Of a stretch of 64,000 nt of DNA, positions 1-64,000 are shown piece by piece (within the stretch, counting starts at the first letter, position 1; the number at the start of each line of letters is the position of its first letter). The notes beneath the pieces are model-generated. The model saw only the letters and a program-made list of their open reading frames with translations, did not search any database and was not told the DNA's origin. The stretch covers positions 1,695 to 65,694 of the forward strand of contig PBZE01000037.1 of assembly GCA_002730095.1 (NCBI GenBank), read 5' to 3'. The stretch comes from Methanobacteriota archaeon (lineage in GTDB: Archaea; Thermoplasmatota; Poseidoniia; Poseidoniales; Thalassarchaeaceae). A program made the translations under genes and the position numbers.

Positions 1-1905
1 ATTGCCATCAACTAAAAGCTCACCATTTACACTTTTCCTTGCCAACTCCATGGTTAGGGGATAAGCCTCTGGTACTGAAGGCCCAGGGCCAAGAATCACT
101 CTTTCTGGCTCAATATTCCTCAAAATCTCCTCAGCCAAATTAGAAGCCGTTGCCGTATTTGCAGGCATCTTCCCCCCTACGATCACAACATTGTGACCCA
201 GTGAAGCAACCTCCTCGGCAATATTTCTAGTAAATGAGTCCAAGTTATCTACAAGAAGCGTGCATCTCTCCACTCTTTCACAGGGATAAACACTGATCGA
301 TCCCACTTCTCCGAGCCTCTCGTTAATCCCTGGAATGAGAGAGCTCACGCTTTCTACACCCTCTGGGATAGGGAAAATTCCGACCTCCCTTTCAGGCAGG
401 TCTTTGTCCGTGAATCCAGTTCTAAATCCCCATGCGGATTCCGTAACTGCAGCAGCCTTCCAACGAGCTTCCTCGACTTCTTCTGCAGGAGACGAACCGA
501 TTACCACACCTCCTCCTGCTTGCACAGTTGCATGCCATCTTTCAGGGCCAGAGTGAGCTTCTAAAGTCCTGATTAGTATATTCCAATCAGCTAATCCATG
601 ACCTTTGTGGATGTGGCCAATTGAACCAGTCCAGGCCCCCCTGGTCCCTTCTTCTAACTCATCTATTGCTGCTAGAGTGACAGTTTTGGGGCATCCAGTC
701 ACAGATCCTCCCGGAAACATCGTACTGGTGACCTCAGATGTTGAGAATTTTTCATCCAATAATCCTTCAACTCCACTGACTAGGTGTTGAACATTGGAAA
801 GGGCCTCTATTCTCCACCCACTCCAGTGAACAGTTCCAGGGACACATACACTACTGAGATCGTGCCTTTCCAAGTCGACCAGCATTAAATGCTCAGAGAC
901 CTCCTTTTCACTAGATACTAGCTCTGTCCTTAGTCTGGAGTCCTCCTCATCATCAAAACCCCTCTTTCTAGTTCCCTTAATTGGCCTAGTCCTGACAACC
1001 CCTCTATCTAGCTCTACAAGTCTCTCTGGACTGGAGGATGCAAGAGACCATCCAAGATCTGAAACCATCATCCAACAGGAAAATGGTGCCGGGTTAGAAC
1101 GAGAAAGCAGTAGGAAAGATTCCCACGGCTCCCCCGGCATCTCACCTTCCCACTTTCTTCCGTAGTTTACTTGATACAGATTACCTCTGGATATCGCTTC
1201 CTTGATCCGAGAGACCTTTCCAGCATGCTCCGAGTCACTCTCGCTGTAAGGAACTGATTCAGAAACCGGTATTTCACCAATTTCTGTGACTCTATGGCCA
1301 GTCAAATCAAGATCAAGCCATGGATGGTTTTCCAAAGCTAAAACGCCGATATCAGAACTCAATCTGTCATGTACTATCCAAGCGTCAGCTCTCCACAGAA
1401 CCCCAATCACTGTACCTGGCTGGGGAGTATTGGAGAGTCTGATTGGGACGGTCCATCTACTCAGATCATATCCTAATATGCCAGTGAATCCCCCGGGATG
1501 TAAATTGATATTCGAATCACTAGGTACAGTTATCTCGAATTTACTAACATAGTCCAGTGCTCTCGTCAAATCAACACAGTATTCTTCTTGTATCGTTTTC
1601 CAGCCCTCCTCCTCCTTCTTTTGCACTAGAATATTGAGTGGTGGCGGAGACCCCAATGAAACTTCTCCACCGAGAGCCGACTTGTTGCCTCCGAATTCTC
1701 CACCTTCGGGTTCAATCATCAGTACTCGTATGCTATCGATACACGGAATCATCGATCTCTGAGATAGATCGCTGATTGGCCCTCCAGAGTGTAATAGCAA
1801 CTCATCTCCACTTGAGTATCCAGATTCTCTGAGAAATTTTAGTATGTGTATCATACACTCTCCATCATCGGATTTACTCAGATATTTCCACATTGAAGAC
1901 ACCAT
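1..1905 (-). CDS. pabB: aminodeoxychorismate synthase: PabB chorismate-binding domain fused to a C-terminal glutamine amidotransferase (PabA-like). The 3' end runs off the window.
   Basis: Not in the supplied ORF track, because there is no stop inside the window. My translation of the minus strand from ATG 1905 (alternative ATG 1893) is open down to nt 1. It reads ...SPERLVELDRGVVRTRPIKGTRKRG...EHLMLVDLERHDL...FPGGSVTGCPK...AWTGSIG...QAGGGVV, then LLVDNLDSFTRNI...VILGPGPS, which is the start of a class-I GATase. PIKGT (Lys) rather than PIAGT favours PabB over TrpE. Confidence 0.85.
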   Translation of the reverse strand, partial: MVSSMWKYLSKSDDGECMIHILKFLRESGYSSGDELLLHSGGPISDLSQRSMIPCIDSIRVLMIEPEGGEFGGNKSALGGEVSLGSPPPLNILVQKKEEEGWKTIQEEYCVDLTRALDYVSKFEITVPSDSNINLHPGGFTGILGYDLSRWTVPIRLSNTPQPGTVIGVLWRADAWIVHDRLSSDIGVLALENHPWLDLDLTGHRVTEIGEIPVSESVPYSESDSEHAGKVSRIKEAISRGNLYQVNYGRKWEGEMPGEPWESFLLLSRSNPAPFSCWMMVSDLGWSLASSSPERLVELDRGVVRTRPIKGTRKRGFDDEEDSRLRTELVSSEKEVSEHLMLVDLERHDLSSVCVPGTVHWSGWRIEALSNVQHLVSGVEGLLDEKFSTSEVTSTMFPGGSVTGCPKTVTLAAIDELEEGTRGAWTGSIGHIHKGHGLADWNILIRTLEAHSGPERWHATVQAGGGVVIGSSPAEEVEEARWKAAAVTESAWGFRTGFTDKDLPEREVGIFPIPEGVESVSSLIPGINERLGEVGSISVYPCERVERCTLLVDNLDSFTRNIAEEVASLGHNVVIVGGKMPANTATASNLAEEILRNIEPERVILGPGPSVPEAYPLTMELARKSVNGELLVDGN

Positions 1906-2685
1906 CTAATCAAACTCTGAAAAATCGGAAGAAATCACTCTTTTACTCCAGGCCTCTCTCGACAATAAGAAAAGAGGGCCATTGGGTTTTCCTATTTTCC
2001 TACCGTCAATTGTCCCTAGAGGCCTTATGCCCATCCCACTTCCACATACGATCATTTCTGAGGATCTTTCAATCATTCCCAGAGTCAACTTGGCCTGCCT
2101 AACAGGTATTCCTGACTTTTCCAGATATGGCGAGATCACTTGTAACGAGACTGAATCAAGAGCCCCGTCACTGTGAGGGGGGTGATAAGCGACTCCATCC
2201 GAGTCGAGTAATAGTGGTGCACAGCGATCTCCATCAATTAGACATCCATCTTCAAAGAGAAGTCCAATGTCAGCACCATTGTTTTCTGCAACATCCCTCG
2301 CATCTCGATAAGGCTGGTAATCACCATGTTTTGTCCCTCTGATATCACCATCCCAAGTAGGGGCCTTGAGTGATATTCCGGATAATGGTTTCATTGGCCA
2401 TTTTCTGTTAATAGCGCCCTTCGCAGAAACTTCACCATCAGAACTAACTCTGACGATTAGTAGGTATGGATCTTGACTGGGGTCATCATTACGAGTTGCT
2501 GGAATCTCAATTCTACCCAGTAATGAGCTTATTTGCTCACTAAGATCTTCAGGGAATCTCATACCCAGCCTTCTAGAATGTCGACGCATTCTATTGAAGT
2601 GAAAGCCAGCAGAGGAGAGAGACTTCTCTCCATCCCAACCAATTGCTGACCAGACCGATGAATAGGCCTCCTCTGAGTTAGTCAT
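1906..2685 (-). CDS. pabC: fold-type IV PLP enzyme, probable aminodeoxychorismate lyase
   Basis: 259-aa ORF. GTKHGDYQPYRDARDVAENNGADIGLLFEDGCLIDGDRCAPLLL...EMIVCGSGMGIRPLGTIDG aligns by eye with the C-terminal half of E. coli PabC and class IV aminotransferases. Its TAG stop is followed directly by the pabB ATG. Confidence 0.6.
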   Translation of the reverse strand: MTNSEEAYSSVWSAIGWDGEKSLSSAGFHFNRMRRHSRRLGMRFPEDLSEQISSLLGRIEIPATRNDDPSQDPYLLIVRVSSDGEVSAKGAINRKWPMKPLSGISLKAPTWDGDIRGTKHGDYQPYRDARDVAENNGADIGLLFEDGCLIDGDRCAPLLLDSDGVAYHPPHSDGALDSVSLQVISPYLEKSGIPVRQAKLTLGMIERSSEMIVCGSGMGIRPLGTIDGRKIGKPNGPLFLLSREAWSKRVISSDFSEFD

Positions 2686-2726
2686 GGTCCCCGATGTAGG
2701 CTAAAGGATTCAAGCTCTTCTGTTGA

Positions 2727-5700
2727 TCAGAGCATATCATCAAGATCGTCGGCTAGACCGTCAAGGTCGTCGAAGTCAAGATCATCAGCTAAGCCATCAA
2801 GATCATCAATGTCCAGGTCGTCTTCTTCCATTCCTAGTAGCTCGTCAGATACATCGGGCGAAGGTTGCGGAGTAGTATCTGCGAATTCTCCTCCGATTGG
2901 CTGGACTATTGTATTCTCCACTGAATCGTCATATTCCACCGAGGGAGAATCAAACTCGGATCCTAATGAGTCGGAAGTTAGCTCCAATTCATCCATTCCA
3001 AACTCTTCATCCTCTGAAAGCCCCGATGACTCCCTCATCATCTGTTCTTCAAGCTCGACTTCAAGGGCCCCCATCTCCCAAGGTTGAGGTGCCGACTCTC
3101 TCCTAGGCCTGATGAATAATACTGCACCTGCTAGGACCATCATTGCAGAGATAACTGAAATTAGGGTATTCATGTCCCCACTCATTAATTGATCAATCCA
3201 AGAGACGCCCCCTTCTCCTTCCTCTCCGTCGGAAGACCCGAAAGAGCTCTCAGACCAAGGAAGGATCTCCAGAGGGTCCACAGCTAATCTACTGACTTCG
3301 CCATCAAAGGCCACTACTACGACCCAATAGGAGAGTGCATTATCCAATGGCTCACCCTGTAACTCATCTAAAATCAGTAGATTCCCCTTGATATCAAAAT
3401 TTTCGATATCAATTATTGAACTTACAGGTGTGGCATTTCTGATATCCTCAAAGGGATCCAGACTAACAAATACTCTGTAGGAAACAACCTGGGGGTCCTG
3501 ACTTAGGTCCCATGTAATATCGATCTGTGATCCAGAACTATCCCAATATCCACGAACACCCGTGACTTCTGGAAGGTGTAGTCCAGGGTCCAAGCTGTTC
3601 TCATCAACTAATGCGATAGATGACGTCCTGAGATTTGTGAGCCATGAGTTGCCGGATGAATCTACGGGCACTACGGTGACCCATGTCATAATTGAAGGAG
3701 CAAGGCTTCTTCCGTCCGAGAGTGATTCGATGGTGACAGGTAATTCCGAGTTCCTGTCCACTACCATCACAGGCTCCATATTTGTAGCATCAGCAAACGG
3801 AACCACATCTGCGAAGATGTGATATTCATACAAATCAGATGCAAAGCTCTCTTGGAATGTTACAAGCATACCATCCCCGTCATCAGCTAGCCTATCCTCA
3901 AGAATTGGAGGTGACAATCTGTCGGGCGGAGTGATATCGCCCCTATTATCAACGGGAGTTACTATGGATATGTGGTCATCCAATCCAGAGAGGTAAACGT
4001 TCCCTTTCACATCATGCACGGTAACTGCCACATACAGAGGTATGTCTGGAGAGATGGGGGATTCAACTAGGGAGTCTATAGAGCTCCCATACATTGCCGT
4101 GTCAATTGTCATCTGCAATTGTAGGACTCCGCCTATCTGCCTCTGATCAATCACGATATTGCTACAACTAATAATCCCACTTTCACAATTGTCATTCAGT
4201 TCAGAGATATTATTGAGAGGATAGTCAGAGACCCATACTGTGTAGAAATCGAAGTCCGGAGCGGTTGATCTATTCCAAACAATATCGATCTTGGTCCCGT
4301 CATCATCAGGATGATCCCATGCAATCAGTCCCTCTACTCTATCCGGTGCACTTGAAGTTCCATTCTGATTCGCTTCCGGGGTGGCCTCTACGACTAGAAC
4401 TGAGTTCACATCAGAGTTGCCCCAGTCATCCGAGGCAACCACTCCAAACCAGTATGTGATGCCGTCTTGTAATGGAGATGAACCAAGAGAGTCCACTATG
4501 ACTCCTATTGAATCAGAATCCGGGCTATCTGGAGAGCAACTAGGAACATATTCAGCTACTGGCCAACCATCTACTGTCGAAGGTGGCTGCCATCCAGATG
4601 CCGGCAATGCGTAAACCGTGTAAAAAGAGCAGTCTTCTTCAGTATTAGCCTGCCAAGTCACCTCGACCCTCCCTCCCTCGTCTTCTGGGACATCTAGGGC
4701 CTCAGTTCCCAATATCATGGAAGGGGGAATCCCATCATTTAGCCCACCAGCGGTTGTCACAGGGCCAAACACAGTAACATTACTTGGATCATACTGCCCC
4801 GATTCATCTACACATGCAGCTGCAAACCAGAATACGCCTTGCGGGGGCAGATCGATTACGGTTGAGTTTCCTGAGGAATAGGGGATGTCTATTTCCCCTG
4901 TTAGAGCGAATGCATTGGTAATCTCTTGCTGTGCAGCCCACAATCTTGTGAACGATGGATCAAGCTCTTGACACATCGCCCATTCTACGACTATTGTCCC
5001 AGCATCTCCTCCTGAGATTGGAGCTGCTTCGAGCCAATCAGGAGGTCTGGGCATCTCATCAGTTGGAGTGATGCTCCCAGGCCATGCAATCGCATCACCA
5101 ATACTTCCATCAGGGTACTCTATAGCAATAGAACCACGGTATACTCGATCATCAGACAAAGTCTCCGTGACCCCATCGTTGTCGGCTTGGGTCACCATTA
5201 CAGATGTCTGAGGCCAAAACGGGATGCTAGTGTATGTTGAGAAATCATCCAACTCATCTTCGGTAGGATTCCAATCCTCTCTACCAGTTGCGTCCCAGAC
5301 GAAGATTCTGTATCCATTCCAGGCTGCATCCTCGGCAGGGAGCCAGGTGACTTCTAGGACTCCCCCTCCATCATTGGGGCGATCAGTCATGTTTACTATG
5401 CTGGTGGGAACTTCTATCCTATCCCAGTCATATGTTATCCTGACCTTCATTTTTCCATCATTGGGGGATTGTAGCTGGATGTGGGTCTCAACAGATGAAG
5501 AACCAGGTCCAACTTGGGATATAGCCGATTGGAACGCGGCTTGAATACCGGGATTCATCATTTGCATATCCCAGCTACCCGAATAATTCAGTACGGAGGA
5601 CTTAGCCATAACCCAAGCTCCAGTCTCTGGAGAGGATAATGTCAGGGCCAGGGGATTCATGGGTAGTTTTCCAGGTAACACAGACTCCGAAGTAAGAGCT

Positions 5701-8700
5701 ATGTCCATAGGCTGTTCGTCATTGACGAGAACGGTCGTCATGCCTGGCCTCGCTGTCTCATTGATCCCTTCCCACGTTCTTTCACCGATAATGGCGTTCA
5801 GTGGACGAGCGGCCCTTTGTCCGCTCTTATCTGACTCCACCATGGCATCGACAGGTGAGAAGTGATGAAGACCGTCATCGGAGACCAAATAGAGGCCATC
5901 ATCACTTAGATCCATGCCTCTTGGATCATTGAGAAGACCGTACTGAGATTTGACTAGATGCGCTCCACCCGCGTCCATGACATCAATTCCTCCCGGGCTG
6001 ATCATCACTAGGTTTCCACCATGGGATGATAATTCGGATGGGGGCCATGACATGAGGGAGTTAGTAGGCGCGCCGACTTCCATATCCAATGATGAAGAAT
6101 TCCAGTGAACCATCGGGGAAATGTCTGTGGCAATATGAACCCCCCAATCGTCAGCTGCCACAGAACGCACATCATTACTGGGGATTTTGTCGATTTGATA
6201 TGTCACATTCACGCTGTCTGTGTTGATGTCCCATGCAACAACCCCCGGCCTAGTGGGGCCTTGTCCGTTGTGAGATACAAATATCGCCTCATCATGGAAC
6301 TCAGTCACAATGACGCCGTTTTCATCGGTGAACTGCCTAGTTACACTATCGGCATAGACGAGTCCAGATACTCTGTTTCCAGCCAATCCATCAGTAGCAC
6401 CTCTGGTAGTTAGAACGGTGAGATTTGAATCCAAAATTGTAATTCCTGAAGGTCCTCCTGCCAGTATCACATCGCCCTGGCTCGGAATATCGACTACCAG
6501 GAGATGCTCGTAAATTGATATCGGAAGACCGTCAAATGTTGTTATCGGGTCTTCCCATTCAGAGAGCGTGTTGTTGTATACGGCAATTCCTCCCCATGTT
6601 GCTGACAATATTTTATCCCCAAAGGCTACGAAATCCTTCACAATATCATTGGGAAGACCAGCTAGGAGGCTGCCATCGCCCCATGAGTCAAGAGAGGTAT
6701 CGAATGTCTGGAAACCTGCTGCGGAGCCGTCATTCCCCATCAGTCCAACATACAGCATTCCATCATCGTCATCGAATACCATCCCATCCATTTGTCCGTG
6801 CAGTGCCGGAGGCAATGGAGCGTATGATCTCTGATTCAGGTCTATGGAATACAATCCTCTGCCAGCAGTAGTAACCCACATCGTATCTCCATCCAATAGC
6901 ATACTGTTGATTACATCGTCATCGAGGAGGTTGTATCCATATTCCCACCTGACAGACCCATTTTGTAGGATGGTCCCTTGGAGGATCGATGTCGCGTAGA
7001 AGGAATTGCTGTCGAATGCCGATGCCACCCAGACATGGGTAGAGTTGGATGCGAACTCTACAACTCTCCCGCTGCTTAGTCCGGCCAATTCATCGAATCC
7101 CGAGGCTATTAGTCCGGAACTATCGAGCCTATCGACTCTGTTCAGTCCGGTGGTTTGGCCCGATCGACCTATAGCGTAAGTAGGGGTATTAGCAGGTACA
7201 CGGACTATCGAACATCCGTCCATTCCGGGACTTAGGATTGCCCCACCGGTCACAGAGGTTCCAGAGGTGATTACTCTAGAGATCCCTCCAGTGTCTTCAT
7301 ATTGATGAGCAGAAAGTAGAACGTTTCCATCGTGAAGCATGCCCCCGGGGAAAATCCGGTCTTCTGAAATTCCATCAGCTGATGTTAGCGTTGATAGGAA
7401 ACTTCCGGTATTGTAGTTGTACCTGTCCAGCCCCACGCCATCCGTGTCAAAACCAATGTACAGAATCTTGTTCGCCTCATCACAAGCAAGGGCCCTGGGG
7501 TCATTGTCAGACAGGCCGTTGCTACCTCCCTCAGTAAGAGGGTCAATCCACTCGCCGATTACTCCGTCAGAGTCATGATCAGCCATATCGAATCTTGCTA
7601 CTCCGCCCTGATTGCCCCACCAAGAGAGCCTGCCAATAGCGAAGTGAATTATGTCGTCACAAACAAGTATGTCTGCACCATATCCACCGGGTATATCTCC
7701 AGAACCAAGATCCCAAACCGTCCAGTTACCCGTCGTCCCGTTCTTGGTTAGGATTTGTGCATTCGAGTTCCAGCTGCCTTGCTGATGGGATGCCACCCAA
7801 AGATCATCGCCCACGATTTCCATCGAAAAGAACTCATCCTCGGTGTTGTTAGGCAGTCCATCGTTCTCAGTCCATTCAGTCTCAAAAGTCTCATTGACAG
7901 GATTCCACCTGTATATCCCTTCCATTGTCGCAAAGAGGTATTCGCCATTGAATTCCTCCATCCCCCTAACAGGGCCCGGGAAGTCATCCCACTCGTCTAG
8001 AAGTGTCATCGAGGAGTATTGGAACCTCCTCATTATGTTGTCCCCATATGCCACCCACATCTCACACGAGGTTGTGTTGAGGGGGAAGCAATCTCCCAGC
8101 AGTCTGGCATTAACCCTCTGAACGTTCCCGATTGTAGGCAGATCGTCTTGCCATGTCTCGTTATTGGTATTCCATCTAACTATCGTCCCTTCCCCGTCAT
8201 TCCAGGACTGCGTGGGCCTGACGCCTATCCACAGCTCATCTCCAACTACCCCCATTCCGTAAACTCTTGAGTTTGACCCGATTCTGGACCCAGCGTCTAG
8301 TGTGGTTAGGGAGGTATTGTTGTTGAGCGCTATTCTGTAGATCTCGTCATTAGAGTTCCACCATTGATTTGACCTCTGAGTGGAGTAATGTAGGACATCA
8401 CCAACAATTACCATGTCAGCAGGGCTTCTTGAGGGAATGGAGGGGCCGTTGGCGTTCACTCCTCTGCCCCAATTGATCAGTACGGTGTCATTGACAACGT
8501 CAATCAGCGTCAGCCCGAAATCTCCCCCGGCCCACAAAGTTCCACTTTGTCTACCCGGTATCAGGGTAGTCACGTCATCATCATCTATGTACCCCTGCGA
8601 TCCGTCCCAAGTGGTAAGCCACACTTCGTTAGCTAGGTCATATCTTGCGATGCCAGTATTTTCGAACCCCAAGTATAGGATCTCGCCGATCTTAACGGTT

Positions 8701-11447
8701 CTTGCTCGCTCAGTATCGTCTCCAGCTGTCCAGACTTCCAGCACTTCCATGCCATCGACACCTCCGAGCCCAGCAGTGCTGATGACAGCAGCTCCGCCAT
8801 CAGTCCCTGCATACAATATAGGATATCCCTGAGAGTCATTTCCAATCAGTTCGACTGAGTTAATTTGACGTGATGGCATATCCCCTCCATCGAGGCACTC
8901 AAGGAATTCGATAGTGCCCTGACCGCTGGGCCCCCATGCACACGCGCCTCTATTTGTAGCCGCAAAAATATCCGTACCATCACTTGTGATATCGTTGAAT
9001 TCCCATGGGTCATTATTCCAACCTGGGATATTTGTGTCAAGCTGGTCCCACGATGACCCGTCCCAGATGGCGATTCCTCCGTTTGCCTGAGCACCCGTGT
9101 TAGCCACTCTTGATCCGACAACCAAGTCCCCTCCGTAAACATAGAGCGCTAGAACATCATTATCAGGGAGTCCACTATTTCCGACGGTCAATAAGTCGAT
9201 AATGTCCCCGTTTATCCTGTCTAAGATCATTATTCCAAATTCGGGGAGTCCGAGATAGAGTATATCTCCATCCACGGCAATAGGCGCGGCCTCTAGGTTG
9301 TCTGCACCGAGTGACTGCCAAGAACCAAGAATTTGGAGCTCATTTAGATCTAGTCTCATCAGCCCACTGTCGGGTGTCGCTAAGTAGGCGATCCCGTATC
9401 TTGTAACTACGTCCACAATCAAATCAGAATCCAGACCATCGCTAGTGTCATATGTGTCGACCAGACTTATCGTTGTCGTATTAATCAGGGATACTCCATT
9501 CTCTGGATGGCCCACTACCAGCAAGTCAGTATATTCATCATAGGACATCGAGACAATACTATCCGAACCAAGGCCTCCGACGCTTCCTATGTATGCACCA
9601 TTGTCATTTCCGAACCTCAAAACACCAGAATTTGATGTACCGACCCATACCCCTCCACTGCTGTCTTGCACAATGGAGGTGATTGTTTGCAGTTGCTGTC
9701 CAGAGAAGTCTGTGACATCTATCGGACTCATCCACCTTCTGCCCGAATTATTGAATCTGTCAATTATGGTATCACCAGCCACCCAAATCTGACCACTTTC
9801 ATCGTCTTCAATGCTGATTGCAACTCTCATCGGGTCTGTAACAGGGCTGCTGACAAGATACTCGATACCTATTGCGGTATCCTGGTGCTGCATCGCAGAA
9901 ACCCCAGTCGAATCAATTAGCACCGAGACGCCGACTGAGGGGCTTCTCGGACCAATTCCAGCTGGCCATGATGAAATTGACACTGCACTATCCAAAAGGC
10001 CCAGAGAGTCAACGGACTCTTGGGCTCTGAATACGCCAGCCGCAATCTCGTAGGATTGCAGGACGTTACCAGATAGAACATGAAGCCACCCATCTGAGAC
10101 GGATGTCCCGACAATATTGTTCGATGCGAGAGTATTCGCTGCTGACCACCTCGAAAGCCATGTCGATGTTGCTAAGTCTCTGCGATTGATACCAGCGTTT
10201 TCCGTGGAGATAAGTAGTTGGTTCCCCATTATCTCCAGATCAGTAACCCTATTACTTGCTAGGAAGTTGCTTGTGTCCCAGTGACTGCTCCCAGTTATTT
10301 CGATCTCCGATTGGTTACTGATTACATTGTAGTTGATTACGTGAACCCCATCATTATCCATCGAGATCATCACGGTTCCAGGAGTGAGAATTATGTCAGT
10401 GGCCTCTCCTGTCGGAAATGAGCAGAACTGATACTCCTGCCATTGAGAGGCGATACTAATGTCATTTACGCTAGGAGGGATGAATCTGACAGTACATCCG
10501 TCAACGGCCCACAGTGAGCCATCTGTGTCAGATGCGATAGCAGAAATATCCTGTAAATCCCCGATGGTAAAAGAAGGTCCATTTTCAGAATTAAAGAGAG
10601 ACTGAGTAAATAAGGTTCCATTTTCTGTCCCAACAACCAGCATCCCTCTTGACTCATCGATCCCTATGCTTCTTCCGTAGACCATCTCATCGATGTGAAT
10701 GATTCCTGGGCACCTCCAGTCACATGCCTCTGAGGCCTTACTGTCCAGATGGATCAAATCATCTCCTAGAAGGACGTACATCCTGCCATCATGGGGATTT
10801 ACCACACTTCCGTGAACGACAATCTCTAGGGGTGCAAACGAGATTCTTGGGTCTGAGGGAGTCAGTGCTTCAATAACAAGGTCAGAGATCGAAATTCCAG
10901 CAGGCAGGACCCAGGACGCGTCACTAACTGAATTAGGTTGTAGGGAGGTGGAGAGCTCACCACCAACCAGCCCAGGGGGATTGTCGCTGAATGCGTACTG
11001 ACATCCAAGCCAGTCATTACCTCGCCAATCAAGTATTGGTGTCTGACTATTCATCAAGGTTAGCTGGGGCTCGTCCACGCAGTAGCCTTCTGATCCATCA
11101 ACAGCTATCTCGAAGGTCAGATTAGAAATCTCCGCACCAGGGGCGAAATCCAAGAACAAGTCAGAATAGGCATAAGTTTGATTTGAAGGATTGGCACCAG
11201 AGGCTACCAAATCTATCCATCCGGTGTCGTTGTATCCGGAAGAACCCCAGACTCTAGTTGAAACCTCGAATGACTCATCTTCTTCTCTTAGTTCGTGATC
11301 TGAGAATGATGTCCAAGGCAACAACACCATCAGGGCCACTAGCAGTAAAGCACTCCTTTTCGAGGACATGCCAGAGGCCGAACCTAGTGTATGCACGGTG
11401 GTTCGGCGTTCTATCACTATATTGAATGGTGTGGGTCGTTGAGCCAT
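2727..11447 (-). CDS. giant (2906 aa) membrane-anchored surface protein: signal peptide, long beta-propeller-like repeat region, six FN3-like modules, one TM helix and an acidic cytoplasmic tail
   Basis: Single uninterrupted ORF. Signal-like segment SKRSALLLVALMVLLPWTSF (alternative ATG at 11369). About 1900 aa of recurring Gly/Asp/Trp-rich short-strand repeats; a propeller fold is inference. Six modules carry a (V/I)xW...Y.(V/I)(F/W) signature, e.g. GGVLEVTWLPAEDAAWNGYRIFVWD, GGRVEVTWQANTEEDCSFYTVYALP, GTKIDIVWNRSTAPDFDFYTVWVSD, GSQIDITWDLSQDPQVVSYRVFVSLD. TM helix LISVISAMMVLAGAVLFI is followed by about 150 aa of very D/E-rich tail. Confidence 0.9.
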   Translation of the reverse strand: MAQRPTPFNIVIERRTTVHTLGSASGMSSKRSALLLVALMVLLPWTSFSDHELREEDESFEVSTRVWGSSGYNDTGWIDLVASGANPSNQTYAYSDLFLDFAPGAEISNLTFEIAVDGSEGYCVDEPQLTLMNSQTPILDWRGNDWLGCQYAFSDNPPGLVGGELSTSLQPNSVSDASWVLPAGISISDLVIEALTPSDPRISFAPLEIVVHGSVVNPHDGRMYVLLGDDLIHLDSKASEACDWRCPGIIHIDEMVYGRSIGIDESRGMLVVGTENGTLFTQSLFNSENGPSFTIGDLQDISAIASDTDGSLWAVDGCTVRFIPPSVNDISIASQWQEYQFCSFPTGEATDIILTPGTVMISMDNDGVHVINYNVISNQSEIEITGSSHWDTSNFLASNRVTDLEIMGNQLLISTENAGINRRDLATSTWLSRWSAANTLASNNIVGTSVSDGWLHVLSGNVLQSYEIAAGVFRAQESVDSLGLLDSAVSISSWPAGIGPRSPSVGVSVLIDSTGVSAMQHQDTAIGIEYLVSSPVTDPMRVAISIEDDESGQIWVAGDTIIDRFNNSGRRWMSPIDVTDFSGQQLQTITSIVQDSSGGVWVGTSNSGVLRFGNDNGAYIGSVGGLGSDSIVSMSYDEYTDLLVVGHPENGVSLINTTTISLVDTYDTSDGLDSDLIVDVVTRYGIAYLATPDSGLMRLDLNELQILGSWQSLGADNLEAAPIAVDGDILYLGLPEFGIMILDRINGDIIDLLTVGNSGLPDNDVLALYVYGGDLVVGSRVANTGAQANGGIAIWDGSSWDQLDTNIPGWNNDPWEFNDITSDGTDIFAATNRGACAWGPSGQGTIEFLECLDGGDMPSRQINSVELIGNDSQGYPILYAGTDGGAAVISTAGLGGVDGMEVLEVWTAGDDTERARTVKIGEILYLGFENTGIARYDLANEVWLTTWDGSQGYIDDDDVTTLIPGRQSGTLWAGGDFGLTLIDVVNDTVLINWGRGVNANGPSIPSRSPADMVIVGDVLHYSTQRSNQWWNSNDEIYRIALNNNTSLTTLDAGSRIGSNSRVYGMGVVGDELWIGVRPTQSWNDGEGTIVRWNTNNETWQDDLPTIGNVQRVNARLLGDCFPLNTTSCEMWVAYGDNIMRRFQYSSMTLLDEWDDFPGPVRGMEEFNGEYLFATMEGIYRWNPVNETFETEWTENDGLPNNTEDEFFSMEIVGDDLWVASHQQGSWNSNAQILTKNGTTGNWTVWDLGSGDIPGGYGADILVCDDIIHFAIGRLSWWGNQGGVARFDMADHDSDGVIGEWIDPLTEGGSNGLSDNDPRALACDEANKILYIGFDTDGVGLDRYNYNTGSFLSTLTSADGISEDRIFPGGMLHDGNVLLSAHQYEDTGGISRVITSGTSVTGGAILSPGMDGCSIVRVPANTPTYAIGRSGQTTGLNRVDRLDSSGLIASGFDELAGLSSGRVVEFASNSTHVWVASAFDSNSFYATSILQGTILQNGSVRWEYGYNLLDDDVINSMLLDGDTMWVTTAGRGLYSIDLNQRSYAPLPPALHGQMDGMVFDDDDGMLYVGLMGNDGSAAGFQTFDTSLDSWGDGSLLAGLPNDIVKDFVAFGDKILSATWGGIAVYNNTLSEWEDPITTFDGLPISIYEHLLVVDIPSQGDVILAGGPSGITILDSNLTVLTTRGATDGLAGNRVSGLVYADSVTRQFTDENGVIVTEFHDEAIFVSHNGQGPTRPGVVAWDINTDSVNVTYQIDKIPSNDVRSVAADDWGVHIATDISPMVHWNSSSLDMEVGAPTNSLMSWPPSELSSHGGNLVMISPGGIDVMDAGGAHLVKSQYGLLNDPRGMDLSDDGLYLVSDDGLHHFSPVDAMVESDKSGQRAARPLNAIIGERTWEGINETARPGMTTVLVNDEQPMDIALTSESVLPGKLPMNPLALTLSSPETGAWVMAKSSVLNYSGSWDMQMMNPGIQAAFQSAISQVGPGSSSVETHIQLQSPNDGKMKVRITYDWDRIEVPTSIVNMTDRPNDGGGVLEVTWLPAEDAAWNGYRIFVWDATGREDWNPTEDELDDFSTYTSIPFWPQTSVMVTQADNDGVTETLSDDRVYRGSIAIEYPDGSIGDAIAWPGSITPTDEMPRPPDWLEAAPISGGDAGTIVVEWAMCQELDPSFTRLWAAQQEITNAFALTGEIDIPYSSGNSTVIDLPPQGVFWFAAACVDESGQYDPSNVTVFGPVTTAGGLNDGIPPSMILGTEALDVPEDEGGRVEVTWQANTEEDCSFYTVYALPASGWQPPSTVDGWPVAEYVPSCSPDSPDSDSIGVIVDSLGSSPLQDGITYWFGVVASDDWGNSDVNSVLVVEATPEANQNGTSSAPDRVEGLIAWDHPDDDGTKIDIVWNRSTAPDFDFYTVWVSDYPLNNISELNDNCESGIISCSNIVIDQRQIGGVLQLQMTIDTAMYGSSIDSLVESPISPDIPLYVAVTVHDVKGNVYLSGLDDHISIVTPVDNRGDITPPDRLSPPILEDRLADDGDGMLVTFQESFASDLYEYHIFADVVPFADATNMEPVMVVDRNSELPVTIESLSDGRSLAPSIMTWVTVVPVDSSGNSWLTNLRTSSIALVDENSLDPGLHLPEVTGVRGYWDSSGSQIDITWDLSQDPQVVSYRVFVSLDPFEDIRNATPVSSIIDIENFDIKGNLLILDELQGEPLDNALSYWVVVVAFDGEVSRLAVDPLEILPWSESSFGSSDGEEGEGGVSWIDQLMSGDMNTLISVISAMMVLAGAVLFIRPRRESAPQPWEMGALEVELEEQMMRESSGLSEDEEFGMDELELTSDSLGSEFDSPSVEYDDSVENTIVQPIGGEFADTTPQPSPDVSDELLGMEEDDLDIDDLDGLADDLDFDDLDGLADDLDDML
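2736..2807 (-). repeat. tandem 2 x 36-nt in-frame duplication encoding DDLDGLADDLD(F/D) at the extreme C-terminus of the giant protein
   Basis: Copy 1 (2807-2772) is GAT GAT CTT GAT GGC TTA GCT GAT GAT CTT GAC TTC. Copy 2 (2771-2736) is GAC GAC CTT GAC GGT CTA GCC GAC GAT CTT GAT GAT. Eleven of 12 residues are identical, while 8 codons differ only synonymously. Confidence 0.85.
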
Positions 11448-11525
11448 ACATGCTTACATCCACCGTAGGTGGAAATCCGAGATTAGTACTCCCAAACCCA
11501 TACCAATAAACGCTTACTAATCGGC

Positions 11526-11540
11526 TGATAATATATTTGC
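11526..11540. promoter_or_regulatory. candidate TATA-like element in the divergent giant-gene / maeB intergenic region
   Basis: The sequence tgATAATATATTTgc is the only strongly AT-rich patch in the 149-bp divergent spacer. It lies about 60 nt upstream of the maeB ATG. No transcription start data are available. Confidence 0.3.
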
Positions 11541-11596
11541 ACGTCTTAGGATAGCATCAAAGAGGGGAGGGTAGGACGGATTTACGGGTTGTCAGC

Positions 11597-13879
11597 ATGA
11601 CAGATGAGAGGCTCCGTGAGGAAGCGCTGGAATATCACTCTACAAAACCAGCTGGAAAAATTACCGTTGTTCCAACAAAACCACACGGCACATCACATGA
11701 ATTATCTCTCGCTTATTCACCAGGAGTAGCCTTTCCTTGCAAGGAAATTGAGATCGATTCCGACAGCGCCTACAAATATACATCAAAGGGTAATCTAGTT
11801 GCAGTGGTGAGCAATGGAACTGCAGTATTAGGACTAGGGGACATCGGCCCTCTAGCAGGAAAACCCGTAATGGAAGGAAAGGGACTCTTGTTCAAGGCCT
11901 TTGCAGATATAGATGTCTTCGATATTGAAGTTGATAAGAAGGATGTGGATGGATTTGTTGAAACCGTGAAAGCCATTTCTCCAACTTTTGGTGGAATAAA
12001 TCTGGAGGATATCAAAGCTCCAGAGTGCTTCGAAATAGAGAAGAGACTCGTCGAAGAACTTGATATTCCGGTCATGCACGATGATCAGCATGGAACAGCA
12101 ATCATCTCAGGCGCGGCACTGATAAATGGGCTGGAGTTAGTTGACAAGGAAATTTCCAAGGTCAAGGTAGTGATTTCAGGAGCAGGGGCCTCTGCAATAT
12201 CGTGTGCCCGACACTATGTAAGATTGGGTGTTAAGAAGAGTAACATAATCATGGTAGATTCTACAGGTATTCTTACAGAAAATAGAAAGAAAAATGGTGA
12301 TTTGAACGAGTACAAAGAGGAATTTGCTAGAGTGCTTCCCGATGGTGGTCTATCGGATGCGTTAGCCGAAAGCGATGTCTTCTTGGGATTGTCAAAGGGA
12401 GGACTAGTTACACCAGAAATGATCAAGAAAATGGCAGAAAGGCCCCTAATTTTCGCCTTAGCAAATCCTGATCCAGAGATTCTTCCCGAGGACGTAATCT
12501 CAGTAAGAGACGATGCCATCATAGCTACTGGAAGGTCGGACTATCCCAACCAGATTAACAATGTTTTAGGATTTCCATATATCTTCAGAGGGGCCTTGGA
12601 TGTCAGAGCCACCCGCATTACTGAGGGAATGAAGATGGCTGCAACAATGGCGATTGCAGAGCTAGCCAGGGAACCAGTTCCCGATGACGTACTTTCGGCC
12701 TACAATGGCGAGCAGTTACAATTTGGCCCCGAATACATAATCCCCAAACCGTTTGATGCCAGAGTTCTGATTTGGGAGGCGAGCGCGGTCGCAGCGGCAG
12801 CAGTTGAGGAAGGAGTATCTGGAATCGATAAGAGCTCTTTCGATTATGAGAGGTACAGAGAAGAGCTTGAAGCAAGGTTAGGGCTTACTAGGTCAATAAT
12901 GAGGAGAGTTATTAACAGAGCGAAGAGGGATAAAAAGAGAATAGTATTCTGTGAGGGAGAAGATCCTACTGTGATTAAAGCAGCATCCCAATGCATTTCA
13001 GAGGGAATCTGCGAGCCTATTTTACTTGGCAATATTGACAGAATCGAGGCAGTGAAGGAAGAACTAGGGCTCAGCTTCAAATGCGAGGAAATTGATGTTA
13101 GATATGACCCGAGGAGAAGAGGTTCCTATGCTGAGGAGCTCCATAAAATACGAGGTAGAAAGGGAATCACGATGGAAGATGCCACCAGGTTGATGAAGAA
13201 CTCCACTTACTTTGCACCTATGATGGTTCATATGGGGGATGCAGATGGATACTTGGGAGGGGTCTCACATCATTATCCAGACATCGTAAAACCCTGTCTC
13301 CAGATCATAGGTCCTGAGAAGGACTCTCATAGAATAGTTGGGATGTACATGATGACAGTTAATGGTGAGCTGATGTTTATTGGTGACGCAACCATAAATA
13401 TCTACCCAGATTCAAGAACTTTGGCAGAGATAGCCGTTCAGACTGCCAAGGTTGCTAGAAGATTCGGGGTAAAGCCCAAGGTTGCAATGCTTTCTTTCTC
13501 CAATTTTGGAACGTCCTCTGAGATGAGGACAGATAGGGTGGAGGAAGCTATCTCAATAGCTCGAGAATTAGATCCAGAACTGATCATAGATGGGCCGATG
13601 CAGGCAGATACTGCACTTGTCAGTGATATTCAGAAAGAATACCCATTCATGTCATTCGAAGGCCCTGCTAATGTTCTAATCTGTCCAAACCTAGCATCAG
13701 CAAATATTGCCTACAAACTGTTGCAGAGGATTGCAGGCGCTGAGATGACAGGACCTATCCTCGAGGGACTCTCCAAACCAGCCCATGTCCTGCAACGAGG
13801 AGATAGTGTTAGAGATGTCGTACACATGGCAGCTATCTGTGCTGTAGACGCTCAGAGGCACGACTGGCAGAAGCTATGA
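11597..13879 (+). CDS. maeB: NADP-dependent malic enzyme, MaeB type (malic enzyme domain plus C-terminal phosphotransacetylase-like domain)
   Basis: 760 aa. The N-terminus [20 protein letters not shown]...[10 protein letters not shown]...[14 protein letters not shown]...[10 protein letters not shown]...GAGASAI is typical of small-type malic enzymes. The C-terminal 330 aa resemble a PTA domain ([16 protein letters not shown]...). Confidence 0.9.
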
Positions 13880-13968
13880 CCATATCTCGGATTTTACATG
13901 CAAAACCCAACATTGTGAGCCAACATATCCCTTGCCGAACACTACTTTCTCTTGTTAGCTCAGAAGGC

Positions 13969-14778
13969 TCAATCCTTGTACGGAACCCCTAATGTTTCCG
14001 CTATTTCTCCGGGATCAATGAAATTTGGCAGAGTCATCTTGGTGATATCGATTTTCCAGCGTCCTTCTTCCCCCTCTCCAAAAATGGCATGATTAATTAT
14101 TTCCGAGTAAGTATCCGACTCGTCATTATATGATGTAGTCACCCATTCCCTTACTTCCAAAGCCTCGGCGATTGGACGCATCTCATCGTTGACTCGCCTA
14201 CTGAACAAGATTGTTTCATAATACAGAATACCATTCTCGTGATCTACTCTAAGCCTTCTCTTTGCTAATGCATTTCCAACAAGGTAATACCCAAAAATTG
14301 TGAATATCATACCGACGGATTGGGAGAGGCAGACTGCCCCCGTGCCAGCTCCGGAAAACAGTTGCATGAATCCATACATCAATGCCCCCGGGCCAATTAA
14401 TAGGAGTGGAAGTAGGAAAATGGAGAGTAAAATCGGCCCCAAAGAGCTTCGATGACCACCAAAAACCACGCTTTCCCTACCTTCTGGTCGTGGATTTCCT
14501 GACAGGGATTTCTTAGGCCTCGGATCCCATCCTGTCAGGCTTGAAAAGCCAGTTCCCACCATCAACAAACCCCCAATGACAAAGGGAGCGGAAATTACAA
14601 TTGAACCAATCAATAGTCCTAAAGATTGGGAATTAACCCCGTCATCGATTATCCATTCTATGAACATAAATGGAAAATACAAGGGAATCAGGAAAAACAA
14701 TCCAAAAATAATATACCCTAGTCCACTAAAAACGTGAAGTCCATCAGGTGAATATGAGTTATAATCTTCCTCTTCCAC
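13969..14778 (-). CDS. hypothetical membrane protein (4-5 TM) with a soluble C-terminal domain
   Basis: 269-aa ORF with several long hydrophobic segments (GLGYIIFGLFFLIPLYFPFMFI, LGLLIGSIVISAPFVIGGLLMVG, ILLSIFLLPLLLIGPGALMYGF). I recognise no family motif. Confidence 0.55.
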   Translation of the reverse strand: MEEEDYNSYSPDGLHVFSGLGYIIFGLFFLIPLYFPFMFIEWIIDDGVNSQSLGLLIGSIVISAPFVIGGLLMVGTGFSSLTGWDPRPKKSLSGNPRPEGRESVVFGGHRSSLGPILLSIFLLPLLLIGPGALMYGFMQLFSGAGTGAVCLSQSVGMIFTIFGYYLVGNALAKRRLRVDHENGILYYETILFSRRVNDEMRPIAEALEVREWVTTSYNDESDTYSEIINHAIFGEGEEGRWKIDITKMTLPNFIDPGEIAETLGVPYKD

Positions 14779-14862
14779 GAAGAGAAAGATAACTCAATCA
14801 TATTTGAAATAATTGCCGGCATCTCTTTCCGTACCACTGGCGTTGAACAATCGCTATGAATT

Positions 14863-14874
14863 AAAAATCCAAAA
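14863..14874 (-). terminator. possible archaeal oligo-T terminator after the L7Ae-S28e-L24e operon
   Basis: The minus strand reads TTTTGGATTTTT 27-38 nt downstream of the rpl24e stop. Archaeal termination commonly uses T-runs. Confidence 0.35.
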
Positions 14875-14900
14875 TCAACTCAGATTATGAAATCAGGGTA

Positions 14901-15101
14901 TTACTTAATGCCACCCTTAACGTATCTCTGGGTCCACTTCATCCTTCGTGGGTTTCTCTTGAGCTTGAGAGCGTTCTTCCTAGCCTTACTATCTCTGAAC
15001 CACATCACTGATCCATCTCTCTTTACGTACATCATGCCTGTTCCAGGCTCAATTTCCTCACTTGTGAAGCTACATACTCTTGTCTCTGGCATCATCAACA
15101 C
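14901..15101 (-). CDS. rpl24e: 50S ribosomal protein L24e
   Basis: MPETRVCSFTSEEIEPGTGMMYVKRDGSVMWFRDSKARKNALKLKRNPRRMKWT is a classic L24e sequence. It is the last gene of the conserved archaeal L7Ae-S28e-L24e operon. The true start is probably the third or fourth Met. Confidence 0.9.
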   Translation of the reverse strand: MLMMPETRVCSFTSEEIEPGTGMMYVKRDGSVMWFRDSKARKNALKLKRNPRRMKWTQRYVKGGIK

Positions 15102-15102
15102 C

Positions 15103-15336
15103 TCATCGATTTCCTAGGCGACGTGCCTCTCTGCCAGTATCTTTCAGCATCAGAACATCCCCCACCCTTACGGGACCTAGAACATTTCTTGAGATGATTC
15201 TACCGATATCCCGAGGGTTGTTCGAGTCATCGACTCTAACCTTGACTTGAATGGCCTCTCCGCTCATACCGGTTCTTCCAACAATTTCAACGACCTCTGC
15301 GGGCCATGATTCTTGAGCCAAACTTCCAGCCTCCAA
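15103..15336 (-). CDS. rps28e: 30S ribosomal protein S28e
   Basis: [24 protein letters not shown]...[29 protein letters not shown] matches the S28e pattern. It is 1 nt from the neighbouring genes on each side. Confidence 0.9.
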
Positions 15337-15337
15337 T

Positions 15338-15727
15338 TTACTTCGACAAGGCCTCGTAGTGACCCTTCACTTCGTTGAATATGTCCTGAGCCTCTTTACC
15401 CACTTCCAGAACGGCTATTGCGGCAGTCCTAGTACCAGCAGTCATTCCAGCAGAATCAGCCAGATATCCCTGGTCTTCTACGTAGATGAATGGAATTTGC
15501 TTTTCTTTGCAAATCATTGGGACATGAGCTAGCAGCTCACCCGGATTGACATTCTCCGCCATTACGATCATTGTGGCACTACCTCTCTCGGCAGCCTTGG
15601 TGACCTCATTGGCGCCTTTCTTGATTCTGCCTCTTCCGTCCTTTCCAATCGCTTTCACAAGTTCGTAAACTTGTTCTTGTATGTCTTTCGGGGTCTCAAA
15701 CGCTATATGAACACTCATTGGATACAT
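15338..15727 (-). CDS. rpl7ae: 50S ribosomal protein L7Ae (K-turn binding)
   Basis: [50 protein letters not shown] is the L7Ae/L30e signature region. Confidence 0.9.
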
Positions 15728-15807
15728 CTCCTCGTGCTGGGTAAGCCGTCGCAGGACATGACCGATATAAACGCAACGTATTGTATGACATCACTCGGAT
15801 GGGCGAA

Positions 15808-16761
15808 TCAGCCAATCATTTCCTTGATTCCTCTAGCTAGAGCGGGTGCAGAACTGACCACAGATCTAGGATTTCTCAAGGAGTCTGTTGTGTATACTCC
15901 GTCGACGTGATTCGCCAACTTGGAAAGAGCCCCTCCTGTGAATAATCCATGCGTACAAGCAGCATAAACCGCCTTTGCCCCCTGTCTCCTAAGAGCATCA
16001 CTGGCTCTACAGATGGTACCTCCTGTACTGATCATATCATCAACTATTGCAACGACCTTACCATTCACATCTAGATCCTTGGCCTGATGCTCTATTGTGT
16101 GTGCATCAATCCTGGTCTTTTCGAGGTAGCTGAATTCCCAACCACCTATATTTGCCACCTCAGTAGCCCTGTCAATAGCACCCTTGTCAGGGCTAAGGAT
16201 GAAATCAGGATTGACTTCTTGCTCGAGAATACGTGCAATTTCAGGCATTGAGCTGACAAATTCTATTGGAAAGCCGGAACCATCCAGTACTTTCGGCTCA
16301 TGGAGGTCCAAGATTACCATCCCATCACAGCTACTACCTAGAATTTCTGAAATTACTCTGGCTGAGATTGTCTCTCCCGGTGAGAATCTCTTGTCTTGTC
16401 TAGCATATCCGTAATATGGCACAGCGAGGTAAACTCCCGGCCCAACATCGTCCAATTTCTGCGCTCCCTCTTGTTTGAAATTCTCAAGGTCCCCCCTTCG
16501 AATATCGTTTATCGCTTCAAGCATCAGGATTGTCCTCATTATTCCAGAATCAGGAAATGTGTTTGATACGAGGATTACAGGTTCCGATCTAATGACTCCG
16601 AAACTCTCACTTGGAATTCTAACATATCCCTCTCCATCAGGAAACTTCCTGCTTTCAATTAGAACGGATTCCATCTCAAGAATTTGCGACAGAGAGATGG
16701 CCAACTCACGGCCTGATGAGCCGCTTAAGACTGGCATGTGACAAGAAGGCGAACCGAGCAT
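15808..16761 (-). CDS. prs: ribose-phosphate pyrophosphokinase (PRPP synthase)
   Basis: AVPYYGYARQDKRF and the PRPP-binding loop VAIVDDMISTGGTICRASDALRRQGAKAVYAACTHGLF. Confidence 0.9.
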   Translation of the reverse strand: MLGSPSCHMPVLSGSSGRELAISLSQILEMESVLIESRKFPDGEGYVRIPSESFGVIRSEPVILVSNTFPDSGIMRTILMLEAINDIRRGDLENFKQEGAQKLDDVGPGVYLAVPYYGYARQDKRFSPGETISARVISEILGSSCDGMVILDLHEPKVLDGSGFPIEFVSSMPEIARILEQEVNPDFILSPDKGAIDRATEVANIGGWEFSYLEKTRIDAHTIEHQAKDLDVNGKVVAIVDDMISTGGTICRASDALRRQGAKAVYAACTHGLFTGGALSKLANHVDGVYTTDSLRNPRSVVSSAPALARGIKEMIG

Positions 16762-16795
16762 CCTTCATGACGCTACCGCTTGTTTTGTCACAAGA

Positions 16796-16873
16796 TGGTG
16801 GGCATGACAGGATTTGAACCTGTGGCCTCCCGGTTATCAGCCGGGTGCTCCAGCCAAACTAAGCTACACGCCC
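16796..16873 (-). tRNA. tRNA-Ile (anticodon GAU), CCA encoded
   Basis: The reverse complement reads GGGCGTGTAGCTTAGTTTGGCTGGAGCACCCGGCTGATAACCGGGAGGCCACAGGTTCAAATCCTGTCATGCCCACCA. There is a 7-bp acceptor stem (GGGCGTG/CATGCCC with one G-U). The anticodon stem CCCGG/CCGGG carries loop CTGATAA. The T-arm is GGTTCAAATCC. No intron. Confidence 0.85.
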
Positions 16874-16910
16874 TTGAGCAATCACCCGACATGGGAGTCT
16901 GATTTGAAAC

Positions 16911-17510
16911 CTACTCTAGAGCATCGAACTCTTCAGCGTCTTCGCCATTGAGCTTTAGGTAGCTTGGAAGAGTAGTCAGGCGCTTTACGGTACATCTCAA
17001 TATGACCTCGTCCAATCTCGATGTAGTTCTGGCCAATTGCCCTACTGGGATAATCAGGGTATCAGGTAGTCCATGCTTCTTCTTGACCATGAAATGAGGG
17101 TTTACTACGACCCCTCTGTAAGTTCTCTTGATCTTGACCATCCCGACAACATTGCCAATATCAATTCCGTCATTGTCAAGTACAGCTCGATCCAACAATT
17201 CATCTGGAGCGAACAACTCTTCCGATATCCTCACTGTATTTCTCCATCTTCTTTGCAGTTCTCTCATCGATTTCGAGAGCTTTATCGCCCCATCAGGTCT
17301 GATACTGTGTACAAGCTCTTTGGATAGAGGTGCACTATCAGCGGGCTTCCTCATGAATTCCTCTGCAATTCCAGGCACGACTTGCAATCTCAATGATTGT
17401 ACGCATTCGTCCCTCGGATGAAATCTCTCTCCCGTAATCACGCCTACGAATTTGTCCCCAACATAGACGTCTCTCTGTAGCAATTCTTGGATTCTGTATT
17501 CATCGTTCAT
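16911..17510 (-). CDS. PRC-barrel domain protein (two barrel-like halves)
   Basis: 199 aa. RDVYVGDKFVGVITGERF and AVLDNDGIDIGNVVGMVKIK resemble the G-x-x-(I/V)-G-x-V core of PRC barrels. Pattern-level call only. Confidence 0.5.
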   Translation of the reverse strand: MNDEYRIQELLQRDVYVGDKFVGVITGERFHPRDECVQSLRLQVVPGIAEEFMRKPADSAPLSKELVHSIRPDGAIKLSKSMRELQRRWRNTVRISEELFAPDELLDRAVLDNDGIDIGNVVGMVKIKRTYRGVVVNPHFMVKKKHGLPDTLIIPVGQLARTTSRLDEVILRCTVKRLTTLPSYLKLNGEDAEEFDALE

Positions 17511-17584
17511 CTTCTCACCAACCAGACTTGAGCTGCATCCCCCGCGCTTCCTCTCTATCCATTCAGAGTGCGGATTAGCACTTA

Positions 17585-17695
17585 TACTATACTATTACTA
17601 AGACTGATAATCTAATTGAAAAATTGCATTAGAATAAAAAATTCCTATTGAAAATTTAAAGTGAGTTTAATTTTTTATAGGATTATCAGAACTCT
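17585..17695. promoter_or_regulatory. AT-rich divergent intergenic island with TATA-like boxes and a 9-bp inverted repeat
   Basis: I count 21 G+C in the 100 nt 17601-17700. The arms CTGATAATC (17604-17612) and GATTATCAG (17681-17689) are perfect reverse complements. TTTAAA lies at about 17655 and TTTTTTATAG at 17671-17680. The island sits between the divergent PRC-barrel and aminotransferase genes. Confidence 0.4.
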
Positions 17696-17751
17696 AGTTT
17701 TTCCAATTTGCCACGAGAATCGTACTTTGCGGAGGACGGTTACCAAGAACC

Positions 17752-19299
17752 TTGATGAGCAACCTGCAACTCGGGCAATCGATGTCTGCCTGTCTCGATA
17801 TTCTGCACTCGATTCGAAACCGTTCAGGGACTAGAATTACCAATGGCCTTCCAGATGAGATAATTATGTCATTTATTGACACTGATCCTTCGCTGAGAAG
17901 GGCTATTGAAGAGGCATCGATCGTCTTCGATTCTCTCTCTGCCGATACTGGAATTGAAATGAGTTCCACCGATGAAACTTCTTTAATCGACCAATTACAG
18001 TCAGATTATGTGAATTTTTATTCTGCCGCCACCGTCAATCCTTATGTCGCGATTTCAGCCAGAGGTCCTTGGATTGTTACCTCTCATGGAGCAGTTGTTC
18101 ATGATAACGGAGGTTATGGTATGCTTGGAATGGGCCATGGCCCCGACGACGTGATTTCATCAATGCAGAGAAACTGGGTCATGGCAAACGTCATGACCCC
18201 TTCATTCAGTCAAAAGAGACTATCGGACAGGCTGAAGATGGAGATTGGACATACTAGGGGGAAATGTCCGTTCGATCGATTCATTTGTATGAATTCAGGA
18301 TCTGAATCTATGACTGTGGGAATGAGAATATCCGATGTCAACGCACTCAAGATGACTGGTCCCGGGGGAAAGCATGAGGGGAAGCCAACTAGGATGGTAG
18401 CAATTGAGAGGGCGTTTCATGGGCGTACAGACAGGCCAGCACAGATTTCACATTCCTGTAAGGATGGCTATGACAAGAACCTGAATACCTTTCAAGACAG
18501 AGACAATTTAGTACTGATCCCCGCGAATGATGTCGGAGCACTTAGGGACACATTTCATCAGGCAGATCTTGATGGCGTTTTCATTGAGCTTCTTGCTATT
18601 GAACCAGTTCAGGGAGAAGGAGCGCCAGGTTTGTGCATAGATAGAGGATTCTACGACGAAGCAAGGCGACTCACCAAAGAGCACGGATCTATGCTGATAA
18701 TCGACTCAGTCCAAGCTGGGATAAGGGGCCAGGGATGCCTCAGTATTGTGGACTACGATGGTTTCCAGAGTGCAGAAGCCCCCGATATGGAGGCATGGTC
18801 CAAAGCCATCAATGCTGGTCAGTTCCCTCTTTCTGTTGTCGGAATGACCGCCGAGGTCGCCGAGTTGTATGTTACTGGAATATATGGCAACACAATGACT
18901 ACCAATCCTCGAGCATTGGAGACTGCGATAGCGGTTTTGGAAATGATTACCCCTGAACTCCGTCAGAATATTCGTGACCGAGGCCACGATTTAGTACTAG
19001 GCCTCCAGAGAGTCATGGAAGAATTCCCCGAAGCAATTCTTTCAGTACAAGGAACTGGCCTTTTGGTTTGTGCTGAGATGGACCCAAATTTCTTCCCTGT
19101 TGTTGGTGATGATAAGGTTGAGATGTGGTGTAGGAAGAATGGCCTAGGGGTCATTCACGGCGGAATAAATGCCTTGAGGTTCACTCCGCATTTCGCGATA
19201 ACCTCTGAGGAGATAGACATGATCGTCGAGATCGTTAGGAGTGCAGTAATCAAATTCTCTGAGATGAAGTCTATTGAACTAGCTTCAAGCACCGTCTGA
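17752..19299 (+). CDS. class III (fold-type I) PLP-dependent aminotransferase; substrate unknown
   Basis: GGYGMLGMGHGP, MNSGSESMTVGMR, ERAFHGRTDRP and LIIDSVQAGIRGQG correspond to the conserved blocks of acetylornithine/GABA-type aminotransferases. The conserved core starts near aa 75, so ATG 17959 (giving 446 aa) is a plausible true start. Confidence 0.8.
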   Translation: MMSNLQLGQSMSACLDILHSIRNRSGTRITNGLPDEIIMSFIDTDPSLRRAIEEASIVFDSLSADTGIEMSSTDETSLIDQLQSDYVNFYSAATVNPYVAISARGPWIVTSHGAVVHDNGGYGMLGMGHGPDDVISSMQRNWVMANVMTPSFSQKRLSDRLKMEIGHTRGKCPFDRFICMNSGSESMTVGMRISDVNALKMTGPGGKHEGKPTRMVAIERAFHGRTDRPAQISHSCKDGYDKNLNTFQDRDNLVLIPANDVGALRDTFHQADLDGVFIELLAIEPVQGEGAPGLCIDRGFYDEARRLTKEHGSMLIIDSVQAGIRGQGCLSIVDYDGFQSAEAPDMEAWSKAINAGQFPLSVVGMTAEVAELYVTGIYGNTMTTNPRALETAIAVLEMITPELRQNIRDRGHDLVLGLQRVMEEFPEAILSVQGTGLLVCAEMDPNFFPVVGDDKVEMWCRKNGLGVIHGGINALRFTPHFAITSEEIDMIVEIVRSAVIKFSEMKSIELASSTV

Positions 19300-19307
19300 G
19301 TGGTAAG

Positions 19308-19991
19308 ATGTCCAATAGGATCCACTTCGTGGGTAATGAGGAATATTTTATTCAGATACTTCGAGATAGGTTGTTACGAGCAGGTGCATTATTCACTGAT
19401 GAACCTGCGAATTCCGACATAGTTATTGCTGTGGGGGATGGATTTTCTGGAGACATCTCAATCGTTTATGGGGACCAGGAGCCGGGAAGTGCTGATATTG
19501 TCATTACCATACACGACTTACTTTCTCCTGATGGTAAATTGACACACTGGGGGGATTCAGAATTACACGATTGGGCTAAGACTATCATGAAAGGAGATGA
19601 AATAAGTCCATTAAAGAGACAAAATTACAGATTCTGGGTCAATATTAGAGATGTTTGTGATGCACTCTGTATCTTGATTATGGATGGCCGAAGTAGGAAA
19701 ATGAAGAGAATAATAAACATCGCAGGTAGGAGAGCATGGCCCTCAGCATCCATCATTCAGGAAATGGAGATGTTATGGAGGAGATATTCCAATTCTCTGA
19801 ACCATTCCCACACCGTCAAATCTCTATCATCAGTTCCTGGTCCAGCTGTAGACGTTCCTAGAGAACGAACAGAAAGACCAGATCTATCTTCCCTGCACGA
19901 TTGTCTTAGGCAATGTGGGTCAGAAGGATGGCATCCGCTAGTACCTATGCGCGTTTCCCTGATGGAGATTTTCGCTCACGCGAATAACTAA
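19308..19991 (+). CDS. hypothetical protein; weak resemblance to a degenerate extended-SDR/epimerase lacking GxxGxxG
   Basis: 227-aa ORF 9 nt after the aminotransferase. IHFVGNEEYF replaces a nucleotide-binding glycine motif. YRFWVNIRDVCDAL resembles the (F/Y)VyVdDvvdA block of NAD-dependent epimerases. Confidence 0.45.
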   Translation: MSNRIHFVGNEEYFIQILRDRLLRAGALFTDEPANSDIVIAVGDGFSGDISIVYGDQEPGSADIVITIHDLLSPDGKLTHWGDSELHDWAKTIMKGDEISPLKRQNYRFWVNIRDVCDALCILIMDGRSRKMKRIINIAGRRAWPSASIIQEMEMLWRRYSNSLNHSHTVKSLSSVPGPAVDVPRERTERPDLSSLHDCLRQCGSEGWHPLVPMRVSLMEIFAHANN

Positions 19992-19999
19992 CAGAGTAA

Positions 20000-20176
20000 T
20001 CAGTTCTTGTCGTTCTGAACCTTGACACGGATGTCCTGTGCCATTGACTTGGCTGACTGCATAGCCTTGCGGACTCGGGTTCCAGCTGCCTTGTTACCCT
20101 TGTCGTGCTTTACAGCATCACCCATTGCATCTGTTAGCATTTCTATCATATCATGCATCATCTTCTCGACGGACAT
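20000..20176 (-). CDS. small (58 aa) Hc1-like histone H1-like DNA-binding protein
   Basis: Below the ORF-track size cutoff, so I translated it by hand: MSVEKMMHDMIEMLTDAMGDAVKHDKGNKAAGTRVRKAMQSAKSMAQDIRVKVQNDKN. The core K-x-x-KGNKAA-x-x-RVR-K and the flanking helices align with the N-terminal domain of chlamydial Hc1 (…LLKAEKGNKAAAQRVRTESIKLEKIAKVYR…). The frame is consistent with the neighbouring track ORFs. Confidence 0.6.
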   Translation of the reverse strand: MSVEKMMHDMIEMLTDAMGDAVKHDKGNKAAGTRVRKAMQSAKSMAQDIRVKVQNDKN

Positions 20177-20239
20177 AACGACTGCGGCGTGCTAGGCCGC
20201 TCTTAGCCGTTTTCACGAAACACATCATGAATTATGCCA

Positions 20240-21223
20240 CTATTGAGAGAATAAATCCCCGCCAAGAAGCGGAAGAAGTACGCTAGCATCGCCCTCCACG
20301 ACGACCTGTGACGCTTCTGGACGCACCTTCCCCCATGAGATGGCTTCTCGAAGTCGTGCTCCGGAAAGAGATCCATCATACTCTGGTGCAGTGGTTATGG
20401 AAACAGCCGAATCCAAACCTCCTCTGTATTGATTCCACCATATTACATGATGCTTTGAAATTCCTCCTCCAACCATCAGTGCATGGCTCTCATCAGCTGT
20501 CCAAGTAATGTCGGATAGTAATTGCTCATCTGCCAGAACGTCAATCGTAAAATCTGGAGATTTCTGCCTATGCATGAATAGTTGAGCTCCTATTGAACCA
20601 TCTGTTATCCCCGGGATAATGACAGGTATCCTATTCCTCGCAATCCAGTAGAGTAAAGACGATTCATCATCGATCCTATCTCCTAGGGCCCAGCAAAGCT
20701 CTGCTGTTCCAAAACCATGCCAAGGACTTCCTGGGGACTCTTTACGACGCTCATCTTCAATTTCGGCAAGCCACGGGAGAACTACATTCTCCAGAATTTC
20801 GCCGTAGCACTCATTGGGCACTATGACATTACCTAGCCTGTTTAGCCCCTCTTCCCCCAATGCTATGTCATCAAGACTGAAGTCCCCATGGAAGTAATCC
20901 TTGAATGATCTAGCAATGTCATGATCTAGGGTGCCGCAGGTCGTGATGACCACATTAAACGAGTTCCTCTTTAGAGCCTCAAGAAAGAACCCTCTAGTTC
21001 CAGTGGCACAGAGACAGGCAGGAAATGAAATCCAATTGAGAACCCCCTTTGATGAGGCTCTGGATATAGAATTTCGAAGGATATCACGTGCGAATGCCAG
21101 CTTAGTTGCAGTGAATCCCCCTGCTTCAGACATCTGATCGATTAGTGAGGTAATATCTTTTATTGTCGAGAAATCATAGTCCTTCACAGGATTGTCGAAG
21201 TCTTCACGCGAATAGCCGTCCAC
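20240..21223 (-). CDS. dys: deoxyhypusine synthase
   Basis: 327 aa with TLDHDI, IPVIIPGITDGSIG and MVGGGISKHHVIWWN, typical of DHS. Hallmark of archaeal/eukaryotic aIF5A modification. Confidence 0.9.
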   Translation of the reverse strand: MDGYSREDFDNPVKDYDFSTIKDITSLIDQMSEAGGFTATKLAFARDILRNSISRASSKGVLNWISFPACLCATGTRGFFLEALKRNSFNVVITTCGTLDHDIARSFKDYFHGDFSLDDIALGEEGLNRLGNVIVPNECYGEILENVVLPWLAEIEDERRKESPGSPWHGFGTAELCWALGDRIDDESSLLYWIARNRIPVIIPGITDGSIGAQLFMHRQKSPDFTIDVLADEQLLSDITWTADESHALMVGGGISKHHVIWWNQYRGGLDSAVSITTAPEYDGSLSGARLREAISWGKVRPEASQVVVEGDASVLLPLLGGDLFSQ

Positions 21224-21247
21224 GTTTCTCGTAAAACGAACCTGATT

Positions 21248-23536
21248 TCAATTAGTCGGGTTGTGGAGCTGTAATATCCTGTCTCTTATTTGGGCTGCTC
21301 TCTCGAAGTCCAGCCTCTCCGCAGCAGCCCTCATTTCTCGCTCCAACTTACTAACCAGCTGCTCATGATCAGTGATTACAGACTCTCCTTCCACTTCTTC
21401 TGGTTCAAATTCAGGCTGACTAACATTGTCGAGAACGGAGTCAGATGTGTTCCACATCCCCGCTCCTAAGGAGAATTTTTGCGCAAGTCCAGTAACGCCC
21501 TTCTTGCTTCTTGTTTTCCCAACAAATCTCTTCCCGCCCTTGGTCCCCTTTCCTGCTGTACCCGCAAGAAGACTTCCTACCTCTTCCCCCATAGTTGGAA
21601 GGGCCTTCTGAATTGTCCTCGGCACCATTCCATGAATTTTATTGTGGGATTCTTGACGTATCCTCCTCGAGGTCGTCTGACTCATCGCAGCTTCCATCGA
21701 GGGAGATATCGTGTCAGCATACAGGATAACAACCCCATTCTGATTCCTCGACGCTCTTCCTATGGTCTGTAAGAGGGACCTCTCATTTCTGAGGAACCCC
21801 TGTTTATCTGCATCAAAAATTGCAACTAGTGAGACCTCAGGAATATCTAGCCCCTCACGAAGTAGATTTATTCCTACAATCACGTCAATATGGCCTAGCC
21901 TCAGAGCCTTGATAATCTCGGTTCTTTGAAGCGTGTCAATCTCTGAATGAAGATAATGAGCTTTGATTCCTTTACCGTTTAGATACTCCGCTACCTCTTC
22001 TGCGAACTTTATCGTCATTACAGTTACCAAGGCCCTCTCATCCTTCTTCACCCGTTCATTTATCTCGGAAATCAAATCTTGCACCTGTCCCTTGGTTCCC
22101 TTTACGACAATCTTAGGATCCAGCAATCCCGTTGGACGAATTTCCATTCTTACTACGCCTTCAATTTTCGAAATTGTCTGTTCCATCGTTGATGATGAGA
22201 TTTTCTTCGCCAAATCAGGATTTCTTGACCCTCCTCCTCCTCCTACATGCAGAAGCTCTTCAGGAACCTCCTGACACGTCACCTCTGCTAAGTGACGTAG
22301 CTCTCTTTCGCCCGGTGTAGCGCTGACGTACACCATCTTTGGGACCAGGTCTTGAAATTCATCAATCCTCAGAGGCCTGTTGTCATATGCTGATGGAAGC
22401 CTAAACCCATGATCAACAAGATTCTTCTTCCTAGAGAAATCACCACCATACATTCCACCTACTTGGGGCAGAGTAACATGGCTTTCATCCATTATCACCA
22501 GATATCTGTCAGAGCCACCATGGAATTGTTCCGCATTGCTTGAGAAGAAGTCTAGCAGACAGAATGATCTCTCTCCCTTAGATCTTCTGTCAAAATGCCT
22601 TGAGTAGTTCTCCACTCCCTTGCAAGATCCTATTTCTGTAAGCATTTCCAAATCGAATTTAGTCCTCCCTTCTAACCTGTAAGCCTCTATATCCATGCCC
22701 TTTTTCTGGAACCAATCTACTCTATCGTCTAGTTCATGTTCGATATCTTCAATTGCGAGATTGAAGCTTTCTTCACTTGTCATGTAGAACTCTCGAGGGT
22801 GTATCCACGCCTCCTCGAATTCATCTAGAACTTCCCAAGATACAGCTTCACAGACTTGTATCTTCTCAATGCCTTCCCATCCGAACCTTACCCTGATCGG
22901 ATCATCCCTACTTGGCATCCATATGTCAAGGACTTCACCCCTAAGACGAATATCCCCCCTGGTGATCTCTCCCGAGACCCTCCTGTAATGGAGTCCTACA
23001 AGCTCGCGTACAATCTCCTGCGGATCTGACTCTTGCCCAACTTCAAGCCTCAGATGGTTCTGTTGGAATACTTCTGGAGGATTCAAACCGTATATCGCGG
23101 ATACCGTTCCAATCGTTATGACGTCAGGTCTGGAAACCAAAGATGCTACTGTGGAGAATCTCTCCTGTTCGATTCTTTCATTCATCTGCAACTCTTTGTC
23201 GATGTAAAGGTCCCTACCAGGGATGTAGGCTTCAGGCTGGTAATAGTCGTAGTAGCTAACAAAGTACTCTACGGCATTACTCGGGAACAACTCGCTGATC
23301 TCTTGCCAAAGCTGTCTTGCTAGGGTTTTGTTATGGGACAGAATCAATGTTGGAATCCCAAGCCTCTCGATAACATTGGCCATAGCGAATGTTTTCCCGG
23401 AACCGGTAACTCCCATCAGAATACATCTTTCCTGACTTGACTCAATTTGTTCGACAAGTTTTGCTATCGCCTGCTCTTGATCCCCCGCCGTGTCATATTC
23501 AGAATCAAGATTGAACATACTACACACCACTAGCAA
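21248..23536 (-). CDS. uvrB: excinuclease ABC subunit B
   Basis: Walker A GVTGSGKTF, YYDYYQPEAY, VSATPGERE, RPTGLLDP, GINLLREGLDIPEVSLVAIFDADKQGFLR and the C-terminal UVR motif ERLDFERAAQIRDRI. The start is probably the Met at aa 7 (MFNLDSEYD). It contains a Lys/Gly-rich linker of about 100 aa before the UVR domain. Confidence 0.95.
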   Translation of the reverse strand: MLVVCSMFNLDSEYDTAGDQEQAIAKLVEQIESSQERCILMGVTGSGKTFAMANVIERLGIPTLILSHNKTLARQLWQEISELFPSNAVEYFVSYYDYYQPEAYIPGRDLYIDKELQMNERIEQERFSTVASLVSRPDVITIGTVSAIYGLNPPEVFQQNHLRLEVGQESDPQEIVRELVGLHYRRVSGEITRGDIRLRGEVLDIWMPSRDDPIRVRFGWEGIEKIQVCEAVSWEVLDEFEEAWIHPREFYMTSEESFNLAIEDIEHELDDRVDWFQKKGMDIEAYRLEGRTKFDLEMLTEIGSCKGVENYSRHFDRRSKGERSFCLLDFFSSNAEQFHGGSDRYLVIMDESHVTLPQVGGMYGGDFSRKKNLVDHGFRLPSAYDNRPLRIDEFQDLVPKMVYVSATPGERELRHLAEVTCQEVPEELLHVGGGGGSRNPDLAKKISSSTMEQTISKIEGVVRMEIRPTGLLDPKIVVKGTKGQVQDLISEINERVKKDERALVTVMTIKFAEEVAEYLNGKGIKAHYLHSEIDTLQRTEIIKALRLGHIDVIVGINLLREGLDIPEVSLVAIFDADKQGFLRNERSLLQTIGRASRNQNGVVILYADTISPSMEAAMSQTTSRRIRQESHNKIHGMVPRTIQKALPTMGEEVGSLLAGTAGKGTKGGKRFVGKTRSKKGVTGLAQKFSLGAGMWNTSDSVLDNVSQPEFEPEEVEGESVITDHEQLVSKLEREMRAAAERLDFERAAQIRDRILQLHNPTN

Positions 23537-24470
23537 ATTTTTCTATTTCCGATGGATCAGTCAACATAATTGAAGCCAGGAGGGCCCATCCGGTCAGCAT
23601 TGAAACCCGGAATAGAGTCGTTTGGAAGTCTGCTAATCTTTCTCTGTACAATACTACTCCAACATTCAGAGCACACATTATCCCCGCCGCTGTAAGAAAC
23701 CAGGCGTTGTCAACAGGGTTCGAGATGGCGAAGCATGCAAACCAGAGAAGCGTCAATTGTATCGACGTTCTAGTAGTCGACCTTTCACCAAATTTGGAAG
23801 GGAATGAGTGAATGCCGTTCTTAATATCACTTTCAATATCCATCCTAGCGTAGTTTATGTCAAATGACGCTATCCACAAGGACACACCCAACGAAATCCA
23901 AAAGATCTCTGGGTACCAGAAAAATTTCTCTTGCCCCCCTGTAATCGCTTCCCAACCATGCAGATCAGCCGTGACAGCAACCCAAGCGGCGGCTGGAGCA
24001 AGTCCCAAGCAGAGTCCCAACCAGAAGTGACACAGCCAAGTGTAACGCTTGGTATAGGGGTAGACGACGAATGCAAGTACTGGAAGCCACGCCATCTTCA
24101 ATGCGACTTCATTGAGTTGCCATGCTCCAAAAAGTAGCATTCCGAGAAAGATTACTGAGAGGCTCCAAGCAGTACTCATTTCCATGGCCCCAGAAGCCAG
24201 ATGACGACTTTCAGTTCGAGGATTGGACGCATCAATGTCTTTGTCAATTATTCTATTCAGTGTCATTGCTAATCCACGAGCCCCCACTGCCGCAATTAGG
24301 ATCCAGACAATATCCACTCCGAACCTTTCTGAAGAAAGCTCGTTCCAGAATTGATTGTAAGCGTGAATGTAGCCAATTAGAATAAATGGTAATGAGAAGA
24401 GAGTATGCTCAATCTTAACAAAGTCAAGAACTTCTCTGACTCCCACTAAAATCCGCCCTCCTCTAGCCAA
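23520..24470 (-). CDS. ubiA: UbiA-family aromatic prenyltransferase
   Basis: 316 aa with 8-9 TM segments. The Asp-rich motif is NRIIDKDIDASNPRT, and a second acidic patch is DINYARMDIESD. It overlaps uvrB by 17 nt and ubiD by 25 nt. Confidence 0.85.
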   Translation of the reverse strand: MARGGRILVGVREVLDFVKIEHTLFSLPFILIGYIHAYNQFWNELSSERFGVDIVWILIAAVGARGLAMTLNRIIDKDIDASNPRTESRHLASGAMEMSTAWSLSVIFLGMLLFGAWQLNEVALKMAWLPVLAFVVYPYTKRYTWLCHFWLGLCLGLAPAAAWVAVTADLHGWEAITGGQEKFFWYPEIFWISLGVSLWIASFDINYARMDIESDIKNGIHSFPSKFGERSTTRTSIQLTLLWFACFAISNPVDNAWFLTAAGIMCALNVGVVLYRERLADFQTTLFRVSMLTGWALLASIMLTDPSEIEKFASGV

Positions 24471-26332
24471 CTGTCTACTCTGCTTAGTACGTCAGGGTCG
24501 TGTAGGGTCACGCCCGGCCATCTTCGAACTGGAAGAGGTCCCTCCTGTGAGGGAATCGGCGCGGTCGCATCCCAGCATATCCTCCTTCTGTCCGAGTCGA
24601 AGTGTAAATCCCTTCCAACGTCGAATCTACAGAAAAATTGCCATAGTAAAATTCTCCTCCAGCCATCACTGAATAGATCTACGTCCGAATCTGTGATGAA
24701 TAGCCACCTCAGGTTATCCGCTCCTTCCAGATTCCAGATGGACTCCTTGATTGAACGAATCTTCTCTCTCTGCCTCCTGGCACCATCTTCATCATCCACC
24801 TCTACATTTTCTTCAGGCGAGGGACCGCCTTCGATTTTGGTAGTAACGACCAGCATCGAAGATCGCATCATTCGCGCCTGCAAAACCCCCTCTATCCCAG
24901 AAGCAGAAACCTCCAGTGAGTCGGGGCATCCCATCAAGGACCCCCTCATTTTACGTGGGTCACCTTCTATTGGACTTGTGGCGTCTATTAGCAGCTTATC
25001 ATGTATATTCTCCCAAGGAGATGCATGAGCCAGTGAATCAGCAACCATCCCTGGCAGGACAACCAAGTCTTCAGAGATTTCAACTTTAGAGTCTAGGGCA
25101 TCTAGAAGGGAGTCTAGATCCTTTACATCATGTTCAGGATTAACTGCAATTATAGTTTTCAGAAACATCATCTGCCCAGCTCCAAGCAGGCCCAAGGCCG
25201 TTTTCCTACCTTGTCTGGGATACCTGTTTTTCGATGAAACAATAGCTAAGTTATGGAAACCTGTCTCAAGTGGGAGAAACAAGTCAATCACATCTCTATG
25301 CTGGAATTTCAATACTGGAAGGAAGGCATCCCCAATGGCTTCGCCCAGATACCCATCTTCCATTGGAGGGACTCCTACTATGGTCATCGGAACTATTGCA
25401 TTTTTCCTGTGGGTTATGGCCTCCACATGCATTACCGGATATTGATCTGCCAATGAGTAGTGTCCAAAATGATCTCCAAATGGCCCCTCTTCCCTAGTCT
25501 CTCCGGGAACCATGTATCCCTCAATTACCACATCACACTCTGCAGGAACCATTAGATCGTTAGTCACGCATTTGGTTATTCTAAGGCGTCTCTTACCAAG
25601 AAGGCCTGCAAATTCATACTCTGAGAGATTATCAGGAAGTGGGGATATGGAGCTGAACATCACTTCAGGCGGTCCACCCAGACAGATCGCAACGGGCATC
25701 CTTCCTTCCGATGCATCAGCGTGATCAGCACCATGCTTGTGTGCCTGCCAATGCAAGCCTACCTCTCTGGGCCCGAAAACCTGACTCCTGTACATCCCCA
25801 TATTGTGAATGCCAGTTTTTGGATCGGCCGTCACAACTAGGGGCAAAGTGATGTATCTGCCCCCATCTTCTGGCCATGTCTTGGGGATTGGAAGTTTTGT
25901 TACATCAGGATTCTTGACCACAATCTGCTGACATGCACCCTTTCTGACCTTCATGGGTGCCATGGACAAGCCTTCCAGTGCCAGGCCAATTCCTGTCCAG
26001 GGCGCCTTCATGATTCCTCCAATATCAGGTTTCATCAGAGCTACCATCCTATTTCCAATCTCATCAGGCCTCTTTACGCCCAAGGCATGATTAGTTCTGT
26101 CATGTGTCCCAAAGAGATTCATGGCTAGGGGAAGCTCACTAATTGTCCCATCCGGGAGACGCGGCTGTTCGAACAAAATCGCACCGCCACCCCTCTTGAC
26201 AAGTCTATCGGCAAAGCATCCCGCTTCTAGCTCTACGTCCACTGGATCAGCCACACGAATCAGCTCTCCAGAGTCCTCGAGAGATTGCACATAGCGTGCC
26301 AGTGTGCGCCAGACCATGTACTCCCGTAGCAC
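24446..26332 (-). CDS. ubiD: UbiD-family (prFMN-dependent) decarboxylase with a C-terminal extension
   Basis: 628 aa. LIRVADPVDVELEAGCFADR, ILFEQP, GMYRSQV, LHWQAHKHGA, VAICLGGPP and GPFGDHFGHY are UbiD blocks. GTG start. Confidence 0.85.
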   Translation of the reverse strand: MLREYMVWRTLARYVQSLEDSGELIRVADPVDVELEAGCFADRLVKRGGGAILFEQPRLPDGTISELPLAMNLFGTHDRTNHALGVKRPDEIGNRMVALMKPDIGGIMKAPWTGIGLALEGLSMAPMKVRKGACQQIVVKNPDVTKLPIPKTWPEDGGRYITLPLVVTADPKTGIHNMGMYRSQVFGPREVGLHWQAHKHGADHADASEGRMPVAICLGGPPEVMFSSISPLPDNLSEYEFAGLLGKRRLRITKCVTNDLMVPAECDVVIEGYMVPGETREEGPFGDHFGHYSLADQYPVMHVEAITHRKNAIVPMTIVGVPPMEDGYLGEAIGDAFLPVLKFQHRDVIDLFLPLETGFHNLAIVSSKNRYPRQGRKTALGLLGAGQMMFLKTIIAVNPEHDVKDLDSLLDALDSKVEISEDLVVLPGMVADSLAHASPWENIHDKLLIDATSPIEGDPRKMRGSLMGCPDSLEVSASGIEGVLQARMMRSSMLVVTTKIEGGPSPEENVEVDDEDGARRQREKIRSIKESIWNLEGADNLRWLFITDSDVDLFSDGWRRILLWQFFCRFDVGRDLHFDSDRRRICWDATAPIPSQEGPLPVRRWPGVTLHDPDVLSRVDSWLEEGGF

Positions 26333-26386
26333 TCACAATAGTAGAAGGTTCGCTCGCCTCCGTAGGAGGTCGACCGAGGGTTTCTT

Positions 26387-35971: not shown

Positions 35972-38049
35972 GAAGAGTTGTACTTTGGTCGCCTTCCTTC
36001 GATTAAAGCACTCAAACCCTCTTCTGCATCTGCAGTACTGAAGATCTCTTCAAGTCTTTCCAGCTCTAGTTCAAGACCCCTGTCTAGACTAGATCCAGTC
36101 CCAATGTCCGAAAGAAGCTCGTTCGCTATCTTTAGAGCAATCGGGGCAGCTCTCGACAATGACTTGATCTGCCTTGAAACTAAAGGATCCTCAGAATCGA
36201 AACCCGAAGGAACTTCTCCTGCTAATAGAGATTGAACGTTTTCATTGGAGTAGAAATCCTTCGCGAAAGAGACTATGTCGCTATCTCCATTAATCGGCTC
36301 ACTAGGATATTTATTCTCAGGCTTAGTTCCAATGAGGGTACTAACAATGGACTCGACTTCAGAAGCATCCACATTATGAGTTAGAAGGCCTAAATCATGT
36401 GCAGTAGTACAATCTAGGAAGTTTCCAGCCAACACCGCATATCTTGAGCATTCTAAACCGCATATTCTAGCTGTCCGCTGAGTCCCTCCTAGTCCTGGGT
36501 ATATGCCTATTGATGTCTCTGGGAACCTGAATTGACTTCTCCTGGTTCCTATTCTGTAGTCGCAAGATAGAGCCAGTTCGAGACCTCCTCCCAATGCCAA
36601 ACCGGTCGTAAGAGCTATTGTGGTCTTCTGGCTTTTTTCAATTGCGTTCAGAACCTCATGTCCGTTTGCGGTGAATTCGTAAATATCCCCAAATGAGTCC
36701 TCTCTCAACTTGTCAACAAAGAATTTGACGTCTGCTCCAGCAACGAACGCCTTACCGGCCCCCTCAAAGATCATGGTCGATATATCGGATCTTGAATTGA
36801 TTTGTTCAACTATAACACCAAGTTGCGATACCAGTTCGACATTTAGTGCATTCATAGCCTCTGGCCTGTTCAACTTCACCCTGGCCACGTCTCCATCTAC
36901 TGTCAAGTCAACGTATGAGAATTCGAATTTCTCCATCTTGCTAGTAAACCATATTGGTATCTCCAGTCCGGCTAAATCTGAGTATTCAGAAGCCATACGA
37001 GATGCATTTCTGATCCCAATCTCATTCGCCATTTCAAATGGCCCTTTGGCCCATCTAAGACCGACTTTGGCCCCTCTGTCAACATCTTCCATCGAACAAA
37101 TCCCCTCCTCTACAATTTGAGATGAAACAGAAAACACCTGCCCGAGTAATCTTTCTGAGATTATTCTACTACTTTCTTCGTCACAATCCTCAGATCCTTC
37201 AATGTCCCACATTCTTCCTTCTTCTACCAGTTTCCTGAGGTTTCCCGCCCCCCTATATCTTGGGGTTTCTAATTGCTCAGCTAGATAGTCGGTTGAGTGT
37301 AGCGCAATAGGCGGTCCAGTAAGATTCATCAGGGCGAACGGGCCCATCCCAATACTGAACGATTTTCTGCAAACGGCGTCTATCTGTGCTGCAGTGCCGA
37401 CACCTTCTTCCAACAGTAAACATGCTTCATTTAGCCAAGGAACAAAAAATCGATTTACGACAAATCCGGGCCTATCTTTGCAGACGATAACCACCTTTCC
37501 CATCGCCTTGCAGTACTGTTCCACTTGATTGACGCTCTCCTCGGAACTTTTGGATGCGGGAATAATCTCCACAAGTCTATTTTTTGCTGGGTGGTAGAAG
37601 AAGTGAAGCCCAACAAACCTATCTGGCCTTCCTGTGACTTCAGCCAATTCGTTTACCGACAGCGAGGAAGTATTGCTGGCCAATATGGTACTCTCTCCGC
37701 ATACCTCGTTCAGAGTCTGGAATACTCCCTTCTTGATATCAAAGTCCTCGAATACTGCCTCAATAACTAGGTCTGTGCTCGGATCGACATTCTCCGTCCC
37801 AACCACTCCCAAAATCCTCGATTTAATATCCTCAACCTGCTTGGAATTGAAAATACGTCGATCCTCGGCCTCCTTTAGAAAGCTCGATACAATCCCATGG
37901 CCTCTATTCACCCACTCTTGCTCTCTATCTACCATTTGAACCTCAAAAAGCTCTTGAGCACTCTTCTGTGCTATCCCAGAGCCCATGTTTCCTGCACCAA
38001 TGACTGCCACCTTCTCAATCAGTCCCATGGCCTTCCGACGTGGGGCCAA
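35968..38049 (-). CDS. fused 3-hydroxyacyl-CoA dehydrogenase (N-terminal) / enoyl-CoA hydratase (C-terminal)
   Basis: VAVIGAGNMGSGIAQ is the NAD Rossmann motif and VVNRFFVPWLNEA a HAD block. The crotonase fold follows: VARVKLNRPEAMNAL, FVAGADVKFF, GLALGGGLELALSCDYRI. The domain order is reversed relative to bacterial FadB, as is known for archaeal fusions. Confidence 0.85.
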   Translation of the reverse strand: MAPRRKAMGLIEKVAVIGAGNMGSGIAQKSAQELFEVQMVDREQEWVNRGHGIVSSFLKEAEDRRIFNSKQVEDIKSRILGVVGTENVDPSTDLVIEAVFEDFDIKKGVFQTLNEVCGESTILASNTSSLSVNELAEVTGRPDRFVGLHFFYHPAKNRLVEIIPASKSSEESVNQVEQYCKAMGKVVIVCKDRPGFVVNRFFVPWLNEACLLLEEGVGTAAQIDAVCRKSFSIGMGPFALMNLTGPPIALHSTDYLAEQLETPRYRGAGNLRKLVEEGRMWDIEGSEDCDEESSRIISERLLGQVFSVSSQIVEEGICSMEDVDRGAKVGLRWAKGPFEMANEIGIRNASRMASEYSDLAGLEIPIWFTSKMEKFEFSYVDLTVDGDVARVKLNRPEAMNALNVELVSQLGVIVEQINSRSDISTMIFEGAGKAFVAGADVKFFVDKLREDSFGDIYEFTANGHEVLNAIEKSQKTTIALTTGLALGGGLELALSCDYRIGTRRSQFRFPETSIGIYPGLGGTQRTARICGLECSRYAVLAGNFLDCTTAHDLGLLTHNVDASEVESIVSTLIGTKPENKYPSEPINGDSDIVSFAKDFYSNENVQSLLAGEVPSGFDSEDPLVSRQIKSLSRAAPIALKIANELLSDIGTGSSLDRGLELELERLEEIFSTADAEEGLSALIEGRRPKYNSS

Positions 38050-38127
38050 TCAATGAATGCAACGGACGAACTGTGTCAAATTAATTCACCAATGAATTTA
38101 TTCATTCCGCACATCCCATACAGGGCC

Positions 38128-40779
38128 ATGGCACCACGGCGCGTCATCTCGGTAGTATTGATATTCATACTACTATCTTCTGTTTCTCAGGTGGCCATTG
38201 CTAACAGTGGAGGCAAGTTCAATTCGTCCAATGGCTGCAACTGTCATGGTGGATCCGCGGCCTCGCCAACTCCCACTCAGAACTTTCCAACAATCTACTC
38301 ACCCGGTCAGACGTACTCTCTAAACATAGGGATGAATGGAGGAGTTTCTGGGTCAAAGGGCGGATTCAATCTAGAAGTTTCTGACGGCACACTTTCAACA
38401 GGAATTGGAATCATGAACACTCAGGTAAATCAAGCCGGGAACCAAGCAACCCATCAATTCCCAGACTACAGAAGCTGGTCTCTGGAGTGGACAGCTCCTT
38501 CAGCGGGAACGGGGTCGGTTACCTTCTCGCTAGCGGTAATGGCGGCGAATGGAAATGGGAATAACGGCGGGGATGGATGGGCAACCGTTTCAGTCCAGTC
38601 TAGCGAGGACTCCGGATCTACAAATAACCCCCCGGTTGCATCAGCATTGACCTATGTCCCGGCAAATCCAACCAAGGAGACCGGATTGTCAATTTCATAC
38701 AATTACTATGATGAAGACGGTGACTTCGAACAAGGAACCTCAATTCACTGGTTTAGAGACGGCCTCAGAGTGACCCAGATAGACGACCTGACAGACGTTC
38801 CGAACAGCTTCATCTCAAAGGGTCAAAGTTGGAGGGTCGAGCTTACTCCCAACGATGGTAATGAATTTGGCGATATGATTTCTCTAGATCCAATCACGAT
38901 TGGCAACACATTGCCTATTGCCAGGACCTTGTCTATTAGTCCAGACTCTCCCATGGATGACGATGACCTAACCTTGTCTTGGGAATATTACGATCTTGAT
39001 GGGGATCCCGAGAATTCCCAGCAAACGATGATTTATTGGTTCTTAGATGGCTCAAGAGTTGTTGAACTGGATGGAGAACTAACAGTCTCTAGCTTCATGA
39101 TTAGGTCTGGAGACGAGTGGGAGGCTTCAGTTACGCCGAGCGACTCTTCGGATTATGGTGACACTGCATATAGTGGAAAGGTTGTGATCGGGTCATCTAA
39201 CACCGGACCTTCAGTTACTGCCTTCATCTCAACTACAGGTAACACGTTAACTACCGACTCCCTTCAGCTCATCTACACTCCATATGATCCAGATGGAGAC
39301 GAAATACAATCGACTGAGATAAGATGGTTCAGGGACACCGTGATGGTTGCAGCGTTCAATGATGAGACTATAGTAGACCCATCATTTACAGCCAAAGGAG
39401 AGGAGTGGGAAGCTCATGTTAGAGTATTCGATGGCCTCGTATGGTCAGATTGGTACGTAACTACCCATGTCGACATTGTCAACACCCCACCAGTGGTAAC
39501 AGACATTTCCCTATTGCCAGAAGGAAAGCTAACAACCGACTCTGACCTGTATGTGGAATGGGAGCAATTCGATGTGGATGGAGATCTGGAGTTCGGGAGC
39601 CAGATTAGATGGTGGGTCGATGGCGAATGGATTACTGAATATGATGGACTGACGACTATTTCTCACTCTGAAGTAGACAGAGACGAACATTGGTCCGTTC
39701 AAGTAATCCCGGGGGATGGAGAGGATCTTGGAACTTCAATGAAGACCAACTCTAGAGCAATTGAAAACGCGAATCCCTCAATACTCGAAATATCATTACA
39801 AGGATCTGGACCTGATAGTATTCTAGGGTCGCCCGATTCACTGAGCGACCTCCTAGCAGTCACAGTATCTGAAGATCCAGACAATGAGCCGGTCGACCTC
39901 GACTATTTATGGTTCAGAGATGGTTTCGTGATACCTGAGCTAGATGGTTTGGATCGGGTGGATCAGATAAGGCTTGAGCCAAGTCAGGAATGGGAGGTCA
40001 TTGTAACAGCTACCGATCCGTGGGGACTCTCGGCAAATCTCTCTGCATCGGTGATTATCTCAAATATTGCTCCTCAGGCTTCATGGTCAGTTACTCCATC
40101 TCCACCAATTTCTGGGTCATTAGCAACATTCGATGCTACCTCATCATTCGACCTAGATGGAGAAATCACCTCCTATAAATGGGTGATAGATGGCGTGGAG
40201 GCCTCAGGAAGTACCATTGATGTGATCATGGGCCCAGGGCCACACTCAATCCATCTGACAGTTGTGGATAATCTACAGTTAGAGGGAATATCAGTTTCCA
40301 CAATAGTATACGACGATGTTCAGACTACTGCCTCTCTGACGGCCTCTTTGGAAGGGGACCAAGTTCTGTTGAGCTGGCAAGGAACTGCTGATGAATACAG
40401 GATATACAGATCTACTAGCCCGATATCCTCTGTCGTTGGGCTTACAATGTTCGATGAGCAACCCTCATGGGGAGAGGCGATTCCACAACCCCTACAGTCA
40501 TTAGACTCTACAGAATACCTAGAGTGGAGCGAAACGGCTCCAATAGCTACGACTCTCTACTATGCCGTGACATCAGTGGTTGATGGCAGAGAGGTGGTAT
40601 GGATAATTGATGGACAAAATCACGTCAATGTTGACGCATCGTCGATCGCATCGTCTGGACCAGAACCAATTGATGAGGCAAGTGACCTCACAACCATGCT
40701 TATCTCGGTGACCATGGCAGCTCTAGGAATCATATCTTTGGCGTTTGCTATTTACGACAACAGGAGGAGATTGAGATGA
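38128..40779 (+). CDS. secreted, C-terminally anchored protein: Cys-x-Cys-His-Gly / Reeler-like N-domain, five tandem ~95-aa repeats, PKD-like and FN3-like domains, TM anchor
   Basis: The track ORF starts at 37897 but overlaps the fadB-like gene. The in-frame MAPRRVISVVLIFILLSSVSQVAIANSGG at 38128 is a signal peptide. NGCNCHGG lies at 38236-38247. The PKD-like segment is LATFDATSSFDLDGEITSYKWVIDG. The C-terminus LISVTMAALGIISLAFAIYDNRRRLR is a TM helix plus an Arg cluster. Confidence 0.8.
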   Translation: MAPRRVISVVLIFILLSSVSQVAIANSGGKFNSSNGCNCHGGSAASPTPTQNFPTIYSPGQTYSLNIGMNGGVSGSKGGFNLEVSDGTLSTGIGIMNTQVNQAGNQATHQFPDYRSWSLEWTAPSAGTGSVTFSLAVMAANGNGNNGGDGWATVSVQSSEDSGSTNNPPVASALTYVPANPTKETGLSISYNYYDEDGDFEQGTSIHWFRDGLRVTQIDDLTDVPNSFISKGQSWRVELTPNDGNEFGDMISLDPITIGNTLPIARTLSISPDSPMDDDDLTLSWEYYDLDGDPENSQQTMIYWFLDGSRVVELDGELTVSSFMIRSGDEWEASVTPSDSSDYGDTAYSGKVVIGSSNTGPSVTAFISTTGNTLTTDSLQLIYTPYDPDGDEIQSTEIRWFRDTVMVAAFNDETIVDPSFTAKGEEWEAHVRVFDGLVWSDWYVTTHVDIVNTPPVVTDISLLPEGKLTTDSDLYVEWEQFDVDGDLEFGSQIRWWVDGEWITEYDGLTTISHSEVDRDEHWSVQVIPGDGEDLGTSMKTNSRAIENANPSILEISLQGSGPDSILGSPDSLSDLLAVTVSEDPDNEPVDLDYLWFRDGFVIPELDGLDRVDQIRLEPSQEWEVIVTATDPWGLSANLSASVIISNIAPQASWSVTPSPPISGSLATFDATSSFDLDGEITSYKWVIDGVEASGSTIDVIMGPGPHSIHLTVVDNLQLEGISVSTIVYDDVQTTASLTASLEGDQVLLSWQGTADEYRIYRSTSPISSVVGLTMFDEQPSWGEAIPQPLQSLDSTEYLEWSETAPIATTLYYAVTSVVDGREVVWIIDGQNHVNVDASSIASSGPEPIDEASDLTTMLISVTMAALGIISLAFAIYDNRRRLR
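38626..40074 (+). repeat. five tandem protein-level repeats (~95 aa, ~285 nt) inside the 38128-40779 gene
   Basis: Each unit reads Y(Y/D)xDGD...(I/Y)xW(F/W)(R/L/V)DG...G(D/Q/E)xW...V(T/I)P.DG....G......I.N..P. Examples: YYDEDGDFEQGTSIHWFRDG, YYDLDGDPENSQQTMIYWFLDG, PYDPDGDEIQSTEIRWFRDT, QFDVDGDLEFGSQIRWWVDG, DNEPVDLDYLWFRDG. Confidence 0.8.
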
Positions 40780-41855
40780 ACAGGATCGCCATTGTAATGC
40801 TTCTGTGCATATCCCTGGTATTGGCCCCTGGTTACTCAGTGGCGAACCCAGGAGGAAATGGAGACGCCGATAGGGATTACTCCTGCGGAGGGTCCTGTCA
40901 TGGAGATCCATCTCTAAGCATGCAGTCAGATGCTAAAATTGAGATCTCTCTTGGAAATGAGGCATTCTATGGGCAAGCCGTAGCTGTACATGTGACAGTA
41001 AGTGAAGTGTCTTCACCCACCAATATTTTCGGTATATTCATTCTCAGCTCCTTGAACGGCAACTCTGACACCCCAGAAGATTATGGTTGGCATATGATTC
41101 AGGACCCAAATGGGGGATCATCAAATTATATTGAAATGACAATGCCGTCTTCTGGAACAATTACTGCAACATGGGTAATGCTTACTCCAGAAGATCTCGG
41201 AAGTCATATTTTGTATGCAGAGATTCATCATGGTTCGTATGGCGGCGAAAAGGCATTTTCCGGCGTCAGTGAAGGCTTTGAGGTAATTGTCAACGAGGTC
41301 CCCGAAGGACTTCCGGGGATTTCCAGTGATTGGGTCGCACCATCATTCAGGGTTTCTGGTGACGACTCTCCCCTGCATATCAGTACTAGGAACTCAACAG
41401 ATATCTCTGTCGAATGGATGCTTGAGGGTGAATGGGACCCTATTTCAGCCCCAGTTCAATGTATCTCTGAATCAGGAGAGGAGATATGCAACGAATGGGA
41501 GGTGAATATTCCAGCCACCATGGGTGAAATCGACATTGTCTACAGAATTACAACATTCAATGGAACCTTCTCAATCGAACAGCCTTGGCTTAAAATGGGC
41601 ACTGCAGCACCTCCTTTCGAGGGAGACATATGGTCAGCAAGAGCCCACTCATTCGCATTTGCGCTTCTAGTCATCTCAATCTTAGTTACCTTGCAAGGAA
41701 GACTTTCACCAGTCATTCAGAGGGAAGAAATCGACCAAACAAAAATAGTCGATAAGTCGTCCCTGATCAGGTCTGATGACAATCCTGGATGGCTCTGGAA
41801 TCCAGTAGCAGAGGAATGGGTAGAAGACCCGGAGTATCGAGAGGAGGTCGAGTAA
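40776..41855 (+). CDS. secreted, anchored paralog with an N-terminal Cys-x3-Cys-His-Gly / Reeler-like domain
   Basis: Signal peptide MNRIAIVMLLCISLVLAPGYSVANPGG. SCGGSCHGD lies at 40884-40901. A TM helix (FAFALLVISILVTL) is followed by an acidic tail. The start overlaps the upstream stop (ATGA). Confidence 0.8.
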   Translation: MNRIAIVMLLCISLVLAPGYSVANPGGNGDADRDYSCGGSCHGDPSLSMQSDAKIEISLGNEAFYGQAVAVHVTVSEVSSPTNIFGIFILSSLNGNSDTPEDYGWHMIQDPNGGSSNYIEMTMPSSGTITATWVMLTPEDLGSHILYAEIHHGSYGGEKAFSGVSEGFEVIVNEVPEGLPGISSDWVAPSFRVSGDDSPLHISTRNSTDISVEWMLEGEWDPISAPVQCISESGEEICNEWEVNIPATMGEIDIVYRITTFNGTFSIEQPWLKMGTAAPPFEGDIWSARAHSFAFALLVISILVTLQGRLSPVIQREEIDQTKIVDKSSLIRSDDNPGWLWNPVAEEWVEDPEYREEVE

Positions 41856-42445
41856 TGGTAGGCTCTGCAACACTGCACACTGCAATGGCTGAGATAGTCG
41901 TAGGCTCTATGGTACTCGCTACCATCTGTGCTATTGGGTGCTTGGCCTCTAGGATTCTTACTCCTTCAGAAATCAATAGCGAGTCTCTTTTCATTACCAT
42001 GGACCGAGCCTCTCTAGCTGGGTCTTCTCTGGCTCTTTTATTCCTCCCTGTCGCTATAATGACTGGAAATCTTGCCGCCGAAGGACACGCCGAAAGCGCC
42101 CTCCTGTACAACAAGTTCGTCTATAGTGGCCTGGCCCTTGGCTTCTGGTCAGCCTTCGTGATTGGCAGGTATAGGATGGGGCCCGGGCTGTGGGATGTCA
42201 GGCAATTGGCAATTCTGCAGGCTGCAACCGCTGTGTCTGCTTTCCTCATGACTTCCATGGCTTCTTCTATTGGGGGAAAGCTAGTCAGGGGAGAATCGCT
42301 CTTTGATATCCTTCCATTCTGGCTACCTTCTGACTCGGCAGCCATTCTCCCATTATGGGCGTCGTCCTCACTTCTGTTGTTAGGCCTCATCTCCACATTT
42401 TTCGTCTTCAGGCTAACTCTTCCGAGAATACAGGAGATTGACTAG
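41855..42445 (+). CDS. polytopic membrane protein (about 5 TM), unknown function
   Basis: The track ORF begins at 41789 inside the upstream gene. ATG 41855 overlaps the upstream TAA (TAATG) and is preceded by GAGGAGG. There are five hydrophobic helices and only two His residues, so it is not a cytochrome b561. Confidence 0.65.
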   Translation: MVGSATLHTAMAEIVVGSMVLATICAIGCLASRILTPSEINSESLFITMDRASLAGSSLALLFLPVAIMTGNLAAEGHAESALLYNKFVYSGLALGFWSAFVIGRYRMGPGLWDVRQLAILQAATAVSAFLMTSMASSIGGKLVRGESLFDILPFWLPSDSAAILPLWASSSLLLLGLISTFFVFRLTLPRIQEID

Positions 42446-42449
42446 ATCT

Positions 42450-43682
42450 TCATAATTCGTCAAAAATCTCATACAGTCTTTCTGAGAATCTTTCTGGGTT
42501 CAAACCCTTCATTGAAATTCCAACCCTTCCGTTTTCCGACCATTGCGCTCGGTTCTCTGCGACCCCAGCTTCTTTGAGAGCATTATGCCATGCCGAGTAA
42601 TCATCCCTCGGTAGTAGCCTACCAGAATCTCCATCAGATATTGTCTCCTTGAAACCTCCTTCATCCACGAACAGTGCTGGCGTTCCAATCGTCTGTGCCT
42701 CAATCGGAGTGAGGCCAAATGGCTCAGAGTGAGCCATGCTAACCACGGCCTTGGCCCCTCTAATCAGACTGCAAAGATCAGTATAACTGAGCCTAGGAGC
42801 TATCCATATCCCAACCTTACAATCCTCTGCATGACTAGCCAGAGAATCAAGATCCCCTGACTCGCCCCCACCTACATGCGCCAAAGAATGCCCACTCCCT
42901 TGGAGCATTGATATCGTCTCCCAGGTGCCCTTCACCCAACTAGCCTTGCCAATGGTCACCACGTAGGGCTCAGTAGGCCCCTCTATCTTGATAGGCTCAT
43001 CATCAGAAGGGTTCTGCGTAAACTCACCTATCCCTAGGCTAGGCAAGAGAACGCCGGACGGGATTCCATATACCTCCCCAATTCTTGATGAAGTGAATTC
43101 AGAGTTTCCGCTTATGGCCGATCTATTCCTGGCATAAAGCTCCCTGATGAGTGAAAGATCCCTCCGTCTCGCTAGTGCTAAAGCAGCCTTTGTTACACCA
43201 AGACTCCTCCTTGGCCTACCGTCAATACCACGATGCAGAACATCCTCATGGAGCCCTCTATGGGGCTCCAAAAGGTGTAAGTGGATAGCAACGTCCTCGG
43301 GAATGATTTTCAAAATAGCCAAGCTACCATCTCCGCTTGTAATATGAGCAAAGTCAAACTCATTCAAGTCGTCCATTAGATTTCCGACCGACTTCCAACA
43401 CTCCAATGCTCTAGAATAATCAGTGTCAAGAACTCTGGAAATCACACTACTAGATTGCGACCATTTTAGACTCGGAGTCATTAATCGTATGCCATTTTCT
43501 TCGCAGACGCTAGCTAGCTCAGAAGAACTTTCCAATGTTGCAACAGAGACAGTAAATTTCTTAGATAGGGATGGAAGATTTCTGATTATGTCCCTCTCCG
43601 CTCCTCCCATGGGGGCAAAGCTACCCTTTGCGACTAGCAATCTTCTCGGAGGAGCACCAGTCCCGCCCCCATTGCGCGCCAT
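42450..43682 (-). CDS. glycosyltransferase, GT-B fold (family 4-like)
   Basis: VVSMAHSEPFGLTPIEAQTIGTPALFVDEGGFKETI is the E-x7-E region of GT4 enzymes. Confidence 0.8.
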   Translation of the reverse strand: MARNGGGTGAPPRRLLVAKGSFAPMGGAERDIIRNLPSLSKKFTVSVATLESSSELASVCEENGIRLMTPSLKWSQSSSVISRVLDTDYSRALECWKSVGNLMDDLNEFDFAHITSGDGSLAILKIIPEDVAIHLHLLEPHRGLHEDVLHRGIDGRPRRSLGVTKAALALARRRDLSLIRELYARNRSAISGNSEFTSSRIGEVYGIPSGVLLPSLGIGEFTQNPSDDEPIKIEGPTEPYVVTIGKASWVKGTWETISMLQGSGHSLAHVGGGESGDLDSLASHAEDCKVGIWIAPRLSYTDLCSLIRGAKAVVSMAHSEPFGLTPIEAQTIGTPALFVDEGGFKETISDGDSGRLLPRDDYSAWHNALKEAGVAENRAQWSENGRVGISMKGLNPERFSERLYEIFDEL

Positions 43683-43732
43683 GAGCCCCCATCACCCGTC
43701 CTCGTTTAAGTCCGATACGCCTTGGTGAGAAC

Positions 43733-44824
43733 ATGGTGAGGAGAGTTCTACTGGTCAGAGGACCTCGCCTTTCAGAGGATTCGGGCCTGGGCAGAGCACA
43801 TCATTCAATCGAGCATTCGCTGAACAGAGCTCTGGTACCCAACTGGACAAAAATCAACACTATCGAACATGAACCAATGGATACTCTTCCATCAAGAGTC
43901 ATGAAGAGATGGTTCTCTCACCCAAGATTAGTCAATCAAATATCAGAGTCTACAGAGGCCGATTTGATTCATATAACTGACCAGGAGCAAGCCCATTTGG
44001 TACCAAAGAAAAGCAAGGTTCCGGTAATCGTCACAGTCCATGACTTGTTTCACATAAGCCCAAGGGAGATAGTTGGGGGGGATGTAGTAGTTCCAGTGGG
44101 AGATAACAAACCCGGATTCTTCAGGAGGAGAGATCTGAGAAATCTGAAGAACGGACTTCGGAGGGCCGATATGCTGATTTGTATTTCTGAGGCCACTCTG
44201 GAAGATGTGAAGAGAACATTCCCAGGAAAACCAGTTGCTCTTGTGAGGCACCAGATTGACACAGAATACTGGAGTCCAATTTCAAATCCCAGGCCAAGAG
44301 AGATTCTTGGTGACCTAGATGACGAATCAAAGATGCTTGTGATAACTTTGGGGAGCAATGAAAGAAGGAAAAGACTCGATTTTGCCAAGAAGGTGATTTC
44401 TTCTTTGCCCGAGGAGGTCTCCAAAGATATCAATGTGATCCACATAGGAAGCGATGTGAAGATAACCGATGATCAACTACTCGCAGCTCTACAAAATGCG
44501 GAGGTCCTACTGTTCCCCAGTGCGAGCGAAGGATTCGGGTACCCCCCTGCCGAGGCAATGGCTGCTGGTTGTCTAGTACTCGCCTCGGACTTGCCCGCAC
44601 ACAATGAGATAATTCCAGACACCTGCCTGCTACCCCCTACCTCAATCCAAGACTGGGTAAGTGAGTTGACATCTATCCATGCCAATTGGAGGGCTGCAGG
44701 AGGGGTTCCGAGACTCCCATCAGACGAGTTGATGAATCATGTAATGAACAACCTGAGCCCTGAATCCCATGGAAAATCTTTAGCAGAAGCATATGAAACA
44801 GTTTTCTCCGACAAAATAAATTGA
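43733..44824 (+). CDS. glycosyltransferase, GT-B fold (family 4-like)
   Basis: VLLFPSASEGFGYPPAEAMAAGCLVLASDLPAHNEII is the GT4 C-terminal motif. Divergent from the previous GT gene across a 50-bp spacer. Confidence 0.8.
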   Translation: MVRRVLLVRGPRLSEDSGLGRAHHSIEHSLNRALVPNWTKINTIEHEPMDTLPSRVMKRWFSHPRLVNQISESTEADLIHITDQEQAHLVPKKSKVPVIVTVHDLFHISPREIVGGDVVVPVGDNKPGFFRRRDLRNLKNGLRRADMLICISEATLEDVKRTFPGKPVALVRHQIDTEYWSPISNPRPREILGDLDDESKMLVITLGSNERRKRLDFAKKVISSLPEEVSKDINVIHIGSDVKITDDQLLAALQNAEVLLFPSASEGFGYPPAEAMAAGCLVLASDLPAHNEIIPDTCLLPPTSIQDWVSELTSIHANWRAAGGVPRLPSDELMNHVMNNLSPESHGKSLAEAYETVFSDKIN

Positions 44825-44889
44825 AGATTGAATTACGACTGATTATAAGGTCAGGGTAAGACGTAACTACACGCTCAGGAGAGGTACAG

Positions 44890-45594
44890 GTGCTGGAAGT
44901 AAGTAATCTGACGAAGTCCTTCGGCTCGGGAAGGAACAGGCTCGAAGTGCTAAAGGGAATTGATTTGAAAATCGAATCCGGTGAGCTCGTCGCTCTAATG
45001 GGGCCGTCAGGATGTGGAAAGTCCACCCTTCTGAACATTATCGGCGGACTTCTGGAAGCTGACTCTGGCTCCATTTCACTGAATGAATTTGATTATGGGA
45101 CATATCCCCCGAACAGGGTTGTAGACGTCAGAAGAAACGGAGTGGGATGGATATTCCAAGACTTCCATCTTGTAGACAGGCTTTCCGCACTCGACAATGT
45201 GACTTTCGCTTTGGAGCTATCGGGCGTCCCAACCTCACTCGCAGAGTCGCAGGCTGAGGAGGCACTTCGCAAGGTTGGCCTGTCAGACAGAATGAACTTC
45301 ATCCCTGACCAGCTTTCGGGAGGGCAGAGGCAGAGGGTCGCCATTGCCAGAGCAATCTCTGGCTCGAGGCCCCTCATCCTTGCTGATGAGCCGACTGGCA
45401 ATCTAGATGTCAAGAGCGCTGAAGGAATTCTTGATCTTTTCAAGGAGCTATGCGAGGATTATGGCATCTCCGTCCTGATGGTTACCCATGACCCTAACCT
45501 TGCATCAATGGCAGACAGAATGCTCCTACTCAAGGACGGTGTTACTGCCGCTTCAGATATCAGATCTGCATGGGGAACGGCGGGTGATGAATGA
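44890..45594 (+). CDS. ABC transporter ATP-binding protein (MacB/LolD/FtsE-like)
   Basis: Walker [13 protein letters not shown], signature [14 protein letters not shown], Walker [15 protein letters not shown] start. The stop overlaps the next start (ATGA). Confidence 0.9.
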
Positions 45595-48500
45595 TGGATT
45601 TCTTCTACGAGGATGATCACAGGCCAGAATCTCCAATGCATCCATTTGAGGCCATAAAGAAATGCATCGTAAAGACAGGGGACCTAGGGGGAAGGGCGTC
45701 AAGATCAGAATTCTGGAACTTCTTTTGGTTCTATCTTATACTGGCTCCAATATTATTTGTAGCTGACATTTTTTACAAAATTATGATTTTATCATTGTCC
45801 TCTCTTGTGGGCATAGGATTGCTTGATACACTTTTCTTTGTTCCCCTGTCCTACCTAGTTCTCTTTACTCAACTTGCTCTGTTCTATTCCTTCACAAGTG
45901 TAACCGTTCGTAGGTTGCATGATTTAGGAAGATCTGGTTGGTGGTTAATCAGTACCCCGATCCCTCTCCTCAACTTTGTACTGCCTTTCTTTCTTGTTCA
46001 AGAGGGTGAATACAATAAAAATGAGTACGGATCAGTACCAGACAATGATCCGATAAACGCTTCAATCATGGAAATAATGTATGCCATGCCTGACAATATG
46101 TCAATGGCGTTCAAGAGTGCTTGGAAGGGAAGGGAAAGGGTACTCGCAGTTTTTGCAGGTGTCTTCTTGGCATCGCTTGTCATAACTACAGTCCTAGCTT
46201 ACTCTGCTGGACTGAATGGGGCTTTCCTACAATTCTCTCTACAAGATGAAATCTTTGACGGAAAGGTGGATTTCGCCAATGACCCGGGTCAGGATTCTGA
46301 AGGCAGAACAAATGACTCATTACTCTGGGAAACCGCCTGCTCTGAACTCATACAGATGGACGAAATATCCGATTGTGGGTTAGTATTCGGCAGACAGGGA
46401 GTGAGAGTCAGCGGATTTTTAGATGATGGCGCCATAATTCCTCAGCCCCTAAATGCCGTAGGGGTCACTAGTACTGTTGGGGATTGGAACAATGTCAGTT
46501 GGGAATATCCCGAGGCTTATGACTCAGGACCTCCAATTAACGATAAGAGGACGATAAGGTTCTATGGAGAGGGAATATGGGACGGCGATTTGGGAGAGAG
46601 ACATTCTAACCGGGTGATATATGGATCATGGCCAGGATCTGCTGAAGAAGCCGCTTCAAATCGCTCGATCATCCTCCCTTCTCAAATTGCTGGTAAGGCA
46701 GGTGTAGGAGTAAACGACACCCTCGAATCATTAACCTTCTCTTACACATACGACTACCTTGGCTACCAAGATATACCCTCTGGCTTCGATGACTGTCCCG
46801 GGTACGAATATTTCAATCTCGATTCTGGATTCCTGTATTGTCAAGTTAACATGACGGTTTACGATCTCAAGGTAGCCGCGGTTTATCAGGAAGGAGGGGC
46901 AGGCAACCCAACTCTCCTGTTTAATCCGATAATGGTCTCGGCCTCGGTTCTCAACGATTCTCAGAAGCTTACCCTGATGGACAATGATCACGGATACCTC
47001 GGAATAGCAGTAGATAGGAACCAGCTCCCCTCCTCATCTACGAGCGCCGCCACGAAGTGGCTGGATGGATTGAAGGGGGAGATTGAGGGGTCCAATTACA
47101 CTATCGGTAATGACATAATGGTTGAATACAACGACCTCATTTCAGGCTCCATTTTATTCCTCGAGTTGTTATTGGGGCTAATAAGTGTCTTCGACTACAT
47201 CCTGATGATACCAATAGTGATACTATCATTCTCAGTTCTTATTTATGGTCTGATACTTTCTCTGGAACAGAGGAGAAGGGAGATCTCAATTCACAGGGTT
47301 ATTGGGGGTACGGAGTCAACTCTCGGCTCCCTGATTCTTCGAGAGCTGTCGGTTGTAAGTGTGCTTGGTTGGTTCTTAGGATATGTCCTCGCAATGGCCT
47401 CCGTGCCAGTAGTACTTGATGCGGTTGGATTCATGGCCTTCGAGAAAAGTGACTTCAGAGTAGTGCCCACATTGAGCGGGTTAGCTACATTCTTGATTTT
47501 CCTCGTGACAGTCGGGATAACTCTACTCTTTGGGAGCTCCAGAACATCAGAATTCTTGAGTATAGAAATCGATGAAGGAGTCAGAAGAGTTGCTCCTAGG
47601 AAGAGATCAAGGTTTTGGCTACACCTTCTGGTCTTCTTTGTTGGCGTCCTGTCATTTGTAGAGAGCTGGATAGAGAGTAACGGTGGTTTTGGTCCGTGGG
47701 GACCAAAGGGAATAAACTCCAATTTCATAGTCGATGGACTATTATTCCTGTTCGGCCCGTTCTTCCTCTGGATAGGTGGAGCCCTAGTACTCGGTAGAAT
47801 AGGCGCGGCGGGGCCTAGGATATTCACGACATTGTTTGGGTGGACCCCTGTCCTGACAGATATCAAGAGGGGATTGAGGGGATCAGGGTCGAGTGAATCA
47901 GTGAATCGTCTAGCAATAATATTACTGCTAACCCTATCAATTGTCACTGTTGCAGCCGTACAGGGGTATACCGGAACTCTGGTGGACGAGAGAACCACTT
48001 CTGCGCAGACCGGTGCGGACTTGCAGGTTCAATTCGATGAGCCAATCTCACAGCAACGAGCTATGGAGGAGGTAACGCTAGCAATACAAAGAGCCGATGT
48101 ATCCGAGATTGACTCAATAGACTACATGACCTCGGTCGGAGATATCTTCACAAATCAGAAAGGCGAAGGTTCCCTTCTCAGGACATGGATCGTCTTTGAT
48201 GGGCATGAAGATACTTTACAATGGGATGAGCAGGCAATACCGGGCAGTGACATTGGAGCTGTGTCAGATGACTGGGCATTATCGGGATTCACTGCTGGTG
48301 GGGCTGCAAGAAACCAATTGGATATTTCTAAATCAGATGTTGGATCTAATGTAACTTTACAGTACACTTCCTACGGATTCGGAGGATTCGATAGCGAAAT
48401 GAATCCAATAATAACCTCGACGATAACTGAGGCTGAGGTAACATACATGGGAGGACACAGATGGGTTCCAGGGTTACTATCCTCAGAGTCATCCCAAGCT

Positions 48501-49163
48501 ATAGTCATCGGTGAAGGAACTTACAAGCTTCTTCTAGGGCCATCGGCTGTCACTGACTACACGTCGAATCGCTGGTTCTTCGAGCTATGTGACCAGTCTC
48601 AAAAGGATTGTAAAAACGCATTGAAGACCCTAGGTGTCGAGGTCTCAAACGGTGAGGGCGTCTCATCCGCTAGCGATTGGGGGACAAATCATGAGGGCAA
48701 TGAACGTACAGGCGGGCTAATTTTCGGTACGCCGGGACTCCTAAGCCTGCAATTCGTCGTGGCATCATTGGCTTCGATAGCCTCGGCATTCGTATTCCTA
48801 TCACTCGTTCTATCACAGAGGAAGAAGGAACTGGCCATTCTTCAGGCGATCGGAGCAAGCCCGGCGCAGGTATTGCGTCTGGTACTTTTCGAGATAATGG
48901 CGATTCTCTTGGTTAGTATGGCCCTGGGAGTTATTCTCGGTTTGGCTATATCAGAATCATTCAACGGATTCTTCGGGGTATTTGGATTCATTTTCCAGAT
49001 TTTCCTCGGTCAGAGCGCCCCGATAGACAGGGACTTAGTTTGGCCTTGGACAGAGTTAATCATCGTGAATGCCTCAGTGCTCGTAGCGGTTGTGATAGCT
49101 CTTCTACTGACAACCAGGAGAGCATTGAAGTCTGACTTGGCAATAGTGCTGAAGGGGGAGTGA
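45591..49163 (+). CDS. 1190-aa fusion: N-terminal DUF805 membrane domain plus a double FtsX-type (MacB-like) ABC permease with two large extracytoplasmic domains
   Basis: DUF805 hallmarks are PFEAIKKCIVKTGDLGGRASRSEFWNFFWF...TVRRLHDLGRSGWWLI...NKNEYG (nt about 45642-46040). The two FtsX helical bundles are EISIHRVIGGTESTLGSLILRELSVVSVLGWFLGYVLA and ELAILQAIGASPAQVLRLVLFEIMAILLVSMALGVILG. Each is preceded by a soluble loop of 200-300 aa. Confidence 0.8.
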   Translation: MMDFFYEDDHRPESPMHPFEAIKKCIVKTGDLGGRASRSEFWNFFWFYLILAPILFVADIFYKIMILSLSSLVGIGLLDTLFFVPLSYLVLFTQLALFYSFTSVTVRRLHDLGRSGWWLISTPIPLLNFVLPFFLVQEGEYNKNEYGSVPDNDPINASIMEIMYAMPDNMSMAFKSAWKGRERVLAVFAGVFLASLVITTVLAYSAGLNGAFLQFSLQDEIFDGKVDFANDPGQDSEGRTNDSLLWETACSELIQMDEISDCGLVFGRQGVRVSGFLDDGAIIPQPLNAVGVTSTVGDWNNVSWEYPEAYDSGPPINDKRTIRFYGEGIWDGDLGERHSNRVIYGSWPGSAEEAASNRSIILPSQIAGKAGVGVNDTLESLTFSYTYDYLGYQDIPSGFDDCPGYEYFNLDSGFLYCQVNMTVYDLKVAAVYQEGGAGNPTLLFNPIMVSASVLNDSQKLTLMDNDHGYLGIAVDRNQLPSSSTSAATKWLDGLKGEIEGSNYTIGNDIMVEYNDLISGSILFLELLLGLISVFDYILMIPIVILSFSVLIYGLILSLEQRRREISIHRVIGGTESTLGSLILRELSVVSVLGWFLGYVLAMASVPVVLDAVGFMAFEKSDFRVVPTLSGLATFLIFLVTVGITLLFGSSRTSEFLSIEIDEGVRRVAPRKRSRFWLHLLVFFVGVLSFVESWIESNGGFGPWGPKGINSNFIVDGLLFLFGPFFLWIGGALVLGRIGAAGPRIFTTLFGWTPVLTDIKRGLRGSGSSESVNRLAIILLLTLSIVTVAAVQGYTGTLVDERTTSAQTGADLQVQFDEPISQQRAMEEVTLAIQRADVSEIDSIDYMTSVGDIFTNQKGEGSLLRTWIVFDGHEDTLQWDEQAIPGSDIGAVSDDWALSGFTAGGAARNQLDISKSDVGSNVTLQYTSYGFGGFDSEMNPIITSTITEAEVTYMGGHRWVPGLLSSESSQAIVIGEGTYKLLLGPSAVTDYTSNRWFFELCDQSQKDCKNALKTLGVEVSNGEGVSSASDWGTNHEGNERTGGLIFGTPGLLSLQFVVASLASIASAFVFLSLVLSQRKKELAILQAIGASPAQVLRLVLFEIMAILLVSMALGVILGLAISESFNGFFGVFGFIFQIFLGQSAPIDRDLVWPWTELIIVNASVLVAVVIALLLTTRRALKSDLAIVLKGE

Positions 49164-49166
49164 GAT

Positions 49167-50162
49167 ATGGAAGAGGAATCAATTATTCTTGAAGCTAAGA
49201 ATATGTATCATATCTACGAGAGCATGAGCCTAGAAGGAAATGTAGTTGCATTGAGAGGACTCAATGTTAAGATCAAGGAGGGCGAGGCCGTTGCTGTCAT
49301 AGGCCCATCTGGATCTGGAAAATCAACACTTCTGAAGTGCCTAGGTGGTTTGATGAAACCATCATCTGGCTCAGTCTCGCTAGGTGGGAAGGAAATGATA
49401 AGAATGACTGGAAACGAACTAGTCAGACTCAGGCAGGAAACAGTCTCTTTCATCTTCCAAGACTCAAATCTACTTCCCGATCTGAATGCCCTGGATAATG
49501 TCGCACAACCACTCAGGCACCAAGGGGTGATGCCGGGGCCTGCAAGGGCCAAGGCTAGGGAGTTGCTCGAGAGGCTAGCGATGGGTGACAGGTGGATGGG
49601 TATGCCAGAGCAACTCTCCGGAGGAGAGCAACAGCGTGTGGCGATCGCTAGGGCACTGATAACCAATCCAAAGCTGATACTAGCAGATGAGCCAACAGGT
49701 GCGTTGGATCCAATCACCAGTAGGGAGGTCCTAGAGTTGTTCGAGAAGCTCCATGAGGAGGAAGACGTGGCCTTCTTACTGGTCACCCACAATAGGGACG
49801 TGGCGTACTTCTGCGAGAGGTCTCTGGAACTCAGAGAGGGGAGGTTCGTGGCACAACACGGCACAGATTTCGACTTGTCAGATCTCTCAGAAACTAGGGA
49901 GCTAATTATCGACGATACCGGTACCATAACTCTCCCTCCAGATCTATTGTTGAAGCTCGGAGGGCCTGGAAGGTTCGACGTCCCCAATGTGGAAAGAGAC
50001 TCTCTAAATCTAGAGAGAGTGGAAGACGAGAAAATCGAGGTCGAGGCCAAGAATAAGAGAGAGCTTGCACAGACCTGTCCCGCTTGTAATTACGATTATG
50101 CTGACTCAATCGATCAGATTTGTCCAGAATGCGGGTCCACGAGGCCAATTGTTCACACTTGA
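49167..50162 (+). CDS. second ABC ATP-binding protein with a C-terminal extension ending in a zinc ribbon
   Basis: Walker [38 protein letters not shown]. An extra tail of about 95 aa ends in CPACNYDYADSIDQICPECG (nt 50076-50132). Confidence 0.9.
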   Translation: MEEESIILEAKNMYHIYESMSLEGNVVALRGLNVKIKEGEAVAVIGPSGSGKSTLLKCLGGLMKPSSGSVSLGGKEMIRMTGNELVRLRQETVSFIFQDSNLLPDLNALDNVAQPLRHQGVMPGPARAKARELLERLAMGDRWMGMPEQLSGGEQQRVAIARALITNPKLILADEPTGALDPITSREVLELFEKLHEEEDVAFLLVTHNRDVAYFCERSLELREGRFVAQHGTDFDLSDLSETRELIIDDTGTITLPPDLLLKLGGPGRFDVPNVERDSLNLERVEDEKIEVEAKNKRELAQTCPACNYDYADSIDQICPECGSTRPIVHT

Positions 50163-51193
50163 GGGAGCATGAACCTCTGTGGCTTTGCGATTCCTAGGTC
50201 CTTTGGAAGATCCATGCTCGCTATTGGGAGATCAACGGGTATCATCTTCTTCCCAATTAGGGCAACCCTGCTCTCCCTTCTGTCCGAAAGTAGCTTTCTC
50301 CCTACGAGCGGGGCGAGCTTCTCCGAGAACTCAATAATTTCTTGGTGAGTTGGCATATTCTCAACTGAGAGGTTGTTCCTGCTATTTCCTACATTGACAT
50401 AACCCTTCGCTTCGATGAAATCCGGGTCGGCCAAATTATCCAATCTCGCGTAATCTTCGTGGAATCCCAATGACTCATGCTTGATCAGAGTGTGCCTACA
50501 AACCGTCCTCGTGTCTAAGCTAGGCAGCAACTCCAGAGTCTCCTCCAGCTTGTGAAAGGCGCCCTGGTCGAACTTGGGCTTGCACAGTCTGTCGAATATC
50601 TCCTTGTTTGGTGCATCTACCGAGACATAGAGTTGAGTAGGCAAGGGGTCCAGGTTCTCAATTACCTTTGGAAGGCTGCCATTAGTGACCAGAAATGTGG
50701 ATGTTCCATGATTGTGACATACCTCTAAGAACTCTCCAAGTCTGGAATACAACGTCGGCTCACCATTCAATGATATTGCCACATGCTTGGGATTCTGAGC
50801 CTCGAGAAACTTCTCCTTGTCAGCCTTAGGGTTCCCTCCGAAACCAGTCAAGAGTCTACGATGCGCCTTTACCGATTCCAGATAGAGCTCGTATGGATCA
50901 TCGTCTATCTTGTTTAGGGTGTCTGAATGAGGCTCCCTCCAACAGTAAGTGCAGCCTAGGTTGCATGTGTCCACGTTGGGTGCCATCTGCATGCAGCCGT
51001 GACTCTCTATTCCGTAGAATGTGCCCTTGTAGCAAGACCTGTCCGCGATGAGACTCTGCTTAGTCCAGTGGCATACTTTCACGCCCCCATGCTCTCCAAC
51101 CAACTGGTACTTCTGCTTCGAGAGCTTGGCAGCGATACGCGGCTCTATCTTGGTCACAGGCCCTTGCATGTTAATCCCCACTCCGGATCCCAC
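50153..51193 (-). CDS. taw1: radical SAM 4-demethylwyosine synthase (Taw1/TYW1)
   Basis: CNLGCTYCWR is the CX3CX2C radical SAM cluster. The upstream Cys trio (VKVCHWTK...SCYK...HGCMQM) and ISLNGEPTLY match TYW1. Confidence 0.85.
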   Translation of the reverse strand: MGSGVGINMQGPVTKIEPRIAAKLSKQKYQLVGEHGGVKVCHWTKQSLIADRSCYKGTFYGIESHGCMQMAPNVDTCNLGCTYCWREPHSDTLNKIDDDPYELYLESVKAHRRLLTGFGGNPKADKEKFLEAQNPKHVAISLNGEPTLYSRLGEFLEVCHNHGTSTFLVTNGSLPKVIENLDPLPTQLYVSVDAPNKEIFDRLCKPKFDQGAFHKLEETLELLPSLDTRTVCRHTLIKHESLGFHEDYARLDNLADPDFIEAKGYVNVGNSRNNLSVENMPTHQEIIEFSEKLAPLVGRKLLSDRRESRVALIGKKMIPVDLPIASMDLPKDLGIAKPQRFMLPQV

Positions 51194-51242
51194 AGAGGGG
51201 ACGTGTCGAGGAACCTCCGTAAGAGTTGGAGAATATCAACCC

Positions 51243-51869
51243 TCACTCGTACTTAATTCCAGTACCATAAGCGTAAATCTCCACGCCCCTTACAGTGTTC
51301 TTGCTGTTAGATGACTGTGGAGTCATGCTTGCAGTGTCAATTCTGACGTTAATGACTTCATCCCATCCATCCGATTCAGCTTGCTCGCGCAATCTCTGCA
51401 TCACCTCGGCTCTTCCCGCGGAGATGACCTGCTGGAAAACCGTAACACTTCCTCCTATCAGATTGTTGAAGAATCCGATCATAAGGTGCCAGTGACTGGG
51501 TCCGAAGACACCGTTGGCACTAACCAGTCCAGCACTAGATACATCTGTCCTATAACCCCCATCAATGGTATTCAGAATCTCCCCCCCTTTTCTGTTTCTT
51601 AGGGAATCTCTCCTATTATTTGCCTCATGATGCATTTGTTCCACTTTCCCACTGCTGAAGACTGCTCCCCAGAGAAACATCACCGGATAGGCCACCATCC
51701 AAATTATCCCAAACAGTGATAGAAGGATGAATGGAAGTAGGAAAACGACAACAAATGGGAAACCAGAGCCCTCATCAGAACCCTGAGCAATTACATTCAT
51801 CGAAAATGATACAAATAGGGACATTACCAAAATGCAGAACAATCTGATATTGGCAATGGGGGTTTTCAT
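51243..51869 (-). CDS. membrane-anchored YbjQ/UPF0145 (DUF74) domain protein
   Basis: Two N-terminal TM helices precede a C-terminal YbjQ-like domain: NLIGGSVTVFQQVISAGRAEVMQRLREQAESDGWDEVINVRIDTA...VEIYAYGTGIKYE. Confidence 0.7.
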   Translation of the reverse strand: MKTPIANIRLFCILVMSLFVSFSMNVIAQGSDEGSGFPFVVVFLLPFILLSLFGIIWMVAYPVMFLWGAVFSSGKVEQMHHEANNRRDSLRNRKGGEILNTIDGGYRTDVSSAGLVSANGVFGPSHWHLMIGFFNNLIGGSVTVFQQVISAGRAEVMQRLREQAESDGWDEVINVRIDTASMTPQSSNSKNTVRGVEIYAYGTGIKYE

Positions 51870-51879
51870 CGAAGCACCT

Positions 51880-52215
51880 CTATTCGTATTTCACTGCCGT
51901 CCCGTAAGCGAAGAGCTCAGCGGCACCCGCTGTGATGGCCGACGTGGCAAACCTGACGTTCACAACAGCGGTTGCACCTATCGACATCGCATCTGCAACC
52001 ATTCTCCCGACTGCTTCATTTCGAGACTCCTGAAGAAGCTCGGTATACTGAGTCAATTCTCCTCCAACAATATTCTTCAATCCTGCGAAGATATCCTTCC
52101 CGACATTCTTTGCTCTAACGGTAGAGCCACTAACTACCCCCATTGTTTCGGTAATCACCTTTCCTGGGATTGTCTCTGTATTGACAACCAGAATACCATT
52201 CACTACTTGTTCCAT
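51880..52215 (-). CDS. YbjQ/UPF0145 (DUF74) family protein
   Basis: 111 aa: ...ETMGVVSGSTVRAKNVGKDIFAGLKNIVGGELTQYTELLQESRNEAVGRMVADAMSIGATAVVNVRFATS...ELFAYGTAVKYE, a canonical YbjQ pattern. Confidence 0.8.
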   Translation of the reverse strand: MEQVVNGILVVNTETIPGKVITETMGVVSGSTVRAKNVGKDIFAGLKNIVGGELTQYTELLQESRNEAVGRMVADAMSIGATAVVNVRFATSAITAGAAELFAYGTAVKYE

Positions 52216-52270
52216 GGCTTATGTTCCTAGCGGAGGCATTTCAACATACTGGCGAATTCATCGTGGAGAA

Positions 52271-52909
52271 TTATTCTTTCAGAACAACCTCAGGCCTTGA
52301 CTTGACCGATATGAGTGCCAATATCGAAAGAAGGACAATGTTGCAGCAAGCAATTTGGACAGCACCCAATGTGAACGAAAGGGTGTTGATAATATCTGGA
52401 ATCAACGTCCCTCCGGCTTCAGGGCCATAGTCATCAAGGGGTGTGAAGCCAATAGCAGACCACTTCCACATCATCCAGAAGCCTCCGAGTGTATTCACCC
52501 CTATCCAAGCTCCAAACGACTTGATCCCAATATCTCTGTTACCGGTCCAGAGTAAAATGGTCGAAAGGAATGCTATAATGGCAAGTAACCCACTATGCAA
52601 GGCAGATATCTGTATCACTTCTACCATTTCCTCATTGTATTCTAACATGTCCTGCCAAGCCATTCTGCCTTCTTCCCACTCGTCTTTCTCTTCCTGTGTA
52701 CCATTTTCTGGATAAGGCTCAATTTGCTCCCATTCGAAGGAGAAAACAGTCTCTTCCATTATAGCAGGGGTGATTCCTGAGGCGAATGCACTGAACGCGT
52801 AGAGCAAGCCCAATAATGCCATGAAAACTGCCAATCCCTTGAGCCACCACTCTGAGGGTTCCTCAACCGGAGTGTAAGCCGATTCCAATCTCACATCCTC
52901 TCGAAACAA
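52271..52909 (-). CDS. hypothetical membrane protein (about 5 TM) with an acidic extracytoplasmic loop
   Basis: 212-aa ORF with hydrophobic helices and the loop EQIEPYPENGTQEEKDEWEEGRMAWQDMLEYNEE. I recognise no family. Confidence 0.5.
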   Translation of the reverse strand: MFREDVRLESAYTPVEEPSEWWLKGLAVFMALLGLLYAFSAFASGITPAIMEETVFSFEWEQIEPYPENGTQEEKDEWEEGRMAWQDMLEYNEEMVEVIQISALHSGLLAIIAFLSTILLWTGNRDIGIKSFGAWIGVNTLGGFWMMWKWSAIGFTPLDDYGPEAGGTLIPDIINTLSFTLGAVQIACCNIVLLSILALISVKSRPEVVLKE

Positions 52910-52994
52910 AACTTAGTATTTAGAGGCCCATCTTTCTTATCGACGAGAAAATGCAATAGAATCGTTCAAGTATCAATGTCATACGCCGTGCATA

Positions 52995-54455
52995 ATGGCG
53001 CAAGACGAGTTACGACAGGCCCTAACCTTCGACGACGTACTGTTGATGCCCGCTGAGTCAGCGGTTCTCCCAGCCGAAGTTGATATTTCTACAAGTCTAA
53101 CTAGTAAGATAGATCTTAAGATTCCAATAATTTCTGCTGCAATGGACACTGTCACAGAGAGCGCAATGGCGATTGCAATGGCTCAAGCAGGCGGCCTCGG
53201 GGTCATCCATAGGAACATGAGTGTAGAGGAGCAATCCGAGGAAGTCGCCAGAGTAAAGAGGTTTGAATCAGGATTAGTCCTGAATCCGATAACGGTATCT
53301 CCAGACATGACCATAGGTGAGCTTAGAGAAATGAAGTCCAAGTACGGATTCTCAGGCTTCCCTGTGGTAAATGGAGGAGGCAGACTGGCTGGTATCATCA
53401 CCAACAGGGACATTCGATTCGTCGAGGATGAGACATCCAAAGTATCTGATTTGATGACCAAAGAGATAGTAACTGTGGGTCAAGACTACGATCCTAAAGC
53501 AGCGCAGAGGCTACTTCAACAGAATAGAATCGAGAAATTGGTCGTTATCGATGATGAAGGAAATTGTGCAGGGATGATAACTGTCAGGGACATTCAGAGG
53601 ACGAAAGATCATCCAGTCTCATGTAAGGATGAACAGGGTAGGCTCAGGGTCGCCGCCGCAACCGGAACTGGAGAACGAGGAGTAATGAGAGCTCTTTCAC
53701 TGCTTGAATCCGGGGCCGATGCGATAGTTGTCGATACTGCCCATGGACACTCCCACGGGGTAATAGAAACTGTTGCAGAGATCAGGAAGAGAGCTCCCGA
53801 ATCTACCATCATCGCTGGAAATATAGCTACTGGCGATGCAGCAAAGATGCTAATTGAGGCCGGTGCAGATGCAGTCAAAGTGGGTATTGGACCAGGCTCG
53901 ATATGTACTACGAGAATTGTTTCTGGAGTCGGAGTTCCCCAACTTACAGCTGTTCAGAGTGTGGTTGAGGTTTGTAAGACAAGAGGAATTCCGGTAATTG
54001 CAGATGGTGGAATAAAGTACAGTGGCGATATTGCCAAGGCTATCGCTGCAGGTGCAGACTGTGTTATGATAGGGTCACTGTTGGCTGGAACCGACGAATC
54101 ACCCGGAGAGACAATTCTGTACCAGGGAAGATCATACAAGGTTTACAGGGGAATGGGTTCAGTTGGTGCTATGAGCAAGGGAGCTCATGACAGGTACTTC
54201 CAGTCCGAGCAGGGCGATACAAGAAAGTACGTTCCTGAAGGGATAGAGGGCAGAGTTCCCGCTAGGGGGCCAGTTGAGAACGTAATCCATCAGCTTGTCG
54301 GGGGACTGAGGTCTTCAATGGGATATACTGGAAATGCGACCATTTTAGACATGAAGGACGGCTGTGAGTTTGTCAGAATTACTAATGCCGGACTCTCAGA
54401 GAGCCATGTTCATGACGTCGAGATAACTCGTGAAGCCCCCAACTACAGGAGATGA
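52995..54455 (+). CDS. guaB: IMP dehydrogenase (with CBS pair)
   Basis: [34 protein letters not shown] (catalytic Cys loop), [12 protein letters not shown] and YRGMGS. Confidence 0.95.
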
Positions 54456-54981
54456 TTATCTGGAGACCATCGTCCTCGGAGGGGGTTGCTTCTGGTGTGT
54501 GGAGGGGGCAATCAAGGGCCTCAAGGGAGTTGCTGAAGTTATCCCAGGCTATTCTGGCGGACATTTGGAAAACCCTACTTATGAGCAGGTTTGTGGAAAG
54601 AGGACCGGTCACGCTGAGGTAGTCAAGGTCACATTTGACCCTTCAATAATCAGTAGTGTGACTCTTCTCGAGGTATTCTTCACGTGTCATGATCCCACAC
54701 AACTCAATAGGCAGGGAAACGACATAGGGCCGCATTACAGAAGTGTCATTTTCTACTCTTCAGAGAGGCAGAGAGAAGACTCAGAGTCAGTTATTGAGGA
54801 GATGGGGAGCCTTTTCGATAATGAGATCGTTACTGAGGTATCACCTTTGGAGAACTTCTATGTGGCAGAAATATACCACCATGACTATTTCAAAAATAAC
54901 CCCTCCAATCCATACTGCATGATGGTAGTGGCTCCGAAAATAGCTAAGACCAGAGCCAAACACGCACATCTGTATGAGTGA
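54430..54981 (+). CDS. msrA: peptide methionine (S)-S-oxide reductase
   Basis: GGGCFWCVE active site, GYSGG...NPTYEQVC...GHAEVV and [22 protein letters not shown] start overlapping the guaB 3' end. Confidence 0.9.
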
Positions 54982-55999
54982 GGCCGTGTTACATCCCGAG
55001 CCATGGGGGCTGCACCTTCTGGGACTCATTAGTCCACTCCTAGCGATTTCTGGTAACATACTTGGAGGGGCATACACCTTGTCCGGCGTCATTTTCATTT
55101 GGGTTATTGGCCCCATGCTCGACATAGTACTGGGAGAGTCAAAAAATCCTAGGCCACCGAGAGAGTCAGGAGCCCCTTTCGAAGCCCTTCTTTGGGTTCA
55201 TGGATTATTGCACTTCATCATGCTAGGCACATTCTTCCTTTTCGCCGCGAATGAGGGAATTACATGGTGGCTAATAGCTGCCTCACTTTCCACTGGCCTA
55301 GTTGCTGCAGCATCAGCAATCGTCACTGCACACGAGCTTGGACACAAGAAGCCAAGGAGCCCAGGCTGGAGGCTAGCTAGGGCACTACTTTTCAGCATCA
55401 ACTATACACACTTTACGACCGAGCATAATTACAATCATCACAAGAACGTTGCAACTGACAAGGATCCAGCGAGTGCCACTTACGAGCAGGGGCTTTGGTC
55501 ATTCTGGATCTCTACCATTCCCGGACAGTTTTTGTCCTCGGTTGCCGTTCATGATAGGAAAGGCAGGAATGGACTCAGAAACCCCTCTTGGAGGGGCCTT
55601 ATTCTACAACTTTCAGTAATCGGTACTCTACTGGCCATTCACTATCTTGGATCCTCGTGGGCGTTACCCGTGCTCCTGGGCTGGCTTATTGCCTCCTCTA
55701 TCGCGATCCTAACTTTGGAGTATGTCAATTACATTCGTCACTGGGGCCTCAGGCGGGTCGCTGACGGTAGGTTCGAGGAGGGCCATGCATGGAACACCGA
55801 GGCGAGATGGTCCAGGTGGAGCCTTCTGGAACTTACCCGCCATTCCGATCATCACCTTCACGCCTCAGTTCCCTTCTGGAAGCTTCGCCCCTATCCAGAT
55901 GCCCCTCGGTTGCCTTCCGGATACTATGCATGCTGGTGGCCATGCTTGATCCCGCCCCTATGGAGAAGAATGATGAGGGGCAGGGCACCGAACCTTTGA
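54974..55999 (+). CDS. alkB: AlkB-like integral-membrane di-iron hydroxylase (alkane 1-monooxygenase / fatty acid desaturase superfamily)
   Basis: The His boxes HELGHK, EHNYNHH, NYIRHWGL and LTRHSDHH correspond to the AlkB boxes HELGHK, EHNRGHH, NYIEHYGL and LQRHSDHHA. It overlaps msrA by 8 nt. Confidence 0.75.
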   Translation: MSEAVLHPEPWGLHLLGLISPLLAISGNILGGAYTLSGVIFIWVIGPMLDIVLGESKNPRPPRESGAPFEALLWVHGLLHFIMLGTFFLFAANEGITWWLIAASLSTGLVAAASAIVTAHELGHKKPRSPGWRLARALLFSINYTHFTTEHNYNHHKNVATDKDPASATYEQGLWSFWISTIPGQFLSSVAVHDRKGRNGLRNPSWRGLILQLSVIGTLLAIHYLGSSWALPVLLGWLIASSIAILTLEYVNYIRHWGLRRVADGRFEEGHAWNTEARWSRWSLLELTRHSDHHLHASVPFWKLRPYPDAPRLPSGYYACWWPCLIPPLWRRMMRGRAPNL

Positions 56000-56043
56000 C
56001 AGAATCCCCCCTTCCTCCTAACCCGTCTTACTAACCTATCTTC

Positions 56044-56529
56044 ATGGGCAACCTTCAATTCATGATTGGGAGCCAGACTAACGTGGTTGTCCCCCGGGCC
56101 GAACAAGAAGATGACGTCCCTGTAGACAAGGCATGGGCCATCCATGCGGCGATAATAGGTCTCAACACAGGTAATCTGCTATTCAGAGGATTAGAACTAG
56201 ATCCGGATAATCCAGGCATGGTCACCGTTGCCTGCCTAGCAGTTTTAGCTGCGGCCTTGCCATTCCAAGCCATATTCTTCCTCATCAATTCCTATATCCA
56301 AGAAGCACCCAACGTTCATGAGTTAGAATACGTAATGCTACAGAGACTATCCTTAATCTGTCAGACCATATCGTACCTTTCCCTAACAGCTATTGGAATA
56401 CTAATGTTCGAGACCCATGTGTATGTTGGAGGGAGCTTCTTCATAGGTTGTGTAGTAGCGTTCTTCCTCCTTAGGGCGGCAATGAATCAAGCAGAGGCTT
56501 TAGCAACCAATCTCAGAGTTAATTCGTAG
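56044..56529 (+). CDS. hypothetical membrane protein (4 TM)
   Basis: 161-aa ORF with four hydrophobic helices. No recognisable motif. Confidence 0.45.
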   Translation: MGNLQFMIGSQTNVVVPRAEQEDDVPVDKAWAIHAAIIGLNTGNLLFRGLELDPDNPGMVTVACLAVLAAALPFQAIFFLINSYIQEAPNVHELEYVMLQRLSLICQTISYLSLTAIGILMFETHVYVGGSFFIGCVVAFFLLRAAMNQAEALATNLRVNS

Positions 56530-56554
56530 AGAGGTTGATTGCTGACCCTCCTTT

Positions 56555-57373
56555 GTGAGTTACATGGCCGACGCCTTTGCAATGCCGAGCCTACCTCCCG
56601 CGTCTCCTTGGGACGCATATATTCTGATGCTACTCGTTCCTTTCGTAATGAGACTAGTATTTGTTGCACCTCCACTTATCGATCTCGTCAACACATATGC
56701 CCCTCCCGGTGAGAGGACAAAGCACATTAGATGGTTTCTCGGGCAAATCAAACTGTTACCCGTAAAGGGATTCTGGCTAATCGTCCTCAACGAAACCATG
56801 TCATTTTTGCTGCCTGCACTAGTTGCTATCTCTACACGTTATTGGCTCGGGCCAATTGGCTGGCCCACATGGGAGGACACTCCTCGTTTCGGCGTGGTGC
56901 TTCTACTGGTGGCAGGCGCTGTTTGGCTGCTATCCGATTTCACTAAGGTCATGAGATCTAGAAGGGACATCCAGTCCATCGCCAAGTACAATCTTTCTAC
57001 TGCAAAGATGGTTGTTCAGGGGGCAGTAGTAGGTAGGAGTATTCTTCAGAATGTCAGTGATTCAGGAGTCCCAAGGCCGTGGAGAGATGTAGTGGATGTT
57101 GAATTCGAGATTGATGGAGAAACTACAATTGTACGGGAGAGTAATCCCATGGCCGAGGTGATTTACTCACTTCTTGACAAGGGGGCGGATGCTCTAGAGG
57201 AGATTCTAGGCAGGGTCAAAGAACCAGCCAACGCTGCAATGGAAAAGCTCGACAGGGAGATTCAGGATAGAGTAACGGAAAGAGTTCAGGCATCGGCAAA
57301 ATCCCTACTGCAGAATATAATATTCTCAATTGCCCCAATAGCGGTTCTGATAGGTCTAGACCAACTGATCTAG
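56555..57373 (+). CDS. hypothetical membrane protein with a soluble C-terminal helical region
   Basis: 272-aa ORF with 4-5 TM segments. No recognisable motif. Confidence 0.45.
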   Translation: MSYMADAFAMPSLPPASPWDAYILMLLVPFVMRLVFVAPPLIDLVNTYAPPGERTKHIRWFLGQIKLLPVKGFWLIVLNETMSFLLPALVAISTRYWLGPIGWPTWEDTPRFGVVLLLVAGAVWLLSDFTKVMRSRRDIQSIAKYNLSTAKMVVQGAVVGRSILQNVSDSGVPRPWRDVVDVEFEIDGETTIVRESNPMAEVIYSLLDKGADALEEILGRVKEPANAAMEKLDREIQDRVTERVQASAKSLLQNIIFSIAPIAVLIGLDQLI

Positions 57374-58654
57374 CATTTCTTTCTCTTTAGGGGTGGCAAG
57401 GATAATCCATAGCACTCCAGCTAGTATTTGCAACGCTCCAGTTACAATTATTGTCTCTCTCAGAGACAGCATTCCATTCTCAAGAATCAACCCTGCAGCT
57501 ACAGTGGATAGCCCCATGGTAAGTGTGATTCCAAGTGAATCAGTTCCGAAGACCCTGCCTAGCCACTCATCCTCTGATCTCTGCTGAAGCATAGTGGTCG
57601 ATAACACCCAGTTGACCCCGCTCGCAGCGTGTGATATGAATACGTAAACTAGGATTATCATCGTCCATTCTGAAGCTGCAACTGCAATATAGAACACCCC
57701 ACTAATCACCAAGACCCCCCCCAGAAGGTAAGGAATCAGCATCTGATTGGCCATGAACCTCCTGCTAACTATGGGTCCGAAGCCAGAACCGAAACCTCTG
57801 GCCATATACAGTATGCCAATCCCGGCAGCGACATTCCCGAAACCTGCTTCCTTGCCAATCAGTATCAGGAGAAATACTTGGGCCCCCCCTCCTGATGCCC
57901 ACATTGCCTTAGCCAAAACCACTCTCCTTATCGAGGGCTTAGAGAGAATATAGCCCCATCCAGATATGATTTCGTTTAGCATGGCCCTCGGAGAAAAAAA
58001 CCTCTCAGTTGACTTATCCGGACCCCCATGCGGGAGGGAAACTATCAGCAAAATAGCTACCAGGAAAGTCAACGAATCTATCCAAAGGGCGGTTTCTATT
58101 CCATACTTGGAGATTGTCAGGCCTCCGATGCCAGCCCCTATCCCCATTGCCGCAGACCATCCCCCAGAAGAGAGAGCATTTGCCGACAATAGCTCCTCTC
58201 TGGTGCAAATATTTGGGACATAAGCCGATTCTGCATTAGATGATATCGCCCTTCCAACGACCATCGCCATTCCAAGCAAGTAAATCGATTCAATAGAGTC
58301 CAGCATTCCAAAGGTCAGCGCCGAAATCAGTATGATGAATGACCATACATTCCCGAGTACCATTAGCCACTTCCTAGGATACCGATCTGCAAGCATCCCA
58401 GTCAGAGGCTCTAGTGGAGCGAAGGTGAAACTACGAGTAGCGAGAACTCCAGCAATAGCTAGAGGGGAGTTATCTGAGGCCTCCCCTGCTAGTAGGAACA
58501 AAGCGATCATGGAGAACCAATCTCCAATGTATGAAACTTCATTCGCGGTGAATAGCCTTCGGTAAGGAGCATTTGACCTAAGTAGGCCAATGTAGCTAAC
58601 CTCCGCCATGACTATGCCCGAGCAGTCAACCCTATGATTCTGGCCCCCCAACAC
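57356..58654 (-). CDS. MFS transporter
   Basis: About 12 TM segments and the MFS loop motif GMLADRYPRKWLMVLG. The likely start is the internal MAEVSYIG (58609). Confidence 0.8.
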   Translation of the reverse strand: MLGGQNHRVDCSGIVMAEVSYIGLLRSNAPYRRLFTANEVSYIGDWFSMIALFLLAGEASDNSPLAIAGVLATRSFTFAPLEPLTGMLADRYPRKWLMVLGNVWSFIILISALTFGMLDSIESIYLLGMAMVVGRAISSNAESAYVPNICTREELLSANALSSGGWSAAMGIGAGIGGLTISKYGIETALWIDSLTFLVAILLIVSLPHGGPDKSTERFFSPRAMLNEIISGWGYILSKPSIRRVVLAKAMWASGGGAQVFLLILIGKEAGFGNVAAGIGILYMARGFGSGFGPIVSRRFMANQMLIPYLLGGVLVISGVFYIAVAASEWTMIILVYVFISHAASGVNWVLSTTMLQQRSEDEWLGRVFGTDSLGITLTMGLSTVAAGLILENGMLSLRETIIVTGALQILAGVLWIILATPKEKEMLDQLV

Positions 58655-58677
58655 TCAAGACTCCGATACCGTCGCCG

Positions 58678-59223
58678 ATGCTCATGGAGGACAGGCTAGT
58701 GTGGCTAGATTTGGAGATGACTGGCCTAGATCCAATTGAGAATAAGATAATTGAAATCGCCACCATTGTCACTGAAGGAGATTTGACAATTGTATCTGAG
58801 GGACCATCCCTGGCAATCTCACAGCCAGAGTCAGAGTTGGAGAAGATGGATGACTGGAATCTAACTCATCACACTAAGAATGGACTATTGAAGAGAGTTA
58901 GGTCTGATGGAGTCCCAATAGCTGAAGCCGAGAGACTGACTTTGGAATTCCTAATGGAACACTGCCTTGCAGGAGTCCCTCCCCTCTGCGGAAACACCAT
59001 TGGTCAAGATAGAAGATTCCTCAGGAGGTATATGCCAGAGTTACACGAATTCTTCCACTACAGAAGTGTGGATGTAACTTCTGTAAAGGAAATAGTGAAG
59101 AGATGGTATCCGAACTCACCGAGATTCTCAAAACCATCTGGTCACCGGGCACTGGACGATATCAGGGGTAGTATAGAGGAACTTTCCCACTTCAGGGATC
59201 ACGTCTTCAGGGATTCAAATTAG
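58678..59223 (+). CDS. orn: oligoribonuclease (DEDDh 3'-5' exoribonuclease)
   Basis: LVWLDLEMTGLDP...IIEIATIVT...MDDWN...LCGNTIGQDRRFLRRYMPELHEFFHYRSVDVTSVKE...GHRALDDIRGSIEEL is collinear with E. coli Orn over its full length. Roughly half the residues are identical by eye. Confidence 0.9.
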   Translation: MLMEDRLVWLDLEMTGLDPIENKIIEIATIVTEGDLTIVSEGPSLAISQPESELEKMDDWNLTHHTKNGLLKRVRSDGVPIAEAERLTLEFLMEHCLAGVPPLCGNTIGQDRRFLRRYMPELHEFFHYRSVDVTSVKEIVKRWYPNSPRFSKPSGHRALDDIRGSIEELSHFRDHVFRDSN

Positions 59224-59929
59224 GATTTATCGGCAGGCCTCTGCTGTCAGTGATTATCAGATTCACGCCCAATCCAGATCTGTGGAATGCAATAATCTCC
59301 AATCCATGAATACTGTGTCCAGTGGACGCCCTTCCGATAGATGGGAGACTACTCAAATATCCCGGCTTATAGTCCGCGGAATCCCGAGTCGAAAGCTCCC
59401 TTCTTCTTCCCCCAACCTCATCGAACCACGGCAGGGAACCCTCGGGCGAGAATCTCACTCCCAGAATCATATCACAACCCTCCGTCCATTGAGCAGCATC
59501 GGCATCCGCACCACTCGGAACCGCCACTGCATTGGGATGGGAGTGAATCCAATGAGTGAACCTCCCTCCTCTGGACCCCCTGTCTTCTGCGAATGAATCA
59601 TCAATCCATTCTTCAGGTACGTGATGGACAGAGAATGAATCGCCCCTATTCACGAGATGCGGCTTTCCCAGGACATATCCTTGGCCAGCAAATAATCCAG
59701 ATTGAAAATCAGCACCAGTGAATTCTTCATCTACGCCGATAGGGTGAGGCAATTCCAGATTGGGATCTATCCCCACCAGTATCTCATCAGGAAGAGATCT
59801 GAATGTCCAATCAATTATCGAGTAAAGAGTGTCTACGGGCATCAGTAAGATGGCCGCATAGTCATCTCGAGACTCTCTGGAGCGCTGATTGTAGGAACCC
59901 GCAGCTCGCAACAACCAATCATTGACCAT
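59207..59929 (-). CDS. JAMM/MPN+ family metalloprotease-like protein
   Basis: HSHPNAVAVPSGAD (nt 59504-59545) fits the JAMM motif H-x-H-x7-S-x2-D exactly. The candidate upstream Glu in PDEILVG lies 80 aa earlier, a longer spacing than in minimal JAMMs. Confidence 0.65.
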   Translation of the reverse strand: MVNDWLLRAAGSYNQRSRESRDDYAAILLMPVDTLYSIIDWTFRSLPDEILVGIDPNLELPHPIGVDEEFTGADFQSGLFAGQGYVLGKPHLVNRGDSFSVHHVPEEWIDDSFAEDRGSRGGRFTHWIHSHPNAVAVPSGADADAAQWTEGCDMILGVRFSPEGSLPWFDEVGGRRRELSTRDSADYKPGYLSSLPSIGRASTGHSIHGLEIIAFHRSGLGVNLIITDSRGLPINPNLNP

Positions 59930-59967
59930 GGTATCGGGAGTGGGTTACTCGACTTTAGTTCAACGGA

Positions 59968-60882
59968 CTATTGCACAAATACATCCAGAACCACATGATC
60001 CCAGTGCGGTGCATAGCTCTTGATACGATTTATTTTCTGTATTTCGACAACACAGCTTGGCCTGAGACTACCAATCTGCTGAACTATTCCCTCCGCCCAT
60101 GAAGAATACTCGCGTGGATTGGCCAATCCGTGTATGTGTACCACTCCTCCAGACTCAGAAAGAACCTCCATCGCGGCGCCAAAACTACCTTCCGAAGAAG
60201 GCAGAAGCCCCATTATCACCCTATCAGCCACTCTGCCTATTATCTTCGAAGATTTCCTGTTATCTCCGGGGTAGATAGTACAACGACTCTCGACACCATT
60301 TCTCCTCAAGCTCCACTCAAGGGAACTTATCGCATCATCATTCCACTCGCAACAGTGAACATGATGAGCTTCTGAGTGGACTAGGATAGGAAGGGAGTAG
60401 TAGCCTATTCCCGAGAACATGTCAACTACCACTTCCCCCCTACTCACAATCTCGCCCATTCTTCGCCTCTCATTCACATTACCTGCAGAGAACATGCATT
60501 TTGTAACGTGATACCCATAGTCAACACCACTCTCTCTCCTAATTACCCAGTCATCTTCTCCATGCAGCATCCTGACGCCGCTCTTACGGATGTTTCCGGT
60601 AACCTCGCCCATTACCCCAAGCCTATTGACATCGAGACCTTCAGCAACAGATTTCCATAGCTCAGGCCCAATTATCTCCTCCCATTCACTACCATGGAAA
60701 GATCCAAACGGAAGAATCGCGAAATCAGAGAACCTCTCCCACTTTCGAGGAATGCCGGGAGGAGGATTTTTTCCAAGAAATGAGGCAATGGAGTCATACA
60801 GTCGCCCATGAGGCCCCCCTCTATTCATGTACCTCGGAGTGAACATCATGGATTCAGACTTATGGTATATCACGTACTCCAA
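59968..60882 (-). CDS. taw2: tRNA wyosine-derivative biosynthesis protein Taw2/TYW2 (Trm5-like class I SAM-dependent transferase)
   Basis: KCMFSAGNVNERRRMG and VVDMFSGIGYYSLPI are present. HCCEWNDDAISSLEWSLRRNGV resembles the CEWNP...L..N...NGV block of TYW2/TRMT12. Confidence 0.75.
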   Translation of the reverse strand: MEYVIYHKSESMMFTPRYMNRGGPHGRLYDSIASFLGKNPPPGIPRKWERFSDFAILPFGSFHGSEWEEIIGPELWKSVAEGLDVNRLGVMGEVTGNIRKSGVRMLHGEDDWVIRRESGVDYGYHVTKCMFSAGNVNERRRMGEIVSRGEVVVDMFSGIGYYSLPILVHSEAHHVHCCEWNDDAISSLEWSLRRNGVESRCTIYPGDNRKSSKIIGRVADRVIMGLLPSSEGSFGAAMEVLSESGGVVHIHGLANPREYSSWAEGIVQQIGSLRPSCVVEIQKINRIKSYAPHWDHVVLDVFVQ

Positions 60883-60887
60883 GCCTC

Positions 60888-63842
60888 GTGCGTACCTGCA
60901 TCGCGCTGGTCATGATTCTGCTAGTTTCCCCACTGGCACAAGCTGCCCCCCCTCCGGGAGATGCCGAAGTAACAAATCAGATATGTTCCACATGGGGAAA
61001 TGGAAACGGTATTTGTGACGACTACTCCTCTGAACTAGACTCTACAATCGACGATGAGTGGATTGAGGGGCACGTTATGATTTCCATGGAGGGGGCATCC
61101 TCCATTGAGATGTCTCTAGAACTCGCCATACATGAGATTCCAAGAGATGAATTGGGCCTAAACGATTTAGACTTAGAAGGGGATAGTAATCTATTCGATG
61201 GAATCCCTGCCGACTACATCAGAAACTATCGTGACTTCTCAAGAGATGGACTTTCGGTCCAAGATAGGTTAATCGATACCGTAGGGGGTATAGTCCAACA
61301 GATAGTTGATGAGAATTTCCCAAATGCAACAACTAGTCCCCTTCAGCCGACAACAGAGATCAGCTTTTCAGATCGGCAGGTTTCTTCGTGCACCTTCAAT
61401 CCAGACATTGACTCAATAGACGAGGAAAATGGAGTAGAAAACAATCCCTTCCAACCTCCAATATGCCTTCAGTCAGTACTGATCTTGGAGGTTAATCCTG
61501 CAAATATCGGCATGACTCCAGAAACCGGAGATATCGACCGAGCCATGCAGGGACTCATGGCGATGGGTGGGGAAGTGACTACTAACTTCACAACAATTGC
61601 TGCGTCTGGTCAGTATATTGAATACTCATTGTACCCGCCTTCTTATGCTGACATAGTCGATGTGAACGAACCGGCAGAAATATTCTCATCACTGAATGGT
61701 CTACAACAATTGTCAGGAGTGAGGATTTCACTCGATAATTTGAACGGGACTCCTGATGTTACTCCGGCCACGTCAGACTTGGTTGCAGTTCTCGGGAACG
61801 GGGGGGATATTCAGGATTCGGATATGTTCAATGGCCCTTCACTGAGCCTAGACCTTCAAATCGATCTTAGTGACAGCATGAATAGCCGCGTCGATTTGGA
61901 AATTGGAGTACATCACCTTAGTGCTGAAACACTCAATCAATGGGGTCTGAATCTAGAGACGCCTACAATAAAACTCGACTCAGTTACTTCAGATGGAATC
62001 AGGATGTTAAATTCTGAGATGGACATCGATGTCAACCAGATACTCTCCTCTCTTCCAATTAACTCTCTATCAGAATCATTTTCTCAATCTCTGGGGGTGG
62101 ATGTAGCATTCCAGACTCCATCATTCTCCTCTACAAACGATTCTGGGGGGATCATGTTCCTGCATAGGCCTGGTGAAACCTGCGAGGAAGAGCAGTCTTA
62201 CAGATACTGCCTCGGGCTTAGTGGTGCGATGTCCAGTACATACCCAATAACAATACAATCCAGTACCATTCCATCAGAAATCTCGATTTCTAGCATTCTA
62301 GCTAGTCTAATACAGTATTCCGGGGGAGACGTCTCAACAGTCGATCTCTCGAAAATGAACGATGAAGATCTCGCAACGATGATGAGTTTCTTGAGCGTGG
62401 AATTAGAAGTAGATGGTGACTTTATCCACGACTTCCTTCCTTCCAATTTCCCTCCTTCTGAGATAACCATGACAATTCAACTTCCAGAATGGCTAGAATC
62501 AATCGACTCAGGCCCCGAATCGTTGGTATTCTCATCAAAAACCGATGAGAGCACGACCCGAAATATAGAATTCTCTGGATCAAGGCCATTCGACTGGATG
62601 CACTCAATTTGCAGAACCTCTGACCCATGCGAGGAGGAAAGCATCGATCTGGTTTGCGCTCCGACACAGAAGACATGCATCTCATTCTTGGTAGAGATCG
62701 ATATCTCCAAAGTTTCCATTCAGGAGTTGAGTGGTACAGTATCGGTCGAATTTACCTCTGAAATCATTTTGGAAATATACAGATTGGGAGTAGATCTGGA
62801 GATTGATGGAGTTCAGATGTCACCAATTCCTTCGGATGCTATCAGAAGGATCCTGGTAATGGGAGATAGGATTGATGGGGGACTACTGGCAGACTCAACG
62901 ATCGAGTCAACAATTGATTTCGGAGTAGGCGACCCAATAGACTTCGAATTATCTAACGGGGGCCTAAGAAGCCTGTCCGACCATCTGACAAACTCATACT
63001 CGCAAATGATGAATGATTTTGGAGAAATATATCTAGACTCAAGCGATATTGGATTAGAAGGCATATCGCTAACTGCAGATCTGTCTTCAATGCCATTTGA
63101 AGCGGACTTTGAAGCGCTCTCGATTCGAGAGGGGCCAGTCATTAGCGACAAAGAGCCAATCAGATTATCCACCAAGGTAAATAATGCAGAACTCACTCTT
63201 TCACTCAGACAGGATGAGATTATCGTCGGAGTCAACCCTCGTTCCATTTCCGCCATCCCATCTCTGGTTCTGTCGTCATTATTCCCCCAACCAATAATTA
63301 CTGACTCTGGACTAATGTTGGATGGCTCAAATATCAGACAAAAAGTAACTCCACTCATGGAGCACACAAACTTCGGCACAATAAAGTCATCAGCATATAT
63401 CGAGATTATGCTCCCTGAATCCATCAAAATAACCTCGTTCGAAAGCGAAAAGGGCCTTGGAAAAATTACAAATTCAGGAGATCGGCAAGTTTTCTCCTAC
63501 ACTATGCCAACTTGTCTTTCAGCAGTAACATGGGAGGAGTGCAGCAGTAAAAGAAATTCAGACATAGTCACCTACTCGGTTGAGTTTTCATGGGGCTTCA
63601 TGATTGGTGAACTAGCTCCCTACATTTTCTTCCTAGCTGTCTCCTTGTCACTATTAGTAAGCAGGGCAAGAAGGAAGAGAAGGGAGAGAAAGGCCGAGCT
63701 CATAAGGAGGTCAAAAGACATCGACAATGCCAAAATAGAGAGGCTGATGGAAAATGAATTCGGCAAGCTTTCTGAGAATACAGCTCTCGTAGATGAGACA
63801 GACTTCGAAGAGCAAACAGAAATCGAAAATGATTCAGCATAG
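60888..63842 (+). CDS. 984-aa secreted protein with a C-terminal TM anchor and a charged tail, unknown function
   Basis: Signal peptide CIALVMILLVSPLAQAAPP (GTG start; alternative MILLVS at 60912). A long Ser/Asp/Glu-rich ectodomain without motifs I recognise. TM helix LAPYIFFLAVSLSLLV is followed by RARRKRRERK and an acidic tail. Confidence 0.8.
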   Translation: MRTCIALVMILLVSPLAQAAPPPGDAEVTNQICSTWGNGNGICDDYSSELDSTIDDEWIEGHVMISMEGASSIEMSLELAIHEIPRDELGLNDLDLEGDSNLFDGIPADYIRNYRDFSRDGLSVQDRLIDTVGGIVQQIVDENFPNATTSPLQPTTEISFSDRQVSSCTFNPDIDSIDEENGVENNPFQPPICLQSVLILEVNPANIGMTPETGDIDRAMQGLMAMGGEVTTNFTTIAASGQYIEYSLYPPSYADIVDVNEPAEIFSSLNGLQQLSGVRISLDNLNGTPDVTPATSDLVAVLGNGGDIQDSDMFNGPSLSLDLQIDLSDSMNSRVDLEIGVHHLSAETLNQWGLNLETPTIKLDSVTSDGIRMLNSEMDIDVNQILSSLPINSLSESFSQSLGVDVAFQTPSFSSTNDSGGIMFLHRPGETCEEEQSYRYCLGLSGAMSSTYPITIQSSTIPSEISISSILASLIQYSGGDVSTVDLSKMNDEDLATMMSFLSVELEVDGDFIHDFLPSNFPPSEITMTIQLPEWLESIDSGPESLVFSSKTDESTTRNIEFSGSRPFDWMHSICRTSDPCEEESIDLVCAPTQKTCISFLVEIDISKVSIQELSGTVSVEFTSEIILEIYRLGVDLEIDGVQMSPIPSDAIRRILVMGDRIDGGLLADSTIESTIDFGVGDPIDFELSNGGLRSLSDHLTNSYSQMMNDFGEIYLDSSDIGLEGISLTADLSSMPFEADFEALSIREGPVISDKEPIRLSTKVNNAELTLSLRQDEIIVGVNPRSISAIPSLVLSSLFPQPIITDSGLMLDGSNIRQKVTPLMEHTNFGTIKSSAYIEIMLPESIKITSFESEKGLGKITNSGDRQVFSYTMPTCLSAVTWEECSSKRNSDIVTYSVEFSWGFMIGELAPYIFFLAVSLSLLVSRARRKRRERKAELIRRSKDIDNAKIERLMENEFGKLSENTALVDETDFEEQTEIENDSA

Positions 63843-63844
63843 CT

Positions 63845-64000
63845 CTAGAAATCGAAGTGCTGACGAATCTTTCTCGCCATCGAAGTTCCTATGCCATCCA
63901 CCGCCTTCAATTCCTCGATACTCGCATGCTCAATTCCCCTGCTGCCTCCAAAATGTCTGAGTAAGGACTGAATCTTCTTCGCCCCTAGCCCATCAATCTC
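63845..64000 (-). CDS. uvrC: excinuclease ABC subunit C, C-terminal (HhH)2 domain only; the 5' part is outside the window
   Basis: My translation of the minus strand gives EIDGLGAKKIQSLLRHFGGSRGIEHASIEELKAVDGIGTSMARKIRQHFDF followed by TAG at 63845-63847. This is the typical UvrC C-terminal helix-hairpin-helix pair. It is not in the ORF track because it is truncated by the window edge. Confidence 0.7.
   Translation of the reverse strand, partial: EIDGLGAKKIQSLLRHFGGSRGIEHASIEELKAVDGIGTSMARKIRQHFDF

Follow-up and report, generated by a model that had tools for sequence, protein, structure and literature searches.

What does a Cys-x(n)-Cys-His site do when it is built into two paralogous surface proteins of a single archaeal operon? 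The question is raised by three genes on the forward strand of a 64-kb window (the whole stretch of 64,000 nucleotides that was analysed) from a marine group II (MGII; Poseidoniales) archaeon. An earlier note on this DNA described them as a translationally coupled module of two Reeler-like exoproteins and a polytopic membrane protein, suggested that it binds metal or haem or serves redox chemistry, and pointed to the eukaryotic FRRS1/SDR2 proteins as an analogy. The operon is found throughout the Poseidoniales lineage, and its three translationally coupled genes constitute a cell-surface module. The site itself probably serves to bind a cofactor or a metal and is not there for structure alone; the favoured candidate is covalently bound haem c, to which a probability of about 0.4 is assigned.

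Organization and conservation of the operon

Gene 1 (38128..40779; 883 aa), gene 2 (40776..41855; 359 aa), and gene 3 (41855..42445; 196 aa) are all encoded on the + strand. At the junction of genes 1 and 2 (40762..40779), an AGGAGG sequence (40762-40767) is followed by an ATGA stop/start overlap (40776-40779). Likewise, GAGGAGG (41841-41847) precedes a TAATG stop/start overlap (41853-41857) at the junction of genes 2 and 3 (41841..41857). These overlaps and the GAGGAGG bear out the translational coupling that had been proposed. Genes 1 and 2 also overlap or abut in the related loci L001-L005, and the 1-nt overlap of genes 2 and 3 is common to L001, L003, L005, and L006. A TATA-like element, TTTATTCA (38091..38106, + strand), lies 22-37 nt 5' of the gene 1 ATG and may act as the operon promoter. 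It is enclosed by an inverted repeat of 7 nt (AATGAAT/ATTCATT), and the motif (A/G)A(A/C)TTATTCA(G/T) is found at an equal distance from the start in many orthologous loci.

The grouping of the three genes is upheld by synteny across 86 related Poseidoniales loci. Gene order was identical wherever the locus was long enough; gene 2 was preceded by a gene 1 orthologue in 85 of the 86 loci and followed by gene 3 in 84, both exceptions being contig ends. All relatives that could be named to family level belonged to Thalassarchaeaceae/MGIIb. Gene 2 had 77 homologues, all of them Poseidoniales-type, and its relatives occurred in 121 GTDB species genomes. The three-gene arrangement, in which a divergent second copy of the domain is joined by a small membrane protein of its own, is specific to Poseidoniales. 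Its neighbours, glycosyltransferases and a MacB-like ABC exporter, are related to the cell envelope.

Two membrane-anchored proteins displayed at different heights

The gene 1 protein is a type I membrane-anchored surface protein. It begins with a signal peptide (residues 1-25; 38128..38202) that has a hydrophobic segment at residues 6-24 and a predicted cleavage between VAIA and NSGG, and the mature N-terminus N-S-G-G-K is conserved among its relatives. The signal peptide is followed by a choice-of-anchor V, or prokaryotic Reeler-like, domain (profile match at residues 18-155; 38179..38592) and by a stalk of five tandem repeats of ~96 aa (38626..40077). The repeats, whose motifs start at residues 208, 304, 400, 495, and 595, share the consensus Y.Y.D.DGD ... 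W[FW].DG ... W.V.VTP.DG, and relatives gave weak matches to Cadherin_4 and Big_9. Then come a PKD-like domain (residues 648-716; 40069..40275), a further beta region, and a C-terminal transmembrane helix (residues 857-876) with a basic tail, DNRRRLR (40696..40776). The PKD-like assignment comes from a match to PF18911 PKD_4 that is below the cutoff (E 0.0016); PKD_4 is present in 20 of 61 long family members. The helix, identified by hydropathy, and its R-rich tail are conserved across orthologues. In other words, the gene 1 domain is displayed at the end of a ~700-residue stalk of Ig-like repeats.

The gene 2 protein (AlphaFold2 model, pLDDT 80) is also a type I membrane protein and is built more compactly. 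Its signal peptide (residues 1-23; 40776..40844), recognized by hydropathy, has a predicted cleavage between YSVA and NPGG, with A23, N24, P25, G26, and G27 invariant or almost so. An N-terminal beta-sandwich (residues 24-176; 40845..41303) is followed by a second, Ig-like beta-sandwich (residues 186-278; 41331..41609; strands 191-277, pLDDT about 90), a transmembrane helix seen in both the model and hydropathy (residues 285-310; 41628..41705), and a conserved cytoplasmic tail motif, PGWLW(D/N)PV.EEWVEDP (41784..41831), in which P337, L340, W341, and W348 are invariant or almost so. The modelled strands of the N-domain (48-173, pLDDT about 80-93) agree with the beta-rich segment that the earlier note had read from the sequence. 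A fold search with the model returned generic two-Ig matches only. The gene 2 copy of the domain is held one Ig domain above the membrane. The term exoprotein has to be amended for both proteins: their signal peptides are as described and indicate export, but a C-terminal anchor tethers them to the membrane, and they are not released. Neither signal peptide has a conserved twin-Arg, so the gene 1 protein is presumably exported by Sec.

A prokaryotic relative of the Reeler domain

Residues 18-155 of the gene 1 protein matched the NCBIfam model NF041895 (choice_anch_V) at 96 bits (E 2.2e-27; cutoff 42 bits). The gene 2 protein of the window was below an NF041895 match, and 10 of 31 gene 2 orthologues matched it (best E 2.4e-7). 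When the gene 2 and gene 1 families were aligned by hhalign, the E-values were 2e-4 and 3.8e-4 (probability 47% and 36%), and CxnCH and W..AP of one family fell opposite their counterparts in the other. The gene 2 N-domain is thus a divergent choice-of-anchor V paralogue, in agreement with the paralogy claimed earlier.

The Reeler likeness also holds. The gene 1 family profile matched the reeler domain of F-spondin (PDB 2ZOU, 2ZOT, and 3COO) over ~100 residues (E 5.7e-5), and Pfam Reeler (PF02014) was matched by 9 of 24 relatives in one set (best 3.3e-5) and 7 of 61 in another (best 2.3e-7), although the proteins of the window themselves fall short of a match. The likeness consists of a beta-sandwich and the shared motifs Y.PG..Y, GF, and W.AP.(A/S)G.G.V. 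There are differences as well. The F-spondin alignment begins past the Cys-x-Cys-His segment, and a Glu of F-spondin (in VTES) stands where the gene 1 family has a conserved His (His109). Eukaryotic Reeler domains have a long-range disulfide pattern; the gene 1 and gene 2 proteins have two neighbouring Cys instead. Profiles and motifs place the tip domain among the prokaryotic relatives of animal Reeler.

The family has an existing catalogue entry, choice-of-anchor V, and some archaeal homologues carry this name at NCBI. In this family, the domain is N-terminal, after the signal peptide, and the C-terminal anchors vary: the gene 1 and gene 2 proteins have a transmembrane helix, and bacterial relatives have a T9SS Por_Secre_tail or FlgD_ig. 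NF041895 is a naming model without an assigned function, and a literature search found no functional description of choice-of-anchor V or its archaeal homologues.

An invariant Cys-His with a variable first Cys

The motifs C37-N-C39-H40 of gene 1 (CNCH, 38236..38247) and C37-G-G-S-C41-H42 of gene 2 (CGGSCH, 40884..40901) were found where the earlier note had placed them. A six-frame scan of the window's stop-to-stop ORFs of at least 100 aa turned up no other C-x(1-4)-CH motif, as had been claimed, apart from a CTNDCH at 37993; this one precedes the gene 1 ATG, in frame with it but outside the coding sequence.

How strictly is the site conserved? In a family alignment of 151 members, C39 and H40 were present in 148 of 148 non-gap members and C37 in 143; a four-member clade has Ala in place of the first Cys (AxCH). 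The first Cys lies 1-7 residues upstream of the second. Among the best 150 representatives, n was 1 in 83, 2 in 42, 3 in 2, 4 in 12, 5 in 2, and 7 in 1, making CxCH the commonest form. It is the only form seen in Poseidoniales gene 1, where 76 of 78 orthologues have it and the other two are masked by N/X. Each of the 74 gene 2 homologues collected independently of the motif had it, and C37, G39, S40, C41, H42, G43, D44, and P45 were invariant among them. These counts support the Cys/His conservation that the earlier note's reading calls for. In the cofactor-free AlphaFold2 model of gene 2, the motif segment (residues 19-41) is the sole low-confidence extracellular part, with pLDDT below 50.

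Two further residues accompany CxnCH in the gene 1 family, namely His109 (A-T-H; 38452..38454; His in 142 of 151 members) and Asp149 (N-G-G-D; 38572..38574; Asp in 148 of 151). His109 is a candidate second ligand. In the alignment of the two families, gene 2 has no His at this position; it has an invariant H152.

The membrane partner encoded by gene 3

The gene 3 protein, identical to a database protein (P0117) and with 329 homologues, appears to be a Poseidoniales-restricted polytopic membrane protein of about five transmembrane helices with conserved polar residues on its predicted outer face. Its hydropathy (four strong hydrophobic segments and one weaker) is consistent with the 5-TM protein described earlier. 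The invariant residues are H8, E13, D50, N86, K87, W98, R105, R145, E147, and D151. Two orthologues align with DUF2231 (Pfam PF09990), a family without known function, at profile positions 3-131 of 139 starting from the N-terminal His, but their scores (18.5 and 16.5 bits) are under the 26.4-bit cutoff, and 11 of 13 family members, including the protein of the window, have no match. Searches of Pfam, NCBIfam, and PDB gave no cytochrome b family match, and by these comparisons gene 3 is not a recognizable haem-b protein.

Does the site carry haem c?

The invariant Cys-x(n)-Cys-His may be a cofactor site, most likely for a covalent c-type haem with the Cys-adjacent His as its proximal ligand. 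Haem-c motifs vary as CXXCH, CX3CH, CX4CH, and AXXCH, in which CH is invariant and the first Cys is variably spaced and dispensable; CX3CH and CX4CH occur in cytochromes c3 and AXXCH in Euglenozoa. The variation in the choice-of-anchor V family follows the same pattern and supports the haem c reading, and a disulfide of purely structural purpose would hardly explain why the second Cys is retained where the first is lost. As in c-type cytochromes, the motif faces outward just past the signal peptide. There is precedent for this arrangement in cytochrome f, whose beta-sandwich has the haem motif close to the start of the mature chain, and in Cyc2, which has an N-terminal CXXCH.

Further evidence comes from the genome and from relatives. 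The haem would be added outside the membrane by an archaeal Ccm machinery, and the absence of a conserved twin-Arg suggests that both proteins cross the membrane unfolded and reach the side on which Ccm works. The haem lyase noted earlier is indeed a CcmF-family protein (27606-29993, 8.1 kb upstream) with an intact WGGYWAWDPVE motif and similarity to Thermus thermophilus CcmF (6zmq, E 6e-20). According to a published report, MGII has no canonical bc1 complex and therefore no cytochrome c1 (PMC6336850), so this lyase needs other clients. One relative, P0328, has a choice-of-anchor V domain (CTECH) fused to two genuine TsdA/SoxA-like cytochrome c domains. Two others, P0298 and P0348, carry it together with a membrane domain of four helices and four His, which likewise favours the haem reading.

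Some findings stand against haem c. Cytochrome c profiles of Pfam and NCBIfam matched neither the gene 1 nor the gene 2 protein, and to our knowledge no covalent haem site of the CxCH form has been described. Cytochromes do not usually show spacings of 1-7 within one domain family, and a thiolate metal chelate or a disulfide loop rich in Gly/Ser would accommodate them just as well. The F-spondin Reeler domain is a cofactor-free adhesion/heparin-binding module and, as aligned, has no counterpart of the N-terminal segment. A gene 1 domain atop ~700 residues without intermediate cofactors would be awkwardly placed to exchange electrons with the membrane. Fusions to redox modules occur in only 3 of 150 relatives, most being fused to adhesin-type PKD, fn3, and Big domains. 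Finally, CcmF lies in a generally syntenic block and not in the operon, and CcmABCE were not found in the window.

Alternative explanations

Less probable than haem c is a site for the reversible binding of Cu, Zn, or Fe, with the two Cys, the adjacent His, and the conserved His and Asp as ligands. Such a site might stabilize the fold or serve capture and relay from gene 1 to gene 2 to gene 3 at the membrane, in the manner of Sco, CopC/CopD, YcnI/YcnJ, or NEAT-domain relays. C37, C39, H40, H109, and D149 are conserved residues of ligand type, a chelate would tolerate both the variable spacing of the Cys and the loss of the first, and two paralogues at different heights are coupled to a polytopic protein with outward polar residues. 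Sco uses CxxxC plus a distal His, and the CxxxC-H and invariant H152 of gene 2 form a similar ligand set. However, searches of Pfam, NCBIfam, and PDB gave no similarity to established families of metallochaperones or transporters, gene 3 lacks the signature of a transporter, and a strictly adjacent Cys-His is not a recognized metal motif. Thiolates left free on the outside of an aerobic cell of the surface ocean would also be prone to oxidation, and the relatives fused to cytochrome c or four-His membrane domains favour redox over transport. Somewhat more doubtful still is an adhesin or scaffold without a cofactor, comparable to F-spondin, reelin, and insect Reeler proteins. Here, the tip would bind polysaccharide, particles, or cells, the Cys pair would form a short disulfide loop stiffening the N-terminus, the His would take part in ligand binding, and gene 3 would assist as a partner in the membrane. 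The five Ig-like repeats and PKD-like domain of gene 1 suit this role, as do the PKD, fn3, Big_5, or cadherin-like stalks and Por_Secre_tail-type sorting signals of most family members, the variable Gly/Ser-rich Cys spacing, and the envelope-related neighbours. MGII is, moreover, thought to attach to particles, according to one source (PMC4511931). On the other hand, the clade with Ala for the first Cys keeps Cys2-His and would be left with an unpaired Cys, the absolute invariance of CH in a family that numbers several thousand clusters exceeds what a stabilizing loop needs, and fusions to cytochrome c domains exist.

A conduit of the FRRS1/SDR2 type, in which gene 3 as a b-type cytochrome would feed the haems of genes 2 and 1 with electrons from the cytoplasm or quinone pool, is very improbable. 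The operon shares with the FRRS1/SDR2/CG8399 CYBDOM ferric reductases a Reeler-type domain outside the cell on a membrane-bound assembly, and eukaryotic proteins combine Reeler, DOMON, and cytochrome b561. Two relatives, P0298 (CNCH) and P0348 (CTCH), carry the domain on an Ig stalk with four C-terminal transmembrane helices of one His each, and one long family member matches DUF4079 (E 1.2e-14). Yet the CYBDOM proteins have DOMON and b561, whereas the operon has neither and encodes its components as separate genes. Pfam and NCBIfam searches of the three proteins found no DOMON domain, and when gene 3 was compared by hhalign with the four-His domains that P0298 and P0348 carry, the probability was below 1%. 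The single invariant His of gene 3 (H8) largely rules out such a conduit. Of the earlier analogy, the Reeler-like domain stands and the DOMON and b561 redox architecture falls, because gene 3 is not cytochrome b561-like.

Implications

Gene 3 most likely forms a membrane complex with gene 2. Under the favoured haem c reading, a redox-active haem would be presented at two heights above the membrane, where an external substrate, for example Fe(III), Cu(II), or a reactive oxygen species, may be reduced or oxidized.

A conserved operon in Poseidoniales

Three genes located at 38128-42445 on the + strand form a conserved operon that encodes two tethered surface proteins and a small membrane partner. 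Gene 1 (38128-40779), gene 2 (40776-41855), and gene 3 (41855-42445) are open reading frames (ORFs) of 883, 359, and 196 aa, respectively. Their coordinates were confirmed as the earlier note described them, along with both stop/start overlaps that it had claimed, ATGA between genes 1 and 2 and TAATG between genes 2 and 3. The sequence AGGAGG (40762-40767, + strand) is located 5' of the ATGA overlap, and GAGGAGG (41841-41847, + strand) is located 5' of the TAATG overlap. Synteny was also observed in relatives: across 86 fetched loci, gene 1 is followed by gene 2 and gene 3 wherever the contig reaches. A homologue of gene 1 was present in 85 of the 86 loci and a homologue of gene 3 in 84, the exceptions being contig ends, and the gene order held even for the most distant orthologues (32-36% identity). 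The wider neighbourhood is likewise syntenic, with a fatty-acid oxidation enzyme upstream and glycosyltransferases and a MacB-like ABC system downstream. As a result, adjacency alone is weak evidence for a functional link. Better evidence for an operon than adjacency comes from the conserved overlaps; that of 1 nt between genes 2 and 3 is found again in the loci of relatives. The named homologues all come from Poseidoniales (marine group II, MGII), and the family, where named, is always Thalassarchaeaceae. A search of 5.8 billion proteins returned 77 homologues of gene 2, all of Poseidoniales type, and relatives of gene 2 were found in 121 GTDB species genomes.

An 18-nt motif, ATCAATGAATGCAACGGA, is present at 38049-38066 in the divergent intergenic region between a 3-hydroxyacyl-CoA dehydrogenase/enoyl-CoA hydratase gene and gene 1. 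It occurs as a single copy in the window, and 35 of 88 fetched loci carry one copy in the same relative place, including some whose proteins are only ~40-50% identical. This motif is a candidate regulatory or promoter element that these loci share. Three consecutive HTH regulators (33341-35743, minus strand) of ArsR/MarR-like, ArsR/SmtB-like metalloregulator, and HxlR types immediately precede the fatty-acid oxidation gene and the operon and are kept in four related loci (L001-L004). An ABC system consisting of an ATPase, a 1,190-aa FtsX/ADOP-type duplicated permease, and a second ATPase (44890-50162) is located downstream of two glycosyltransferases, is syntenic with the operon in relatives, and may be envelope-related. 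For two large ORFs of the window, Pfam returned no match with an E-value of 1e-4 or lower: a giant 2,906-aa ORF (2727-11447, minus strand), which may encode another large surface protein, and a 984-aa ORF (60888-63842).

Reeler-like domains of the gene 1 and gene 2 proteins

The gene 1 protein begins with a signal peptide ending VAIA|NSGG, followed by a domain that belongs to the choice-of-anchor V family. The NCBIfam model NF041895 for this family matched residues 18-155 over profile positions 4-148 of 150, with a score of 96 bits (cutoff 42; E 2.2e-27), thus passing the curated cutoff. The model describes exported proteins with an N-terminal domain and alternative C-terminal anchors, and the gene 1 protein fits this pattern with its signal peptide and C-terminal transmembrane (TM) anchor; other members carry Por_Secre_tail or FlgD_ig as C-terminal parts. 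The likeness to Reeler claimed by the earlier note turned out to be right at the superfamily level. A direct Pfam match was not obtained, as PF02014 (Reeler) matched neither the gene 1 nor the gene 2 protein at E up to 1. Relatives matched PF02014 directly in 9 of 24 cases (best E 3.3e-5) and in 7 of 61 cases (best E 2.3e-7). Furthermore, when a 17-sequence profile of the gene 1 domain was compared with all PDB sequences, the top three matches were the reeler domain of F-spondin (E 5.7e-5 to 9.2e-5), and the alignment spanned Y.PG.(T/S)Y, GF, and W.AP.AGTG.V. The family is very large: the gene 1-domain profile retrieved 9,708 clusters at 50% identity with E 1e-3 or better, and 6,211 with E 1e-10 or better.

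Pfam gave a sub-threshold PKD match for the gene 1 protein and nothing else. Behind the Reeler-like domain come five repeats of ~96 aa and a PKD-like domain; another beta region then leads to the C-terminal TM helix, and an Arg-rich tail closes the protein. In other words, the protein is a long stalk with a Reeler-like domain at its tip. Many gene 1 orthologues (in loci L018-L085) have D-P-T-G-S just before the C-terminal TM helix and an RRR tail, a three-part layout that resembles sortase- or archaeosortase-type sorting signals; the gene 1 protein of the window (40600-40776) has GPEP at the position of D-P-T-G-S. Both the gene 1 and the gene 2 protein end in a TM helix and are therefore tethered and not released, which corrects their description as exoproteins.

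The gene 2 protein, whose signal peptide ends YSVA|NPGG, had no match to any Pfam or NCBIfam model, and NF041895 did not match it at E up to 10. NF041895 did match 10 of 31 gene 2 orthologues (best E 2.4e-7). Comparison of the gene 2 and gene 1 families by hhalign gave E 2e-4 to 4e-4 with a probability of 36-47%, in an alignment where the Cys-x(n)-Cys-His motifs of the two families lie in register, as do their W..(A/T)P strands. The two families further agree in their mature N-terminus, N-(S/P)-G-G. In a pairwise BLASTP comparison of the two N-terminal domains (N-domains), only the signal peptide and motif region aligned (E 0.008), so that paralogy rests on the profile evidence. On these alignments, the paralogy proposed earlier is accepted, and the two N-domains are probably divergent paralogues. 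A gene 2 N-domain profile found no Reeler match among PDB sequences; its one match, to a designed Kelch repeat, was spurious.

AlphaFold2 modelled the gene 2 protein with a pLDDT of 80 from 74 homologues and of 42 without an alignment. The model consists of a signal helix, a low-confidence segment that holds the motif (19-41), a beta-sandwich (48-173), an Ig-like sandwich (191-277), a TM helix (285-310), and a short conserved cytoplasmic hairpin (PGWLWDPV.EEWV). Foldseek comparison of the whole chain with the PDB gave generic two-Ig (scFv) matches with TM scores of 0.2-0.3. The strongly conserved Trp- and acid-rich tail that contains the modelled beta-hairpin, PGWLWDPV.EEWV.DP (residues 337-352; 41784-41831), suggests a cytoplasmic binding partner for the gene 2 protein. 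Taken together, the operon presents two Reeler-like domains at different heights above the membrane, each with an invariant Cys/Cys/His site.

The gene 3 membrane protein

Gene 3 has 329 homologues, all restricted to Poseidoniales. Its hydropathy profile shows four strong hydrophobic segments and one weaker segment, and the residues H8, E13, D50, N86, K87, W98, R105, R145, E147, and D151 are invariant. By the positive-inside rule, the conserved LLYNKF and SSIGGKLVRGESLFD loops, like the N-terminus, would be outside, towards the gene 2 ectodomain. Searches of Pfam, NCBIfam, and the PDB with the gene 3 protein gave nothing above threshold. Two of 13 gene 3 orthologues had weak sub-threshold matches to PF09990 (DUF2231) with scores of 18.5 and 16.5 bits (threshold 26.4; E 0.002 and 0.009) in which nearly the whole profile was aligned, and the gene 3 protein of the window had no DUF2231 match. 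Assignments as a rhomboid, CPBP, or archaeosortase protease and as CcdA/DsbD were rejected because the respective motifs are absent and the family has no invariant Cys and one invariant His.

An invariant Cys-x(n)-Cys-His site

The motif after the signal peptide is CNCH in gene 1 (C37, C39, H40; 38236-38247, + strand) and CGGSCH in gene 2 (C37, C41, H42; 40884-40901, + strand). A six-frame scan for C-x(1-4)-CH covering all ORFs of at least 100 aa in the window bore out that the motif is restricted to these two proteins, the sole further occurrence being in a non-coding in-frame extension upstream of the gene 1 ATG. The motif is also conserved across orthologues. For gene 2, 74 homologues collected without reference to the motif show no variation at C37, C41, and H42, nor at R33, D34, G39, S40, G43, D44, and P45. 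Of the 78 Poseidoniales orthologues of gene 1, 76 have CxCH, and the remaining two are masked. In an alignment of 151 family N-domains, the second Cys and the next His are present in all 148 non-gap rows, whereas the first Cys is present in 143 and is replaced by Ala in a four-member clade (G-A-T-C-H). Three further positions are highly conserved in these N-domains (gene 1 numbering): Trp121 (151/151), Asp149 (148/151), and His109 (142/151).

The spacing between the two Cys residues varies. Among the best 150 of 9,708 family representatives, a sample biased towards archaeal-like sequences, n was 1 (83), 2 (42, the canonical CXXCH), 4 (12), 3 (2), 5 (2), or 7 (1). Haem c is known to be attached at CXXCH, CX3CH, CX4CH, CXXCK, and AXXCH, and CX3CH, the form found in gene 2, is a rare variant. 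To our knowledge, CXCH, the form found in gene 1, is not among known haem sites and has no precedent. CXCH variants may be matured poorly or not at all by System I. Cys-spacing variation gave 'mixed results' in one paper. Known c-type haem motifs vary in just this way, with an invariant CH preceded by a shifting and sometimes absent first Cys. Because the second Cys is kept where the first is lost, the pattern argues against a purely structural disulfide, though not against a Cys/His/His/Asp metal site. Cytochrome c models in Pfam and NCBIfam matched neither the gene 1 nor the gene 2 protein; one relative had a weak match to Paired_CXXCH_1 (E 0.014).

Redox fusions and haem maturation

Additional information comes from proteins in which the choice-of-anchor V domain is fused to other domains. 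Most long family members carry the domain followed by PKD, fn3, or Big stalks and surface-sorting tails, as in adhesins. In one family relative (P0328), the domain (CTECH) is followed by two TsdA/SoxA-like cytochrome c domains with CNTCH in each (Pfam E 1.8e-14; PDB TsdA 4wqc, E 7e-5). In two others, P0298 (CNCH) and P0348 (CTCH), an Ig stalk connects the domain to four TM helices at the C-terminus with one His apiece, which would correspond to the ligand pattern of dihaem b-type membrane cytochromes. One long family member, presumably P0298 or P0348, matched DUF4079 (E 1.2e-14). These fusions tie the CxxCH and CxCH forms of the domain alike to redox partners, and P0298 and P0348, as CxCH-type proteins, are a prokaryotic counterpart in architecture of FRRS1/SDR2, in which Reeler is combined with cytochrome b561. 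No recurring partner gene was found in the neighbourhoods of two bacterial family members, and the literature offered nothing useful on DUF4079 or DUF2231.

The CcmF located upstream of the operon proved to be a CcmF-family lyase with an intact WWD motif. This 795-aa protein (27606-29993) matched Cytochrom_C_asm (E 3.7e-23) and a CcmF/NrfE model (E 4e-39, below the full-length cutoff). It also aligned with Thermus thermophilus CcmF (6zmq; E 6e-20); the WGGYWAWDPVE motif is identical in the two, and His residues align. The gene stands alone, as neither ccmABCE nor any other ccm gene is present within the 64-kb window; it is flanked by geranylgeranyl-reductase-like, UbiD, and UbiA genes and, at its other end, by an FKBP gene. 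Archaeal CcmABCEF is enough for cytochrome c maturation (PMC9084895). MGII has been reported to be without a canonical bc1 complex (PMC6336850), and in the reported absence of bc1 and cytochrome c1 the clients of the CcmF-family lyase are not obvious. The literature search found nothing useful on ccm genes in MGII. Twin-Arg is not conserved in the signal peptides of genes 1 and 2, which fits Sec export with a cofactor added on the outer side, and speaks against an Fe-S cluster. A Tat-exported, Rieske-like CxCH Fe-S site was rejected on this ground and because no CxH box is present.

Nature of the Cys/Cys/His site

For the nature of this site, we favour covalent haem c, with a probability of roughly 0.4. 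The case for it is built on how the motif varies, on topology, on the Ccm lyase, and on the fusions to redox domains. Several observations stand against it: CxCH is without precedent, the Cys spacing is unusually plastic, no cytochrome profile matches, and the long cofactor-free stalk of gene 1 would be awkward for electron transfer from the membrane. A reversible metal site, with which retention of the second Cys is compatible, is the less probable alternative, and the fusions to cytochrome domains point away from it. Somewhat more doubtful still is a cofactor-free adhesin tip closed by a disulfide loop; the adhesin-like stalks and tails of most long family members would suit it, and the clade that has lost the first Cys would not.

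The earlier note had drawn an analogy to FRRS1/SDR2. In an electron conduit of that kind, gene 3 would be the cytochrome b. The architecture of P0298 and P0348 lends this idea some appeal, but gene 3 has a single invariant His (H8) instead of four and is thus not b561-like, and none of the three proteins has a DOMON match in Pfam or NCBIfam. A comparison of gene 3 with the four-His domain of P0298/P0348, of which it could have been a degenerate homologue, gave an hhalign probability of <1%. We therefore regard such a conduit as highly improbable.

If the site does hold haem c, a broader model can be proposed, though only tentatively and with the odds against it. The choice-of-anchor V family would constitute a very large and so far unrecognised class of c-type cytochromes with a beta-sandwich fold, in which haem is attached via C-x(1-7)-C-H, the unprecedented CxCH included, and the operon would be an extracellular redox module. 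Its two surface proteins would be principal clients of the Ccm lyase in Poseidoniales, which are reported to lack cytochrome c1. The Reeler domain of the eukaryotic ferric reductases FRRS1/SDR2 would descend from a redox-cofactor module and not from an adhesion module.

Novelty and implications

The domain itself is not new, being catalogued as NF041895, and public models suffice to recover its link to Reeler. Three features were not found described in the searchable literature: the invariant Cys-x(n)-Cys-His site with its haem-like variation, the redox fusions of the choice-of-anchor V domain, and the Poseidoniales three-gene operon with its second divergent copy and dedicated membrane protein. 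No paper pairing 'reeler' with 'CXXCH' was found, nor anything useful on CXCH haem sites.

The uncultured Poseidoniales rank among the most abundant archaea of the sunlit ocean. Very little is known of the biochemistry of their cell surface, and at least 121 species-level genomes carry the operon. If the haem site is true, the domain family would amount to a new fold class of c-type cytochromes with >6,000 protein clusters at 50% identity (E 1e-10 or better); the known range of haem-attachment motifs would widen, and the Ccm lyase of MGII would have a substrate. The Reeler domain found in animal and insect ferric reductases, so far unexplained, would gain a testable hypothesis as well. If the site instead serves metal binding or adhesion, the operon would still give studies of particle attachment or trace-metal acquisition by MGII a well-defined and conserved surface module to work with.

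Follow-up and report, generated by a model that had tools for sequence, protein, structure and literature searches.

The window analysed, 64,000 nucleotides of a contig of an uncultured marine archaeon of Marine Group II (Poseidoniales, Thalassarchaeaceae; GenBank assembly GCA_002730095.1, contig PBZE01000037.1), carries three co-oriented genes that form one operon, coding for an ABC ATPase (A1), a large FtsX-type permease and a second, different ABC ATPase (A2) (Table 1). The genes are as tightly coupled as an earlier note on this DNA had described. From direct reading, the ATGA at 45591-45594 combines the start codon of the permease with the stop codon of A1, and the permease and A2 are separated by a gap of 3 nt within TGA-gat-ATG (49161-49169). 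The stretch before A1 holds a possible archaeal TATA box and a putative Shine-Dalgarno-like motif.

Table 1. Genes, protein domains and putative upstream signals of the operon and its flank (positions of the window).
Feature	Position	Strand	Description
Divergent GT1/GT4-type glycosyltransferase	42450..43682	-	Pfam Glycos_transf_1
GT4 glycosyltransferase	43733..44824	+	65 nt 5' of A1; Pfam Glyco_transf_4 and Glycos_transf_1
TTATAA, putative archaeal TATA box	44843..44848	+	42-47 nt 5' of the A1 start
Putative Shine-Dalgarno-like motif GGAGAGGT	44878-44885		Read from the sequence
ATPase 1 (A1)	44890..45594	+	234 aa, GTG start; LolD/MacB/DevA-class, ATPase domain only
Permease	45591..49163	+	1190 aa, ATG start; DUF805, then YbbP-like 10-helix duplicated FtsX protein
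DUF805 membrane domain, N-terminal	45687..46031	+	aa 33-147; 3-4 hydrophobic helices, RRLHDLGRSGWW motif
TM1, FtsX module 1	46134..46217	+	aa 182-209; hydropathy; AlphaFold2 helix 181-219
Extracytoplasmic domain 1	46218..47132	+	aa about 210-514; predicted mixed alpha/beta fold
TM2-TM4, FtsX module 1	47133..47546	+	aa 515-652; includes coupling-helix region LSLEQRRREISIHRVIGG
Linker helix pair TM5-TM6	47613..47801	+	aa 675-737; hydropathy, AlphaFold2
TM7, opening helix of FtsX module 2	47895..47975	+	aa 769-795; AlphaFold2, hydropathy
Extracytoplasmic domain 2	47976..48713	+	aa about 796-1041; AlphaFold2
TM8-TM10, FtsX module 2	48714..49133	+	aa 1042-1181; includes coupling-helix region LVLSQRKKELAILQAIGAS
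ATPase 2 (A2)	49167..50162	+	331 aa, ATG start; LolD/MJ0796-class domain and C-terminal tail
A2 tail part 1, candidate AbrB/SpoVT/MazE-like swapped-hairpin module	49896..50027	+	aa about 244-287, RELIIDDTGTITLPPDLLLKLGGPGRFDV
A2 tail part 2, predicted zinc ribbon	50076..50132	+	aa 304-322, CPAC...CPEC

The permease matches the Pfam FtsX family (PF02687) with 69.5 bits (cut-off 25.5) in two stretches, the best of which covers aa 1055-1181, and in hhalign profile comparison the N- and C-terminal halves prove homologous (probability 92%, E 6e-7), which bears out the proposal of two FtsX modules, each with an outside domain of its own. From hydropathy and an AlphaFold2 model of moderate confidence (pLDDT 69, pTM 0.54), the chain is predicted to cross the membrane with ten helices in a 4+2+4 arrangement and to expose two large outside domains, whose limits fall close to those first estimated (aa 210-505 and 830-1040). 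Both domains have the position and size expected for the Type VII superfamily, in which a large domain of Porter/Sabre-type fold stands between the first two helices of a module. Sequence similarity between domain 1 and domain 2 was not detectable (hhalign probability 0.2%), and neither of them matched any Pfam family, MacB_PCD included, in the profile search that the earlier note had suggested. Domain 1 holds four invariant cysteines (C250, C262, C402 and C417) and domain 2 another two (C1000 and C1007). In Foldseek comparisons, some 310 model columns, from one or the other outside domain, aligned with the periplasmic domain of LolE (5udf, E 7e-5), and a stretch of this moderate-confidence model aligned with the periplasmic domain of MacB (5lj8, E 0.02). 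The coupling regions of modules 1 and 2 are unlike each other and each is invariant. The N-terminal DUF805 domain (PF05656; 68.5 bits, gathering cut-off 25.7) was found in 35 of the best 120 permease homologues; other Poseidoniales clades lack it, and none was recorded for the Asgard permeases. This domain, the TM5-6 helix pair and the zinc-ribbon tail of A2 are features beyond those reported previously, which also did not recognise the DNA as archaeal.

Both ATPases match Pfam ABC_tran (E 1e-34 for A1 and 8e-35 for A2), and their best NCBIfam matches are LolD, DevA, FtsE and the MacB ATPase domain. All scores quoted here lie under the family cut-offs: for LolD (TIGR02211) 200.5 and 211.7 bits against 307.75, and for DevA, the top match of A1, 213.2 bits against 295.8. 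Matches of this ATPase class among PDB sequences included MJ0796, LolD, MacB, YtrE and YbbA. Among archaeal ATPases of solved structure, the LolD-like MJ0796 of Methanocaldococcus (PDB 1F3O/1L2T; E 1e-51) comes nearest to A2; with 235 aa it consists of the ATPase domain, lacks a tail and is a homodimer in the crystal. A1 and A2 are 42% identical, and the Walker A, signature, Walker B-Glu and H-loop motifs are canonical in both (H-loop VTHD in A1 and VTHN in A2), in agreement with the description of two different ATPases with intact motifs. These motifs are kept in nearly all of the 79 A1 orthologues, and in 83 orthologues of A2 all four motif types recur with small changes, LSGGE being invariant. 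In a simple neighbour-joining tree (Kimura distances, 225 columns), A1 and A2 form two separate clades (176 and 177 of 200 bootstraps), each with members from both archaeal groups; therefore the duplication is old, and the separate clades together with the kept motifs are the pattern expected for an obligate heteromeric pair.

Beyond its ATPase domain (aa 1 to about 235), A2 extends into a tail of about 100 aa. The motif of the first part is kept out to Asgard archaea. Its match to Pfam MazE/SpoVT-AbrB (PF04014) is under the cut-off (E 0.0055-0.017), and in the Foldseek list of the tail model (pLDDT 68) the N-domains of AbrB and SpoVT appear as non-significant matches (E>1), with rmsd of 2.0-2.7 A over 41-44 residues, such that the resemblance to an AbrB-like module is suggestive only. 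The second part, with its two CxxC knuckles, is a conserved zinc ribbon as predicted from sequence: all 83 A2 orthologues carry CxxC-x(6-20)-CxxC and none of the 79 A1 orthologues does, its cysteines are invariant out to Asgard archaea, and Pfam Zn_ribbon_3 and DZR match the tail below threshold (best E 3.7e-5).

The order A1-permease-A2 was found in all GTDB Poseidoniales loci with intact flanks, an A1 orthologue lying directly 5' of the permease in every one of them. The three proteins are 55-97% identical across about 80 Poseidoniales species genomes; the range for Poseidoniales relatives with this order is 45-97% overall, and it includes loci L001-L003 as well as L092, at 45% identity. Five of six Asgard-type relatives, with 27-40% identity and the cultured Lokiarchaeum ossiferum among them, share the order as well; it was seen in the Asgard-type loci L084, L085 and L087 and in L088 (Lokiarchaeum ossiferum), L089 (Heimdallarchaeota) and L090 (Hodarchaeales), and the sole exception to the pairing of ATPases is L086, an orphan copy of the permease between transposases. 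In all intact loci, and thus in two archaeal phyla, the junctions are an overlap or a gap of 1-12 nt. Permeases one step further away (about 23% identity) come with a single ATPase of 230-242 aa. Judging from these comparisons, the operon is conserved far beyond chance. The earlier note had made its reading depend on the co-occurrence of both ATPases with the permease and had called for a survey of synteny and phyletic distribution; both ATPases are present wherever the flanks are intact, and the layout is kept in Marine Group II and Asgard archaea.

By its FtsX module and its LolD/MacB-class ATPases with intact motifs, the system can be placed, from sequence and Foldseek matches, in the Type VII ABC or MacB-FtsX superfamily. 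In LolCDE, MacB, DevBCA and FtsEX, the permease is either a homodimer or split over two chains and is served by a single type of ATPase, and the envelope partners on which these systems depend (LolA, MacA-TolC, DevB and EnvC) are bacterial and absent in archaea; the FtsX four-helix fold, the position of the outside domain on stalk helices and the ATPase class are all alike. Membership was rejected for LolCDE (TIGR02212 LolCE, 17.7 against 362.45 bits; the permease is a single chain, not LolC plus LolE), for the duplicated ADOP permease (TIGR03434, which scored 34.9 of the 622.3 bits required) and for DevBCA, from the DevA score given above and from the finding that no membrane-fusion protein gene adjoins the operon.

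The predicted topology, derived from hydropathy, AlphaFold2 and Foldseek, is that described for YbbP, with ten helices arranged 4+2+4, TM5-6 as a link and outside domains in TM1-2 and TM7-8 (PMC12646458). In fact, YbbP (9ge7_A) was the top match of the permease over its full length in the Foldseek ranking of PDB structures (E 1.5e-12, 1079 aligned columns, 12% identity), followed by BceB, LolE/LolC and MacB; a PDB sequence search with the permease returned LolF, YtrF, MacB and LolC and did not recover YbbP. E. coli YbbAP(-TesA) (PDB 9GE6/9GE7/9GE8) likewise has a LolD-class ATPase, and its mechanotransmission mechanism is presumed to be alike. However, YbbP binds two copies of YbbA, whereas two paralogous ATPase genes are found here in all intact relatives; the outside domains of YbbP are about 26% mutually identical (PMC12646458), whereas those of the present permease are unrelated in sequence; the DUF805 fusion and the zinc-ribbon tail are extra, and the host is an archaeon without outer membrane. 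BceAB, the peptide-7 exporter of Firmicutes (PDB 7TCH/8G4C), also combines a 10-helix FtsX permease with a separate ATPase, but BceB exposes a single outside domain (TM7-8) and is coupled to the BceRS two-component system (PMC7828314), and BceA is a homodimer, none of which applies here. The single-chain double-FtsX permease is already known from YbbP (PDB 9GE6-8, PMC12646458), BceB and the ADOP family; what is new here is that there are two ATPases, and that they are asymmetric. The earlier note had left room for a family already characterised; no paper describing or characterising this ATPase-permease-ATPase family was found in the literature.

We consider it likely that the three genes specify one heteromeric-ATPase Type VII (MacB/FtsX-superfamily) ABC complex for mechanotransmission at the outer face of the membrane. 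The permease is a YbbP-like single chain made of module 1 (TM1, domain 1 and TM2-4), TM5-6 and module 2 (TM7, domain 2 and TM8-10), and in this clade its N-terminus carries a fused DUF805 membrane domain. One A1 and one A2 would dock on the non-identical coupling helices (TM2-3 and TM8-9), giving a 1:1:1 complex with an A1-A2 heterodimer and two catalytically competent ATP sites. This heteromeric, single-chain reading had been advanced in the earlier note, and it is supported by the co-occurrence of the genes, the separate clades and the kept motifs, from which we infer the physical heterodimer. Closure of the heterodimer, driven by ATP, would zip the stalk helices TM1, 2, 7 and 8 and shift both dissimilar outside domains, such that work would be done on the outer side of the membrane and no solute would be carried across the bilayer. 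Most probably an amphiphilic, lipid-like molecule would be extracted or expelled from the outer leaflet; alternatively, an extracellular partner protein may be driven. Action at the cell surface is what family-level knowledge would suggest, and the tail of A2, with its candidate AbrB-like module and zinc ribbon, may give one side of the complex a cytoplasmic site for regulation or docking. It is a doubtful extension that the operon could stand as the first known member of an archaea-specific Type VII branch, in Marine Group II and Asgard archaea, with an obligate A1/A2 heterodimer, a strongly asymmetric single-chain permease and an A2 tail coupling a cytoplasmic signal or partner to cell-surface assembly or remodelling (for instance, export of glycolipids or lipid-anchored components). 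We know of no described machinery for such a function in Marine Group II or Asgard lineages; if true, the A2 tail would tie a cytoplasmic signal to the assembly of the archaeal surface.

No gene neighbour is common to the Poseidoniales and Asgard loci, so that nothing in the surroundings points to a substrate. Among 64 Poseidoniales loci, 38 have a GT4 homologue directly 5' of A1, usually with a second glycosyltransferase nearby; L003 carries an MMPL protein in place of the glycosyltransferase, and none stands beside the operon in any Asgard-type locus examined. The two upstream glycosyltransferases of the earlier note are indeed both GT4/GT1-type by Pfam, but their association with the operon is confined to Poseidoniales, and the upstream GT4 appears to be a lineage-specific neighbour, not demonstrably part of the system. 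MacB-type DevBCA exports heterocyst glycolipids, and in a similar way the operon might export a glycolipid or lipid-linked glycan, the product of the adjacent GT4 enzymes being pulled from the outer leaflet and passed to the cell surface. Such an exporter would be a special case of the main explanation. The GT4 gene on the same strand just upstream, its recurrence in Poseidoniales, the retention of glycosyltransferases in L092 and the top DevA match of A1 speak for it; however, the DevA match is generic for this class of ATPase, with LolD, FtsE and MacB nearly level in score, an adjoining glycosyltransferase is missing from the Asgard-type loci and from 26 of the 64 Poseidoniales loci, and synteny within one order may be mere inherited gene order, and we regard such an exporter as unlikely.

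Quite unlikely, too, is that the complex is a platform or allosteric regulator for a secreted hydrolase, like FtsEX-EnvC or YbbAP-TesA; the dissimilar outside domains would then hold and activate the enzyme and would not displace a lipid on their own. YbbP, the top structural match, works with the hydrolase TesA (PMC12646458), and Poseidoniales are believed to have a lipid and peptide metabolism (PMC9723583). In the Hodarchaeales locus the gene next upstream of A1 codes for an alpha/beta hydrolase, and a 4HBT thioesterase gene stands upstream of the orphan permease; yet the former is a single case, no TesA-like or other hydrolase is a conserved neighbour, and there is none within the window or in most loci.

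The main explanation takes both ATPases as subunits of one complex. It could be instead that one of them, as a homodimer, is the true partner of the permease, while the other is a spare copy, has a regulatory part or belongs to a different transporter and is linked by chance; identity between the A1 and A2 domains is no more than 42%. Among characterised Type VII systems, we know of none with more than one type of ATPase. Two paralogous ATPases are encoded in one operon for one membrane module in ECF (EcfA/EcfA') and OppD/OppF systems, but these are importers with unrelated transmembrane folds, so that the likeness would be one of working and membership is not claimed. The stoichiometry of YbbAP is YbbA2:YbbP1 (PMC12646458). 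B. subtilis YtrBCDEF (PDB 9O9X was among the PDB matches) is likewise an operon with two ABC ATPases and the FtsX-type YtrF; YtrB and YtrE pair with different membrane proteins, whether in one or two transporters being undecided (PMC7828314), and the YtrEF structure contains YtrE alone as ATPase. Against such a division here, both ATPases flank the permease at the junctions described above in all intact loci of two phyla, both have kept their catalytic motifs in separate ancient clades, no second permease was found near the operon, and the two coupling regions differ while each is invariant. We therefore hold a non-joint role of the ATPases to be very unlikely.

A BceAB-like module for sensing and detoxification of antimicrobial peptides is highly improbable: BceB was the second-best structural match (E 1e-10, Foldseek) and some homologues are labelled 'ABC-type antimicrobial peptide transport system permease', but there are two outside domains here, no kinase or regulator was present in the neighbourhoods examined, and the near-universal presence of the operon in Poseidoniales argues for a housekeeping role.

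The three-gene operon of the window, which codes for ATPase 1 (A1), a permease (P) and ATPase 2 (A2), is best read as a heteromeric-ATPase complex of the Type VII ABC class (the MacB/FtsX superfamily), working by mechanotransmission with a predicted stoichiometry of P1:A1:A2. The three ORFs and both junctions proposed in an earlier note, made by a model from the sequence alone, matched exactly the ORF calls and our direct reading of the DNA: A1 and P share an ATGA start/stop overlap (45591-45594), and P and A2 are joined as TGA-gat-ATG (49161-49169). Upstream of the GTG of A1, TTATAA (44843-44848) is followed by GGAGAGGT (44878-44885), only a hint of a putative promoter and ribosome-binding site belonging to the operon itself.

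Layout of the operon, its permease, the convergent gene and homologous loci (L) in other genomes or metagenome contigs
Feature	Position	Strand	Description
A1	44890-45594	+	GTG start, 234 aa
P	45591-49163	+	1190 aa
P, N-terminal part			3-4 DUF805 helices, ahead of TM1
P, TM1	aa 182-209
P, outside domain 1	aa about 210-514		between TM1 and TM2
P, TM2-4			after outside domain 1
P, TM5-6 helix pair	aa 675-737
P, TM7	aa 769-795
P, outside domain 2	aa about 796-1041		between TM7 and TM8
P, TM8-10			after outside domain 2
A2	49167-50162	+	331 aa
Radical-SAM / wyosine-formation gene	50153-51193	-	convergent; overlaps A2 3' end by 10 nt
L084, Asgard-type metagenome contig			A235-P1002-A335 (aa)
L085, Asgard-type metagenome contig			A246-P1027-A337 (aa)
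L087, Asgard-type metagenome contig			A243-P1216-A337 (aa)
L088, L. ossiferum, cultured, CP104013.1			A238-P972-A318 (aa)
L089, Heimdallarchaeota			A230-P972-A331 (aa)
L090, Hodarchaeales			A228-P1005-A335 (aa)
L086, Asgard-type orphan P paralogue	6001-8823		between transposase genes; without ATPases
L092, Poseidoniales relative			45% identity; order and synteny as in the window
L091, L093, next tier			about 23% identity; P and one 230-242 aa ATPase

Pfam recognizes two FtsX matches in P and, at aa 33-147, a DUF805 domain that had been overlooked in the earlier note. The layout of P was taken from hydropathy and an AlphaFold2 model (42-sequence alignment, pLDDT 69), which agree with Pfam and with the proposal of two FtsX modules, each with its own extracytoplasmic (outside) domain. 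The transmembrane modules 1 and 2 are homologous to each other (hhalign probability 92%, E 6e-7). A profile-profile comparison found no similarity between outside domains 1 and 2, so we gave up the view of them as duplicates that can still be recognised, like those of the E. coli permease YbbP (PDB 9GE6-8); scanned separately against Pfam with E up to 10, they gave nothing meaningful and matched no family. A sequence search of P against the PDB reached the C-terminal FtsX module only (LolF, YtrF, MacB, LolC) and missed YbbP, and a comparison of folds was therefore needed: with Foldseek, the model of P matched YbbP (9ge7_A) at the top and over its whole length (E 1.5e-12, 1079 columns), with BceB, LolE/LolC and MacB behind. 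In YbbP the helices are arranged 4+2+4 and the outside domains sit in TM1-2 and TM7-8; YbbAP assembles as YbbA2:YbbP1 (PMC12646458). P has the same topology and outside-domain positions. Because YbbP shares this topology (PMC12646458), the single-chain pseudo-dimer is an already known architecture, and the unusual feature is the presence of two different ATPases.

We rejected misassembly and a wrongly called start as explanations of the DUF805 fusion because the fusion is in frame, begins at the ATGA overlap and recurs elsewhere, namely in 13 GTDB species loci and in 35 of the 120 best P homologues. Literature searches on what DUF805 does gave nothing relevant. The orientation of this region (P aa 1-180, window 45591-46130) poses a topology puzzle: an inside-to-outside course of the first FtsX helix requires a cytoplasmic DUF805 C-terminus, and with the three DUF805 helices of the AlphaFold2 model the N-terminus of P and the conserved RRLHDLGRSGWW loop would be extracellular.

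A1 and A2 each match Pfam ABC_tran (E about 1e-34), which makes both of them ABC ATPases, and they are 42% identical to one another. In NCBIfam they score best against LolD, DevA, FtsE and the MacB ATPase domain, always below the equivalog cut-off, and the nearest solved structures include MJ0796, LolD, MacB, YtrE and YbbA. The catalytic motifs, described as intact in the earlier note, are canonical in the window and across the orthologues of A1 (n=79) and A2 (n=83) for Walker A, signature, Walker B-Glu and H-loop; the signature reads LSGGQ in 77/79 A1 and LSGGE in 83/83 A2. Judged by these motifs, there is no sign of degeneration at either ATP site. In an NJ tree of the ATPase domains, all A1 stand apart from all A2, Poseidoniales and Asgard sequences included (bootstraps 176/200 and 177/200), and the two appear to be ancient paralogues, both apparently active.

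P is a highly asymmetric pseudo-dimer, and A2 alone of the ATPase pair has a zinc-ribbon tail, within an extra C-terminal stretch of about 100 residues. The CPxC...CxxCG cysteines do not vary between the window and its relatives as distant as Asgard, and the ribbon is found in 83/83 A2 orthologues and 0/79 A1 orthologues. N-terminal to it lies a conserved block, R-x-[LV]-[IV]-x-D-x-x-G-x-[LI]-T-[LI]-P, and after this block comes a beta-alpha-beta-beta pattern. The resemblance of this block to the AbrB/SpoVT/MazE half-barrel is a lead: the tail matches Pfam PF04014 at a sub-threshold E of 0.0055-0.017, and a Foldseek search with its AlphaFold2 model (pLDDT 68, pTM 0.28) found no significant match, AbrB and SpoVT N-domains appearing solely among the non-significant ones. 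A large-database search with the A2-tail alignment gave only gene fragments of up to 193 aa, which could serve as an alignment for this model and not for the analysis of full-length A2. The tail may serve for regulation or docking on one side of the complex.

The sources of P homologues are named Candidatus Thalassarchaeaceae, Poseidoniales or 'Euryarchaeota archaeon'. In a GTDB scan with one genome per species, 280 stretches encode relatives, and the best 80 loci of the 280 were analysed; 79 of these 80 carry a Marine Group II/Poseidoniales-type label. Wherever flanks are present in this set, an A1 orthologue (66-97% identity) lies directly 5' of P and a tailed A2 orthologue (65-96% identity) directly 3', and all seeming exceptions are contig ends. 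An exhaustive HMMER search gave 73 clusters at E < 1e-30, including full-length relatives of 27-32% identity that are, by profile, Asgard archaea (Lokiarchaeum ossiferum, Heimdallarchaeota, Hodarchaeales). The synteny check suggested in the earlier note found the A-P-A layout kept in all Poseidoniales loci with flanks, in L092 and in the Asgard loci L084, L085 and L087-L090; the two ATPases co-occur with P in these relatives, the exception being the transposase-flanked orphan L086. The remaining one of the best 80 loci, a 3.4-kb contig (L082, CAJWWP010000092.1) from a bin labelled 'uncultured Chloroflexi bacterium' encodes A1 and P with 61-67% identity to the window; it is most likely a mis-binned Poseidoniales contig.

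The GT4 genes reported beside the operon are real. A GT4 homologue is directly 5' of A1 in 38/64 Poseidoniales loci, and an MMPL protein occupies this place in other loci; no GT was found beside the operon in the Asgard loci. The convergent wyosine radical-SAM gene keeps this position in 59 related loci, a synteny seen in Poseidoniales only, and its overlap with A2 leaves little room for a terminator. Comparison of Poseidoniales and Asgard loci found no partner gene conserved across both phyla. A 4HBT thioesterase gene lies just 5' of the orphan P paralogue L086, and an alpha/beta hydrolase gene directly 5' of A1 in the Hodarchaeales locus L090 (4313-5182); both are reminiscent of the YbbAP-TesA hydrolase partnership, and neither is conserved.

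Type VII ABC systems (MacB, LolCDE, FtsEX, YbbAP, BceAB) are the model for mechanotransmission and, to our knowledge, all characterised members are bacterial and use one ATPase type. Membership of LolCDE, BceAB, DevBCA and ADOP was considered in each case and rejected by membership tests. As to an already characterised family, a possibility raised in the earlier note, our literature search found no paper that describes the A1-P-A2 family, nor any FtsX system with two ATPases. One metatranscriptome study notes high transcription of an 'ftsX-like permease', which may be P, in a genome of Poseidoniaceae and analyses it no further (PMC9723583).

The A1-P-A2 architecture and its conservation are established here, and for them we infer an A1/A2 heterodimer, a mechanism and a substrate: the complex would do its work at the outer side of the archaeal membrane. 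One option at the substrate level is glycolipid or lipid extraction, supported by the link to GT4 genes in Poseidoniales and by analogy with DevBCA and YbbAP; another, by analogy with YbbAP-TesA and FtsEX, is the control of an extracellular enzyme. Such a branch would be a natural system for studying the division of work between two ATP sites and two coupling helices. It also suggests an envelope function that has not been studied in two groups prominent in ecology and evolution: Poseidoniales rank with the most abundant archaea of the plankton, and no other group is related more closely to eukaryotes than the Asgard archaea. The question is directly testable since the cultured L. ossiferum carries the operon (L088).

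Elsewhere in the window, three consecutive ORFs of 960, 359 and 218 aa (37897-42445, +) lie between a FadB-like gene and the GT genes, and no Pfam match was found for them. The 960-aa product has a hydrophobic anchor at its end, and the 359-aa product a signal-peptide-like start and a CGGSCH motif. They recur at 50-82% identity in a subset of related loci, with matches in 23 and 29 of them. The homologous locus L001 lacks them, and there the GT genes come straight after the FadB-like gene. A giant ORF of 2906 aa (2727-11447, -) probably encodes a very large surface protein of the kind typical of Marine Group II archaea.

Follow-up and report, generated by a model that had tools for sequence, protein, structure and literature searches.

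Does the DUF805 membrane domain encoded at the front of this archaeal permease gene form one protein with the transporter, and, if so, what could it do there? The locus lies in the window, the stretch of 64,000 nucleotides that was analysed, in which a single open frame on the forward strand (45591-49163) encodes 1190 amino acids. It comprises a DUF805 head followed by what the open reading frame, Pfam, AF2 and Foldseek together indicate to be a duplicated FtsX (type VII ABC) permease. There is no stop codon between the two parts, as the initial annotation had claimed. We consider it very probable that the product is one polypeptide, in which DUF805 is an accessory head on the cytoplasmic side of a YbbP/BceB-like permease served by two ATPases, that translation starts at the ATG overlapping the upstream gene, and that the head goes back to a single capture.

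The identity of the head was established by Pfam search. PF05656 (DUF805) matched amino acids 33-147 (45687-46031, forward strand) over profile positions 5-110 of 111, with an E-value of 8.4e-19 and a score of 68.5 bits against a gathering cut-off of 25.7. When the first 170 amino acids were searched by themselves the E-value was 1.3e-20, and in a profile search of the window's genome the domain scored 74.8 bits. The elements follow each other in the order GRASRSEFW, TM1, TM2, the RRLHDLGRSGWW loop, a proline-rich third hydrophobic segment and EGEYNKNEYG. The signature used here consisted of GRxxRxE(F/Y)W before TM1, RR(L/Y)(H/Q)DxGxSGWW after TM2 and a C-terminal GxxxxNx(Y/F)G. These motifs were kept in 34 of 34 aligned fused sequences (the window protein and 33 orthologs); in fused heads of subtype C the second motif reads RRYQDSGFS(W/I/L)FW. 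Thus the full signature that had been read from the letters (GRASRSEFW, RRLHDLGRSGWW, NKNEYG) is present as quoted, the segment passes the DUF805 profile, and the interval to which it had been assigned, 45642-46040, falls inside the head. DUF805 usually occurs as a stand-alone protein of ~120 amino acids, whereas in the present case it forms the N-terminus of a 1190-residue protein. This layout is an architectural variant and does not affect membership in the domain family.

The whole head extends from 45591 to 46088. It starts with a 15-residue extension (45591-45635, forward strand; pattern Y..(E/Q)..(H/D)RP...M), which was recognized by aligning the heads with stand-alone members; it is specific to the fused heads and missing in stand-alone DUF805 proteins. 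The domain is followed by a linker (amino acids 148-166; 46032-46088, forward strand), where the variable part of the gene ends. AF2 models the linker as coil, then as the start of a helix spanning residues 159-179. It contains Met codons at 46068, 46077 and 46086, and two more lie slightly past it, at 46098 and 46104. A sequence search of PDB chains found none similar to the DUF805 head, and no relative of the head was found in viral contigs. The protein would accordingly be described as a complete DUF805 module with its 15-residue extension, joined by a linker of ~20 amino acids to a ten-helix permease.

Named homologs belong to Candidatus Thalassarchaeum and the Thalassarchaeaceae (marine group II archaea, Poseidoniales). 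Calls of the identical length, 1190 amino acids, occur in NCBI nr, Tara, JGI and Logan assemblies. In a family sample of 120 reference genomes of Thalassarchaeaceae, ten genomes carry fused frames of 1149-1214 amino acids, all of which read through without interruption: seven from the window's own genus (G035, G046, G067, G087, G097, G107 and G117), one from another genus (G018) and two from a third (G058, G108). The same-length calls across assemblies and the open frames in ten genomes show that the fusion is not an assembly artefact. It was also found in 33 further aligned protein clusters with identities down to 62%, and the heads of more than 40 fused sequences contain no stop codon. No ortholog compared had a stop or a frameshift separating the two parts. 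One close ortholog (P0011, 85% identical) seemed to lack the head, and this candidate was rejected: Ns span the 3′ end of the ATPase gene and the head, and in the scaffold FLEGESSKNKYG, the DUF805 C-terminal motif, follows in frame past the gap. The 120 nt of Ns (L002 3813-3932, public scaffold ERZ23491893) led to a shortened, seemingly head-less protein call, and such N runs in metagenome scaffolds call for caution when architectures are counted.

In the sister family (99 genomes) DUF805 was detected solely in frames of at most 330 amino acids, and no second copy was found in the window's genome, which is 79.5% complete. A word-index search for other long DUF805 proteins returned only the same clade and one eukaryotic multi-DUF805 protein of 732 amino acids. 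The head matches 12,256 representative clusters (50% identity), of which the best 150 were considered. The fused permease of G018 (G018:C1:411530-415057, genus g6) is 81% identical to that of the window, and four species of the window's genus without the fusion have permeases that are only 63-67% identical to it. The G018 similarity suggests either that the locus moved from one genus to another or that its allelic lineages predate the genera.

The conserved permease core extends from Pro167, the first residue of a PDN motif, to the C-terminus (46089-49160, forward strand), as delimited by invariant columns in an alignment of 72 orthologs, by secondary structure and by fold. Pro167 and Asp168 are invariant, and conservation continues from there via Met172. 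The initial annotation had placed a typical FtsX N-terminus behind the DUF805 segment. Such an N-terminus does follow; conservation, though, begins slightly before the Met quoted as its start, at Pro167-Asp168. In the core an elbow helix is followed by TM1 (amino acids 181-219), extracytoplasmic domain 1, TM2-6, TM7, extracytoplasmic domain 2 and TM8-10. PF02687 (FtsX) matched twice in the same chain (E 3.4e-19; best stretch amino acids 1055-1181). The AF2 model built from the 72 orthologs (mean pLDDT 70.6, pTM 0.57) has ten long membrane helices and two β-rich extracytoplasmic domains. When it was compared with the PDB using Foldseek, E. coli YbbP (9ge6/9ge7) ranked first, with an E-value of 5e-13 over ~1065-1080 aligned columns; BceB (1e-11), LolE/LolC (2e-09) and MacB (3e-08) came next, a ranking to be read with the model's pTM of only 0.57. 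The Foldseek ranking and the helices of the model point to a single-chain, duplicated type VII ABC permease with ten helices, similar to YbbP and BceB. Scores for the YbbP equivalog NF041854 (NCBIfam; 10.7 bits, cut-off 999) and for ADOP TIGR03434 (34.9 bits, cut-off 622) fell far below their thresholds. The permease is placed outside the curated YbbP and ADOP families, though it is predicted to work like their members.

Genes for PF00005 ATPases flank the permease gene on both sides, with an overlap of 4 nt upstream and a gap of 3 nt downstream. ATPase 1 (44890-45594, forward strand; 234 amino acids, E 1e-34) has its last ~5 codons in the variable cassette described below. ATPase 2 (49167-50162, forward strand; 331 amino acids, E 8e-35) carries a C-terminal zinc ribbon: it has a C-terminal extension of ~95 amino acids that ends in CxxC...CxxC, and its DZR match is weak (amino acids 300-323, E 0.025, under the cut-off). 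The permease would be powered by these two separate ATPases; in the operon two different ATPase genes serve one pseudo-dimeric permease. Directly upstream, at 42450-44824, are two glycosyltransferase genes, one GT1-type on the reverse and one GT4-type on the forward strand, from which a link of the transporter to surface glycan assembly is possible. The gene order GT1, GT4, ATPase 1, permease, ATPase 2 and, on the opposite strand, Tyw1 is common to orthologs with every type of head. PADLOC reported only generic ABC-ATPase similarity.

The start ATG of the fused gene overlaps the TGA stop codon of ATPase 1 by 4 nt (ATGA, 45591-45594), and the Shine-Dalgarno-like GGTGAT at 45582-45587, 3 nt upstream of this ATG, is complementary to the 3′ end of archaeal 16S rRNA (start context 45582-45594, forward strand, from reading the sequence). 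A start-stop overlap or abutment with ATPase 1 is present in orthologs of every head type, and this shared coupling supports initiation at the first codon of the head. Translation would then begin at the ATG overlapping the ATPase 1 stop. The initial annotation had also raised an internal start that would yield the permease alone. In its broader form this explanation holds that the functional permease is made mostly from an internal start at Met160-172, with DUF805 as a separate or rare product, or that the head is cleaved off after insertion. There are five Met codons within 13 codons just upstream of the core, at least 90% of orthologs keep Met172, the head-less orthologs P0114 and P0117 start at this very point, and gene callers sometimes picked the internal start (P0091 compared with P0077). 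We nevertheless regard it as unlikely, since Pro167 and Asp168, which lie upstream of Met170 and Met172, are invariant, so the residues before those methionines belong to the protein. Moreover, the internal ATGs lack a Shine-Dalgarno-like motif, whereas the first ATG has both GGTGAT and the ATGA overlap, and the head is under purifying selection in the fused frame, which is free of stops.

Purifying selection was assessed by pairwise Nei-Gojobori estimates. The dN/dS ratio was 0.07-0.28 in the head, compared with 0.04-0.07 in the core, indicating that the head is translated and constrained, although less tightly than the core.

If the head is a translated part of one polypeptide, as we think, how firmly does it belong to the transporter? 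In the 72-ortholog alignment the segment before PDN falls into four kinds. The first is DUF805, in three subtypes that all have the 15-residue extension. The second, here called LPF, is 45-62 amino acids long with a single short hydrophobic helix. The third kind consists of acidic hydrophilic tails, and in the fourth there is no head at all, e.g. MNERLLSMPDN; P0114 and P0117 begin just ahead of PDN and show that in relatives the permease is viable without a head. Most orthologs, including those of four species of the same genus, bear other heads or none. What is new here is that DUF805 is one of at least four swappable N-terminal heads before the PDN core.

The exchange can be followed on two metagenomic contigs, one with an LPF head (L017) and one with a DUF805 head (L018). 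Their ATPase flanks are 96.4% identical over 869 nt, and from PDN onward they are 97.5% identical over 3514 nt. Between these flanks lie 176 nt and 487 nt, respectively, with no detectable similarity. The breakpoints, which follow ...SDIRSAWG in ATPase 1 and coincide with PDN, indicate that the tail of the ATPase is swapped jointly with the head. ATPase 1 is 236 amino acids long in L017 and 245 in L018. The cassette (L017 870-1045, L018 1777-2263) takes in the last 7-16 codons of ATPase 1, the tails are ADAGVGE and MDSQSAQQESGNAEEG, and tail and permease head always travel together. By comparison with these contigs, the approximate equivalent in the window, comprising ATPase 1 tail and head, is 45577-46088 on the forward strand. 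The possibility that LPF is what is left of a 5′-truncated DUF805, with the RR loop and the third segment, looked plausible by eye and found no support: hhalign gave no match between the two heads (probability 0.6%), and the cassettes share no DNA similarity.

Mapping the DUF805 state onto the permease-core tree takes no fewer than 5-6 changes, and within one clade of 28 rows DUF805 and LPF heads are interleaved. Exchange has occurred among DUF805 alleles too, G087 and G067 having a dS of 0.24 in the core and 1.2-1.8 in the head. Heads would be exchanged or replaced, after the original capture, by homologous recombination through the conserved flanks. The segment before Pro167 would be a recombination hot-spot that can hold DUF805, LPF, an acidic tail or nothing, even within near-identical populations.

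Where did the DUF805 head come from? Stand-alone DUF805 proteins of Thalassarchaeaceae stop at ...YGxVPTNTL(E), the very position at which the linker of the fused form starts; the head therefore corresponds to a whole DUF805 gene minus its stop codon. We looked for stand-alone DUF805 genes adjoining the operon in unfused relatives and rejected this source, because the genes are on other contigs or, in G030, ~950 kb away. Across the 120-genome family sample, stand-alone DUF805 genes and FtsX operons did not share a conserved neighbourhood. The unconstrained DUF805 tree separated subtype C from subtypes A and B. A tree with all fused heads in one clade had a higher likelihood (AU p 0.98), which, given the few columns (133) of the alignment, means that a single origin is not rejected. 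Several independent fusions are disfavoured by the better one-clade tree and by the 15-residue extension common to all subtypes. For the same two reasons the simplest history is one capture, after which heads spread and were replaced. It is probable that all fused heads go back to one stand-alone archaeal DUF805 gene, which was captured once and lost its stop codon.

The fusion also constrains the membrane topology of DUF805: its C-terminus has to lie on the side of the membrane where FtsX has its N-terminus. In type VII permeases TM1 begins on the cytoplasmic side. The ~48-residue segment ahead of FtsX TM1 is rich in Lys and Arg and the segment behind TM1 is acidic. Since FtsX TM1 starts in the cytoplasm, the DUF805 C-terminus would be cytoplasmic as well. 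In other proteins zinc-ribbon and FHA domains sit N-terminal of DUF805, which suggests that its N-terminus is cytoplasmic, too. With both termini on this side the number of membrane crossings has to be even. The third hydrophobic segment varies in length among heads, with ~16 residues in subtype C, 20 in the window protein and 44 in the P0009 type; it is proline-rich, and AF2 splits it into three short helices with low confidence (pLDDT 55-62). Rather than a single-pass helix, this third 'helix' probably forms a hairpin or a re-entrant element whose depth varies. A hairpin would put all three polar motifs on the cytoplasmic side, near TM1, the ATPases and the co-swapped tail of ATPase 1. Against it, the C-terminal tail of stand-alone DUF805 proteins is acidic and fits the outside better by the positive-inside rule. 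The alternative is an inverted DUF805, which places five to six Arg residues outside.

What could a cytoplasm-facing head of this kind contribute? The literature mentioning DUF805 gave no function for it. Transporters that are 97% identical and have no DUF805 indicate an accessory head, serving in tuning, localisation or partner binding, and not a part of the transport path. DUF805 would lie outside the conserved transport machinery, the invariant core of which starts at Pro167, and the head could act from the cytoplasmic side by tuning the transporter or determining its location, and not by carrying substrate. The suggestion of the initial annotation that DUF805 is an accessory module of the transporter agrees with a head that is dispensable and exchangeable among near-identical alleles. 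It is highly improbable that DUF805 is instead a working part of the transport path, which binds or recruits a membrane-embedded substrate such as a lipid-linked glycan intermediate and passes it on into the lateral cavity of the FtsX bundle: the closest solved relatives do take hydrophobic molecules out of the membrane (YbbAP-TesA, PMC12646458, by Foldseek match) and the two syntenic glycosyltransferase genes directly upstream are possible makers of such an intermediate, but DUF805 is entirely missing from alleles whose permease and ATPase are 97% identical, most orthologs, including the four same-genus species, have other heads or none, and DUF805 is fused to non-transporters as well (zinc ribbons, FHA domains and an Rce1-like protease).

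The accessory role that we favour has its own limit: as the head has been lost or replaced in close relatives at no visible cost, any functional link to transport may be a weak one. The fusion to the front of the permease is only a modest clue to the role of DUF805, because close relatives replace the head, and this dispensability limits how much of the transporter context can be read into the domain. Elsewhere DUF805 occurs in tandem copies and behind zinc ribbons or FHA domains. In another Thalassarchaeaceae locus (L030, G039:C1:219387-221021) a 545-residue frame joins DUF805 (E 1e-18) to a downstream Rce1-like CPBP intramembrane protease domain (E 6e-24). Here, too, the third hydrophobic segment of DUF805 is enlarged, to ~40 residues, and G007 has a similar frame of 543 amino acids. 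From such domain combinations DUF805 appears to be a promiscuous membrane add-on.

A wider proposal, which we think doubtful, is that DUF805 is a cytoplasm-facing, two-helix-plus-hairpin regulatory or targeting head that is exchangeable among membrane machines. In marine group II archaea the alternatives on one ABC transporter (DUF805, LPF or none) would then be a within-species polymorphism under balancing selection, perhaps exerted by viruses that enter via DUF805 proteins. The virus-entry idea was prompted by the likeness to YhaH, which two E. coli phages need for infection (PMC12548472).

DUF805 is a very large family, and the fusion provides matched alleles of the same transporter with and without the head at 97% flank identity. 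They are a natural experiment suited to a head-swap assay. The locus also presents the N-terminus of an archaeal type VII ABC permease as a cassette-like recombination hot-spot.

The head-swapped orthologs (e.g. P0035, P0077, P0097 and P0114) are the nearest systems for comparison. They share the operon, the synteny and the start-stop coupling, and the nucleotide identity of their cores reaches 97%; they differ in the N-terminal 0-70 amino acids, which are unrelated to DUF805. Stand-alone members of PF05656, among them E. coli YhaH and YhaI and the Poseidoniales copies, share all three motifs with the fused head and have their hydrophobic segments arranged in the same order. Relative to them the fused head has lost the stop codon, gained the 15-residue N-terminal extension and become covalently tied to a transporter.

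Among transporters of solved structure, BceB (BceAB-type, PDB 7TCG and 8G3A), the second-best structural match, has the ten-helix type VII fold. It differs in having one large extracytoplasmic domain, in working with the BceRS sensor kinase and in lacking DUF805; among the neighbouring genes of the archaeal operon no gene for a BceS-like sensor kinase was found. The closest likeness is to YbbP (YbbAP-TesA, PDB 9GE6/9GE7), likewise a single chain, in which a pair of FtsX four-helix modules is combined with two further helices and a pair of extracytoplasmic domains. A recent study showed that YbbAP-TesA removes hydrophobic compounds from the inner membrane (PMC12646458). The identity between the two permeases is only 12%, and the archaeal core is ~220 amino acids longer. 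YbbP is served by one ATPase, YbbA, whereas two different ATPase genes serve the archaeal permease, and unlike YbbAP-TesA the archaeal operon has no TesA-like partner. Finally, the archaeal permease carries a DUF805 head, which YbbP does not have.
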